A stretch of 64,000 nt of DNA, taken from positions 64,976,001-65,040,000 of the forward strand of contig OX597821.1 in NCBI GenBank assembly GCA_951406725.2, written 5' to 3'. A program made the position numbers and the translations under genes. Shown piece after piece: positions 1 to 64,000 of this stretch. How positions within the stretch are numbered: position 1 is the first letter of the stretch; each line of letters opens with the position of its first letter. The notes beneath the pieces were generated by a model, which saw only the letters and a list, made by a program, of their open reading frames with translations, did not search any database and was not told the origin of the DNA. The stretch comes from Octopus vulgaris (taxonomy: Eukaryota).

Positions 1-1458
1 AATCGAGCTCGGAATCTTGGGGTTAGTAGCCCGTGCTCTTAACCACTTAACCCAGATTCGAAATTTCCGCAAGACATCTAATGAAAGCTGGGTGGTATAT
101 CAGCCGAAATGTTGTGTTAACAACAAACAAGATGAGGACAAATATCTGTCAAATGTAAATAACGTATAAACACCATTGTTTGTCAGGTGAGTTGGTAAAG
201 GACTAGAAAATTACTGACGATTTTTTTGTAAGGTTTAGGAGTTGCAATTCATTGAAGATTTGATTGGAGAAATATCGATATAATTTCCCACTTAATATTC
301 ATTTGAAATTTGGCTCTCGTCTGTCTTTACGTTCTTAGTTCAAATTTCGCCGAGGTCGACTTTACCTTTCCTCCTTTCGGGATCAATAAATTAAGTACCA
401 GTTGCTTACTGTTGTCCCCTCCCTAAAAATTCCGGGCCTTGTAACTAGAGAAAGAAAAGAATATCGATTTCAACTTGTGGTCCAAGGCCAGCAAATTTGT
501 GAGAGGGGGTCGACTCCCAGTGTTCAACTGATACTAATTTTGTCGACTCCGAAATGATGAAAGGCTAAGTTGACTCCGTTGGCATTTGAACTCAGAACGT
601 AAGGTCGGAAGAAATGTCGCTAAACAATTTTTCAGGTGCAATGACGATTTTTCCAGCTCACCTCCTTTCCCCACACCCACATAGTTTCAACAAATCTTGT
701 AAGGCGACGAGCTGGCGGAATCGTTAGCACGCTGGGCAAAATGTTTAGCGGCAGTTCGTCCATCTTTGCATTCTGATTTCAAATTCCGTCAAGGTTAACT
801 TTGCCTTTTATCCTTCGGGTACGATGAAATAAGTACCAGTTGAGTATTGGAGTCGATGCAAACGACTTATTTTCAACCCGGAAATTGCTTGCCATGTACC
901 AAAATTCGAAACCAATATTTACGCGCAGGAGTTGTTGTGTGGTAAGTAGCTTGTTTACCAACCACAGGGTTCCGGGTTCAGTCCCACTGCGTGACAACTT
1001 GGGCAAGTGTCTTCTACTATAGACAAGAGCCTTGTGAGTAGATTTGCTACACGGAAACTGAAAGAAGCCCGTCGTATATAAGTGTGTGTGTATGTGTACT
1101 CCCAACATCGCTTGACAACCGATGTTGGTGTGTTTACGTCGGAAACAATGCGTAGCGGTATTTCGTCCGTCTTTACGCTCTGAATTCAAATTCCTCTGGG
1201 TGTGGGCTTTGCCTTTCATCATTTCGGGTTCGACAAAATGAGTATCTGTTGAACACTAGGGTCGAGGCAATCGATTTAAGCACTCCACCAAAATTGCTGG
1301 CTTCGTGACAAAATTTGAAAGCAATATATTTCCCACTTCATATTTACCAGTCTCAAGACGACGAGCTGGTAAAATCGAGAGCGCGTCGGAAAATCATTTA
1401 GAGGCATGTCTCCCGACTTTTTACGTTCATAGTTCGCAGCCTGAGGAGGTCAACTATA

Positions 1459-1680
1459 CTCTTTACTCTTTTACTTGTTTCAGTCATTTGACAGCGGTCA
1501 TGCTGGGGCACCGCCTTTAGTCGAGCAAATCAACCCCAGGACTTATTCTTTATAAGCCTAGTACTTATTCTATCGGTCTCTTTTGTCGAACCGCTAATTG
1601 ACGGAGACATAAACACACCAGCATTGGTCGTCAAGCAATGGTAGGAGGACAAACACAGACACACAAACATATATACATAT

Positions 1681-1713
<33 letters not shown>

Positions 1714-1875
1714 TATACACGACGGGCTTCCTTCAGTTTCCATCTACCAAATCCACTCATAAGGCTTTGGTCGGCCCGAGGCTATAGTAGAAGACACTTG
1801 CCCAAGATGCCACGCAGTGGGAATGAACCCGGAACCATGTGGCTGGTAAGCAAGCTACTTACGACACAGCCACTC
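1459..1875 (-). mobile_element. tRNA-derived SINE family A
   Basis: Head GGCGCAGGAGTGGCTGTGTGGTAAG...GGTTCAGTCCC, internal microsatellite, tail ACTGAAACAAGTAAAAGAGT. Other copies at about 921-1140(+), 5740-5910(+), 26092-26535(+), 27860-28285(-), 39011-39370(-), 39955-40285(-), 44860-44990(+), 45022-45422(-), 46100-46590(+), 46746-47130(+), 52225-52665(+), 58470-58700(-), 59425-59575(-), 62835-63202(-). Confidence 0.85.
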
Positions 1876-2344
1876 CTTCGCCTTTCATCTTTCCAGGGTC
1901 GATAAATAAATTATCAGTCAAGTACTGGATTCGCTGAAATCTTATAAACCCCTGGCCCTACAGTCATTTAGCAGACCATTGAAGAACGACCCTCGAGCCA
2001 CAACTGTGCAGCCTCGACTTGAGCCAAAAATAGTACGATGCGATTTGAAAGGAGTTTGGTTTGTATTTCCCATGAGTCAAATTACTGTCTGTCAGCCCCG
2101 TCTCAGCGTCCTAACAAAAACTTCACTGCGGACCATAAAATCTGCCAGTCACTCTATTATAAGCTACGACACCGCTCAGCATATATATCTACACGCTTAT
2201 ATGAATGTATGCATTAATAGATATATCTATAAATTAATGAATATAATGTATATAGAGTGGCGAATATTTTTTAAAATTTCACCACCAGTGTGGCCAAGCA
2301 TGTATAAAAAGTCAATAGACAATATATTCTCAATATAAAAATTG

Positions 2345-2633
2345 TGTACATTTAAACATAAGAGAAAACTATATTTAACAGGTAATTTTTACACGCTAGA
2401 AGAAGCAGTCAAAACGACTAATACCACATTTAAGAGCCATTTTCGAAGGGAATGAAAAATAAAAACTTTTACCTTGTTATCTTTTTTTTTTTGGAAAATA
2501 ACAAGGTAAACATTTTTATTATTCATTCCCTTCGAAAATTGCTCTTAAATGTGATTTTGACCGTGTTGACTGCTTCTTCTAGCGTGTAAAAATTACCTGT
2601 TAAATGTAGTTTTCTCTTGTGTTTAAATGTACA
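2345..2633. repeat. Fold-back inverted repeat (MITE-like)
   Basis: Arms ~2345-2480 and ~2497-2633 are reverse complements with scattered mismatches, separated by a T-rich loop. Confidence 0.85.
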
Positions 2634-3490
2634 TTAATGAATGTATATATGATGCTTTATCTATTTTTGATACTTTATGTAAACATATATAGTGGAAATC
2701 GGACCGGTGAGTATGTTAAGTAATAACGTGCACTTAGTTTCGGGCAATGACAGACTGTATAAAATATGTCGTGTCAAGACACGAATTCACATCAAGAATC
2801 TTGCAAACGAAATACAAAAGCGAAATATATGTGTGTGTGTGTGTGTACAAAATTATCTGTAAATATACATAGAGAAGCATGCATATATGTATATATGAAT
2901 GTATGTATATATGTATGTAAGTGTGTGTGTTTTGTGTTGGTGTGCGTATATATGTCTGTGCGCGTGTATATGTGTGTTTCTATGTGTGTGTGGGTGCGTG
3001 TATGGGTGTGTGTTATGTACGCGTCTGGAAAGTTTTCAACAACGCAGGATTCTATAACCTATTGTTATCTAAACCAGAGACATCCATAAATGCACGCACA
3101 AGTATATACATATAAGCACAGACGTACATACATACATACATATGTACACAGAGACTCTCACACACATTTATAAAGAGCGATTGAGGGTGTAGAAAGATAG
3201 ACAGATATAGATGTATAGAAATAGGAATAAGTGAGCAAGCGGAAGGCCGTAGCACTCATTTTGTTGGGATTCTACGCATGCGCACTAACGTATGCATTCA
3301 TATACACATGTATACACATATATGAATGTTTATGTGTATGTTTATGTGCGCGTGTGTGTGTGTGTGTGGGTGTGTGCACTTACAGAAATAACTGCAAATG
3401 GCTTATACGAATATACCGACATAGTACATGCATATGGGCATGTAGAATGACGTATAACACCCGCCACACATTGATACATACATATGTATG

Positions 3491-3522
<32 letters not shown>

Positions 3523-3578
3523 TGTACTCGCATATAAACACACACACACGCACATATATATATATGTACATATATATA

Positions 3579-3730
3579 TCTTTATATATATAAAACTGAG
3601 AATGTGTTTCTGTCTGTCACTGTGTTTCCCTAAAACTTGAGAACTACACAACCAATTTCGTTCAAATTTTACACATACCTTACTTAGGGGCCAAGGAGTG
3701 GCATAGGCTACGACACACATAAGATTTCCG
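3579..3730 (+). mobile_element. 5' fragment of the same Helitron-like family
   Basis: TCTTTATATATATAAAACTGAGAATG...CCTTACTTAGGG. Confidence 0.7.
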
Positions 3731-4090
3731 AAAGTTCGTTTAAGTTTGTTTATTTGTATTTGAAATTAGCTATTTCATCTTTAAATATGAAAAATTAATT
3801 TATCAGGTTTCTCTATTATATGTGCATATATATTTATTTATAGAGATTATTTTAGATCTTAAGTGTAATATTTATATACATTTATATATTTTCATTGATA
3901 ATTTATATATAATAGTCATTTTTTTAATATTTATGTAATTAGATATAGATTAATACCGATATTAGATTATTGGTGGGTTTCCTACCTTATAAATTAAAAT
4001 TAATATTGAACATTATAGTCGATTTTGATATAATCATAATTGTTAAGTTTTATGTTTCTAGTTTGATAATAGAGTTTATTATATATATAA

Positions 4091-4482
4091 AGGCGCAGGA
4101 GTGGCTGTGTGGTATGTAGCTTGTTTACCAACCACATGGTTCCGGGTTCAGTCCCACTGCGTGGCACCTTGGGCAAGTGTCTTCTACTATAGCCTCGGGC
4201 CGACCAAATCGTTGTGAGTGGATTTGGTAGACGGAAACTATGTATGTATATACATGTATGTGCGTGTATGTTTGTGTGTCTGTGTTTTTCCCCCTAGCAT
4301 TGCTGGACAACCGATGTTGGTGTGTTTACGTCACCGTCACTTAGCAGTTCGGCAAAAGAAACCGATAGAATAAGTACTGGGCTTACAAAGAATAAGTCCT
4401 AGGGTCGATTTACTCGACTAAAGGCGGTGCTCCAGCATGGCTGCAGTCAAATGACTGAAACAAGTAAAAGAGTAAAAAGAGA
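4091..4482 (+). mobile_element. SINE family A, full-length
   Basis: Complete head-to-tail match to the family. Confidence 0.85.
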
Positions 4483-5681
4483 ATATATACACTTAGTTAT
4501 GTCTCGGTCAGAATTGGCTCAGGCCATTTCTAACTCGATAGCACTACCTGTAAAAGATGATGTTTCATATTACAGTAATTCTCGGGGCACCATAGTCCAT
4601 TCGAGTAAAGAAGTTATTGTCTGCAGAGATATATACGGGTGTTAGGTGGTTTATCTGGAATTCGTTGGAGATATTCGTCCAGAACGTTTTTGAATGACAT
4701 GAAATCTTTTGCTTCTGTTATGTGTCATGACATAATAATGTTTAAAGAGAACAGTGCCAGTTGAGGTGAAATAGTTTTATTTTAGTGTTGCGATGTGACG
4801 CGAAACATGAAGAAGACGGATGGCATGATGAGCTTTCTTTGATTTTTTCCCGCCAACCAAATTCACTCGCAAGATATTGTTCGGCTCGGGGCAAAAGCGG
4901 AAGACACATGCCCAAGCTGCTACACGGTGGGACTGACTGAAGTGAACCCGAGACCACATGGTTGCTAAACGAACTTCTTCACCACACAGACATGCCAGTA
5001 TATTTCTTAAAAGGCTAATCATTGGTTCAAAGCATTATTGACGTCGAACGTAACAATAGGAAGCCTTTGAAAAATAAATAACATACCGACGCTCGAAAAA
5101 ATATGTGAAGGATTTCGTTAGTAAAACAACATTTTTTTTTCGGTTTTCTCGGATGCTTATCTCCATCACAAGTTATAACATTGTACAATAGCGAAAGATA
5201 TGCGCACACATGCATCTCAGAAACATGCCGTCTGATTGAGCACAAAGTAAACAGTGCATACCCAAGCTAAAACTATAAATATTAAATGATTTTCCATTTC
5301 ATTCTAAAAATGCTAATTTCATGCATAGAATTCAGTATATAATTTAGTAAATGGCTTATATTTTGATGTCAGACAGGTACAATTTCCGTTGCTTTTAAAG
5401 TTGAATGTAACGATATTAACTATACGTGCCATTAGTTTCGGGCTGCAGACTGTATTAAATATAATGTCGTGTCGGAATAATTTATTCTGTTTTTGTTCAG
5501 CCTCATAAGAGAGCAAGGAGTGGGAATGTGCTTGTGCGTATTACAATACACGTGCGTGCGCCTCTAATGATTGGGCTAATTTTAAGGAACGTTTTTATTT
5601 CATGTGATAGTTTATAATAGACATAATGTGTATGTGTGTGTGTGTGTGTGTGCGTGCGTGTGAGGTGTGTGTCTGGATGCG

Positions 5682-5719
<38 letters not shown>

Positions 5720-6126
5720 TACACGCACACACACACACACATGTATATAGACACGGTTGTATAGATAAAAAGCTCGCTTTTCAAGCACATGGCTTGAAGT
5801 TCAGCCTCACTTGCGAAGTAATTTGGGCAAGTGACTTCTACAATAGCTCCGTACCGACCAATACTATATGAGTGAATTTCGTACACGGTAGCTGTGTAAG
5901 AAGTCTGTTGTCTATATATACATATATATATATAGTACAAAATGGGACAACGACGCAAAACGGGACAACAAAACATCCAGATAGACAATACAAAAAACAC
6001 AGACGGGTCATTCGAAGCCTTTTATCTACAGTCAAGAACCGGATCATCCTCGCAATTTCGGCTGATTACGTTTACCTGGATGTTTTGCTGTCCCGTTTTG
6101 CGTTCTTGTCCCATTTTGTATTTTAT

Positions 6127-6161
<35 letters not shown>

Positions 6162-6685
6162 CTGAGAATGTGTTTCTGTCTGTCAGTCTGTGTGTTTCCC
6201 TAAAACTTGAGAACTACACAACCAATTTCATCCAAATTTTACACATACCTTACGTAGGATCCATGTAGTTTCATGGGCAAAAAAAATGTTCAACTTCTTG
6301 CATAGAGCAAGCTCATAGCAATATCATATCTTCTCCACTATTTCAGTATTACGTGTTAAAAGTGAAACAAAAACGTTTCTCTATTTTATGTCAGATACTT
6401 TCACTTTAACAATAAAAAATAATAATAACAATTGAATTATATGTAGTAAGTAATAATTAAAATCAAACTAAAGTATAATATAATCATAACATAACAAAAG
6501 TAAAAATAGAAATTGGTATAAAATTGCATCAATGACTTGAACTTGAATAAGTGGTTTCACATGAATGGGAATAAATTAAAAATAAAATTAGCGTGCAGAA
6601 ATGGAATAGTCCAGATGGATAATAAAAAATTAAATTAAAGAAAAAACTATTGTCTATAAAGTATACAATGTAGAGGAAAAAGGTT

Positions 6686-8360
6686 ACGTTTTTTTTGCGC
6701 TCTGTGTTTTTTGCTCTCTGTGGAATTCGGTAAAGGGAGGAGGGAACAAGGGGTGAATGGTTGTTGTTGTAAAATTTTGAACGTGGTTGATGCGGTTTCG
6801 CGTCTCGCTGGTTCTGCGCGTTACACTTTTTCGGTTCGGGAGGCCGTTTCTCGGCCGGAGGCGACTATGAGCCGCCTCCATCAGGCGGAGGAGATGGAAG
6901 GGAGATTTTACTCTGAAATTTCGACGGAGGTGTCGACATCTGAGGAGGAGTTGGCGGTGAAAAGGATGGAAGGCGCCTGCGCAGGTGTGACGAGGAGGTC
7001 AACGGAAAGAGAGATGGACCTGGCTAGGTTGGCGGGCCTCCAGGAGTTTGTGAAGGAGGACGAGAGCGGTGAGGTCGAGCTGCTGAATCCAGTGGGGCGC
7101 GGAGACTGGTTCCATCGTGGAACCATTAAATATAAAGTATTTATGAATGGAGGTGGAAGGATGGAAGTGGTCAACATGGAGGCAATTGAAGGGGCTCTCA
7201 AGCAGACGGGAGAGGAAGTTGTGTACATGACAGGGGGATTGCAATGCGGAGCGATAGCGGTGCAGTTTAGAAGCGAAGAAGCAGCCAGGAATGTGGCAGC
7301 CAGGGTGGTGAGTACGGAAGGGATTTGCTTGTTGCCCTCATATCTGAATGGGCGGACAACCAGAATTAGGGTGGAGGGAATACCTCCACACCTAGAGGGC
7401 GAATTAATAACGGCTGCGGTTATAAAAGGAAATGAAGATAAAGTGGACATCCTCCACGCCATTATGAAGTATGAAGGCGTGAGAGGTGCCACACTAGTTA
7501 TGAACATTCAAGCGGAGGCGGATGTTATAGAGAGGATTACGGACAGCATAAAAACTGGAAATATTATTATGAGAGTGTGGGTGGAGGGTAGGGCGCCCAG
7601 GTGCTACAAGTGTGGCCAAAGGGGTCACATAAGAGCCTACTGCCCTCCCCCACCAAAGGAAAAAGAAAAGGAAAGCGTTGAGGAAGCCTCAGGAGAGGAA
7701 GAAAATAAACAGAAACAAACAGAGAAGGAAACGACAGAAGAAGAGGAGATGCAACAAGAGTGGAAAGAAGTGGGAACAAAGAGAAAGAGAAAGAAAAAGA
7801 AAAACTGTGCGAAACCCCAACCCACCCCGACACCACCCATACCCTTGGAGTCCCATCCTTCCCCTGCAAACAGTGATTCCACCCACTCCCCGCCTACAAG
7901 AAAAACAAAAACAGACACACAGAGCAAAGAAAGTCCCAAGACCCATTTTTTATGTGTTATACAAGGGAAAGACATACAAAACGTTAAAAAACTGGTGTTA
8001 ACCAAGTGGTACGAACACGAAGATTGGAGCTACACGGCTGTGGATAGTGAGGATACGGGTATATTGGCGACAAGGTTTGAGGAAGAGGGTGTGTGTTGGA
8101 AGTCAGTGGAAATGAAAGATGAATGGATAGAGAGGGCTAAAAGAAAAACGAATGTTGTGATAGGTGAAACAGGAATACTAATTGAAAATGGGTGAAGAAG
8201 GACAGATAAGTGATGCTGGCGGATGGGGCCGTCGGTATCGCTCTCATATATCATTTTCATATTCCATTTTGCTCATATATATGTAATTGTGATGTTCCAT
8301 GTCCCCATGTCTTGTAATGTCCCCCTCTTCGTTGGCCCCTTGTGGGTAATAAAAAATCAT
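6686..8360 (+). mobile_element. ORF1/gag-only retroelement-like unit 1
   Basis: Begins ACGTTTTTTTTGCGCTCTG, ends GCCCCTTGTGGGTAATAAAAAATCAT; single long ORF; termini shared with units 2 and 3. Confidence 0.8.
6867..8195 (+). CDS. Gag-like/ORF1-type nucleic-acid-binding protein (Tx1 ORF1/ZCCHC3-like), 442 aa from first ATG, intact
   Basis: Open frame 6711-8195, first ATG at 6867 (MSRLHQ...). CX2CX4HX4C knuckle CYKCGQRGHIRAYC, preceded by RRM-like segments (AIAVQFRSEEAA; TRIRVEGIPP) and followed by acidic, basic NLS-like (KRKRKKKK) and Pro-rich tracts. Confidence 0.8.
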   Translation: MSRLHQAEEMEGRFYSEISTEVSTSEEELAVKRMEGACAGVTRRSTEREMDLARLAGLQEFVKEDESGEVELLNPVGRGDWFHRGTIKYKVFMNGGGRMEVVNMEAIEGALKQTGEEVVYMTGGLQCGAIAVQFRSEEAARNVAARVVSTEGICLLPSYLNGRTTRIRVEGIPPHLEGELITAAVIKGNEDKVDILHAIMKYEGVRGATLVMNIQAEADVIERITDSIKTGNIIMRVWVEGRAPRCYKCGQRGHIRAYCPPPPKEKEKESVEEASGEEENKQKQTEKETTEEEEMQQEWKEVGTKRKRKKKKNCAKPQPTPTPPIPLESHPSPANSDSTHSPPTRKTKTDTQSKESPKTHFLCVIQGKDIQNVKKLVLTKWYEHEDWSYTAVDSEDTGILATRFEEEGVCWKSVEMKDEWIERAKRKTNVVIGETGILIENG

Positions 8361-10093
8361 ACGTTTTTTTTGCGCTCTGTAAAATTCGGTAAAAAAGAAC
8401 AAAAAGCGTTGTTGTTGTTGTGGAAATTCTGAACGGCGTTGACGCGGTTTCGCGTTTCGCTCGTTCAGCGCGTTACACTTTTTTCTGTTTTGGCGGCCGT
8501 TTTCGGTCTGTCAGACAGAAGGAAATGGACTATGAGTCTTAACAGACTTGTCCACGACAGATGAGGAACTGGAACAGGCAATTGCAATGAAGCTGATGGA
8601 AGAAAAGGCTGGAGTTTTCGAGTCTTTATCAGACTTGTCTACGTCTGAGAAGGAGCTAGAAATAGGCAGCAAGGAAATTGGAAGAGAAGCTGGGTTATAC
8701 CTATGCCGGTGTAACCAAGAAGGCGGAAGAGAAAGGGGTCGACATGGCCAAGTTGCCAAGTTACCAGAAATACATGAAAAAGGAAAGCGGTGAGGTGGAA
8801 CTATCACCGACACCCAGGAGAAAAGAATGGTATGATAAGAGGACCATTGTTTACAGGGTGTGCGCAAACGAAAGGAAGAGGGTAGAAGTTGTATCCATGG
8901 AATGGATAGAGGAAGCCCTGCGAAGAACTGAGGAGGAAATAAATTTTCTGACTCGAGGATCCAAGTACGGGACCGTAGTTGTGCACTTTAAAAGTGAATC
9001 TGCAGCGAGGAAGATGGCAGCGAAGGCGGTGAAGTCGGAAAAGGTAACACTGTTACCTACGTATTTAAACAGGAGGATTACACGAATAAGGGTGGAGGGA
9101 GTGCCACCAAACGTGGAGGCAGAATGGATTGTGGCGGCTGTGATCAGCGGCCACGAGGACGAAGTGGATATTCTCCATGCCTCGGTTAAGTCCGAGGGCT
9201 GGAGAGGCGTAACAGTGGAGCTGAACGTACAGGCAGAGACCGAGGTACTGGTGGACCTGACGGAAAGCATCAGACTGGGAGACGTGGTCATGAGAGTGTG
9301 GGTGGAGGGCAGGGCTCCACGTTGTTACAAGTGTGGCCTGAGGGGTCACATAAGAGCCTTCTGCCCTCCCCCAGGGAAAGAAATGGATTCCGAACCAGAG
9401 AGAGAGAAGCAGAAACCAGAGGAGAAGGAAACAGAGGAAGAGAATACACAGAAATGGAAGGAAGCTGGAAGTAAGAGGAAGAGAAGAATATGTGGAAAAA
9501 AAGAAAATAATATGGAACTCCAATCTACCCCAAAACCTCCCACACCCTCTGAGTCCCACCCTATCCATGCAGACATTGAACCCACCCGCTCCCCCCAACA
9601 AGAAAACAAAAGAAAAAAAGAATACACACACACAAGAGATTGAAATCGAACCCAGGCCGTACATTTGTACTATGACTGAACAGAAAGAAGTTAAAAGTCT
9701 AATGGAAGAGTATAAATGGTATGATGTTGGAGAGACTAGGTATGCTGTGATTGAAAAGAAGAACATAGGTGAGTTTATGGGGAGGTGTGAAAGGGAGAAT
9801 TGGGAGGTGAAAGATATAAGAATGAGCGATGAATTCGTGGAAAATATGGATGAGTATTTCGGAGTAAGAATGGATATGGAATTTATTCGTATTGGCAAAG
9901 AACATTCAAGTGACTATGAAAAACAAAGGACAGGTAAGTGATGCTGACGGACGGGGCCGTTGGTATCGCTTTCATTTTATCATTTTTTTCGTTTAACAAT
10001 TCATGTTCATAAAGTTTAATTATAATGTTCTATGTCCCCATGTTTTGTTATGTCCGCTATTCTTCGTAGCCCCTTAGTGGGTAATAAAGAAAT
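8361..10093 (+). mobile_element. ORF1/gag-only retroelement-like unit 2
   Basis: Begins ACGTTTTTTTTGCGCTCTG directly after the unit 1 tail; ends GCCCCTTAGTGGGTAATAAAGAAAT. Confidence 0.8.
8525..9941 (+). pseudogene. Frameshifted ORF1-type CCHC protein (unit 2)
   Basis: ORF pieces 8548-8793, 8678-9643 and 9492-9941 together match the unit 3 protein; knuckle CYKCGLRGHIRAFC. Frameshifts near 8530, 8665-8680 and in the C/A runs at ~9597-9620. Confidence 0.75.
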
Positions 10094-11777
10094 ACGCGTT
10101 TTTTTCGGCTCCTGAAAATTCGGTAAAAAAGAACAAAAAGCGTTGTTGTTGTTGTGGAAATTCTGAACGGCGTTGACGCGGTTTCGCGTTTCGCTCGTTC
10201 AGCGCGTTACACTTTTTCTGTTTTGGCGGCCGTTTTCGGTCTGTCAGACAGAAGGAAATGGACAACCCCTACCTGATGGGAGATACGGCTGCAGTTTTTG
10301 AGTCTTTAACAGACTTGTCTACGTCTGAGGAGGAGCTAGAAATAGCAGTGAGGAAAATGGATCAGAAGCTGGGTTATACCTATGCCGGTGTAACCAAGAA
10401 GGCGGAAGAGAAAGGGGTCGACATGGCCAAGTTGCCAAGTTACCAGAAATACATGAAAAAGGAAAGCGGTGAGGTGGAACTATCACCGACACCCAGGAGA
10501 AAGGAATGGTATGATAAGAGGACCATTATTTACAGGGTGTTCGCAAACGAAAGGAAGAGGGTAGAAGTTGTAACCATGGAATGGATAGAGGAAGCCCTGC
10601 GAAGAACTGAGGAGGAAATAAATTTTCTGACTCGAGGATCCAAGTACGGTACCGTAGTTGTGCATTTCAAAACTGAGTCTGCAGCGAGGAAGATGGCGGC
10701 GAAGGCGGTGAAGTCAGAAAAGGTAACCCTATTACCTACGTATTTAAACAGGAGGATTACACGAATAAGGGTGGAGGGAGTGCCACCAAACGTGGAGGCA
10801 GAATGGATTGTGGCGGCTGTGATCAGCGGCCACGAGGACGAAGTGGATATTCTCCATGCCTCGGTTAAGTCCGAGGGCTGGAGAGGCGTAACAGTGGAGC
10901 TGAACGTACAGGCAGAGACCGAGGTACTGGTGGACCTGACGGAAAGCATCAGACTGGGAGACGTGGTCATGAGAGTGTGGGTGGAGGGCAGGGCTCCACG
11001 TTGTTACAAGTGTGGCCTGAGGGGTCACATAAGAGCCTTCTGCCCTCCCCCAGGGAAAGAAATGGATTCCGAACCAGAGAGAGAGAAGCAGAAACCAGAG
11101 GAGAAGGAAACAGATGGAAGAGAATACACAGAAATGGAAGGAAGCTGGAAGTAAGAGGAAGAGAAGAATATGTGGAAAAAAAGAAAATAATATGGAACTC
11201 CAATCTACCCCAAAACCTCCCACACCCTCTGAGTCCCACCCTATCCATGCAGACATTGAACCCACCCGCTCCCCCCAAACAAGAAAACAAAAGAAAAAAA
11301 AGAATACACACACACAAGAGATTGAAATCGAACCCAGGCCGTACATTTGTACTATGACTGAACAGAAAGAAGTTAAAAGTCTAATGGAAGAGTATAAATG
11401 GTATGATGTTGGAGAGACTAGGTATGCTGTGATTGAAAAGAAGAACATAGGTGAGTTTATGGGGAGGTGTGAAAGGGAGAATTGGGAGGTGAAAGATATA
11501 AGAATGAGCGATGAATTCGTGGAAAATATGGATGAGTATTTCGGAGTAAGAATGGATATGGAATTTATTCGTATTGACAAAGAACATTCAAGTGACTATG
11601 AAAAACAAAGGACAGGTAAGTGATGCTGACGGACGGGGCCGTTGGTATCGCTTTCATTTTATCATTTTTTTTCGTTTAACAATTCATGTTCATAAAGTTT
11701 AATTATAATGTTCTATGTCCCCATGTTTTGTGATGTCCGCTATTCTTCGTAGCCCCTTAGTGGGTAATAAAGAAATC
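10094..11777 (+). mobile_element. ORF1/gag-only retroelement-like unit 3
   Basis: Begins ACGCGTTTTTTTCGGCTCCTG; ends GCCCCTTAGTGGGTAATAAAGAAATC, after which the Helitron sequence resumes. Confidence 0.8.
10258..11623 (+). pseudogene. ORF1-type CCHC protein (unit 3), one +1 frameshift
   Basis: ORFs 10258-11154 and 11114-11623 join into one ~455-aa frame if the extra T in ACAGATGGAAG (~11116; unit 2 has ACAGAGGAAG) is removed. Confidence 0.75.
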
Positions 11778-13227
11778 ACATGGAGAAAAGCACCTTCGAA
11801 AAGTGTCTTGGTGCGACTATGAAAGCTATCTAATCAGAGCAGTAAATTCGCCACAATAGAAGCAAGGTTCGAGTCAACGGAGCGTGCAAGGGAGTACTCG
11901 ACTCGAACTTGCAAAGTGGAAATAATTTATAATTATTTTTACCTTTATATCTAGGACGTCCCGGAAACAATTTAAAATGCACACCTCCCCCAGAAGTAGA
12001 GGTAGGCTGGATTGTAGCCACACTTCTATACAAGAGGGAGGACAAGATACAATTGATCGAAATTACAAGAGACGGGCTAACAATTCCAGTCTGTTATATA
12101 TTTTTAGTATTGTTATCACTAACGATATCAATATATAACTTTATATTTTGTATTTTATGTGTAGATGTATATATATAGATGTACACATATACATACACAG
12201 ATATACATGCACTAGCACTATGACTCGGCAACGACGGGTCTTTAATGCTAGTATATATATAAAACTGAGAATGTGTGTCCGTCTGTCTGTGTGAATCCCT
12301 GAATCTTCAGAACTACACAACCAATTTCATTCAAATTTTGCACATGCCTTACTTAGGGTCCAAGGAGTGTCGTGGGCTCGCTCTGGGCGCCATTGGGCTC
12401 ACTGTCCACAGCTACGACGCCACAGTGAGCGCTATGGCGACCAGAGCATTGGCCATACCGTAATAAAAGGTTTGGCTTGGCTTGGCTTGGCTTGGAAAGG
12501 AAAGGAAAGGAAAGGAAAGGAAAGGAAAGGATTTTAATTATATATAGAGAACTATAGCGGGAAGCATAAAAAAACAACCATTCCTCAGTTGTTGGCAGTT
12601 TTACCTACTCCGCATTGCAACAAGATGCGTCTTCTGCAAAGCAATTGCTCGCCCAAAGCAATTTAAATAAATTTGAGATACGTGGAACGTCAAAGCTGCT
12701 AGCAAAAACAGGACAGTGAAAACATTCGGCAAGGGCTGTTTAACCCTAACGAGGTTAAGTGGTGAACGCTGGAGAAAGAAGGCTTTGTCTAGAGACCGAC
12801 AAGAATGTATGAACGAGAAGAAAAAAAATTACATTTAGAAGTGGATCTATAATTATTGAGGTCAGAATTTCTGTTAGAAATAGAGAACTATAAATATTGA
12901 ATTATGCATAAAGTGCTGACTTACATTCGGGGCTTCCAATTTCTCTGTAATGTATAAGATAATCGCAAAATCATCGCACATGTCACCATCGATTACAAAC
13001 AACGGTGGAAGATAAAAGTTCCAGATCACTTTCTTGTTATTTCATTCGTACAAGGATCGTATTATGTTTCGGCTTAAAATAAATTATAGATACAAATATA
13101 ATGTATAGAAATATATAAAAACCAGAATAGAAAATAAACGTCTTAGGCATATAAAATAAGATAACATGAGATATCAAGGTGTTATAAACTTGAAACCTAC
13201 TAGAATATCATAGATTATATATATATA

Positions 13228-15783
13228 TCAAGTCATCCAGTCAGTTCTGTCCAATTTTACCTTTTTTTTAGATTTGAATGAAATTTAATAGTATTTGCAA
13301 ATGTCTAATTCAATTAAAACTTATTTTTATGCATTTGTGTACGTTTAAACTAATTAAATATTGGTTTACAAAATAATAGACGGTGTCCATAAAGTCTGCG
13401 TACATGGGGATTAAGACATACTTTTAAAACAAAACAATTTTATTTAATTATAATGTTAATAAATAATATTTTCAAAGTGATTTCCATCATTTTCAATGCA
13501 TAACTTGATGCGCCTTGCAACATTCAGGTGAACTTGATTAAATAAGTGTACATTGCTATCAATTTCAGCACACTGACTGGTAATGCGTTCTCTCATGTGT
13601 TTTATATCTGTAATCTTTATTGAGTAAACTTTCTCTTTCAACATACCCCAGAAAAAGAAATCAAGGGGAAAAAGGTCTGGTGAACGAGGGGACCATTCCA
13701 TATGACCCCTTCTTCCAATCTAGTGAGGAAAAGTGTCATTAAGCCAATCTCTAACAGTTGTGGCAAAATGGGCAGGGGCCCCATCCTGCTGAAACCAATT
13801 CGGAAGGCCCAAATTAAGATATTAATATGTTTCTCAATATATTTGCATAAGTCTCATCCGTTACATGTTCAATGAAGAAGGGTCCTAGAACATGAGCTTT
13901 CCAAAAACCACACCACACCATCACCTTTTTGCTGCCTGGCTGTTTGGATAGATCCATCCAATGTGGATTACCTCGAGATCAATATAGAAGATTCTGTCTG
14001 TTGACCTCACCATTTACATAAAACGTAACTTTGTCACTGAACAACACAAAGTTTTTCGTAAAATTGATATTTTCATCCAATTTATCTGAAAACCATTCGC
14101 ACATCTACATTCGTCTATCAGGATCGTCTTCATTTAAGCGATGCAATATCTGTAGGTTGTATCGATGAAACTTTTCCTCAACCAGCATTTTGTGGATGGT
14201 TGGTTTTGAAACACCTAACACCGTGGATGTCCGACGAAGTGGTTTCTTTGGGCTAGCAGAAACTTTAGCCTCGACAGCCTCTTTCGTTTCATATGAAGTC
14301 TTTGGTCGCCCGGAACGGGGTTTATCCAAAATACTGCCTGTTTTTTTTTTATTTCTTGATCAATTTCCCGACGGCATTAAAAATAAAATAGGTTACCTAT
14401 AAGGTGGTGGAGATTTTATTCTTCCGCAATTTTGCGATAAGACCATCCCTCTCATCCACTTAATAATACTAACTCGATTCTTTCTTCTTTAGACAGATCC
14501 ATCATTCGATCTGGGATTCTTTCTTCTTTAGGCAGAGCCATCATTCGATCATCTGTAGAAAAAATAACAAATAAATTTAGAAAAGTAAAGTATTTTTTTT
14601 ATTTAATTTAAACAAAATTAAAAAAGGAACATTATTATTTCTTTATATTTGTTTATGTTATGATTTTATTCCATGTACCCAGACTTCGTGGACACCCTAA
14701 AATTGCTTTGATTAAAACCCTTTCAACATGGAAGTATCCAAGGAGTATTTAAGGCACATATAATTCTTTATGAGTACAATAAAGGTAACTCTGCAGCCGA
14801 AGTGACTCGAAACATACACTCAGTTTATGGGAAAGTGCTTGAATGAAAGAACTTGCAGGAGATCGTTTGCAAAATTGAAGATGAAGATCGAATAGGATGT
14901 CCAGTTGAGCTTGATGATAAGCTCCTTGGGGCATTACTTGAAGAAAATCCGTCATTATCTGTTGAAGTATTGGCAATAAAGCTTACTTCAAACCATACAA
15001 CAGTTCATCGTCATCTTCAACAACGTGGAAAGATTCCTAAACTTGGAAAATAGGTGCCTCATGTATTGTCAGAAAGCAACCGCAAATCCCGAGTTGACAT
15101 CTGCTCTTCTCTCTATTCTCGCAAACTCATTTCACCCTTTTTTGATAGACTTGTGACGAAAAATGGATTTTCTATCGAAATGTTAAACGTCGTAAACAGT
15201 GGCTTGGTAAAAGGGAAAATGCTCAACCACAAAGAGAAGGGAACTTTATGGGAAAAAAGGTTCTACTCTATCTGGTGCGATTGCAAAGGCGTAATTCACT
15301 TTATATTGTTACCACCTAATGCAACAATCAATGCTCAAGTCTACTGTCAGCAATTAGAGCGTTTGAACCAAGCTTTGAAGGAAAAAAGAGCAGGTTTAGT
15401 GAGTCGAAAACGAGTGATGTTTCATCCACACTGCAAAGATCACATCACAGAAGATCGAAGAGATCGGTTTGGAAAAATTTCTTCGTCCAACTTATTCTCC
15501 CGACCTTACTCCTTCAGGATACCATTTGTTTCATAGTTTACAAAATTATTAGAGGGACACAACTTTCGCAAGCCAGGAAGAGGTCGAACCTGACGTTTTA
15601 GAGTTCTTCGATTTGAAACCAAAAGAATTTTACATTGATGGGATTAAAAAGCTTGTAAATAGATGGAAGTAAGTCATAGATATTCAGGGAAACTACATTG
15701 ATGATTAACTTTCAATTAAATATAACATTTGATCACTTGGATTCTTTATCCATAATTCGGACAGAACTTATGGGATGACCTGA
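13228..15783 (+). mobile_element. Mariner (Mos1-like) DNA transposon, decayed
   Basis: Imperfect TIRs CAAGTCATCCAGTCAGTTCTGTCC (13229) and GGACAGAACTTATGGGATGACCTG (~15759-15782). Transposase remnants 14728-15705: MEVSKEYLRH.., LGK*VPHVL (WVPHEL motif), EKWIFY, IWCDCKGVIHF, YSPDLTPS; several stops and frameshifts. Confidence 0.85.
13379..14698 (-). mobile_element. Tc1/mariner-superfamily transposon (DD40D/DD41D-like), nested in the mariner 5' leader, decayed
   Basis: TIRs ACGGTGTCCATAAAGTCTGCGTACATGG / CCATGTACCCAGACTTCGTGGACACCCT. Minus-strand FQQDGAPAHF...W(S)PRSPDLFPLDFFFWG with 40 residues between the 2nd and 3rd Asp; N-terminal DKPRSGRPK AT-hook-like linker. Confidence 0.85.
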
Positions 15784-16539
15784 GAGAAATATATTTTCGC
15801 CAGTGTATATATAAGACTGACGATAAAAGTTCTATTTCTTACAAAATATTTTGTTACTAACACCATACAAATTATTTATATCTTTTACACCTTATGCAAA
15901 ATTTATTTCTCTTTCGAATGATGCAGACAATTTTTATACAACTTGAAGAATTCTTATGAGGAATCCTACATTGGGAGTGGTAACGACTAGGGTAAGGTAA
16001 CTGAGTGCTTATTGTGATCATTCGTCCTTTGGTTTCCTGTAGCTTTGCTCTCTTTTACAAACCCAGTGAACATATATTTCCTATTTCAAAAAATTCAAGC
16101 AATAGATATAAGTCCCAAGTTAAAAAGATTCTCAACAATTCAACTTATCTGCTTGACATTAAGACACCCCCCGCCAACTGGGGCCTTAACTCTCACATTT
16201 TAGAGCTCCATGACCTTCATTTTACAGGGACAAAATCTTTTTAACAAGTTCAATAAGACTGGAATTTTGGAATATGCGCATAAAAATCAGTAGTATGGGA
16301 TACATGTGGCACGATTACAATTTTTTAGGGTGTGTAAAAAGTGAAATAACCCTCAGCTGCAATTTTCATGAAATTCGAAACATAGATATTCCAGTTCATT
16401 ACAGAAGATATAACAGAAAAGTCTAAAATCTCCAATTGAATGTAACCGGACAATGCCGGGTATCTCTGCTTTTATGATATCTTATGGTATAATGCATTTA
16501 TGATACTTTATATATATGTATATATGTAGGTATATATGT

Positions 16540-16587
<48 letters not shown>

Positions 16588-17179
16588 TTATATACATATA
16601 TATATATATATATATATCTTAAACATATAAGTGGTAATATAGATAACATGTGTGTGTGTATGTGTGTGTGTGTGTGTGTGTGTATGTGTGTGTGTGTGCG
16701 TGTGCTAGTTATTAAATGCTTGAGAATATGCCTTTAGGCAAAGGAGAAAATTTGCTAACAGCTGGGCTGTACACGTTGAAGAACCCACTGTGAATATTTC
16801 AATTATTTAATCTATGAATACTACATGAGAGTTAAATAAGTTTATGGAATTATAGTTTATGTTAAATCAGTTCAACCTCCTTTACCTGTAATTATATATC
16901 TCCAAATCGTTCCTGCGTGTATGCGCATCCATCAGCCTCTCTTATATCACGATGCTTCCAACGATCGAGTCATTCATCCGTCAATCTGTTCGTTCGCCCA
17001 TCCAAAAATGCATCCATCCGTTTAGCAATCTGTCTATCTATCCATGTAACCGTCAGTTTCTCTGCATGTCTTTATCTCTATGTCTTTTTCTCTACCCCTT
17101 TATTTATCGCTCTGCATGTATACATATATACGTACATACATACATACATACATACACAAATATATATATATATATACAA

Positions 17180-17245
<66 letters not shown>

Positions 17246-17271
17246 ATGTATGTATGTATGTAGATGTATAT

Positions 17272-17670
17272 ATAGGAGTGGCTGTCTGGTAAGTAGCTTG
17301 CCTGTCAACCACATGGTTCCGGGTTCAGTCCCACTGCGTGGCACCTTGGGAGAGTGTCTTCTACTATACCTGCGGGTCGACTAAAGCCTTTCGAGTAGAT
17401 TTGGTAGACGGAAAATGAAAGAAGCCCGTCGTATATATGTATATAGATATGTATGTGTGTCCACATGTTTGTGTGTCTGTGTTTGTCCCCCACCCAACAT
17501 CGCTTAACAACCGATACTGGTGTGTTTACGTCCCCGTAACTTAGCGGTTCGGCCAAAGAGACCGATAGAATAAGTACTAGGCTTACAGAGAATAAGTTCT
17601 AGGGTCGATTTGCTCGACTAAAGGTGGTGCTCCAGCATGGCCGCTGTCAAATGAATGAAACAAATAAAAA
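17272..17670 (+). mobile_element. SINE family A, near full-length
   Basis: Match to the family. Confidence 0.85.
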
Positions 17671-17744
17671 ATATATATATAAATTAGGGAAAACCACTAT
17701 TATGTAATTCAAATAACTGAAACAAGTAAAAGGGAGAGAGTATA

Positions 17745-18240
17745 TATATATATATAAAACTGAGAATGTGTGTCTGTCTGTCTGTCTCTCTGTCTGTGTG
17801 TTTCCCTAAAATTTGAGAACTACAAAACCAAATTCATTCAAATTTTACACATGCCTTACTTAAGGTCCGGGGAGTGTCATCGGCAAAAAATCTTAACTTT
17901 TTCCCTCGGGCGACCCCACAGCAATATCATATCTTCTCCACTCTTTCAGTATTACGTGTTAAAACTAAAACAAAAATATCTCTCTTTTGTAATGCAGACA
18001 CTTTCATTTTAATACTGAAACTATTAAAGTGAAAGTATTATATAACAGGGCTGAACCATTAACAAGTGGTCATCCATTTTGATAGAAGAAGATCCGCTAT
18101 GGTCTTATTTGCTACACCAATATTCAATTTTTCACCCTTATTATGTGTGTGTGTGTGTGTGTGTGTGTGTATTAGCATTTCGTATAAAATTGCATCAATG
18201 ACTTGAACTTGAATAAGTGGTTTCACATAAACGGGCATCA
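17745..18240 (+). mobile_element. Helitron-like family copy (variant, partial)
   Basis: Same 5' ~260 bp, then a variant interior also seen inverted at ~40750-40870. Confidence 0.7.
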
Positions 18241-18541
18241 TTTTAAAATGTTTGTTGTTATTATTATTACTGTTTGACTATTATAATCACGTTTGTTGGT
18301 TCCTCGTCAGGGAAACGTTGTGTTGCATTTGTTAAACTGGAGAAGGAGCTTTGGTTATTGTTCAAAAATTGAATTGTGACCCTGTTGGGGAAATTGACCA
18401 TATTTTCTCCGTCTTTACCGAAGCATTTTTGTTTAAATGCCTTCGATAGAAGAAAGTCCCAAAATGAATTTCGCTGCAGCCGAGTGAGGACAAGATCCAG
18501 TTGATCGAAATTGCAAGAGACGGGCCTACAATTCCAGTCTG

Positions 18542-18583
<42 letters not shown>

Positions 18584-18586
<3 letters not shown>

Positions 18587-18912
18587 GCTCAGTGGTTAGA
18601 GCGTCGACCTTACGATCGTGAGGTTGTGAGCTCGAATCCCGGACCGGGCTGCGTGTTGTGTTCTTGAGCAAAGCACTTTATTTTTCCACGTTGCTCCAGT
18701 TCACTTAGCTGTAGAAATGAGTTGCGACGTCACTGGTGCCAAGCTGTATCGACCTTTGTCTTTCCCTTGAATAACACTGGTGGCGTGGAGAGGGGAGGCT
18801 GGTATGCATGGGCGACTGCTGGTCTTCCATAAACAACCTTGCCCGGACTTGTGTCTAGGAGGGTAACTTTCTATGTGCAATCCCATGGTCATTCATGACC
18901 GAAGGGGGTCTT
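18584..18912 (+). mobile_element. tRNA-derived SINE family C
   Basis: A box TGGCTCAGTGG and B-box-like GCTCGAATCC; 3' part recurs at ~41072-41285; related head at ~19205-19340. Confidence 0.75.
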
Positions 18913-19139
18913 TTATATGTAATATGTGACAATTCTTCGGTAGCCATGATAAAACTCCGTATTTCAGATGCCGAGGTGGAAATCCACACCGCCATCTCTT
19001 CAGTTATCCGGCCATCGGAAAACTTCCACCCCAGCATCCGAAACCCGGAGTTTTATCATGGCTACCAAATAAAATTCTCCATTTACATAATATCGCGGTC
19101 GCTTTCTTACTTTTGCTGTCTTACCTTTTTTATCAATAA

Positions 19140-19173
<34 letters not shown>

Positions 19174-19521
19174 ATATATATGTTATATATAATATATATG
19201 CTAGCTGGCTTAGTGGTTAGGGCATTTGGCTTACAATCGCAAAGGCGTGAGTGCAATTCCCGGCGAAGCGTTGTGTCCGTGAGCATGAGACTGTATTTCA
19301 GGTTGCTCCAGTCCATTCACCCGGCAAGAAATAAGTAGTATCTATGTTTGAAAGGGCCAGCCTTGTCCCATTATGTGTCAAGCTGAATCTCCCTGAGAGC
19401 TACGTTCAGGTTGTACGTGTCTGTAGAATACTCTGCAACTTCCACATCGAATTCACGAGCGGGCTGTTCCGTTGATCGGATCAACTGGAACCTTTGTTTT
19501 CGCAACCGACGGAATGCCAGT

Positions 19522-19582
<61 letters not shown>

Positions 19583-19638
19583 GTACATTCAAGTATGTAT
19601 GTACAATACACATAAATATGTAAATATGTATGTATGTA

Positions 19639-20445
19639 CAGCAGGCCAGCTGGAGAGCAGCAGGCCAACTGGAGAGCAGGCCAGCTGGAGAGCAGGCCAG
19701 CTGGAGAGCAGGCCAACTGGAGAGCAAGCCAAAAGCAGAGAAAGCCAAAAGGGGAGCAGGCCACCTGGGCAGCAGGCTAACTGGAGAGCAGACCAGCTAG
19801 AGAGCAGCAGGCCAACTGGAGCGCAAGCCAACTGGAGAGCAGGCCAGCTGGAGAGCAGCAGGCCAGCTGGAGAGCAGCAGGCCAACTGGAGTGCAAGCCA
19901 AAAATAGAGCAAACCAACTGGAGAGCACCCCAAATGGAGAGCAGGCCAGCTGGAGAGCAGGTCAACTGGAGAGCAAGCCAAAAGGAGAGCAAGCTAACTG
20001 GAGAGCAAGCCAAATGGAGAACAAGCCAAAAGGAGAGCAAGTCAAAAAGAGGGCAAGCCAACTGGAAAGCAAGTCAAATGGAGAGTAAGATAACTGGAGA
20101 GCGAGCCAAAAGGAGAGTAAGCCAAAAGGAGAGAAAGCCAACTGGAGAGTAGGTCAACTGGAGAGCAAGTCAAAAGGAGAGCAAGCCAAATGAATAGTAA
20201 GCGAAACTGGTGAGCAAGTCAAAAGGAGAGCAAGCCAGCTGGAGAGCAATTCAAAAGGAGAGCAAGCAAAATGGATAGCAATTCAAAAGGAGAACAAGCC
20301 AACTGGAGAGCAAGCCAACTCGAGGGAGAGCAGGCCAAATCGAGAGCAGGCCAGCTTGCGAGCAGGTCAACTGGAGAGCAAGCTAGCTGGAGAGCAGGCC
20401 AAATGGAGAACAGGCCAGCTGGAGACCAGGCCAAATGGAGAGCAA
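19639..20445. repeat. Purine-rich minisatellite, 16-bp unit GGAGAGCAGGCCA(A/G)CT with 19-bp variants
   Basis: About 50 degenerate tandem units; source of the spurious RASQ/LACSP ORFs. Confidence 0.9.
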
Positions 20446-20454
20446 ATATCAATA

Positions 20455-20764
20455 TCAGCAGATGGAGAAACTTTCAAAATACAAAGACCTGGAAATAGAG
20501 GTAACTCGAATTTGGAATCTAAAAACAGAAACAATAGACATGATAAAATATTCAGACAAATACATAACAAAAATATCAGGACTTACAAACACATATAACA
20601 TACAGAAAATTGCACTACTAGGCACTGCCCACATCCTACGCAAAACTCTTTCAATACAGTTCAATACATCAGAGCATCACAACAAATCACAGCACATACC
20701 CAAGGTACACTGGGCTGTGCTCGCTAGTGAAGTGAAAGCACGATATATAAAAAAGAAACAATGG

Positions 20765-20765
<1 letters not shown>
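20455..20765 (+). mobile_element. R4/Dong-like REL-LINE 3' fragment
   Basis: EKLSKYKDLEIEVTRIWNLKT...IQKIALLGTAHILRKTL, homologous to the C-terminus of 34048-34720; ends in (AAT)n. Confidence 0.75.
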
Positions 20766-20813
<48 letters not shown>

Positions 20814-21787
20814 TAATAATAATTAGTAGTAGTAGTAGTAGCAGTTGTAGTTGAAGAAGAAAAGAAGTGAAACAGAACGAGTGCGTGTGTTTACTATTAG
20901 CATAATAATCCTGCCAAAATATTACAAAACAACTATTAGAAAATGCAAAATAGTTTTTTTTAATTTTTGAAAAGTAGAAGTGATAAGTCTATAAATTCTA
21001 AAGCCATAATGACGTAATCAATGAATATTTAATTTTGCTATACAAGTCAAAATAGGGGTGAGGGAATACAAGTCTGCGAGTAAATTGAGAGAACTTACTG
21101 TTACTAAGAGAATAAATGATTCACACACGCCATCCTCATCACAAAACAATAGTTAGGTCCGTATTAACATGTGCATAGCAGAAAACTTAGATAGATCCGA
21201 ACAACTTTCTAGTATCTCAAGATTCTCATCAAAAACTGAATATCTTCCTTCTGTCCACGGCAAGATTTAATAACAAGTTTATTCTGGATGTTTACAGAAT
21301 AGGACGCAGCTAAATCTGTGAGTTAATTTGCAGAATTAATTTATAACAGATTTGTTGGAAACTGTCAAATATAAAGTGTACATTTTCGAAATAATCATAT
21401 AATTTTAAACATGCTGTATAACGTAAGCTAAGTCTTTATATCTCAGATTTTATATCCCTGTGAGCAGTAAAAAGTGAAATCAATCTCATTAGTTTCTCGT
21501 CTACTGCGACTTTAATCAGAGAAAAGATACCCATTTTCTGTCCGCACAGATTATTAACAGCTTTTACTTATTAGCAGATATGCCATGTAAGACTTGGGAT
21601 AAACTGGTCGCAAAAGTATGGTTAATGTAAATGCTATTTTCTCCGTCTTTACCGAAGCATTTTTGTTTAAATGCCTTCGATAGAAGAAAGTCCAAAAATG
21701 AATTTCGCTGCAGCCGAGGGAGGAGAAGATCCAGTTGATCGAAATTGCAAGAGACGGGCCTACAATTCCAGTCTGTTATATATTTTG

Positions 21788-21836
<49 letters not shown>

Positions 21837-22560
21837 GTAAATGTAATATGTGACAATTATTCGGTAGCCATGATAAAACTCCGTGTTTCAGAGAGAATTA
21901 CATAAAGACATGCAGAGAGACTCCCGAAACAATCATACGTTATGTTCAAATTATTTGTATTGAGCAAAGCTGATTATGGTTGGTAGAACCAAAGGCTGGA
22001 TGAGGAGGAAAGAGGAATAAAGGAACGTGTGCACATGTTTCTTACAGTTGTTTAAGGATAGATGAGGAGATTGTTTGTTTGCCACAAACGATCGGTAGCC
22101 AGAAGGAATAGATGGAAACCAATGTTAACTGCCGATCGCTTGCAGTGTAATGCAGCTTCCCTTTTTCCTTCTCATTCACCTTTTCGTTGACTTTAACTTA
22201 TACCAACTGTCCCTGAAGGCTGTAAGATGGCGGAATCGCTAGCACGCCGTAGCACGCCGGAGCACGCCGGAGCGCGCCGGGGCACGCCGGAGCATGCCGG
22301 AGCAAACCGGGTGAAATGCTTAGCGGTATTTCGTCTGTCGTTACGTTCTGATTTCAAATTCCGCCGAGGTCGACTTTGCCTTTCATCCTTTTATCATCGA
22401 TTAAATAAGTACCAGTTACGCACTGGGGTCGATATAATCGACTTAATCCGTTTGTCTGTCATTTGTCTTCTCTGTGTTTAGCACCTTGGGATAGTAAAGA
22501 AATAGATATTTCGTCTGCCGTTACGTTCTGAGTACAAATTCTGCCGAGGTCCACTTTGCC

Positions 22561-24830
22561 ATTCTCCCTTCTTCGGCCTCTTTTTGATCCACGACTGCTG
22601 TTCGGTCATGGAGACGATCTGCGGGAAAGCGCGCCTCACAAACGGCGACCTCACCTGTTCACTGTCATCTAAGTAGAGCCGAAGATGTCACCATCGCGAG
22701 ACTGCGCATCATCAACCATGACATGCCCAGCCCTCCTTTTAACGGGTGTTGGTAGCAAACGGATCGCCCGACCATCGGAGCGCATCCTTTCCACAAGAAG
22801 CGGAAGAGAATGCGTTCTATCTTGGTGATGATAGGGTCGGGACAAGGCAGGGCGGTCAAACGGTAGTAGATGACGGAAGCGATGTATGTGTTCGCCACCT
22901 TCGCCCGACCTTTAAGGGACAGCTTCCTCTCGTTCCATTGCCAGGCGAGAGTGATCCCCCCGCTCGTTATCTTGTTCCAGTTCTTCGTTTGGAGGTCAGG
23001 ACTAAATCAGAACGCGAAAAACTCGACAGGACCTTCGGTCCAGCGTCCCACGACGGAGGCGATGGTGGACGGCGTGGGCTTGCTTCTCTAGGTACCGAGC
23101 GGCAAGCCCACTGACTTTTACCGGTTGATTTTCGCTTCTGTTACCGCTTCGTAGTCGTTCAATGTCTCACTGACCAGCTCGATGTGTTTCTGGCTTGACA
23201 CTACGACGGTAACGTCGTCCGCGTATACAGTCACGCACGTCCCGTATCCCAATTCTTGCGGGATGTCCCTCAGCGTCGCCATCTTCCGCAGTACTGGTTC
23301 GAGGGTCAGTACGTATAGAAGCGACGAGAGGGGGCATTCCTGACGGACTGAACGTGCAATGGCGAAAGGTCTCGATAGATGTCCATTTACGCGAATTACC
23401 GAACGGATGCTCTGTACAAAGCAGCTATCCAGCCGCGGAAGACGAGACTGAAACCAGCCGCTATGAGGATAGCCTCCAAGTATCGATTGTCTACCCTATC
23501 GAACGCATTTGATTGATCCAAATTGATCAGGTCCTCACACATGCCATGTTATTTAACTACCCTGTGTATGATGTAGCGCATCAGATGGATGTTGTCATGG
23601 ATGCTCCGGCCCGGCACAACACACGTTTGCGCCTTATCGTCCAGTTTCTCAATGACAAGCGCTAACCACTTGGCTAACACTTTGACCAAAGTCTGCATTG
23701 AGCAGAGTGATGGGCCTAAAGTTATCTATTACGTCCCCCTTGTTTGAATCTTTCTTCAGCAGAGTTACGTCTCCTCGGCTCACGAAACCGGGGATGCTCC
23801 CGTTTTGCTGCCAGATGCAGTACACTGCTGCAAAGACGTCTCCAAACGAGTCTGATATACAACTTTAGCTCATAGAGTTGACCATCCAAACCCGGCGATT
23901 TGTCCCTCGAGCATTCTGCCATCGCGTTCCGCGCTTCCGCTGCCGTGATGGCACCTTCGCAGCACCCTGCCTCTCTTGTAGAGAATAGTGGAAGGCCTTT
24001 CAACAGCATTTTCCCCGACTGTTCGGGACGAGCGGCGAGCGAGAACGCAGGGTGGACTTCACTGCCTACATGCACAGCCTGCCACTACTCTCGACAAGAG
24101 ATTCACGCCCTTGTTCATCTACCAGAGACCGAATGGTGGCTTTGTTGCCCTGTTGCGCCTCCGCCACCCGGGCCTCTCGCGCGGCTCCAACAACTTCGTT
24201 CCTTAGAGCACGCATCCTAGCTCTGACATCACACTCTTCGTGTTTGGCGTTGAAGTGTTGGTCGAGGGCCAACCTCGCCGCCAAAACCTCGGATACGATT
24301 CCACTTCTAATCGGCTCTTCTAGCTTTTTAACTAGGTCACCTTCTACTCTGTTTCTATCTATGGCAAGTGCTTTGCTATACCTAATCGCTTCTACTTTTA
24401 TTGCTCTCTTGAGGGCAAACCACCATTTGCTGTTGACGATGGCTCCTGTCAAAGCCCTCTTTACTAGCGTGCTAATCCGTCTTTGAAAACTTGTCTGGAT
24501 GGGAAAGATGCGTTTAGTTTCCAGTACCCGGGACTCTGCCTATGTGTCTTATCTAAATCTATCATACACGTCACAAGTTTGTGATCCATGTAGTTGACTA
24601 TGTGGAATTGTGGACACCCTAAGCTATCTCTATCTACTGTCCTACACAGTATCCTATCTAGATACGATCTCGATGACCCTATGCGGTTGCTCCATGTTCA
24701 CGTTGGCACATTCGGGTGGTCGAGTCGTTACCTGTCAGACAGTTGAAAGCGTCTGAGCAGGTCTCTGAGCCATTTGCATCCCCGTCTATTCCTATCTCTG
24801 CCCACATAGTCTACATGTGTGTCAAGCAGT
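22561..24830 (-). pseudogene. Tx1/L1-clade LINE ORF2 remnant (APE endonuclease C-terminus plus reverse transcriptase)
   Basis: Minus-strand motifs SRSYLDRILC, MDHKLV, PGYWKLNAS, KSPGLDG, SVRQGCPLSSLLY, VYADD (~23215-23230), FRFLWKG...KGGLG; many stops and frameshifts; truncated at both ends. Confidence 0.9.
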
Positions 24831-25172
24831 CTACATGTGCGACAGCGGTGTTCAAGCTGTTAGGTTCAGCTGCTAATGGTAGCGGTAGCGCCTCGCTAGC
24901 ATCCCGCATGACTTGCGCGCTGGCCACGTGGTTTCCAGTTGCAATTTTTGGAATGAAAAATGACTAAAATGAAACCACGAAAGCCTTCAAAATTTTGGAA
25001 ATTTCGACCCCAAAGGGGAGAAATCCTATGTATATATTTATCAAGTTTTGTTGTGAATGTTCTTGCACAACATTTAAACACAAATTATTTCGCAATAAAG
25101 AGTTTTAAACATTTAAAAATGGCCAACTTACGTGGACCCCATTTGACTAGCGTCCGTCCGGGAGATAGATAG

Positions 25173-25237
<65 letters not shown>

Positions 25238-25319
25238 CAAATAGTAAGATGGATTCATAGCTAATTAGACAAACAAGGACAGACGCTCTGACAGTCAGGA
25301 AGATCGAGCGATAGATAGA

Positions 25320-25367
<48 letters not shown>

Positions 25368-25522
25368 TAAATAAATAAACAGACAGATAAATATACAAGC
25401 ACAAATACACGCACAAACACATACAGATATATAAAATTCCGGAGCATTAAAATGGAAGAAATATTTAAGGAAGTTTTACGAGAATTCCTGAAAAATTCTT
25501 TAGACTTCATAACACACACTAC

Positions 25523-25613
<91 letters not shown>

Positions 25614-26049
25614 ACACAGACACGCACGTACAATAATATGTTTTACGGCCGTTGGTACATGTGAAGGCCAAATATTGGTCGGTCTATGCTGTTAACTTCC
25701 AGATGTTCAAACCTATTTGTCCATCGCTGGCTCTAGTTTCAACAGTTTATCATCTCCCTTATCTTTCTAGTGTAGAGTGAAACCACGTATGGCGCCAACA
25801 TCCCGGCATACCAACCTTCACATCTCAGGTCGTAAAAAAACGATTTTTTTTGTCTTTCGTATTTGTGTGCGTATGTACGATTGCATACCTATAAACACAA
25901 ATACATATATACGCAAACAAATATATATACACATTAAAACACACACACGTATATTCATTTGTGTAAGTATATCTGCATAGATGTAAGTATATGCACACAG
26001 GCGTGTGTATGTGTGAATGTGTGTATGTATGCATGTGTGAATGTGTGCA

Positions 26050-26093
<44 letters not shown>

Positions 26094-26259
26094 GGCTTAG
26101 GAATAGCTGTGTAGTAAATAGCTTGCTTACCACACGGTTCCGGGTTCAGTCCCACTGCGTGGCACCTTGGGCAAGTGTCTTCTACTATAGCCTTAGGCCG
26201 ACCAAACTCTTGTGAGTGGATTTGGTAGACGGAAACTGAAAGAAATGTGTCCGTGTATG

Positions 26260-26318
<59 letters not shown>

Positions 26319-26615
26319 GTGTGTGTGTGTGTGTGTGTAAGTGTGTTAGTGTGCTTGTGTTAGTCCTCCCCCTCAACATCGCTTGACAACCGGTGCTGTT
26401 GTATTTGCATCCCCGTAACCTAGCGGTTCGACAAAAAGTTTACAAATAATGAGTCCATGGGGTCGATCTGCTCCACAAAATGCGGCCCTCCAGCAAAGCT
26501 GCCGTCATATAACTGAAAATATGAAGGAATAAAAGAATATATATATATATATATATATGTATATTGTATATACATACATTTTATATATAAACACATACAT
26601 GTATATATATATGCA

Positions 26616-26660
<45 letters not shown>

Positions 26661-27056
26661 GATGTATGTATATATCAACTTGGATGTGAGCATACATGTG
26701 TAAGTACCTAGCATTTATTAGCAGGTTTTCGTTCCCTCATTTTTCATTGAACTTATACTTTCAACACGTCTTTCTTTCTTCCTCACGATCCTTCAATATT
26801 TGTGTATTTTTTAACATTTCTCTCGTTAAGTCGAGAGTCAACGCTGCTTGCAATAAAGAGACATCAAAGAAGGATGCGAGGCACAACGACAGAGTGTTAG
26901 AACTGGCATGTGTTAGACATCACATCTCATTATGCTAATTTCATCTTTCACTAGACTGCCACCATAAAAATCCCGATTTCTTGAAGGTTGTCATCTCAGA
27001 TGACCGACAAAAATAACAAGGCAAATGTGAATAGAAAAGAACGACTCGCTCTCTCC

Positions 27057-27117
<61 letters not shown>

Positions 27118-27403
27118 CCTCTCTCTTATTCTCTCTTCTCTCTCTCTATTCTCTTTCTCGCTGTCTAAATATCCATCTGTCAGGTTTATCTATTTGTCCG
27201 TCTGGCTGTATGTCTGTGTCTGTCTTCCTGATGATAGGATATAGAAGAACGTTGACAAATTTATAAGTGTATATCTGATTTGGTCTCTGTCTATATATTT
27301 TCACTTCTTGACTCGGACAGTGAAAGATATATACTTGGCTGCTCCTTCCCTCTGTAACATCATCTCAATGTATTGGTTTGTGTACGGATGTACAGTTTTC
27401 ATT

Positions 27404-27494
<91 letters not shown>

Positions 27495-28132
27495 ATATAT
27501 ATATATATTATATATATGTGTGTGTGTGTATACATGTATGTCTTTATATATAATATCTATGTATATATACTCTTTTATTCTTTCATATTTTTAGTCATAT
27601 GACTGCAGCTATGCTGGAGCACCGCATTTTGTGGAGCAGATCGACCCCCAGGACTCATTATTTGTAAGCTTAGTGCTTATCCTACCGGTTTCAAAATGTG
27701 ATCTCGAGTGTATCCATGGCGATTTTTTTACCTCTGTCTTCTCTTCTCTGGATCTTTCCTTCTCCTATGTTTCCGATGAAGAGCTCCGCTCGAAACGTTG
27801 AACCCTCCTTCTTTCCTTCTTTCCTGAGCGTCCAATAATACTATATTTGTTCCACGTCCAGTTTCAGTTATTTGACAGCTGCCATGCTGGAACACCGCCT
27901 TGAAGGGGTTTTTTTAAAGCGTGGTATTTGTCTCTTTTGCAAAAACCGCTAAATTACAGGGACGTAAACACACCAACACTGGTTGTCAAAGGGAGGCAAA
28001 CACAGACAAATATTCATACATACATACATATTTATATATATACATACATACATACATAGATATATATATACATATATATGTATGTATATACATATACAGG
28101 TGTGTGTATGTGTATATAATATATATACATAT

Positions 28133-28190
<58 letters not shown>

Positions 28191-28827
28191 GAAGACACTT
28201 GCCTTAGGTGCCACGCAGTGGGACTAAACCCGGAACCATGTGATTGGTAAGCAAGGTACTTACCACACAGCCGCTCCTACGCCTAGGTATACTCTAGGTA
28301 TAGTTAGGTAGGTGTATCAAAAGTATAACCTTTGGATTTTTTTTAATGCTATACTACAAGATTCAGCAACTAGAAAACCCAATGAAATGGATGTCATCTT
28401 AATTAAAATTTCCAGGCTTATTACATCAAGATAGCTCCTATTTTACTATATAAACTGACAAACTGACATTTAGTAATTACAATGGTGCGACTGGGGACCC
28501 ATAAATGTTATCCTCTTTATGCAAAGTCTTTATACCAGCCTGATTTTTTTTTCTCACTTTAAACGTAAAAATTAATTCCCCATTCAGTCGTTGTTTAATC
28601 GCTATAAATATCATTACCGTGTTGTGAGAGAGTTAGTAAAATACGAAAAGATGCCTTAAAATACCAGAGGAAATCGTGTGAAATTTCGCCATTGAAAGTG
28701 TTAATTACTAACCAAGAGATTTCATGCACAAGTCAAAACGTAATCTAAAAATACAGGCGATGCCAAAAGTCCTCATATGCAAGAAATAAAACGGCGACAG
28801 AATATTTGGTGCATGCGAATATGGGTA

Positions 28828-28868
28828 TTTTTGTTGTTGTTGTTGTTATTATTATTATTATTATTATT

Positions 28869-28948
<80 letters not shown>

Positions 28949-29000
28949 AATTATTATTATTGTCATTATTATTATTATTATTATTATTTTCTTCTTCTTC
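28828..29000. repeat. Compound (GTT)n/(ATT)n microsatellite
   Basis: Direct reading; representative of dozens of (TA)n, (CA)n, (TAGA)n, (CATA)n, (GA)n and (AAT)n tracts across the window. Confidence 0.95.
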
Positions 29001-29297
29001 TTTCAAATTTGCTTCCATTTCTTGCCGAGCGTCTTCCCGACTCCTAGGGCAAAGAAACTCATAGTATACATTGGTAGGCCATTAAACCAAACTCAATAGT
29101 TCGTTCATTTTTTTTTCTTAAGGTTAAATTAAAATACATGGGCAGTAACAGCTCTCACAGCGACAATGCTCTTCTCAATACGTGTGATGTACCAGTTAAG
29201 ACAATCTTTTGCACTTCTTGCAGGGATGGTAAGCCAGGGATTATTCTCATATAATTTGCGGTTCCCTTCTTGATCATTCCTAGTGCTCCTACGATCA
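29000..29297 (-). mobile_element. R4/Dong-like REL-LINE 3' fragment (different subfamily)
   Basis: IVGALGMIKKG...LQEVQKIVLTGTSHVLRRAL* plus 3' UTR, flanked on both sides by (ATT)n/(GTT)n. Confidence 0.75.
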
Positions 29298-29300
29298 TCA

Positions 29301-29355
<55 letters not shown>

Positions 29356-29605
29356 CATTATTATTTAGGTTGTGAGCTGACATATTCCTTACTGCGCCCG
29401 GGAAAAATGCTTAGCGATATTTCGTCCATCTTTACGTTTCGAGTTCAAATTCCGTCTAGGTCGACTTTGCATCTCTTCCTTTCGGGGACGATAAATTAAG
29501 TACTAGTTGAGAACTGGTGGGTCGATGTAATCGGCTAATCCTCTCTCTCAAATTTCAGGCCTTGTGCCTACAGAATGAAGTGTTATTATTATTATTTTTA
29601 TTATT

Positions 29606-29658
<53 letters not shown>

Positions 29659-29689
29659 CATTATAATTATTATTATCATTATTATTATT

Positions 29690-30246
29690 GAGTGAGAGAG
29701 CAGTGGATGCCATCAAAGTGACACTGGGGTAAAATATACGAAGCCCAGTATACCAATCATGTCTATCCGTCTGATAAGGGTACACCAGGCACATGCATCA
29801 CAGCCACTTATGGGCGACATGGTGATCTCATATCAAGATAAACAGCACATGACCTTGCAGGTGGGGCCCAGTTAGAATTTTCTTCTGGTCGAGTCACCCA
29901 TCTCGCTCAAAAAGTCCCTGAATAAGGTTTGTTTAAGGATGTTGAACGAAACACCTATGTTTTCAGCAATGAATTATTCAAACCCCAAAGAATCCCTCTC
30001 AACACATGGCTATGATGCTCCCCAACTACTTCTGCTTGTGATCAGAGATGCACATATCGTTAGCCACTAAGGGACATGCTCAACTGGTTATGGTCAAACA
30101 ACTGACAAGCAAATCTGTGGTATTGAGCAGAATATTTGCTGTAGCCCATCTTTTATACCAAGACAAAACAATGTACATGATAACACTTCCAATCAGTTAA
30201 GATCAGAAGCCCTGAGAGCCACTGCTTGGTACTGCATCAGGGCATT
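29690..30246 (-). mobile_element. ~555-bp non-coding interspersed repeat embedded in (TAA)n
   Basis: Flanked by (ATT)n on both sides; second, truncated copy in opposite orientation at 34943-35253, also starting at an (AAT)n run. Strand is assigned relative to the (AAT)n orientation. Confidence 0.65.
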
Positions 30247-30398
30247 TATTATTATTATTATTATTAAATAGTTGAGGGAAGATGATGCTTACCTGGAGAA
30301 CCCTTGGCAGTCGGGCAGACCAGGCTATGTAGGGTGCCCTGTTTGGCCCTGGGTGGACCTCCCCCTGCCCATATAGGGCAACTTATTCTGTTGCTACA

Positions 30399-30876
30399 TT
30401 TTTACCTCCGCCTAGGGAGGAGGTTACGTTTTCATCGGCGTTGGTTTGTCCGTCTGTCCCTCTGTCTGTCCGTCTGTGCGCAAAATAACTCAAAAAGTCA
30501 TAAATAGTATTTAGTGAAATTTGCAGAAATAGTTGGTAATGACACGAGGAACAGATGATGAAATTTTGGTAGTGATCCTGAAATTTTCATGAATTCTTGA
30601 AGGATTTTTCATTTATTATATTTACTTTACATGAAGTATTACAGTTACGTTCTTTGATTAACTCCCTTGAAAACACGTTCATCGTTTCCATGTAACCTAT
30701 GGTGGCATTGCTGTTTCCAAAGTTTATTTTCGTTTCTCGATTAGTAATTTTACTCGCGTATCTATCTTAAAATGAGCTGCTTGGCGTAGGTCTACGAAGG
30801 ATGACATGTCAAACCTTGACTATTGGGATCGACTCTGGTTGGCAGATGTCTGTGCTCTCGGAGTGCTTTTCTAGTT
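30399..30876 (+). mobile_element. Helentron-associated non-autonomous element (DINE-1/HINE-like)
   Basis: T-run then ACCTCCGCC subterminal IR, internal (GTCT/GTCC)n, degenerate partner IR (GGCGTAGGT / GGCAGATGT), 3' stem-loop followed by TTTTCTAGTT. Confidence 0.7.
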
Positions 30877-31002
30877 TGCTAACTGTTTTTGTCTTTTTAT
30901 TGTTTACACACTTTCTGTTTTAAACCACAGATGCCACTTGTTTTGAATTGTCCCTTTATGTTTTTCTTTTCGACCCTTGTGGCCAATAAAGAAAAGATTA
31001 TA

Positions 31003-31062
<60 letters not shown>

Positions 31063-31064
<2 letters not shown>

Positions 31065-31398
31065 GTTTGACTTTTGCTTTATATTTGTACAAGTTGGCTC
31101 CAAGTCTCACCCAGAGACCTCAAGAGACAACATGTTGGAAGTTCATATAGTGTGCCATATATTTGGGGTTTTTTAGTGTTGTACTGGTGAATGTCCCCCT
31201 CCCACACACAAAAAACCCCGAAAATTATGTTTGTTTTAAACCCTAAGATTACATAGAAAGTATTTTGCGTAGGATATGAGCAGTTCCCATGAGCACTATC
31301 TTTTGAATTTCTACCATTTTTGGGTTTCCTGGTATCTGAGTTAGGTAGCAATCAGCCCCTTTCGCTATCATTCGCAGGGCATCTATGACAATAGGTAT
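31063..31398 (-). mobile_element. R4/Dong-like REL-LINE 3' fragment (same subfamily as 33512-34928)
   Basis: Reverse complement matches ~34577-34926 including the 3' UTR GAGACTTGGAGCCAACTTGTACAAATATAAAGC; (ATT)n on both flanks. Confidence 0.8.
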
Positions 31399-31400
31399 TA

Positions 31401-31465
<65 letters not shown>

Positions 31466-32894
31466 TATTATTATTAGCTTGAAGACCAGTAGCGTAATCT
31501 TAATTGCATTAAGGCTTTGTATGTAATGAGAGGTACATTCGAGTCACATCAGTTGCTCACATTTACATAATTTTGTAATATACTCATTATATTCGCATGC
31601 TTTGATTTCTGTTAAACGGAAACATTAGCTTGCTTTACATCAATTGTGATAATCTTTCTAAATGGATGGATTCCATACATATACATGTCGTTGGCATAAT
31701 GGTTATATTGTTGTCGTTGTTGTTGGTGTTGGTGGTGGTGGTGGTTTTGGTACAGCTGATCGTATTTCGTTGCCGTTATCGTCGCTGTTGCAGAAATCGC
31801 ATAAACTCAGCACAATTCCTATTCTTTAACAAAAAAAAAAAAGGAAGAAAAAATGCAAGCCTGTTATTCTTATTGGACATTGGGGAAAGAGGGAGAAGTT
31901 ATAAAGACAGATTCCTTAACCGTAATGATCAGAAACGTTACTTTGCGTGAGACTTTTGACAGGCGAGTGCTCTCAGTGAAGGAAATCAAAGGAAAACAGA
32001 GAACAGAAAGTTTTAATCATATTGATACGCAAGCAGCATATTTTGCATGCTGCACGTATGTTGGGTCATAGAATCATATTGATTTTTGGTTACATGGACC
32101 TCTGATGGAATGCTTTATTCGCTTTTTGTTTGCTGAACCAAAATCGTTTCCTCTATCAAAATGATGTTGAAAGCAACACCAGTATTCGGAAAATAATCGT
32201 CATTCTTATTTTTCTTTTAAATACAACCTATTGATTTGTGTTGAATAAGCATTATAGCTTGTGTGTTAGAACAGGGAATTATAGTGCGAATGAGATGTCT
32301 TTCGCAATAGGAAAACGCAGGCTATTTGAAGAGAATATTCTGTATTAGTTGACGATCGAAACAGGAGTGTATTCTGAGGTAGAAAAGGGTCCTTTTGCTC
32401 TATCACAGAACCCATCAAGCACAGCCATCTTAGAAACTTCCAATTAGAGGTTCTCTTTGCAGAAAATGATTGCCAATATCTCTGCAACAAAACACTACCA
32501 TCTTGCAAAATAGACACTTTAGATAATATAGACATGGGTGCATTATACATGAAAGAAGCGGGTGGAAGATCTTTCTACTACTCAACCTGAACTGAGCAGA
32601 GGATAATCAACGTTAGAAATATCATTTCGAAAATAATAGTTTCTGATTTAAGAACAAAGCCACCAGTTGTTGGGGAAGGAGATAAATGGATACAATCAAA
32701 ACAAGAATTTGACGGGTATTTCATTTTATCAACCCCAGAGGGATCAAAGTAGGAGTTGACCTCTGAAGGGTTCTTAAAATAATAGTCTCTTTGAAGTAGT
32801 TGTGAATCGTTTGTTTTTAACAGAATGGGCAACAAAAAATTGTCTTTCCCAATTGTTGCGATGTTCACCATGAAAAACTCTATAATAGGCACAG

Positions 32895-33200
32895 TGGAAG
32901 CACATGGCCTAGTGATTAGAGCAGCGGACACGCGGTCAAGGGCTCGCGGGTTCGAATCTCAGACCGGGCAAGGTGTGCGTTTATGAGCGAAACACCTAAG
33001 CTCCACCCGGCTCTGGCAGAAGGTAATGGCGAACTTCTGCTGACTCTTTCGCCACAACTTTCTCTCAGTCTTTTCTCATGCATCTTGCAGCCCACCTGAA
33101 ACAGACCAGCGTCCCGTACAGGTGGGGAACCTATACACCAAGGAAACCAAGAAACCAGCCCTATGAGCCAGGCGTTGCTCGGGAAGGAACAAACAACAAC
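32895..33200 (+). mobile_element. tRNA-derived SINE family D
   Basis: TGGCCTAGTGATTAG...GGTTCGAATCTC head, AAC-rich tail; related copies at ~48503-48690(+) and ~63570-63896(-). Confidence 0.75.
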
Positions 33201-33480
33201 TACAGGCAAAAGGGCTGAAATGGGGGGGGGGGCAATTCGATTACATCGATTCCAGTGCGTAATTGGTATTTAATTTATTGATCCCCGAAAGGATGAAAAG
33301 CAAAGTCAATCGCGGCGGAATTTTATCTCAGAACGTAAAGACGGGCGAAATACTGTTAACCATTTTCCTCCAGCGCACTAACGATTCTGCCAGCTCGCCG
33401 CCCTCGATAGGTAACAACAACAACAACAACAACAACAAACACAAAAAAAAACAAAAACAACAACAACAACAACATCAATG

Positions 33481-33511
<31 letters not shown>

Positions 33512-34928
33512 GCGATCAATGCATTAGCTATACCAGTCGTGACTTACAGTTTCAATATTGTTAACTGGTCAATTACTGAAATATGTTAGCTCGACAGAAA
33601 AATAAGGAAACTGTTGACAACGCATAGAATGCACCACCCTAAGGCAGATACAGAACGACTCTATCTGCCAAGAAAAGAGGAGGCCGTGGTCTTTTGCAAC
33701 TGGCAATAACAATGAAGATTGCTACAATTGGCCTAGACACCTACCTGAAAAACTCTGAGGACTGGATGTTAAAACTTGTCTCAAAACATGAAAACAAGAA
33801 AGCATCATACTCAGTCACAAAACAGGCAAAGGAATATCTAAGTGAATTCCGAATACAACCAATTTCGGAATTAGAGATAGATATACAAGAAACAAGCAAA
33901 GAAAAAGCTAGGCGCATGAAAACCCGTGCCAAAACTGCGGCCTAAGATATTCTGAATAATAAATGGCAAGAAAAACCTCTCTATGGCAAATACCCAAAGA
34001 GAGCGAATAATGCAGATATCGACAAAGCCCTGACCCATCAATGGCTAATGGCCTCTGGCTTAAAATCTGAAACAGAGGGGTTTATCATAGCAGCTCAAGA
34101 TCAATGCCTACCAACAAGAAACTACCAGGCCAACATATTAAAGATCAGAAGCAGTCCCACGTGTCGTGTATGCAAGCAACAAAATGAAACCATTGACCAT
34201 GTGGTCTCCAAGTGCAGTCTTCTAGCGCCTACAGAGTATCTCAACAGGCACGATAGAGCTGCACAATATATTCACTGGGTAATCTGTAAAAACCTGGATT
34301 TGCCCCATGAAAAAAACTGGTGGGAACACAAATCACCCCCAGTGCTTGAAAATGACCACATCTCACTCCTCTGGAACTTCACCATTCAAACTGACAGGAA
34401 GATAGATGCAAATAGGCCAGACATCATATTGAAAGACTTCAAACAAAGAACATGCCTCCTCATTGATATGACTGTCCCAATCGATATAAACGTATCTGTC
34501 AAGACCTACCAAAAACTGAGCAAATATAAAGATCTTGAAATAGAAATCAGCAAAATGTGGAAGCTGAAGACTAAAACAATACCTGTTGCCATAGGTGCCC
34601 TGGGAATGATAGCAAAAGGGGCTGATAGCTACCTAACTCAGATACCAGGAAACCCCAAAATGGCAGAAGTTCAAAAGATAGTGCTCATGGGAACTGCTAC
34701 GCAAAATACTCTCTATGTAATCTCAAGGTTTAAAACAAACATAATTTTCGGTTTAAAAAAAAAAACCTTTTTTTTTTAGACATTCATTAGTACAACATCC
34801 CCACCCCCCAAATATATGGCACACTAGGCATAGCAACAATATGAACTTTCAACCCTGTTGTCTCTTGAGGTCTCTGGGTGAGACTTGGAGCCAACTTGTA
34901 CAAATATAAAGCAAAAGTCAAACATAGA
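33512..34928 (+). mobile_element. 5'-truncated R4/Dong-like non-LTR retrotransposon (RT thumb, CCHC, restriction-like endonuclease)
   Basis: HHPKADTERLYLPRKEGGRGL; CRVC-X8-H-X4-C; RHD; NRPDI...LID...KLSKYKDL (PD-D-xK REL motifs); flanked by (AAT)n at both ends. Confidence 0.9.
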
Positions 34929-35260
34929 ATAATAATAATAATAAATGGCCTGATGCAGTACCAGGCAGTGGCTCTCTGGGCTTCTGATCTTAACTGATTG
35001 GAAGTGTTATCATGTACATTTTTTTGTCTTGGCATAAAAGATGGGCTACAGCAAATATTTTGCTCAATACCACAGATTTGCTTGTCAGTTGTTTGACCGT
35101 AATCAGGTGAGCATGTCCCATAGTGGCTGATGATATGTGCATCTCTGATCACGAGCAGAAGTAGTGGGGGAAGCATCATAGCCATGTGTTGAGAGGGATT
35201 TTGGTGGGCATGAATAATACACCTCTGGAAACATGGGTGTTTCGTTCAACATCATATATA

Positions 35261-36295
35261 TCTTTATATATATAAAACTGAGAATGTGTGTGTGTGTCTG
35301 TCTGTCTGTGTGTTTCCCTAAAACTTGAGAACTACACGACCAATTTCACTCAAATTTTACACATGCCTTACTTAGGGTCCATGTAGTTTCATGGGGAAAA
35401 GAAATGTTCAACTTCTTGCCTAGAGCGAGCCCATAGCAATATCATATCTTCTCCACTATTTCAGTATTACGTGTTAAAAGTGAAACAAAAACGTTTCTCT
35501 ATTTTATGTCAGATACTTTCATTTTAACAATAAAACTAATAACAATTCAATTATATGTAGTAAGTAATAATCAAAATCAAACTAAAGTATCATATAATCA
35601 TAACATAACAAAAGTAAAAATAGAAATTGGTATAAAATTGCATCAATGACTTGAACTTGAATAAGTGGTTTCATATGAATGGGAATAGATTAAAAATAAA
35701 ATTAGCGTGCAGAAATGGAATAGTCCAGATGGATAATAAAAAATTAAATTAAAGAAAAGACTATTGTCTATAAAGTATACAATGTAGAGAAAAAAGATTT
35801 GAACAGATGGAGAAAAGCACCTTCGAAAAGTGCCTTGGTGCCACTATGAAAGATATCTAATCAGAGGCAGTAAATTCGCCACAATAGAAGCAAGGTTCGA
35901 GTCAACGGAGCGTGCAAGGGAGTGCTCGACTCGAACTTGCAAAGTGGAAAATTTTTATTTTTACCTTTATACCTGGGACGTAGGACGTCCCGGAAAAAAA
36001 TTTTAAATGCCCCCCCCCCCCCCGAAGTAGAGGTAGGCTGGATTGTAGCCATACTTCTATACAAGAGGGAGGACAAGATACAATTGATCGAAATTACAAG
36101 AGACGGGCTAACAATTCCAGTCTGTTATATATTTTGAGTATTGTTATCACTAGCGATATCAACATATAACTTTGTATTTTGTATTTTATATGTAGATGTA
36201 TATATGTAGATGTACATGTAATATGTACACATATATATACACATATATACATGCACTAGCACTATGACCCGGCAACGACGGATCTTTAATGCTAG
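35261..36295 (+). mobile_element. Complete non-autonomous Helitron-like element (empty version of 6126-12251)
   Basis: A|TCTTTATATATATAAAACTGAG ... GACCCGGCAACGACGGATC hairpin ... CTAG|T; no TSD. Confidence 0.85.
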
Positions 36296-36503
36296 TATAT
36301 ATATATATGAGAAAAACAACTAGTTTAATCCTCTGATTGAGATATATGTAGTATCAGTACCGAACAGTACTGCCAACATAACGTGGCAGTTCTGAATTAG
36401 GGCTATGTTACTACTCCTTAACCCTGGGAAAACGTCTTTTCCAGCTGGTTTATCGACACATGATCTATATATATATATGTATATATATATGTATATATAT
36501 ATG

Positions 36504-36554
<51 letters not shown>

Positions 36555-36656
36555 TAGCAATATAGGATGAAGTCCCTTTCTCTACAGAAAAGGAATCCAT
36601 CAGGAAGCGTGGGCAGTATATTTTAAAATAACCGTTACGGTTGAAGTATAAACATC

Positions 36657-37270
36657 ATATAATTAAGGGCTAAAGAGGGTTATTCTAAAGCCAATACACT
36701 GATTTATCCACTTATAATCCGCTTGCTACAGGAGCATTGAAACTGAAAACGGGCAACTAACCTTTAGAAAATTTAAATTCCGTTATCTCTATATTGAATC
36801 AATTTCGGAATTAATCTTATAAAAAAGATATATTCTTTCTTCAGTAGAGCTTTCGATGGGATATAAATAAAATACTCACGTATGATCATGGAAAAAGCAC
36901 AAGCTAAAAACATAACTACACTTGAGTACATCATTTATATCTAAAAATAAAAATTCTTTGGTCAGCTTCAGAAACAACGTCTTGATCTTTCGCCGCTACA
37001 AATTGTAATGGTTACCGGTCCTCCCGTAGCAAGCAGCGAGTTTACTACTAGCAATATAGGATGAAGTCCCTTTCTCTACAGAAAAAGCTCTACTGAAGAA
37101 AGAATATATCTTTTTTATAAGATTAATTCCGAAATTGATTCAATATAGAGATAACGGAATTTAAATTTTCTAAAGGTTAGTTGCCCGTTTTCAGTTTCAA
37201 TTCTCCTGTAGCAAGCGGATTATAAGTGGATAAATCAGTGTATTGGCTTTAGAATAACCCTCTTTAGCCC

Positions 37271-37280
<10 letters not shown>
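36657..37280. repeat. Near-perfect ~195-bp inverted repeat with ~230-bp spacer
   Basis: 36657-36853 is the reverse complement of 37084-37280 (one mismatch seen); a ~40-bp direct repeat lies at 36552 and 37046. Confidence 0.9.
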
Positions 37281-37310
<30 letters not shown>

Positions 37311-37312
<2 letters not shown>

Positions 37313-37741
37313 TCTTTACTCTTTTATTCTTTTACTTGTTTCAGTCATTTGACTGCGGCCATGCTGGAGCACCGCCTTTAGTCGAGTAAATCGACCCTGG
37401 GACTTATTCGTTGTAAGCCCAGTACTTATTCTATCGGTCTCTTTTGCCGAACCGCTAAGTGACGGGGACGTAAACACACCAGCATCGGTTGTCATGCAAT
37501 GCTAGGGGGACAAACACAGACACACAAACACACACACATACATATATCTATATATATATATATATATACATATATACGACAGGATTCTTTCAGTTTCCGT
37601 CTACCAAATCCACTCACAAGGCATTGGTCGGCCCGGGGCTATAGCAGAAGACACTCGCCCAAGATGCCACGCAGTGGGACTGAACCCGGAACCATGTGGT
37701 TGGTTAGCGAGCTACTTACCACACAGCCACTCCTGCGCCTA
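37311..37741 (-). mobile_element. SINE family A, full-length
   Basis: Match to the family. Confidence 0.85.
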
Positions 37742-37819
37742 TATATATATTTTCTGTATTGAAATGGAATATATATGTTTCGAATTTCATCTAAATTGCA
37801 GATGAGGGTTATTTTCCTC

Positions 37820-39010
37820 TTAACAACCCCCCCCCCCCCCCAAAAAAAAAATTGTAATCTTGCCACATGTATCCCATACTACTGATTTTATGCGCAGGTT
37901 CCAAAATTCCAGTCTTATTGAACCTGTTAAAAAGATTTTGCTCCTGAAAAATGGTCATGGAGCTCTAAAATGTTAGAGTCAAGGCCCTTGTTGGGGGTGG
38001 GCATCTTAATGTCAACCAGAGAAGTTGAATTGTTGGGAATCTTTTTAACTTGGGTCATATATCTATTGTTTGAATTTCTTTGAAATAGGAAATATATGTT
38101 CACTGGGTTTGTAAAAGAGAGCAAAGCTACAGGAAACCAAAAGACGAATGATCACAATAAGCAGTCAGTTACCCTATCCTAATCGTTACCCCTCCCAATG
38201 TAGGATTCCTCACCATCCAGGTGACAGGCACAGCCGTAAGATGCATTACGAATCTATAGCAATTGGAAGAGCGTGACCCAACTGAAATAAACATTAACAA
38301 CTGTGTGACTTGAGGGCTAAAGAGAAATGAAAGTGTCACCTCTGGTGTTTGCAAATGATCACTATACTGATACGTAACTGGACAGAATAAATTTACAATT
38401 TATAAATGTCTCTGAATAACCAGTCACTCATCTGGGAAGGCTTTGAAATCTATGTTACCATATGGAGACTATGTGTGACCGAGTGATAATAAAAAGACTG
38501 AAAGGAGGTCTGCAATCAAATAACTTTACTCAACACTGAATCGGTGGAGGCAAAGATGCCTCTCATTACACTTGACAATTTAAGTACCACATTGAAAAAG
38601 TCCCAGTCTAAGTGTATGTCAAAGCAAACTCTTACACTGCTGTACCATTGAATTACAAATAATGCTCATCTTTTATGCTCGGGTAACCATACAGCTTCGA
38701 AGAGTACAACTGTATTCGTCTTTGCTTAGATAAAATGAGAAAATTGTGGGTGTTAAGTCCCCATGGAGGGGTCTTTCTAACTTGTAAGAAGATGAAATTT
38801 TATAAATATTACTTCATTTGTGTCTAATATCTATGGTTAAATTTTCATCAACAGCAAAAATATATGAATTGTCATGGGGGTTATGGCCCATATGCAGAGA
38901 ATATAATTTCTAAATTTCATAAAGATCCATTCAGTACCTTTGACCTGGTTTTTGATCATAAAAGAAAAAACTAAAATTTGGGAGTTAAGGCCCCAATTAG
39001 GGTGTTATAT
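37820..39010. mobile_element. Putative old DNA-transposon-like repeat
   Basis: 37850-38212 is the reverse complement of 15957-16335; weak terminal IR (TAACAACCC / GGGTGTTA). No recognisable transposase. Confidence 0.4.
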
Positions 39011-39366
39011 TACTCTTTTACTCTTTTACTTGTTTCAGTCATTTGACTGCAGCCATGCTGGAGCACCGCCAGTACTTATTCTATCGGTCTCTTTTGCCGA
39101 ACCGCTAAGTGACGGGGACGTAAACACACCAACATCGGTTGTCAAGCAATGCTAGGGGACAAACACAGACACAAACACATACACACACATATATATACAT
39201 ATATACGACGGGCTTCTTTCAGTTTCCGTCTACCAAATCCACTCACAAGGCATTGGTCGGCCCGAGGCTATAGCAGAAGACACTTGCCCAAGATGCCACG
39301 CAGTGGGACTGAACCCGGAACCATGTGGTTGATTAGCAAGCTACTTACCACACAGTCACTCCTGCG

Positions 39367-39462
<96 letters not shown>

Positions 39463-39501
39463 AAGAGAGGGAGAGAGATAAATATATATATATATATATA
39501 T

Positions 39502-39568
<67 letters not shown>

Positions 39569-39589
39569 GGACAGATAGATAGATACACA

Positions 39590-39861
39590 CACACATACAA
39601 AGATAAATTGATAGATACAACTGAGTGGGAAGATAAAAATATGAGACACACCCTAGTGCTTTTTTTGTGTTGATAAGCCTGGTACTTATTCTATTAGTTT
39701 GTTCTTGTGAAACCAGTAAGTTATGGGGATGTAAATAAATGAACAGCAGTTGTGAAGCAGTGATGAGGGCGAAACACAGAGACAAAGACACACACATACA
39801 TTTACATATATACATACATATATATACGATTGATTTGTTTCGGTTCCTCTCTACGAAATCC

Positions 39862-39892
<31 letters not shown>

Positions 39893-40160
39893 CACATAAA
39901 GATAAATTGATAGATACAACTGAGTGGGCAAAGAAAAATGTGAGACACCCCCTAGTGCTTTTTTTAAATTTTGATAAGCGTGGTACGTATTCTATCAGTT
40001 TCTTCTTGTGAAACCAGTAAGTTATGGTAATGTAAATAAACGAACACAAGTTGTGAAGCAGTGATGAGGGAGAAGCAGAAAGACACACACATAGACTTTC
40101 ATATACACACATATATATATATACAATTGATTTCTTTCAGTTTCTGTCTACAAAATCCAC
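39590..40160. repeat. Diverged ~300-bp tandem duplication
   Basis: AAAGATAAATTGATAGATACAACTGAGTGGG...CCCTAGTGCT plus the old SINE A tail occur at both ~39598 and ~39898. Confidence 0.8.
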
Positions 40161-40514
40161 TGACAATGATTTGGTTGGTCTGAGGCTATAGCAGAAGACA
40201 CATGCCAAGTAACCACACAGTGGGACTGAACTCAGGACCAAGTGTTTTGGAACCAAGTTTGTTACCACACAGTCACACCTGCACCTATCTATGTTTGTGT
40301 GGGGTGGGGGTGTATATGTGTGTATGGGTGTATATATGTATGCATGTATATATGTGTATATATATGTGTATTTATTACATGTACATCTATATATATATAT
40401 ATATACACACATGTACACATGCATGTATATATATTCATCTATATCTATAGAAATGCATCTATACATATACAGCTATACATGTACATGTATACATATACAT
40501 CTATATATATATAC

Positions 40515-40556
<42 letters not shown>

Positions 40557-40560
40557 ATAT

Positions 40561-40600
<40 letters not shown>

Positions 40601-40739
40601 ATATATGGATGTATATATATATATATATATAGTACGTTTATATATTTGTTGTGCATGTAAATTTAAATTTGAAATAATAATGGTGAAAAATTGAATATTA
40701 GTTTGATTAATATGAATTTAAAACCAGTGGTGTAGCATA

Positions 40740-41072
40740 TAAGACGATAGCGGATCTTCTTCTAGCACAATGGATGTCCAGTTCATCTCTGTTATATAAT
40801 AGTTTGACTTTAATAGTTTCAGTATTAAAGTGAAAGCATGTGACATTACAATAGAGAGATGATTTTGTTTCACTTTTAACACGTAATACTGAAATAGTGG
40901 GGAAGATATGACATTGCTGTTGGCTCGTACTAGGCAAAATGTTAAAAAAAAATGTTTTGCCCATGACACTACATGGACCCTAAGTAAGGCATATGTAAAA
41001 TTTGAATGAAATTGGTTTTGTAGTTCTCAAGTTTTAGGGATTCACACAGACACACACACACACACATTCATT
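40740..41072 (-). mobile_element. Helitron-like family 5' fragment
   Basis: Reverse complement of the family 5' region (CCCTAAAACTTGAGAACTACA...). Confidence 0.7.
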
Positions 41073-43279
41073 CAGCTGTAAAAATGAGTTGAGAACTTTA
41101 CTAGTGCCAGGCCGTATCGTCCTTGACCTTTCTCTTGATGACATCGGTGACGTGGAGAGGGAAGGCTGGTATGCATGGGCAACCGCTGGCCTTCCATAAA
41201 AAAAAACCTCGCATAGATTTGTGCCTGGGAGGGGAAATTATCTAGGAGCAATCCCATGGTCCTTCATGGCCTAAGGGGGTCTTTTTACTTTCAGTCAACT
41301 ATTTTTAACTGAAGTACAAGTAAATCATAGAGTTAAAAGACAACAGCCCACGGTTAATCAGTTAGTCAGGACATAACGCTATTAGTTTCTCGGAATCCTC
41401 TCTGTCTACATAGTGAGTGAGAGAGAGAGGGAGAGAGAGAGAGAGAGAGAGAGATGAGAGAGAGACTGGATTTTCAACCAGGAATCGAAACCTCAGTCTC
41501 AGTGCCTCTGTTTGCTGCTTCCCATTGTTCTTTACACGCACTCGGAATATCTGTGTCATCTGTCAACTTTCTCAACAAATTTAGTAAAACTGAATTCATC
41601 TCAGATATACAATTCGCTTTTATTGTTATTGACCTAGTTCTAATTCTATGACAGGTATACATTTGAGACGCTTATAATAGGACAACCCTTCTCTCCTCGG
41701 TAATGTCAGCGATGTAATATCTCTAACTTCCTCTTCGCTCTGCAAATGTCGGACAGGTTACATCTCAAGTCGATAAAAAATTGTTCGCAAAAAATAAGAT
41801 TAATATTTATGAGCACCCAATCTCTCCCGTAGAGAGTGCTTAAATGTTGACATTTTATAATTGCTAATTCTCTTTTCTCTTTCTATTTTCTTCTGTCTGT
41901 CTGTCAGTCTGTCTGTCTCTGTCTGTCTCTGTCTGCCTGTCCCTCTCTCGTCAACTTAATAGTAAGTTTTCTGCAGCAATCGGAGATTCTCTATTAACAG
42001 ACTTACATTTGCAATTCACTTCCAACTGGTACAAATAGTGATAAATTTCGCAATAGTTATCTAAAAAAGCCATGATAACATCTAAAAGCTGTATGTATAA
42101 ATCACCTGTCAATTTATTTCAAACATCCTGAAATTATCAACTATGCATTTTGCAGCCTATCTTCAAACGCAGCCTCCGCCAATCATCTCTTAACAATCAC
42201 AATTATGCGATTACAATCTCGTAGCTGTCACAATCTGTGCATGTCACATATAACCGTTACGATACCAATACGAGAAATCGCTATTGCTTCTGGTTCCTCA
42301 GACTATATTTAAAGTTTTGTCTACGTCTGCGAAATTATTGTCCTTGCAGCTTTGTTGTCTGTCCAGCCTTTCTCTCTCTGTCCGCCTTTGTCTCTTTCTC
42401 TCTCTCTCTCTCTCTCATTCACTCTCAGTCTCACTCTCTCACTCTCTCTAGGCCACTCACTAGCTCACTCTGGTCACCACTTGTTTGAATTTCTTTAGTC
42501 TCACGCGTTCTATCTCTCCCGCAAGTTCTCTCACGACTTCTGCTCGTTTCTCTCCATACATAGATATTTATAAAGTAATTTCTTCCTCTGTTTCTCTCGG
42601 GAACAAAAGCCACTTCTTAAGGTAATAATATAAACTGTTATTGGAATCTATCTAAATCTACCTAAATTCCTTTATTAATACAGTATCTCTACGAGTAACT
42701 TATTCTTCAGCATTAAAAAATGGTGTAGGACTCTTTTAGATAATACAGTTTCAAATTTTGGCTTAGATTACATGAATCCCACAACTTAAATAGTACTGAT
42801 ATTCTTTTCTACTCTAGGCACAAGAGCCTAAATTTTGGGGGAGGGGAGCAGTCGATTAGATCGGCCCCCAGTACGCAACAGGCACTGAATTTATCGACCA
42901 CCGAGAGGATGAAAGGCAAAGTCAACTTCGGCTAAATTTGAACTCAGAACGTAAAGACAGACGAAAGCATTTCGCCCGGCATGCTAACGTATCTGCCAAC
43001 TCGCCGCCTTAAAATAGTACTTATATCGACACCATCACTCGCTACCTTGTGTGGCTTTAATGAACTGCCTGTTTGTGGTAAACATCTTGCTTGTCTCCAG
43101 TTTGTGGACAACTCTCTCTCTTTCCTATCAGTCATGGAGGTCCTGTAAAGGAACGTCGACAGTGCATGACCGTAGAACATTCGGACTGAGAAGAAATACT
43201 GCAAAGCGCTCCAAAAATTATGACAATTCCGCTTGATAATAATGTTCTTCAAACTTTCGCACAAGTTCGAGGAAGAGAG

Positions 43280-44065
43280 GGAGGGTGAGTGGCCCTAGTG
43301 CTCCACTGGTACGTATATCATCGACCCGGAAAGGATTATAGATAAACTCGACCTCGGCTGAATCCCAAATGAGAAAGTAAAGACAGGCGAACTGCAGATA
43401 CGATAAGCATTTTGCCCAGTGCGCTAACCATTTTGTTAATTCACCGCCTTAAACTCGTCTTCATGAATTCAAATTTTGGCACAAGGCCAGCAATTTCTGG
43501 GGAGGGTGTGAGTCGATTATATCGACCTTAGTGCGTAACTAGTACTTATGTTATCGACCTCAAAAGGCAAAGTCGACCTCCACGGAATTTGAACTCAGAA
43601 CATATATAGGGACGAACTGCCGCTAAACATATTGCCCGGTGTGCTAACGATTCTTATTTCTTTATTGCCCACAAGGGACTAAACATAGAGGGGACAAACA
43701 AGGACAGACAAACGGATTAAGTCGATTACATCGACCCCAAAGCGTAACTGGTACTTAATTTATCGACCCCGAATCGATGAAAGGGAAAGTCGACATCGGC
43801 GGAAGTTGAACTCAGAACGTAACGGCAGACGAAACACTTATTTCTTACTACCCACAAGGGGCTAAACACAGAGGGGACAAACAAGGACAGACACACGGAT
43901 TAAGTCGATTATATGGACACCAGTGCTTAACTGGTACTTATTTAATCGACCCCGAAAGGATGAAAGGCAAAGTCGACCTCGGCGGAATTTGAACTCAGAA
44001 CGTAGCGGCAGGCGAAATACCGCTTAGCATTTCGCCCGGCATACTAACGTTTCTGCCAGTTCCCC
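43280..44065 (-). mobile_element. SINE family B cluster including a nested trimer
   Basis: Four core copies on the minus strand; two carry the TGTCC...GCCCCTTGTGGG...AAAGAAAT tail. Confidence 0.8.
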
Positions 44066-45485
44066 ATCCCCTTCGTTGTGGCATTAATAATATATAGAAG
44101 CGTGTCGTGCTCACAATTAGCATGATCTGTGATCCAAGCAGTCAACATGTGTATTAATACATTGTTTAAGATAAGGAAATGATGCACTGAGATCATACAA
44201 TGCTATAGGGTCTTGAAAACAATTATCTATATTGCATAAATTATAGTAATGAATTTCTCTTGAGACAGTTACGTTCTCCGACCATTGTAGTACACTGCTA
44301 GAGCAAGAATAAGATTGAATGAAAGCGCTCATGCATGGACATGTATGCACGGAGAATTTCGAGTGCGAAATAACAATAAGAAAAAGAGAAAAGAAAAACT
44401 ACCATCCGACATGACATGATGGCATTCAAATACGTTCACACACATACATACATACATACATACATACATACATACACACACATACATACATACATACATA
44501 CATACATACATACATACATACATACATACATACATACATACATACACACATACATACATACACTCATACATAGATACAGGCGCATAGATACATATGTTGT
44601 TGTTTGTAATGGACTGTTAAGTCCAAGAATTAAAAAGTTGTAAAAGTTGTAAGAGGTTTAATACCTCGTTTTGTGTTTGGTTTTAAAGAACAATGTTTTA
44701 GAGAAGCAGAAGTCGGCGGGCGCTTTTTGTCTTCTCCCATCCTTATCATCTTTCTTTCATTATCATTCATTTCATTAATGTCCTCGTCCAGCCCGCAAAG
44801 CTACTTTACTCTATGTACTGCCTTTATGGCAAATGTAATGAAATAAAGAAATTTGCTTCTCACCAACATGGTTCCGGGGTTCAGTCCCACTGCGTGGCAC
44901 CTTAGGCAAGTGTCTTCTCCTATAGCCACGGGCTGACCAAAGCTGTGTGAGTGGATTTAGTAGACGGAAACTGAAAGAAGCCCGTCGTATATATGTATGT
45001 ATATATATATATATATATATATTTACTCTTTTACTTGTTTCAGTCATTTGACTGCGGCCATGCTAGACCACCGCCTTTAGTCGAGCAAATCAACCCAGGG
45101 ACTTATTCTTTTGAAGTAATTATTCTATCGGTCGCTTTTGCCGAACCGCTAAGTTACGGGGACGTAAACACACCACTATCGGTTGTCAAGCGTAGTTGGG
45201 GGAACAAACACAGACACACAAACATATACACACATATACATATATATATATATATATATGCATATATACGACGGTCTCTCTTCAGTTTCCGTCTACCAAA
45301 TCCACTCACAAGGCTTTGGTCGGCCCGAGGCTATAGTAGAAGACACTTACCGAAGGTGCCACGGAGTGAGACTGAAACCGGAACCATGTAGTTGGTAAGC
45401 AAGGTACTTACTACACAGTCACGGTAAATAGGAAAATGGAGAGGCTACAAAAACAACATACATCAGCCTATAGACTTTCTAGTGC

Positions 45486-45537
<52 letters not shown>

Positions 45538-47650
45538 TAGGAAAGAATGGAGCTTAACAAAGTTCCCTTATTTTATTATCGACATATGTTTCGAAGTCTG
45601 CAAAATCCCTAATTCCGAATGAATAAGAAGTCCATTATGGAGCTTTCTCTTCAGTTTGCTACTCAGGTATCGGTTATCTTTCGAATTATCCGTAATAAGA
45701 TAATTCATTTGTCTACTTATATATATATATAATATACACATACGTGTATACATACATGCGTGTATGTGTGTGTGTGAGTATGTATTTATCTATGTATTTG
45801 AAGCATTTGCACTGTGTATTCAACTATCGGTTTTGTGTAAAGTTTGATTTTGCTTTCCATATTCAACATGTTACAACAAGCAGCTCTCTGTCGTGCAATC
45901 TTCTCACATGTTCTCATTTATCGATACTACGATTTGCTATGCTCTCTCTCCTAAAGTAGTGAAAATACCGTAGCGTTCCCATCCATATTCACTGATACAT
46001 CGACGAAGCTATTACGTAAACACGTGTCTTGCTAGAAATAACAATTAAATTCTCTTCAGCTTCACAGTGCTGTTTTTAGAGATAGAAGGATTGTATCGAC
46101 TAGAAGCTTGCTTCCCTACCACATTGTTCGGGATTCAGTCCCACTACGTGACGACTTGGGCAACTGTTCTAAACTGTAGCCTCGGGCCAACCAAAGACTT
46201 GTGAGTGGATTGCGTAGACCGAAACCGAAAGAACCCCATCGTATATATATATATATATGGATGTGTGTGTGTGTGTGTGTGTGTGTGCGTGCGTGTGTGT
46301 GTTATTGTGTGCGTGTGAATGTGTGTGTATGTGCGTGTGCACGTGCGTGTGTGTATACGTGTTTGTGCGTGTGCCTGTATTTGTGTCTGGTTTCGTTCCC
46401 CACCAGCGCTTGACAATCGGTGTTGATGTGCTTACGGCTGCCGTAACTTAGCGGTTCGGCTAAAGATATCAATACAACAAGTACCAGGGCTTAAAAGCAG
46501 TATTTGGATCAATTCATTTAACTAAATATAATTATTCAAGGGTATGCCCCAGCATGGCCGAAGTCAAATGACTGGAACAAATAAAAAAAAATTGCTAAAA
46601 GCATAAAAGGATAAAAGTTATAACTGAGCGGTAAACATGCAATTTACAGCCGTAAAGAAGTGCATGTAAATTGCCCTAAAAAAGTGAAAGTAAATTGCGA
46701 GGATAGTGACATCCGAAAATCTTTTTTTTTTTTAAATGAGAACATAGGCGCAAGAGTGGTTGTGTGGTAAGAAGCTTGCTTCCCAACATCATGTTTCCGG
46801 GTTCAGTTCCCCTGCGTGGCACCTTGGGCAAGTATCTTCAAATATAACCTCGGGCCGACACCAAAGTCTTGCGAGTGGATTTGGTAGACGGAAACTGAAA
46901 GAAGCCCGTCATATATATGTGTGTGAATGTGTGCGTGTGTGTGTGTTTGTGTCTGTGTCTGTCTCCCCTCCATCGCTTGACAACCACTGTCGTGTATTTA
47001 CCACCACCTAACTTATCGGTTAACCAAAGACACCGATAGAATAAGTACTAGGCTTACAAAGAATAAGTCCTCGGATCGATATTTTTCGACTGAAAGCGGT
47101 GCAAGACCGCAGTCAAATGACTGAAACATGTTTTTAAAAAAAACTCTTTATTCCACGTTCACAGGCAAATATAAGTATCTCAAAAATGGCAGCTACGGTA
47201 CACCGTACCAGTATACATTATCCACTAACAAAAACCACTGAGAAGGTAACTCGGTGGCTTGCATTTGGACGCATGATAACCAAAACGGTTAGATTTAAGC
47301 AAGGCAATAATCCTGCATGATTAACGAGCTGTACTGAAAAAACCGACGGGAAGTGGTGATGTAAGCACTATACATTGGCTACGTAACTACATATTGTTTA
47401 CAAGATATTTTGGAATGTTAAGGCGGCGAGCTTGAAGAAATGTTAGCAAGCCTGGCGAAATGCTTAGTGTTATTTCGTTTGTTTTTACGTTTTGAGTTCA
47501 AATTCCGTCGGGGTCGACTTTGCCTTCCATCCTTTCGGGGTCGATAAATTAAGTACCAGTTGCGTACTGGGGTCGATATAATTGTAGCCCCGCTTCTCCC
47601 AAAATGTCGGGCCTTGTGCCTAGAATAGAAAAGAATATGTCTGCGAACTA

Positions 47651-48241
47651 AAGGCGGCATGCTGGCAGAAACGTTAGCACATCGGGCGAAATGCTTAGCG
47701 GTATTTTGTCTGCTGCTACGTTCTAAGTTCAAATTCTGCCGAGGTCGACTTTGCCTTTCTACCTTTCGGGGTCGATTAAATAAGTACCAGTTATGCACTG
47801 GGGTCGATGTAATCGACTTAATCCGTTTGTCTGTCCTTGTTTGTCCTCTCTGTGTTTAGCCTGTTGTGGGTAGTAAAGAAATAGAAATAAGTATTTCGTT
47901 TACCGTTACGTTCTGAGTTCAAATTCCGCCGAGGTCGACTTTGCCTTTCATCCTTTCGGGGTCGATTCAATAAGTACCAGTTACGCACTGGAGTCGATAT
48001 AATCGACTTAATCCGTTTGTTTGTCCTTGTTTGTCCTCTCTGTGTGTAGCCCCTTGTGGGCAGTAAAGAAATAGGTATTTCGTCCGTCTTTACGTTCTGA
48101 GTTCAAATTCCGCCGAAGTCGACTTTACCTTTCATCCTTTCAGTGTCGATAAAATCAGTACCAGTTGCGTTCTGAGGAGTCAACCTACTCGACTGGCCCC
48201 CTCCCCAAAATTGTGTGTCTTGTTCCTAGAGTAGAAAAGAT
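47651..48241 (+). mobile_element. SINE family B, nested tandem trimer
   Basis: Head AAGGCGGCGAGCTGGCAGAATCGTTAG, core GAGGTCGACTTTGCCTTTCATCCTTTCGGGGTCGATAAATTAAGTACCAG present three times. Other copies at about 315-460(+), 470-665(-), 702-915(+), 1150-1325(+), 22222-22560(+), 29395-29575(+), 33205-33400(-), 42805-43012(-), 47420-47638(+), 49062-49270(+), 50205-50375(-), 58147-58310(-), 61510-62060(+), 62258-62475(+). Confidence 0.85.
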
Positions 48242-49365
48242 ATTACCGAATGTTAATCACGTCACTACCGGTTTCTAGCGCAATTTACTTTAATTTTGTT
48301 CTGTTTTTAGATAAGGTTATGTTTACGACCGTAAATTACGGGTTAATCAACTGACTTACTGTTGACTATTGCGTTTATTAGCCAACTAGGATAGTGAACC
48401 ATATTCACTACATAAAGTAAATAAATGATTTGCTTCTGCTTTATTCCGTACACTGCTAGTCACCTCAAACGTTGAGAATTCCTTATCGTCAAACATCAAC
48501 ATGTGTGGAGGCGCAATGGCCCAGTGGTTAGGACAGCAGACTCACGGTCGTAAGAACGCGGTTTCGATTCCCAGACCGGGCAGTGTGAGTGTTTATTCAG
48601 CAAAAACACCTAAGCTCCAAGAAACTCCGACGGTGGCGGGTGAACCCCGCTGTACTCTTTCACCACAACTTTCTCTCGCTCTTTCTTCCTACTTCTGCCA
48701 CAAAGCAGAAGAACCATGGTGTAACCCACTATGGTGTGGTAAACTTTCAGACCCTAGTCTAGATTGCGAATCCTCTGGAACCCTGGATTGTTCAGCTCTC
48801 CACCCGTTAAAAGCCTTCGTTTACGGAATGAGGATAACAACGTAGCTTTCGCGCCCGTGCAACCGCCAGTCTGTCGCGTGTGGTGGGTGGATCTTCAAGT
48901 TGCCACACGCATTCTCAGTAGCTTAGAGTAGGCTCGATTAGAGATTATTTTTTGTGGCTAATGACGTGAGTCCTGATTAGAAGAAGACATCAACATGTAT
49001 GGGACAGACTTTGGATATTCGGAACAGATTTAGAATATCGTAGTTAATATAAAAATACATTAAGGCGACGAGCTGGTAGAATAGTTAGCACACCGGACGG
49101 GATGCTTAATGGCATTTAGTCCGTCTTTACGTACAGTGTTCAAATTCCGCCGAAGTCGATATTACCTTTCGTTGTCGATACAATAAGTACCAGTTGAGCA
49201 CTAGGGTCGATTTTAATCGACTTAGCCCCTCGACAAAACGGCTGGTCTTCTGCCAAAATATGAAGCCAATATATAAATAAAGTTGGAAATTTCTTTTGAT
49301 TTTGATTTTTAAATTCTGTATTCCATAAGTTCGGTTAATTGCTTCAGTTGAGAGAACAAAACTCC

Positions 49366-49649
49366 GTTTATTTTCCATGTTTTACTTGTTTGAGTCATAG
49401 AACTGCGTTGTGCCCATGCAGGGGCAGCGCTTCGAAGGGTTTAGCTGAACATATCGACTCCGATGACGTACTTTAAGTCTGGAAGGTATCGTATCCGTCT
49501 CTTTCGCACGAAAGAGACGGATACGATACCTTCCAGACTTAAGGTACGTCATCGGAGTCGATATGTTCAGCTAAACCCTTCGAAGCGCTGCCCCTGCATG
49601 GGCACAACGCAGTTCTATGACTCAAACAAGTAAAACATGGAAAATAAAC
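49366..49649. repeat. 284-bp near-perfect palindrome
   Basis: 141-bp arms (49366-49506 / 49509-49649), 2-nt centre CA, one mismatch seen. Confidence 0.95.
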
Positions 49650-52600
49650 AACCCAAGACCGCTTGTCAAGCAATGGTTGGGGACAAGCCTAAACACAAAG
49701 ACTCATACATATACATAATATCTGTCGACCACATTCACTCGAATGTAATTGGTCGGTCTAGTGATAGAGCAGAAAAACCTGCCCAAAGTGCAGCGCAGTG
49801 GCTTTCCGTCTGAAACCACGTGGTTGAAAAGTAAGCTTCTTAATCTCACAGCCATGCCTACATCTTGACGACACCCGAAGCGTTTTGTGTCAACTTGTAT
49901 TCAGCAATCATAGGATTTTCAAATTCCATATTCTTTAAATATTTCATATGCATTGATATTATTTTTAAATATAATTCTAAAATCAACTTAATGTGAAAAA
50001 AATTACATTTTGAAAAACATGTTGTCTTGTAAGATTTATGCAAAACCACTTGTCTGTATAAAAACCTACTTCCTTCAGCCCTAGGACTCATAACACCGGC
50101 AATCCTGTTTCCATTAAGTACAAATAACCAAGATCACAACATTCCCCTTTAATGGAACGCTTTTCCGTTGCAGGGTCCAAGGAAAACAGTTTTGAAGGAC
50201 GACAGCAAGTCGATTACATTAACCCCAGTTCTTGAATGGTACATAATTTATCGATCCCAAAGGAATGAAAGACAAAGTTGACCTAGGCGGGATGTGAACT
50301 CAAAACGTAAAGATCCAGATGAAATACTGCCGTACATTCTATCCGACGTGCTAACGATTCTGACAACTCACTGCCTTACTTTGATACGTATGGAAGTCAA
50401 AATCAATTTTGCTGGAGAGATAATAGTCTCGTTATTAATCTTAATCTTTGTAGTATTTCAATTCCACATAACTATTCATATGCAAGGCAGACAGAACAGT
50501 AACAGTAAAAACACACAGCGAAAATATATTGCCGATGTCTGGGTAAGTTCAATATTAACGGGCTGATGATCTTTCTTTAGTTTGCTCTTCTAAGCAATTT
50601 GAAACATCGAGCTAGAAATCTTCATCAATCAAGCGATTCCAGTATAATCTTTTACGACAGTTGTGGTAACAGCCATTTTTTTTCTATCTTGGATCATTTT
50701 TCTCTTTTTGTAATCTTAAATTTATTCTTGTCTTTCTTATCTATCATTCGTAGAGTCTCTATCATTCGTCTTCGTAATTTAGTATTCTTATCTTGAATCG
50801 TAAGTTTGTATTCTTATCTGCCGCCTCATACTGGACATAAGATAATATTTGTCTTCAGTTTCCTCTCGGGAAGCAAAGTAGACAAATTAACATTAATATG
50901 TCAGATCCTAATCCCAAACCACGGACAGATAGGAGCATATGTATTCAGAAAAGCTTTACCGAGAGAAAGAAAGATAAATAATCACTTAGAAGACAGAAAA
51001 GAAATCCACTCATTTAATCCTAATGATTTCAATAACAGTTGATGGAGTACATCCAGGAGAAATTACCGGGGAAATAATTCAACTTTACATTCAACTATTC
51101 GAATTCTATGGCTTTACACAGTTGTAGATTAAAATTGATTACACTGGAAGGATAAAACCAGTTGCCATGCCGTCACATGGGATCCAAGTTAGAATAAGTG
51201 TAACAAATAATGTACCATTTGAATCTACCAAAGCGAAATCAAAAGCGGAAATTAAGGAAATTTTAATTAAAATTCTTCACCGTATGGGATACGTTTGCCG
51301 TACACTCTTTCAAATGAGTTCGATGAGAAGTCTCAGAGTGCTCACCGATTCGGCAAATTATTTTTCCATAACAATATAATTCTAACGATTAATCGTTAAA
51401 GGTAGTCAGAACATATTTCTATGTCTGCAATATGATTTTGTAGTAAAATCAGATAAGTTTATGATTATTGAGGTATATTTCTCTTCATTATCGGAAATGT
51501 CTTGAAACTGTCGTTTCGGAAATTAATAATGTTCAGCTGAAGTCGGTTAAGAGAATATATATAACGTTTTGAACCGAAGTAGCGAAGAAAATTCTACAAT
51601 AAATTTTGGGTAGACTACGATAAACTCGTGTGTGTGTGTGTGTGAGAGAGAGAGTGAGTGTGTGTATGTGTGTGTGTGTGTCTGTGTGTGTGTTTGTGTG
51701 AGTGTGTGTGTCTTTGATTGAAATTGTTTAATTCCAGCAGAGTGGAACCACTACATATTTTCCGGCGTTTTGTAGTAAGAAACTAAAGTTATTTTTCGCA
51801 TCCAGTAGACTCATAGAGTCCCTTCTCGTGTCATGTAGATTCATAAGGGCTGGTTTTCCGGTATCCATGGCGTATAAGTTCCCCCACTTGGACGGGACTT
51901 GAGCAACGTGAAATCAAGTGTTTTGCTCAAGAACACAACACATAACCTAGTCCAGGAATCGAAACCACATTCTTATGATCCAACACCCAAACCACCAAGC
52001 CACGCGCCTCTTCTGACGTATTGTATTCCGGATGAATTTAACAATTTTTTTCATTTATTTTTACAACTGCAAGATAAACATGATGGCTGATGTTAATAAA
52101 TCGAGGGACCGTGTCAGTTCAGTGGGGCAGCAACTACTGCGCCGTTATTGAATCAACTTTACCGGCCTCAACTTGGGTTGTTACGTACGAACAGACACAA
52201 CAGAGTTTACATACAAACAGATACAGGCTTGTAGTTTAGAAGTATGCTTTGCCAACCTATGGAATCAGGTTCGTTCCCACTGCGAGGCACCTTGGACAAG
52301 TTTCTTGTACTACAGCCCACGAGTGAACAACGCTTTGTAAATGAGTTTCGTGGTCAGAAACGGAGCAAGAGACCATCGTAAATATCTATATCTATATATG
52401 TACGTATGTATGTGTGTATATGCGTGTGTATGTGTGTATGTGTGTGTATATGTGTTTCATTGTGTTGCCCCTTCCAATCACTGGACAACCGGAGTTGGTT
52501 CGTTTACGTCAATGTAACTTAATAGTTTGGCAATAGATATCGATAGAATAAGGAATAAGATACCACACTGCTAAATAATTACTCGGGGTAATTCGTTCGG

Positions 52601-53365
52601 CTAAACCCTTCAAGGTGATGCATCAGCATGGCCGCAAACCAATGACTGAAGCAAGGTAAAAGCTAAAGGATACTGAATGTGCCATACGGCGGTCTCGTCC
52701 GATCCGTCACCGTATGGGTGAGCGAGCAGAATGGGTTCTAGAGTGTAACATGCAAGATATAATACCTGAAGTAACATATTTGTGGACCGCACATACTGTT
52801 TTTCTTGCCTTACATCTATTGCATCACCGATGACAAGGAGTTATACCTAAATAGCAAAAGTTTATTTGGGCATTACTTCCGATCCAAATATTTCATTGAC
52901 ATTTATATGAAACATTCACAGTCCAAACGAGTAAATATGTTCTGATTGTGCGATTCGTTACATTTTTCGTTTTAATTTTCTATTTTGAGATTTGAATCGG
53001 AATATCCATTGACTTTCTTTTCGGTTGTGCTTCTAAATGCATTCAAAAATTTCTAAGAAAGTGTATGTACTCATTATAGAAGCGCCGGCAAATTATTTAA
53101 TTTTGGGTAGCTTCCCAGCAAAAACAAATACGCTTATCATCCTAATAAGAGATTTGTTGTACACAGATGGCTGTAACTTGATAACGCATTCAATCAGAGT
53201 CATGCAGCACCAAAGGCTTGAACTTGATAAATCCTGTATAGCTTTTGGGCAAACAGCAGGCTTAGATAAATCTACTGTTATGTTTTAACCAGCTTCTAAC
53301 TAATATTATGAATATGAGATCTTTCTTTGGAACACAAAACTCAATGTTGTCGGAAACTCTACATA

Positions 53366-53529
53366 TAGGCGTAGGAGTGGGTGTGCGGTGAGTAGCTTGC
53401 TTACGAACCACATGGTTCCAGGTTCAGTCCCACTGCGTGGAACCTTGGGTAAGTGTCTTCTATTATTGCCTCGGACCGACCAAAGCCTTGTGAGTGGATT
53501 TGGTAGCCGGAAACTGAAAGAAGCCCGTC

Positions 53530-53576
<47 letters not shown>

Positions 53577-53810
53577 TGTGTGTGTGTACATGTCTGTGTG
53601 TCTCTGTTGTCCTCTCCAACATCGCTTGACAACTGGTGCTGGTGTATTTACGTCACCGTAACTTAGCTGTTCAGCAAAAGAGACCGATAGAATAAGTACT
53701 AGGCTTACAAAGAATAAGTCCTAGGGTCGATTTGCTCGACTAAAGCGGTGCTCCAGCATGGTCACAGTCATATGACTGAAACAATTAAAAGAATAAAAGA
53801 GAAAAGAGTA
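53366..53810 (+). mobile_element. SINE family A, full-length
   Basis: Match to the family. Confidence 0.85.
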
Positions 53811-53984
53811 TATCTTGGAAGGGTGCTAAATCGTGTTTTTCTTTAGATGAAGAAAGTGCCTTGAAGAATCTTGAAGGGCGAGTTTGGACTAATAGCAGAT
53901 AAACAAAGGTTGCATAGTATATAGGACGCATCTCAAATTACTAGAGCGATTTGCTCAGCGGTGTTTGGGCTCTATACTGAAAAT

Positions 53985-54790
53985 AAAATGGGTTCGCATT
54001 GTACCGGATTCTGAAGTACTTGAGTGTGCTGGTGTGGATTGGCGTTGAAACTGAAATTCGTTGATACAGATTTCGCTGGACTGACCGTCTGATAAGAGAA
54101 TCTAATCAACGCATGTCCAAACAACTGTTATATGGTGAGATAAAAGGGCCAAAGTGGCCTCAATAAACCAAAATTGCGTTTCAAGTATTTAATAACCCTC
54201 AAAACAACTTCAAAATTATTCATGCAATCTGGGAAGGTGATGCAATGGACAAACCAAAATAAAGGAGAAAAATCCGGGAAGGAGATGCGTTGTTTGAAAA
54301 TAGTAAGCAGGAACTTTCACCTTACTTCTTGCCAATAATTCCTCTCTCCTCAACTGATATCTACAGCTGTATGTGCATCTTCCAGTCTGAGTTAGTTAGT
54401 CATGAGTGATTGCACTATTCAAGGCCCCCAACTGACATTTCAGAGACACAGTCGAATGAATTATCAAGTTCTGTTTGCAATAAGATCTGCAGAAGTAAAT
54501 CTGGATTGACAAGGCACATGAAATGTCACCATGATAATTACCAGGAGTCTTTACAGAGAAATCAAGTATTTTCATGTCATTTTGTGGAAGAATTTGTAAA
54601 TCTCTTGCTGGATTAAGGAGTCATTTCTAACCACATAACACACAAATTATCTCTAACCATTTTCTACTAGCTTTAAACTGTAAATATTCAGCTCCATATT
54701 ACCCTTGAGTTTGTGTGGTGTTGGTCTGTAGCTAGTTTGGTGCCTACCATACTCAATTAATACATACATAATGATGATGGCTGCCCCCTC
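53985..54790 (+). pseudogene. RTE-clade LINE 3' remnant with C-terminal C2H2 fingers
   Basis: Decayed RFRW...RMSKQLLYGE (RTE-type RLPKQLLYGEL), then CNKICRSKSGLTRHMKCH and a frameshifted CHFCGRICKSLAGLRSH. Confidence 0.65.
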
Positions 54791-55805
54791 GTTAGCGAGT
54801 ATGGCCATTGCACGAGGCTTAACTGTTAATGGTGCTGTGATCGAACGTGACGTTTTAGCCCAGCTAAAGATCTACAATGTCTTGTACTGAATTGGAAGCT
54901 GTAGTGGTAACTGGGATTCATGTAACTTTACATGTTGTTTAAGTCTTCCCGCCGAATTACACTCCCTTCCACATGCCTGACAGATATGATTAGTATGGTG
55001 TGTAGCAAATGTTTCTTATGGCTGTCTTTAGTTTTGTTTCTAAGATTGTTGATACATTTACCTCTTTGGAGAAGTGATCTCGCAAAGCTATGTCTAAACT
55101 GACCAGCTATCCACCTGGAAAAGTGACAAGGTTTCTCTCAGAAGTAAGAAATTGGAGAAATACCAAGGAATGCAAGTTTACGAAAGCTAACAATGTTATC
55201 TTGTTTGTTTATATATTTCACAATGATTTCTTATTCAACAGACAGAAACGGTTGTTTTTCTTTGTTTTAGTTTTTTTGTTATCCAGCACTGAACATAATT
55301 CAAATCTCATTTCGAGTGATGGACACCTCGGCAAATGGTATCTGTCTCTGCACTTTATTTTTTTTTTTTATAGTACATTAGTGTTTTTATGTATATGGGT
55401 GTGGGTGAAAGTCAATGGATGTGTCTGTATGTGTATCTTTGTGTTTACTGGTATAAATGTATGGTTACAGCGCGTTCAGGAATTCTAGCAGACGACAGTG
55501 CACTTAAAAGTCTACGTGCCGTTTCTTCTGTATGTGTACATGTACGTCTGTACGTGTGTGAGTGAGTGTGTCTGTTTGAGTGAGCGAGTATGTGTGTGTT
55601 TGTGTGTATGTGTGTATGTGTGTGTATGTGTGTGTGTGTGCGTCTGTGTGTGTGTGTGTCACTTATTTAAGTGTAAATAATGTAAATATTGTAAGTAGGA
55701 AAGCAAAAAATAAGAAACGTGTATTTATAATACTAGCTATTTGGTTATACCCAAATTATGCATATTAGAACAACGCTGCAAGTTCACCGGCCATATAGTT
55801 CTTCC

Positions 55806-55860
<55 letters not shown>

Positions 55861-56114
55861 TGTGTGTAGTAGTTGTATATAGAGTGTGTGTATTATATAT
55901 CGAACTATCAACATTTGTGGTAAAATTTTGAACGAAATAATAGGTAGTTAAATGGAAAATAAGATGTAATACAGCGAAATACAGACTGAGCAATAAGCGA
56001 ATAATTGCAATATCATAACAGATACGTCTAAGCTTTCGTTTGTTGTCCTCGTAATATTTATAACATGAAATTGATATAATCTTACACTAGGAAAATACAT
56101 ACATACATACATAT

Positions 56115-56174
<60 letters not shown>

Positions 56175-57937
56175 GTGAGCGTGTGTATGTGTGTGTGTGT
56201 GTTACTGTGTCTGTGTGTCTGTGTTTTGGTGTGTATGTATATAAGTACATCAATGTATGATTAAGCATTGAATGTATGTAGATGTAATTGCAGTGAAGTC
56301 AAGCATACTCTTACCAATATGCCACTTTTAACTCCCAGCGAAATACCACCGTTTGGAGAAGAGATCTGTTAGAATATAACTTAATAAATAGCTTAACATA
56401 TTAAACGACATCCAATATATAACCGCCAGTTATTCTTCAGGTATATATATATGAACTGTTGTATCTTCTAAACTAACTAAAGTACATATGTTCAATCATC
56501 TGCTAAGTATTTTGGAGTAGTTATTGTCGCTGGTCTGGCACAGTATTCGATATTCTATTGATGGTTGTCGTCCATTAACTGTTTGTGGGTCCGTTTTATG
56601 TGCCAGCTATCAACCTTTTGTTATATGCTGTTATCTTGGTGATATTCTTTTAGTAACTGATGAAAATGCGAGTTCGCAAGCCCTATTACATTCCTCTAGG
56701 ATCTCAAACGGTAGGCTGTCAAACTGAATGCCTTCTTCAGCTGACCGGACTGACGCTCAGATTTGCTTCTAATTTCTGGGCAATTCACTCGGATGTGTGA
56801 CGTGACTGTAGAACTGAGCGGTATCCTACAATTCTGAAGCAGGTCTTGGTGCTGACTACATTTCATCCTGTATGAGACAAGAAGCTGTGTGGCCGATCAT
56901 TAGGATGGTGTCCATCTCTGAAATGATGTGTTGGCCAATGGGCAAGTAATGGTGAGAAATCTTATAATACAAAAAGGCTGAATTAGCGTGAATGACCAAG
57001 AAAAGGATCGATTGAATATCAGTGTCCTGTCGAAGATATACAACAGAATAACACTGCTCTTCAAGATGCTCTAGAGTCTAAACAGCGCCATGTGACAGAA
57101 AACATGCAAGAAAGCTGACATCATTCGCGCAATCACGCGAAATTATTCATACGTGTGTGAAGAGAGAAAATTTACATTTTGGAAAACTGAGAAGAGAGTG
57201 TTTTTAGTGGGAATATATTATTGGCATGAAGTTAGCAATTTAGATAAACAGAAAATTGTTGCAGAGAATATAAATACTATTTGAATTCAGATGTATCAGT
57301 AGAGTGTGTGCAATATTAAACAAGAAATATAAAACCAGCTTTTCTTATAAGCAGTTATAATAATGCTTATCTTTCTGGATTATTTTTTTTCCGGTTTTGC
57401 TAACTCAGGGCTTTCAAATCTGAGGCGATTCCGTAACATTTTGTTATTAGTAAATGTACACCGACATGTTTATTCATTTGTGTATTTTTCTTTCATTTTC
57501 GTTCCCTGACTCTGTTGAATACAAGTGAATGATTGTGCCTCATACTGTGCAAAGCATACTCATATCATATGAATTCTCAGAAAACAACCATCCGTCTTCA
57601 GAATTCGAAGAACTGCGCTAAAATATGGTTGCTCTCGTCTTAACAGTTCTAGATATATCCAGCTCAAGTTGACCTGTGATCAAATCTCTATTTTCCCAAG
57701 GACGTCACCTTACTGTTTGTGTGGTAGACCGAACGACTATGCAGAACAGTGTTTCTCAACCAATTTTTACCTGTGGATTCCTTTGATTTTTATTTTGCTC
57801 TATGGGGCCCCCGCGCAACCCTTTGATACTATGGAGCTGTGTAAACAAATTGTTGAAATTTCTTGTATATCGTAGAAAAGTTAACTCCAAGAACTGCTAA
57901 AATTGAACTATATACACTTGACTATGTTTATTGGCGT

Positions 57938-58007
57938 TAGACACCTTGTACTAGACACCTTGTACTAGACACCTTGTACTAGACACCTTGTACTAGACAC
58001 CTTGTAC
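57938..58007. repeat. 14-bp tandem repeat (TAGACACCTTGTAC) x5
   Basis: Five identical units. Confidence 0.95.
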
Positions 58008-58118
58008 TTAATAAGTGTGCGAATCTGAGAGGAGGATATGTTGAATAAAATCGTAATTAATTGCCCCTCCTGTATTCTGTTTACCCAAAGCCAGGAAGTT
58101 TTCAGTATCCCCTCGTAA
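58005..58118 (+). mobile_element. Mariner right-end fragment
   Basis: NKCANLRGGYVE* (mariner-type C-terminus) followed by TIR-like ...TTTTCAGTATCCCCTCGTA. Confidence 0.55.
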
Positions 58119-58701
58119 CTTACTGCAACGTTCAAAGCTAATATATTCTTTTCCACTGTAGATGCAAGACCCGAAATTTTGGGGAAGTGGGGAGTGCCAG
58201 TCGATTAGATCGTCCCCGGAACGCAACGGGTACTTAATTCATCGAGCCCGAAAGGATGAAAGGCAAAGTCGACCTCGGTGGAATTTGAACTCAGAACGTA
58301 AAGAGAGACGTCTAAGCTAATATATTGACAGCATCGAAGACACAACCACCAGCTGAAAAGTTATTTTTCAGGTATAACTTTGTATTATTATAGCTCCCAA
58401 CCTGGGCACCAGAGCCTGTTTTTGGTTTTACACATGCGAAGTTTCTTGAAGTATCTGTTTTTATACCTTTATCATTTTCTTGTTTCAGTCATCAGATTTA
58501 TGGCCATGCTGGGCTACCGCCTGAAGGAATTTTAGTCGAACCGATCAACACCAATAATTAATGTTTAGAACCTGGTATTTAAACTAACGGTCGCTTTAGC
58601 CGAACTGCTAAGTATAGGGGGTCAAAGACACACCAACAAGGGTTGTCAAACGGTGGGGGAAGAGCTACACAAACGAAAAGAAATACAAGCACTCATTTAT
58701 A

Positions 58702-58799
<98 letters not shown>

Positions 58800-59034
58800 T
58801 ATCTGTGTGTGTACTTCAGAAATATAACCACATGTGCGCCGCTGGCAATTTTTATTCTTCTTTAGACTTTTCCCTTTCGCGTTTCCGATGAAGAGACATG
58901 CTCGAAACGTTAAAATCGCTCTCCTTTCACCCAGCGTCAAACTAACATTTTTGGGCACGTCCTCACGTTTTTTTCTCGTTTCTATTTTCCATCTTTATTC
59001 GATTTTGGAATTGTTTGTTCATTGATTTGATTAT

Positions 59035-59345
59035 ATCACAAGATCACAACATATAGGTACACTGCGACACAATCTCTTTTCCTCAAAAGGCCCTGCCCTG
59101 TTCAACATTGTCCCAAAACTGATTAAAGATGAAAAGGATCCCATCACCTTTAAACGGAGTCTGCACAGATTTCTTCAAGGAATACCTGATAAGCCACCCA
59201 TACCTGAATACAACTCACTCAACAAGAACTCACTACTGGAACGGACCATAAACAAAACTTGACTTCAAAAGGATTAAGATAATCCTATCAGGTGGTGCTA
59301 TTAAGTTAGACATGGCGTGGACCAATCTTTGGTCGAAACATATTT
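59035..59345 (+). mobile_element. CR1/L2-group LINE 3' fragment
   Basis: TLRHNLFSSKGPALFNIVPKLIK...FKRSLHRFLQGIPDKP resembles CR1-group ORF2 C-termini; short 3' UTR ends at (TA)n. Confidence 0.6.
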
Positions 59346-59348
59346 AAG

Positions 59349-59421
<73 letters not shown>

Positions 59422-60121
59422 CGTATTTACGACAGGTTGCTTTCAGTTTCTGTTAACCAAGTTCACTCGCAAGTTATTAGTCAGCCCGAAACTGTATTGG
59501 GAGCCACTTGCCCAAGGTGCCAAGCCGTGGAACTGAACCCAAGACAATGTGGTTGAGAAGCAAACTTTTTACCGCCATCACCTAATTAGTTTTACTGGCT
59601 AACTCAGAATTCGGTATTTTATCTGTTGGCCTTAATTAAGAATGTGTTGGTTAAAGGAATTTCTCAGTTTTACCAGAAATTCATAAGAGAAAACACGAAA
59701 AGTTGAGCACGAGGAAACCTAATTTTTAGTGGTTGGTAAACAGCCATTTAAAGTTTCATATATTTCTTCGTTTTTTCCAAGCTGATCACGATTTACTGAA
59801 TTCTTCGTTAGTTTAATTTGTGCCAGAACAACTAAAAGAGAAACACACACACACACGTGCGCGCGCGCGCACGCATGTACTCACATCATGCACACATATA
59901 GACACACACACTTACGCATACATATATACACGCATACACACATACGCAAGCATGTACAAACGCACCGCATGTCCCCAAGACAATAGGAACATAAGCAATC
60001 AAAGCACACACACACACTTTCGCCCGTGGTCTCTCTTTCTCACACACACAAACACATACACACACACATAGATGCTCTCATACACACATAGAGCACTGAT
60101 TCAATATATAAAAATATCTCC

Positions 60122-60153
<32 letters not shown>

Positions 60154-60227
60154 TTGTGTCTGTGTGTGGATATGTGTATGTGTGTGTTCGTGGTTGTGTA
60201 TGCATATATAAGTGTGTCTCTGTGTAT

Positions 60228-60258
<31 letters not shown>

Positions 60259-60271
60259 ATGTCTGTATGAA

Positions 60272-60317
<46 letters not shown>

Positions 60318-60562
60318 CATACACACATATCTTCATATATACACATGCACATTTCGATGTGTCCGTATGGGTCTGTACGTGTAGGTGTGGTTTGGTTTGT
60401 CTGTTTTAACAAGTATATTTATGGAATCTTTTATGGTGCGAACAACACAAGCGCATCTCAATATAAACATAATAAAACATAATACTTCTATCGAAATATT
60501 TAAGGTAACGTTTGAAACTTTACTCACACAGATACACTCCATATTCACACACACACACACAG

Positions 60563-60603
<41 letters not shown>

Positions 60604-60666
60604 GTGTGTGTGTGTGTGTGTGTAAATATGTAAATATATATATGCATATACATATGCTTGAGTATG

Positions 60667-60708
<42 letters not shown>

Positions 60709-60869
60709 TGCATACATCTGTGCCTCAATGTGTGTGTGTGTGTCGACATGTTTTATGTATTTCTGTTTTCTACTAAGATGTCCCTCTAAGCAATCTGGAG
60801 CTAATTGTCTACATTTCTTCAATGTCCAATTAGTTGACAATCTTTCTTTGAAAGGAATCTTGTAAGTAA

Positions 60870-61260
60870 CTACCATCAGACATCACCATCAATATCGCAA
60901 CTACCACCATCACCACCAGAACCACCAGCATCATCACTACCAACCAAAATATATATTAATATCAAATATAATCGCCAGCATAACAATCGTCAATTCCAAT
61001 ACCACCATGACCACCACCACAGTTACAATTGTGCTTACATCCTAAATACTACCACTGCTATCTACACCATACCTACAATTGCTACCATTATAGTAACCAT
61101 TATAATATTATTACCATTAACATCAGTATCACTATCAACACCGCCGCTTTACCAACAACATACTAGTACAAATGATAGCTACCATCACCCTGCCATTGCG
61201 CCACTGTTATCAGTGCCGCAATCAGGACGACAACCACCTGACGAATACGACCACTGTATC
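60870..61260. repeat. Degenerate (ACC/ACT/ATC)n low-complexity tract
   Basis: Cryptic trinucleotide periodicity; no open frame. Confidence 0.7.
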
Positions 61261-64000
61261 ATTATAAATGATGGGTTTATCTGCTAGAAATGTTAGCCAA
61301 ATCCCCCACACATAGTCTTTAATTCGTTTTAGAATTTAGTTATCGTTGGTTATTGTACAAGATCCGGGAATCTAGTTGTGTTGTTGTTGCTTACTCTTAA
61401 GTCAACCTTAATTAAGCAAATTAATGGTGAAAACATTTCAGCTATAACCCTACCATCTTTTGCGGGGAAACACGATGTAATTCGCATCGTATTATTAAAA
61501 GTGTGTATAAAGAGACAATCTGGCAGAATCGTTAGCGTGCCGGACGAAATGCTTGACGGCATTCCGTCCGCCTTTACGTTCTGAATTCAAATTCCACCGA
61601 CGTCCACTTTGCCTTTCAACCTTCCGAGGGTCGATAAAATAAGTACCAGTTGGTGTAATCGAATTATCCCGACCTCAAGGCGGCGAGCCGGCAGAATCGT
61701 TAACACGCTGGACGAAATGCTTAGCGCTATTTCGCCTGTGGCTACGTTCTCAGTTCATATCCTGTCGAGGTCGACTTTGCCTTTCATCCTTTCGGGTTCG
61801 ATAAAATAAGTACCAGCTAAGTACTGAGGTCAATCTAATCGACTGCCCCCCTTCCCCTCAAATTTCAGCCTTTGTGCCTACAGTAGAAAAGATTATTAAA
61901 ATTGTGTATAAAGCGACAAACTGGCTGAATCGTTAGCGCAGAGGGTATCATGCTTAGCTGCATTTCGGCCATTTTTGCGTTCTGAGTTCAAATTCTGTTG
62001 AGTTCTACTTCGTCTTTCATCTTTTTGGGGTTCATAAAATAACTAACAGTTGTGCACTGAATCGAGTCGTTGACTAAAATTCTTCAAGGTGGTGCTGTAG
62101 CATGATCGCTGTTAAATGAATGAAATGAGTAAAAGATGAAAAATAAAGCAGTGTTGTCGTTCTAGATCAGCTCTAGAAGTCCTACAATCAAAACATTAAC
62201 ACCGTAAACATCCTGTATCTATAATTATCAGGGTCTACCATTATTCAATGGTTCTTTAAGGCAGCGAGCTGGCAGAATCGTTAGCACGCCGGGCTAAATA
62301 CTAAGCGGTATTTCTTCTGCCGCTTCGTTCTGAATTCTAATTCCACCGAGGTCGACTTTGCATTTCATCCTTTCAGGGTCGATAAATTAAGTACCAGTGA
62401 AACACTGAGGGCGATGTAATCGACTAATCCCTTCCCGGAAAAGTTCAGACTTTGTGTCCATTGTAGACAGGATTACTCAATGTGTTTTGCAGAATTAAAA
62501 GCCAGTTTATATCTCCATCTCTTATAGTAGACAATCTTCTACCCTACGCACTCCTCTCTGCTCAGTAGTTACTCTCCAACACATGGCTCTCTGCAATCTT
62601 CTCCCTGCCCACGTCTTTCTCACAGGTATCGACTTTCTCCTGTCTATTCTCGCCATGAACTCTATCTCTTCCTCCTGACCCACTAAGTTAAAAACAATAA
62701 ATGTAACCTGAATGAGATTTTCGTTGCTTTTTCCAACAAACACCTCCACGCATGAGGACATCTTGCTGTTTATTTGCTGTATTACATACTTGACTGGTGT
62801 CATCGTCATCGTTGTTCCCATTGCTTTTATATTTTTCCTTTATTTGTTTCAGTTATTAGACTGTGGCCAAGCTGGGGCACCGCCTTGAAAAAAATTTGAG
62901 TCGAACGAATCGGTCCCTCTTCTTTTATTTTTTTTAATTCTCGCACTTATTCTATCTGTGTCTTTTTGCCGAACCACTAAGTTACATAGACGTAAACACA
63001 CCAACACCGGTTGTTAAGCGATGGAAGGGACTGGGACTCAAAGATATACAGACACATGCACACACACACACACATACACATATAAAGGTTTTGGTTGGGT
63101 CGAGGCAATAGTAGAAGACACTTGCCCACGGTGCAATGGAGTGAGACTGAACCTGCAACCATGTGGTTCTGAAACAAACTTCTTACCAGACATCCATGCC
63201 TATGTCTACTGTTGTTATCTTTTATTAAGAGCGCAGAGAGAAGTGGGAGGGAGACATCCTCAAATCGGTGACCCTTCTTGGATACTTACAACAGCTAATA
63301 GTATCCAAGGAGATACTATCTCTTATACCAGATGACATATAAAGTCATCACCTAAGTAACTTAGTTATGTTTCAACTCAGGACGCGAAGAGCCGCATGAA
63401 ATAGTGCAAGAGATTTCCCAGCGGAGGCTCTCACATTTCAGCCAGTCCATCGTTCTACAGTGGTACTTTATCTATCAACTCCTCACCATCACCACCAGAA
63501 GAATGAAAAGAGAAGCTGAACTCAGAGGCGGAGGTGGGGATTTGACTCAGAAAGCAAGAAGCTGGAGTATGTTGTTTGTTTGTTTGTTTGTTTGTTTGTT
63601 CCTTCTCGAGCCATGCATGGCTTATAAAGGCCGGTTTCCCGGTTTCATTGGCGTAAAGATTCCCCACCGGAAAGGGACGTCGGTCTGTCACAGGTGAGCT
63701 GCTAGATGCAAGAGGAAAGAGTGAGAGAAAGTTGTGGCGAAATAGTCAGCAGAAGTTCGCCATTACCTGCTGCTTGGAACCGCATGAAGCTTAGGTGTTT
63801 CGGTCATAAACACACACATCACCCGGTTTGAGATTCGAACCCGCGATCCCTCGACCGCGAGTCTTCTGCTGTAACCACCAGGCCATGTGTCTCCACCGGA
63901 GTATATTACAGCATGATATTTCATCCTGTTCTCTCATGTCTCCCTCAAATCGTAGTCACGTTAGTCAGCGTTGTTGCTGCTGTCACGCTACTATGTGTTT

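Follow-up and report, generated by a model that had tools for sequence, protein, structure and literature searches.

What is a conserved RNA hairpin doing at the end of the single open reading frame (ORF) of an ORF1-only retroposon? The question is raised by a 64,000-nt stretch of the Octopus vulgaris genome (contig OX597821.1, positions 64,976,001 to 65,040,000 of the forward strand; hereafter the window, in whose own coordinates all positions are given), and it touches on two matters that are both poorly resolved, namely how ORF1-only elements gain access to a partner reverse transcriptase (RT) and whether ORF1 proteins (ORF1p) recognise specific RNA sequences at all. The family described here offers a 34-nt element that has been held against saturated silent sites, together with a SINE as a natural negative control. 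Because that SINE has the tail without the hairpin and the element is only 34 nt long, the question is testable on short RNA.

An array of ORF1-only units

Three 1.7-kb units, each encoding an ORF1-type protein only, lie head to tail on the plus strand at 6686-11776. Unit 1 (6686-8357, 1.67 kb, subfamily A) is a full ORF1-only element and the only intact unit. Units 2 (8361-10093, +) and 3 (10094-11776, +) belong to subfamily B, and their frameshifted ORFs are left in pieces at 8744-9643 and 9567-9941 and at 10258-11154 and 11114-11623, respectively; with frameshifts in both, the two units differ by 20 substitutions in 1427 aligned bases. All three units start with the same few bases followed by a run of T.

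The array interrupts a repeat whose end features suggest that it is Helitron-like. The left half of this repeat (6138-6685, +) is 94% identical to positions 35254-35799 and the right half (11777-12271, +) 89% identical to positions 35804-36313 of an uninterrupted, empty-site copy at 35254-36313 (+), and the filled site lacks four of its bases (35800-35803). This 4-base target loss, with neither a target-site duplication nor poly(A) at the locus, neither demonstrates nor rules out retrotransposition in trans. In the right half, tblastn detects part of a decayed ORF1 that belongs to a related family, and the insertion point of the array lies inside this fragment. The right flank of unit 3 also recurs in public contigs of two runs (X9 and X11), perhaps because related ORF1 DNA is a preferred target or because copies have spread as cargo of the host repeat. 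Two O. vulgaris gene models (P0014 and P0155) are spliced models linking B, A and B pieces, implying that mixed subfamily arrays in B-A-B order are present at other loci, and host "genes" of this type are probably mis-annotated retroposon arrays. For subfamily B, O. vulgaris gene models agree with pieces of the units at 81-94 of 89-94 residues, and for unit 1 at 34 of 35; near-identical models sit on records of four differing lengths (78-226 Mb).

The intact ORF of unit 1 (6867-8195, +) encodes 442 amino acids that match a CCHC protein of O. bimaculoides and are predicted to comprise two RRM folds, a CCHC knuckle and a C-terminal part of low confidence. The predicted model is confident over residues 51-260 (pLDDT mostly >88) and resembles proteins with tandem RRMs (Foldseek E 2.5e-5), with a VIA Z of up to 9.8 and an rmsd of 2.0 over 77 residues; in a protein atlas the matches were CCHC clusters and one ZCCHC3-like cluster (0.90-0.92). 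We aligned two window ORFs with 62 relatives (the O. bimaculoides match and 61 of at least 150 relatives); a zf-CCHC match after the RRMs, which falls below the Pfam cut-off (E 0.0011), was found in 33 of these 64 members. When units 1 and 3 are compared over 202 codons of the RRM-knuckle core, synonymous differences are saturated (pS 0.735), pN is 0.257 and dN/dS 0.11, and the ORF1 proteins are ~50% identical; the ORF is under purifying selection, in a family amplified to many copies.

No RT or endonuclease family was found in the five ORF pieces scanned, each unit holding one long plus-strand ORF, nor in 19 relatives scanned, and no longer fused relative was present among 1242 candidates, which is weak evidence. 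In metagenome contigs, a loose search pattern matched 118 loci, none of them related by blastn or tblastn, and protein-seeded scans of viral and prokaryotic contigs recovered no relative. The combination of RRM and CCHC domains marks a type I ORF1p and is consistent with Tx1 elements as described in non-mammalian animals (PMC5203782). In O. vulgaris, 13 L1-Tx1 families are described as recently active, and the parts of the supplement to that study considered here, which deals with 80 families, contain no mention of ORF1-only forms or hairpins (PMC13282606). Judged from domain architecture and not from ORF1-ORF2 linkage, the partner clade is probably L1-Tx1.

Elsewhere in the window, a near-perfect palindrome at 49366-49649, whose 140-bp arms flank a 4-nt centre and fold at -275.9 kcal/mol, may be an assembly artefact or else a foldback element or inverted duplication; a 277-codon open stretch at 33946-34779 (+) with a weak zf-RVT match (E 2.4e-5) is probably the end of another non-LTR element; and ~49 copies of a 16-bp GC-rich unit occupy 19640-20445.

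The stem-loop and its conservation

Each unit carries a hairpin with a 14-bp stem and a 6-nt G-rich loop in its 3' UTR, 115-124 nt from the unit's 3' end, at 8209-8242 in unit 1, 9937-9970 in unit 2 and 11619-11652 in unit 3 (all +). A preliminary description of this DNA had reported this stem-loop with pairing-preserving substitutions, and folding confirms it: the predicted energies are -21.6 kcal/mol for 8209-8242 and -19.4 kcal/mol for 9937-9970 (z -5.80 and -5.69), and 0 of 200 shuffles folded as well. When the hairpin is embedded in RNA contexts of 209-1734 nt, including the whole unit, its mean pair probability is 0.97-1.0 with a lowest single pair of 0.54, and the loop, with four G's shared by every unit, is predicted to be unpaired (0.94-1.0). 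Each version has four G-U pairs. The hairpins of units 2 and 3 are identical, and unit 1 differs from them by two one-sided stem differences, both of which pair, and by a third difference that lies in the loop, as had been described; across the two versions, 12 stem pairs are invariant, two are one-sided variants and none is two-sided. The further claim that the structure forms only as plus-strand RNA holds in part: the reverse strands have z of +0.14 and -1.03, no sign of a fold, but under DNA parameters the plus strand folds too (-6.7 and -6.3 kcal/mol).

Rfam returned nine weak matches on 6500-12200, none of which reached the gathering score or lay over the hairpin; SECIS and ribozyme readings were dropped because of this and because their characteristic motifs are absent. 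A sigma-70/terminator scan, which is not applicable here, gave chance-level matches.

Conservation is unevenly distributed along the unit, and between units 1 and 3 it begins in the 3' region with a lead-in 11 nt before the stem (8198-8208, +; 10 of 11 positions equal to units 2 and 3). The stem-loop itself is identical at 31 of 34 positions (three differences, 91% identity), after which identity drops to 31 of 53 aligned columns in a variable U-rich linker (8243-8288, +) and rises again to 58 of 72 in a terminal block (8289-8357, +) that ends in AATAAA with no poly(A). Upstream, a 5' UTR block (6760-6854, +) is identical at 82 of 96 positions, the ORF core at 341 of 538 and the ORF C-terminus at 114 of 234. 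The stem-loop is conserved above the linker (p 0.0013) and the C-terminal part of the ORF (p 1.4e-6), but Fisher tests do not place the 5' UTR block (p 0.56) or the terminal block (p 0.26) significantly below it. The hairpin is one of three conserved blocks, putatively acting in cis, and not a lone feature. Long-range pairing between the lead-in and the terminal block was hinted at by RNAalifold and finds no support in the pair probabilities. The 5' UTR block contains a weaker predicted hairpin, with plus-strand z of -0.9 to -2.1; in one unit, 7 of its 26 consensus pairs are broken or contain a gap. This hairpin lies at 6775-6825, 8425-8470 and 10160-10205 (+), where two one-sided changes leave the inner 6 bp intact and several pairs, the outer ones, are broken in unit 1.

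Copies in public contigs add further alleles of the stem. Contigs from 4 of 24 listed runs aligned on 9780-10115 (1132, 109, 29 and 6 contigs), and 3 of 35 listed variant rows fall in the stem, all three keeping the pairing. These change U-G to U-A at 9962 (9, 12, 4 and 4 contigs in the four runs), G-U to G-C at 9964 (9, 11, 4 and 4) and U-A to U-G at 9965 (24, 1, 1 and 0, with majority depth in run X4). From the 32 listed rows outside the stem (15 transitions and 17 transversions) we estimate a probability of 0.30 that a change pairs by chance. The window alone contains two distinct hairpin versions only, so that 2 of 2 pairing-preserving changes is not significant (p 0.09), and a shuffle control is uninformative for such changes. 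For the contigs, 3 of 3 changes keeping pairing gives p 0.027, and 5 of 5 with the window's two gives p 0.0025, against p 0.11 if only transitions are considered, all on a variant table that is incomplete: X11 records 10, 11 and 13 differ 9, 7 and 8 times over 50-63 nt, of which at most three are listed, and unit 1 alleles are absent from it though unit-1-like contigs aligned, so that pair-breaking changes may be hidden. All five stem changes are one-sided G-U swaps, four of them on the 3' arm, and no two-sided compensatory change occurs among the two window versions and the listed contig variants. These changes fit the stem but do not amount to covariation, and RNAalifold drew on two distinct full versions.

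Some contigs align over about 9925-9986 only and are unlike the sequence on either side (e.g., X11 records 11 and 13). Among 24 listed loose ends (71 more exist), six lie just before 9925-9928, with approximately four upstream types distinguishable by eye. Together these point to a module of ~50 nt that is common to several diverged subfamilies.

Given its conservation against saturated synonymous sites and the three further pairing-preserving public alleles, the hairpin is very probably a selected, cis-acting RNA structure. We also considered that the module has no current function, having been copied between subfamilies by template switching or by gene conversion in arrays, with pairing kept by chance. 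Mixed A/B arrays, here and elsewhere as judged from the B-A-B gene models, would provide the setting for such exchange, part of the amplification may have occurred at the DNA level (the right flank recurs in two runs), and the incomplete variant table leaves room for chance. But the patchy conservation (91%, 58% and 81% along 150 nt), repeated at the 5' end, would require several short tracts, all five listed stem changes pair, and the module is found downstream of several unlike sequences, which together make this account improbable.

Candidate readers of the hairpin

The preliminary description had placed a UGA stop inside the stem of units 2 and 3, and this is borne out (9939-9941, within the 5' arm, in unit 2). 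The ORF of unit 1 already ends 13 nt upstream of the stem, and the stem UGA follows five codons on in the same frame as a second stop; in all three units the stem UGA is in frame and overlaps an AUG (UGAUG). A role in translation control, through termination, read-through or UGAUG stop-start coupling as the relic of an ORF1/ORF2 junction, would make sense of this overlap, and SART1 is described as employing a UAAUG overlap followed by an RNA structure (PMC3894237). However, no ORF2 follows the stem, the overlapping AUG frames are just 34, 23 and 18 codons long and diverge after 10-11, and the intact unit terminates five codons earlier than the stem stop. Three of four single-contig loose ends, by eye and with true frames unverified, likewise show an upstream stop (6, 6 and 4 codons earlier), the fourth being open. 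With the stop within the stem in units 2 and 3 but upstream of it in unit 1, termination control is unlikely, and we regard a translational role of any of these kinds as very improbable. Of the functional reading first proposed, a selected cis-acting RNA of a LINE-derived element is what stands, and termination control is weakened by the varying position of the stop.

A second alternative is that the host reads the hairpin in a Pol II transcript, where the stem would mask a donor-like site, protect the RNA or set the 3' end before the AATAAA. In units 2 and 3 the lead-in holds a consensus donor-like sequence (9931-9939) that reaches the base of the stem, RNAalifold stretches the stem over it, and exons are joined here in gene models P0014 and P0155. 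The concentration of four of the five stem changes on the 3' arm fits as well, and a host reader would explain both the conservation of the sequence and its absence from SINEs. The intact unit 1, however, has no donor GT, the outer stem extension is broken there, P0014 and P0155 are predictions, and no splice joint occurs among the contig alignments listed; we consider a host signal unlikely.

The terminal block bears on the partner LINE. The last ~50 nt of the unit align with the tails of five repeats in the window, which are probably SINEs, and with one further tail (best blastn matches E 6e-4 and 0.002). The tail at 48005-48073 (+) has no hairpin homologue, and other copies end near 22503 and 47882 (+) and near 43840 and 43656 (-). 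A covariance model built on the hairpin module picked out the three units and no other copy in the window (next matches E 0.3), and no tRNA gene was called in the 64 kb. The SINE that shares the tail forms its own head-to-tail tandems at 43653-44017 and 47717-48166 (periods 183 and 190), in which the downstream unit is 5'-truncated. At 30700-30995 (+), the 3' end of another element has a similar terminal motif (tail 30925-31003) followed by (ATT)n, with no hairpin homologue. A broken RT element at 22665-24539 (-; RVT_1 E 1.8e-8) lacks its own 3' end, having been cut there by a SINE; by its motifs this relic is probably L1/Tx1-like. No autonomous LINE bearing the hairpin turned up. A shared tail is generally taken to mean that elements use one reverse transcriptase (PMC3747384). 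As the SINE copies have the tail without the hairpin, the SINE seems to move hairpin-free if the same partner is used. One or more RNAs that have this tail and are mobilised in trans therefore seem to do without the hairpin, which counts against its being a docking site for ORF2p.

With this reservation, and at somewhat less than even confidence, we favour the reading that the hairpin is a recognition signal for ORF2p borrowed from an autonomous LINE, probably L1-Tx1. The unit would be transcribed from its 5' block, its transcript translated to ORF1p, and the unit RNA copied in trans by reverse transcription. A factor that every subfamily has in common would dock at the hairpin, with priming beginning in the terminal block that resembles the SINE tails. 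We infer a shared reader from the fact that the sequence of the stem, and not just its pairing, has been held while the ORF1 proteins drifted to ~50% identity. There are precedents in the stem-loops at the 3' end of zebrafish L2 elements, reported to be bound by ORF2p (PMC4176376), and in a conserved 3' hairpin described in a plant L1 lineage (PMC3747384).

The absence of the hairpin from SINEs would also be accounted for if the hairpin served to package the RNA with ORF1p, since SINEs make no such protein. The stem would offer its G-rich loop to the CCHC knuckle and the RRMs, and the coated RNA would be passed to a borrowed ORF2p. CCHC knuckles bind looped guanines; the loop is predicted to be unpaired with its four G's invariant in all units, and the element's sole protein carries both RRMs and a knuckle. 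For ORF1-only elements, multimerisation with the proteins of a partner has been proposed (PMC5786205). A private protein-RNA pair should drift together, though, and here the ORF1 proteins are ~50% identical against 91% for the hairpin; we also found no literature account of the combination, and rate packaging by ORF1p as rather unlikely. If true, it would be a psi-like arrangement with a two-part 3' UTR, in which selection by ORF1p is separable from ORF2p priming at the SINE-shared tail, and it would place a retrovirus-like signal in a non-LTR parasite, with octopus half-LINEs stacked in mixed arrays. If the hairpin is an ORF2p site, as we tentatively favour, it would be an ordinary further example of such sites.

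Comparison with known systems

Known ORF1-only non-autonomous LINEs include HAL1 (L1), HeT-A (Jockey) and Ag-Sponge (CR1) (PMC5786205, PMC5753468). The octopus element fits this class as judged from its sequence and predicted protein domains, with an ORF1p-type protein, no RT or endonuclease ORF, and a family amplified with its ORF under selection. Like its counterparts, it has one ORF1-type protein and no ORF2, has 5' and 3' non-coding ends, putatively those of an autonomous LINE, and is present in many copies; unlike them, it belongs to an octopus, encodes an RRM-RRM-CCHC type I ORF1 and not the mammalian L1 ORF1p, lacks poly(A) and has a tail in common with a SINE. HeT-A forms head-to-tail arrays, as the octopus units do; here the arrays contain mixed subfamilies and sit inside another repeat. 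Membership in HAL1 proper was set aside: the architecture is RRM-RRM-CCHC, and the 21 families that the 64 aligned proteins matched at E 0.05, as listed, do not include the type II Transposase_22 of mammalian L1. In the literature we found no account of this octopus family or its hairpin, and Repbase and the Zenodo library of PMC13282606 may hold it.

SART1, as described, resembles the octopus units in the overlap of a stop and an AUG at a structured site (PMC3894237). In the octopus there is no ORF2, the overlap lies within the stem and unit 1 stops earlier; stop-start coupling of the SART1 type was rejected, the downstream frames being 18-34 codons long and not conserved.

In having a single conserved stem-loop in the 3' tail, the octopus element resembles ZfL2-1, ZfL2-2 and UnaL2 as described in PMC4176376 and the hairpin reported for maize and sorghum L1 and SINE elements (PMC3747384). 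Unlike those stem-loops, the octopus hairpin lies 115-124 nt from the end and is not found in the SINE, and compared with the loops of stringent LINEs it has 14 bp, four G-U pairs, a near-fixed stem sequence and no two-sided changes. On the assumption that the same LINE serves both, the SINE has the tail in common and lacks the hairpin, and we did not place the hairpin among the 3' recognition stem-loops of stringent LINEs; by analogy it may nevertheless work like one. The family adds a cephalopod case, probably of L1-Tx1 type, to the short list of half-LINEs.

Follow-up and report, generated by a model that had tools for sequence, protein, structure and literature searches.

A 3′ tail common to tandem ORF1-only elements and a SINE subfamily of Octopus vulgaris, and its probable origin from a LINE

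Results

The region analysed, hereafter the window, is a stretch of 64,000 nucleotides of the Octopus vulgaris genome (contig OX597821.1). Three tandem units of about 1.7 kb each, with 5′ and 3′ ends common to all three, lie between the two parts of a host repeat that we take to be Helitron-like, and a second copy of this repeat is found further downstream:

6140–6685, plus strand: host repeat, left part, ending within an ORF1-family relic
6686–8357, plus strand: unit 1, with a 5′ UTR of about 180 nt, an intact ORF of 442 aa (6867–8195) and a 3′ UTR of about 160 nt
8210–8241, plus strand: unit 1, 3′ UTR hairpin of 13–14 bp
8318–8357, plus strand: unit 1, 3′ tail, with a 4-bp stem, a CUUGU loop and AATAAA, without poly(A)
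8360–10093, plus strand: unit 2, frameshifted
9938–9969, plus strand: unit 2, 3′ UTR hairpin of 13–14 bp
10052–10093, plus strand: unit 2, 3′ tail
10094–11776, plus strand: unit 3, frameshifted
11620–11651, plus strand: unit 3, 3′ UTR hairpin of 13–14 bp
11735–11776, plus strand: unit 3, 3′ tail
11777–12256, plus strand: host repeat, right part, where the ORF1-family relic resumes
35256–36304, plus strand: empty copy of the host repeat, 90–94% identical, with the ORF1 relic unbroken at 35739–36104

Since the ORF1 relic is uninterrupted in the empty copy at 35256–36304, the three-unit array is recognised as an insertion, whose point of entry lies inside a decayed relic of the units' own ORF1 family carried by the host repeat. 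The host repeat itself (35256–36304 and 6140–6685/11777–12256) is thus the bearer of a captured and decayed ORF1 fragment of that family, and shorter relatives of it occur near 17741–18549, 21716–21849 and 40810–41073. In the ORF core, unit 2 is 94% identical to unit 3 and 68% identical to unit 1. The stop codon of unit 1 lies 160 nt 5′ of the tail, and the 13–14-bp hairpin, absent from the SINE tail described below, is kept across the units with changed base pairs in unit 1 versus units 2 and 3. No ORF2 similarity was found within the unit array, which leaves no room for an ORF2. The units encode an ORF1-type protein without an ORF2, as elements of the HAL1/HeT-A type do, and at this one locus they form a mobile insertion with discrete ends. 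A CA dinucleotide follows the tails of both unit 1 and unit 3, and judging from the sequence it may represent a 2-nt duplication produced by a second insertion at one spot. Head-to-tail unit arrays recall HeT-A, but no sign of a telomeric setting was seen within the window.

The ORF of the units codes for a protein with two RRMs and a CCHC knuckle. Its core was modelled by AlphaFold with a pLDDT of 92.5, the top Foldseek matches of this core were tandem-RRM proteins (E = 1.7e-5), and zf-CCHC was detected at E ≤ 0.05 in 11 of 20 family members, with the knuckle C-terminal of the RRM core. On the basis of the tandem-RRM fold and the downstream CCHC knuckle, the protein is a type I LINE ORF1. Atlas look-alikes, to be read as a lead only, include ZCCHC3-RBD and CCHC clusters at 0.90. 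The single homologue of the unit 1 ORF returned by the first-pass search was a CCHC protein of Octopus bimaculoides. A profile search gave 649 homologue clusters, some of them matching through the knuckle only; the C-terminal part of P0001 was also in the profile. Of the relatives, 12 of 20 looked up are named, and all of these are octopods (Octopus or Argonauta). ORF2 similarity was found in none of the 149 ORF1-profile matches listed, and no ORF1 homologue next to an ORF2 was found among these matches, in ten contigs or in one long contig, on which the profile search yielded two annotated proteins only. All ten assembly contigs with an ORF1 homologue measure 1.1–2.2 kb, four of them 1.85–1.93 kb, a weak hint, contigs being short generally, that the ORF1-only family is widespread. 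Three Octopus gene models, P0106, P0118 and P0152, combine an ORF1 of the units' family with C2H2-finger, LDL-receptor and WD40 genes, which may reflect either annotation artefacts or a genuine capture of exons.

A SINE body profile retrieved 27 matches in the window, five of which end in the tail here called B (SINE-B). SINE-A and SINE-B copies have head and body in common, and their divergence starts at the tail. The SINE-B copies, together with a further element ending in the same tail, are located as follows:

22226–22570, plus strand: SINE-B copy with a decayed tail (22465–22503) followed by a clipped SINE head
43460–44065, minus strand: SINE array B-B-A, the heads after the B tails 43840–43878 and 43656–43695 being clipped at model positions 47 and 17
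47651–48240, plus strand: SINE array B-B-A, both B tails (47843–47882 and 48033–48072) being followed by heads whose clip point is the head-hairpin loop
30266–30995, plus strand: 5′-clipped 3′ end of a third family within (TTA)n, with its tail at 30950–30995

A 3′ end of about 42 nt is common to the three units and the five SINE-B copies, with 69–80% identity. It stops a few bases 3′ of AATAAA, for which AGTAAA or AGTAAG is found in four of the five SINE-B copies, and it is not followed by poly(A). Unit 1 is identical to the SINE-B tails at 29–33 of 41–42 columns and unit 3 at 31–34 of 43, values close to that between unit 1 and unit 3 themselves (35 of 44). The original prediction held that the units and a SINE subfamily share their 3′ tail; every unit and SINE-B tail it named was located in the window, and the similarity is significant against shuffled controls. 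Allowing up to three mismatches, a 24-mer of the tail has seven matches in the window and none in 100 dinucleotide shuffles. Searching with a profile made only of the three unit tails recovered four of the five SINE-B tails (E = 3.9e-5 to 0.0067), the decayed copy at 22.5 kb reaching only E = 2.6, and a ninth tail absent from the original prediction, at 30939–30994 (E = 0.0054). For 11 of the 15 unit–SINE-B pairs, the local alignment score was above those of all 2000 dinucleotide shuffles; in 14 of 15 at most 2 of 2000 shuffles were as good, and in the worst pair, which involves the decayed 22.5-kb copy, 29 of 2000. In a ranking of 12,786 windows of 70 nt, four SINE-B tails came first once the units were set aside, followed by the 30.9-kb tail, and eight other element ends scored 10–16 versus 31–46 for the tail-bearers. 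Chance similarity was discarded on the strength of the shuffles and of this comparison with other element ends.

The exact tail patterns had no match in viral contigs or in metagenome contigs. Seven exact matches in prokaryote genomes, without similarity to the window, to ORF1 or to ORF2, were attributed to chance, and the translated tails matched none of 182 stored proteins. The tail motifs were not found in the texts or searchable supplements of the relevant papers, whose alignments, shown as figures, were outside the search.

The tail had also been predicted to contain a small stem-loop. A 4-bp stem can indeed form, 86% of 36 cells being paired in the nine B-type tails, but in these tails alone both fold and covariation are at chance level: the fold is no better than that of shuffles (z from −0.2 to −1.4), and there is no two-sided stem change among the nine, 149 of 500 shuffles being equally high. 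The stem-loop was accordingly dropped as evidence from the B-type tails alone, and the backing for a hairpin comes only from comparison with the SINE-A sequences. SINE-A subfamilies have two tail types, each with a CUUGU-loop hairpin whose stem is swapped relative to tail B:

47609–47622, plus strand: SINE-A tail hairpin, CUUGU loop, swapped stem
29556–29570, plus strand: as above
43477–43490, minus strand: as above
42815–42830, minus strand: as above

The loop reads CUUGU in unit 1 and in these commoner SINE-A tails, and CUUAGU, of 6 nt, in units 2 and 3. It was assessed at 23 loci, namely 21 of the 27 SINE matches (six truncated or unrelated ones omitted), unit 1 and the 30.9-kb tail, with units 2 and 3 left aside. 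An exact CTTGT is present at 13 of the 23 loci and missing at 10. All three flanking pairs are formed at 7 of the 13 exact tail loci versus 8 of 138 elsewhere (p = 2.6e-5, the copies not being independent), the seven being unit 1, three B and three A tails. A CUUGU-loop hairpin with family-specific stems is found 5′ of the A-rich end in units, SINEs and third family (CUUAGU in units 2 and 3). A constant loop on a swapped stem is what would be expected if the tail were of the stringent kind, with the ORF2 protein reading both stem and loop; in the zebrafish L2 system the cognate ORF2p discriminates by the loop (PMC4176376).

The third family is multi-copy and ends in the same tail as the units and SINE-B. 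Its copy in the window is split by a repeat insertion at about 30402–30877, and public contigs join the two halves across this insert in three of four runs (joints called at 80% likeness). Among the matches listed, 24 (X1) and 32 (X2) contigs run on into (TAT)n, counts that reflect depth and not copy number, and 21 (X2) and 9 (X9, X4) contigs, judged on 30-letter loose ends, have other sequence upstream of the tail. This varied upstream sequence indicates that more families end in this tail.

A feature unremarked in the original prediction is that a 5′-clipped SINE head begins within 8 bases after all five SINE-B tails. Four of these heads are clipped at the 3′ side of the head-hairpin loop and one at model position 17, so that the junctions fall at two sites, with four different junction sequences. 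None of the five SINE-B copies is free-standing, and the two complete B-B-A arrays end in different A subtypes. Pairwise likeness of the bodies is 88% among B (10 pairs) and 79% among A copies (45 pairs), from which the B bodies are taken as younger than the A bodies. The different A subtypes, the varied junctions and the younger B bodies fit independent insertions of SINE-B, which, from the three arrays, might occur preferentially in the tRNA-like heads of older SINEs. In the SINE head, motifs that we take to be A- and B-box-like were read by eye; ARAGORN gave no tRNA genes, and Rfam no tRNA match in 47400–48300. The head of the SINE-B copy at 22243–22310 contains about seven tandem repeats of its own 10-nt piece, and at 316–864 SINE copies are inverted and nested, with a near-palindromic junction at about 416–580.

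The insertion sites differ among the tail-bearers: SINE-B tails abut clipped SINE heads, the units occupy the ORF1 relic, and a (TTA)n tract surrounds the third family. No target motif common to them is visible in the three SINE arrays, the unit array and the single third-family locus.

A LINE that might drive these elements is represented in the window by one decayed fragment:

22535–24829, minus strand: decayed L1/Tx1-like ORF2 fragment, corresponding to residues 116–886 of a 1111-aa relative

The alignment to residues 116–886 of 1111 implies the loss of the last ~225 codons together with the 3′ UTR, and the lack of a 3′ end had been correctly anticipated for this element, which lies on the minus strand. 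Its relative P0027 carries Exo_endo_phos, RVT_1 and zf-RVT, that is, an APE endonuclease, a reverse transcriptase and a C-terminal zinc domain. The Tx1 label, taken over from the original prediction, is presumed here, and the fragment stands as a candidate, unproven relative of the driver. Some octopod L1/Tx1-like ORF2 proteins have a complete C-terminus. No DNA that links an ORF2 with the tail was recovered from viral, metagenome, prokaryote or public contigs, nor from scans of related loci with the ORF2 alignment, in which none of 226, none of 24 and none of 38 candidate stretches was confirmed. Another LINE, presumably Dong/R4-like, is present as 3′ parts at 33500–34930 (plus strand) and 20435–20800 (plus strand), which end in (TAA)n; as a partner, the copy at 33.5–34.9 kb was rejected, having its own, different 3′ end (score 12–13 against the tail). 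An octopod-type LINE ORF2 (P0007/P0024) is assigned in its record to a bacterial MAG (Herbaspirillum sp.), for which contamination by host DNA is the likeliest cause.

Further repeats in the window include a 16-nt tandem array of more than 20 copies (19620–20480), a 197-nt inverted repeat, 99% complementary, with arms 230 nt apart (36657–36853 and 37084–37280) that is possibly a young MITE, and a Mariner-like transposase fragment recognised by eye (15180–15536, plus strand).

Discussion

A common ancestry of the unit and SINE-B tails and a role in recognition by a LINE fit the evidence, given the significance of the match, its position at the very 3′ terminus of three element types and the type I LINE ORF1 encoded by one of them. 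We consider the tail to be the 3′ recognition signal of an octopod LINE lineage, most likely L1/Tx1, that several non-autonomous families have borrowed, and give this reading a probability of about 0.6. That the tail derives from the 3′ end of some LINE is very likely, and that the donor belonged to the L1/Tx1 group is probable. The latter assignment is indirect, being drawn from the type of ORF1, from the repeat targets and from the 80 L1-Tx1 families of O. vulgaris, 13 of them in the list of recently active LINEs (PMC13282606); neither the ORF1 type nor the target habits are unique to Tx1. The RRM/CCHC ORF1s of non-mammalian animals are described in PMC5203782 as consistent with Tx1, and Tx1 elements commonly prefer repeat targets, SINEU following them, according to PMC4494074.

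In mechanistic terms, the units would descend from a LINE that lost its ORF2, as in HAL1 or HeT-A; they would be transcribed by Pol II, and their own ORF1p would coat the unit RNA. SINE-B, transcribed by Pol III, would have gained its tail via template switching. The ORF2p of an intact relative would then bind the hairpin and A-rich end of the unit or SINE-B RNA and copy it at a nick by target-primed reverse transcription. A weaker suggestion is that SINE-B enters the heads of older SINEs and that its 5′ junction closes by homology, which would give the seamless B-B-A arrays.

Less probable as the donor is a LINE outside L1/Tx1 with a type I ORF1, from the I/Nimb, Jockey or CR1 group. Type I ORF1s occur also in elements of the Jockey superfamily (PMC5203782), the main text of a study of mollusc SINEs names CR1, CR1-Zenon, L2 and Nimb as partners in bivalves, with Tx1 unmentioned there (PMC11481361), and in the SINE/LINE pair table of Ohshima's review the stringent partners are mostly CR1, L2 and RTE, and none is Tx1 (PMC3747384). 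Against such a donor, the one CCHC after two RRMs, the ZCCHC3-RBD look-alikes and the repeat targeting all point to Tx1, and among the O. vulgaris LINEs listed as recently active, with 13 families each of L1-Tx1 and CR1, the I, Nimb and Jockey groups are missing (PMC13282606).

The original prediction went further and proposed that one autonomous LINE, perhaps that of the fragment at 22.6–24.8 kb, drives both the SINE and the ORF1-only element. In its favour, unit 1 and SINE-B have the same loop and a likeness (33/42) about equal to that of unit 1 and unit 3 (35/44). The idea of a single driver is what agrees poorly with the data, since the targets differ between tail-bearers, the CUUGU loop is met again in SINE-A tails, units 2 and 3 have a different loop, which in zebrafish L2 is the very feature by which the cognate ORF2p discriminates (PMC4176376), the contigs reveal more families on the same tail, and O. 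vulgaris has 80 L1-Tx1 families to choose from (PMC13282606). The fragment at 22.5–24.8 kb is moreover old and without a 3′ end. With no ORF2–tail junction recovered from the contigs and loci scanned, a single driver and its identity with this fragment are conjectural; we regard it as rather unlikely that one LINE family serves both the units and SINE-B. The combination of three target kinds and two loops speaks for a lineage of relatives rather than for a single LINE, and since each of the three families has its own kind of target, they are probably served by different members of that lineage.

It is improbable that the SINE-B tail is merely an internal relic, with B-A multimers moving by means of the A tail or arrays growing by DNA recombination. 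The lack of free-standing copies (0 of 5), the one junction site used in four of five B copies and the A tail that ends both complete arrays are what such an explanation would predict; it is at odds with the different A subtypes at the array ends, with the two junction sites and four junction sequences, and with B bodies younger than A bodies. Passage of the tail between units and SINE-B, or convergence on a hairpin plus polyadenylation signal, is very improbable: the common block is only ~42 nt and includes an AATAAA-like sequence, and no LINE with the tail was seen in the window or the contigs searched, but the tail is significant against shuffles and eight other element ends, a third family and more upstream variants bear it, and a chain of exchange among non-autonomous elements would still require a reverse transcriptase reading the tail.

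The units are comparable to HAL1 (L1-derived), HeT-A (Jockey-derived) and Ag-Sponge (CR1-derived), which are ORF1-only non-autonomous LINEs (PMC5786205). Like these, the units encode ORF1 alone and have LINE-like 5′ and 3′ ends; unlike them, they are octopod, with a two-RRM plus CCHC ORF1, lack poly(A) and have their tail in common with a presumed tRNA-type SINE. SINE-B in turn resembles the SINEs of the stringent pairs UnaSINE/UnaL2, ZfL2 and ZmSINE2/LINE1-1_ZM in its putatively LINE-type tail of ~40–65 nt with a possible small stem-loop (PMC3747384, PMC4176376), and in the exchange of tails among subfamilies with the same head and body. It has the look of a SINE of the stringent type that has exchanged its tail; the homology of this tail, as read from sequence, is to ORF1-only units and a third family, and in contrast with the stringent SINE/LINE pairs the tail is also borne by a protein-coding non-autonomous element. 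A possible preference for repeat targets and tandem copies that may stem from repeated insertion recall crocodilian SINEU/Tx1-Mar; in SINEU the heads are of snRNA type, the ends are poly(A) and no 3′ end is shared with a LINE (PMC4494074), whereas the head of SINE-B seems to be of tRNA type, its tail is probably structured and its target is apparently the head of its own superfamily. By description, SINE-B is also like the mollusc HCD tRNA SINEs and octopus OR1/OR2, with a head that seems to be of tRNA type, a conserved body, exchangeable tails and tandem arrays (PMC11481361, PMC4824008 and PMC4758252).

No description of these octopod families was found in the literature; Repbase, Dfam and the Zenodo O. 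vulgaris library, which were outside the search, may contain them. Nor was any paper found that names LINE partners of O. vulgaris SINEs. SINEs make up ~12% of the O. vulgaris genome, with most families unclassified, by the account given in PMC13282606, and the shared tail offers a concrete handle for naming a SINE driver in octopus. The principle of shared tails and of ORF1-only elements is already known, and the octopus tail extends this parasite-of-a-parasite pattern. If the driver is Tx1, the finding would touch on the question, left open in Ohshima's review (PMC3747384), of whether stringent 3′ recognition has been retained by L1-group elements of animals. More tentatively, octopod Tx1-group LINEs might read a stringent CUUGU-loop tail with family-specific stems, on which a guild would live, composed of a large and diverse ORF1-only family and of several SINE subfamilies (A and B), one inserting into the head of its own superfamily. 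Were this true, Tx1 would join the clades with stringent SINE partners and HAL1-type derivatives, and the burst of SINEs in octopus would have a candidate engine.
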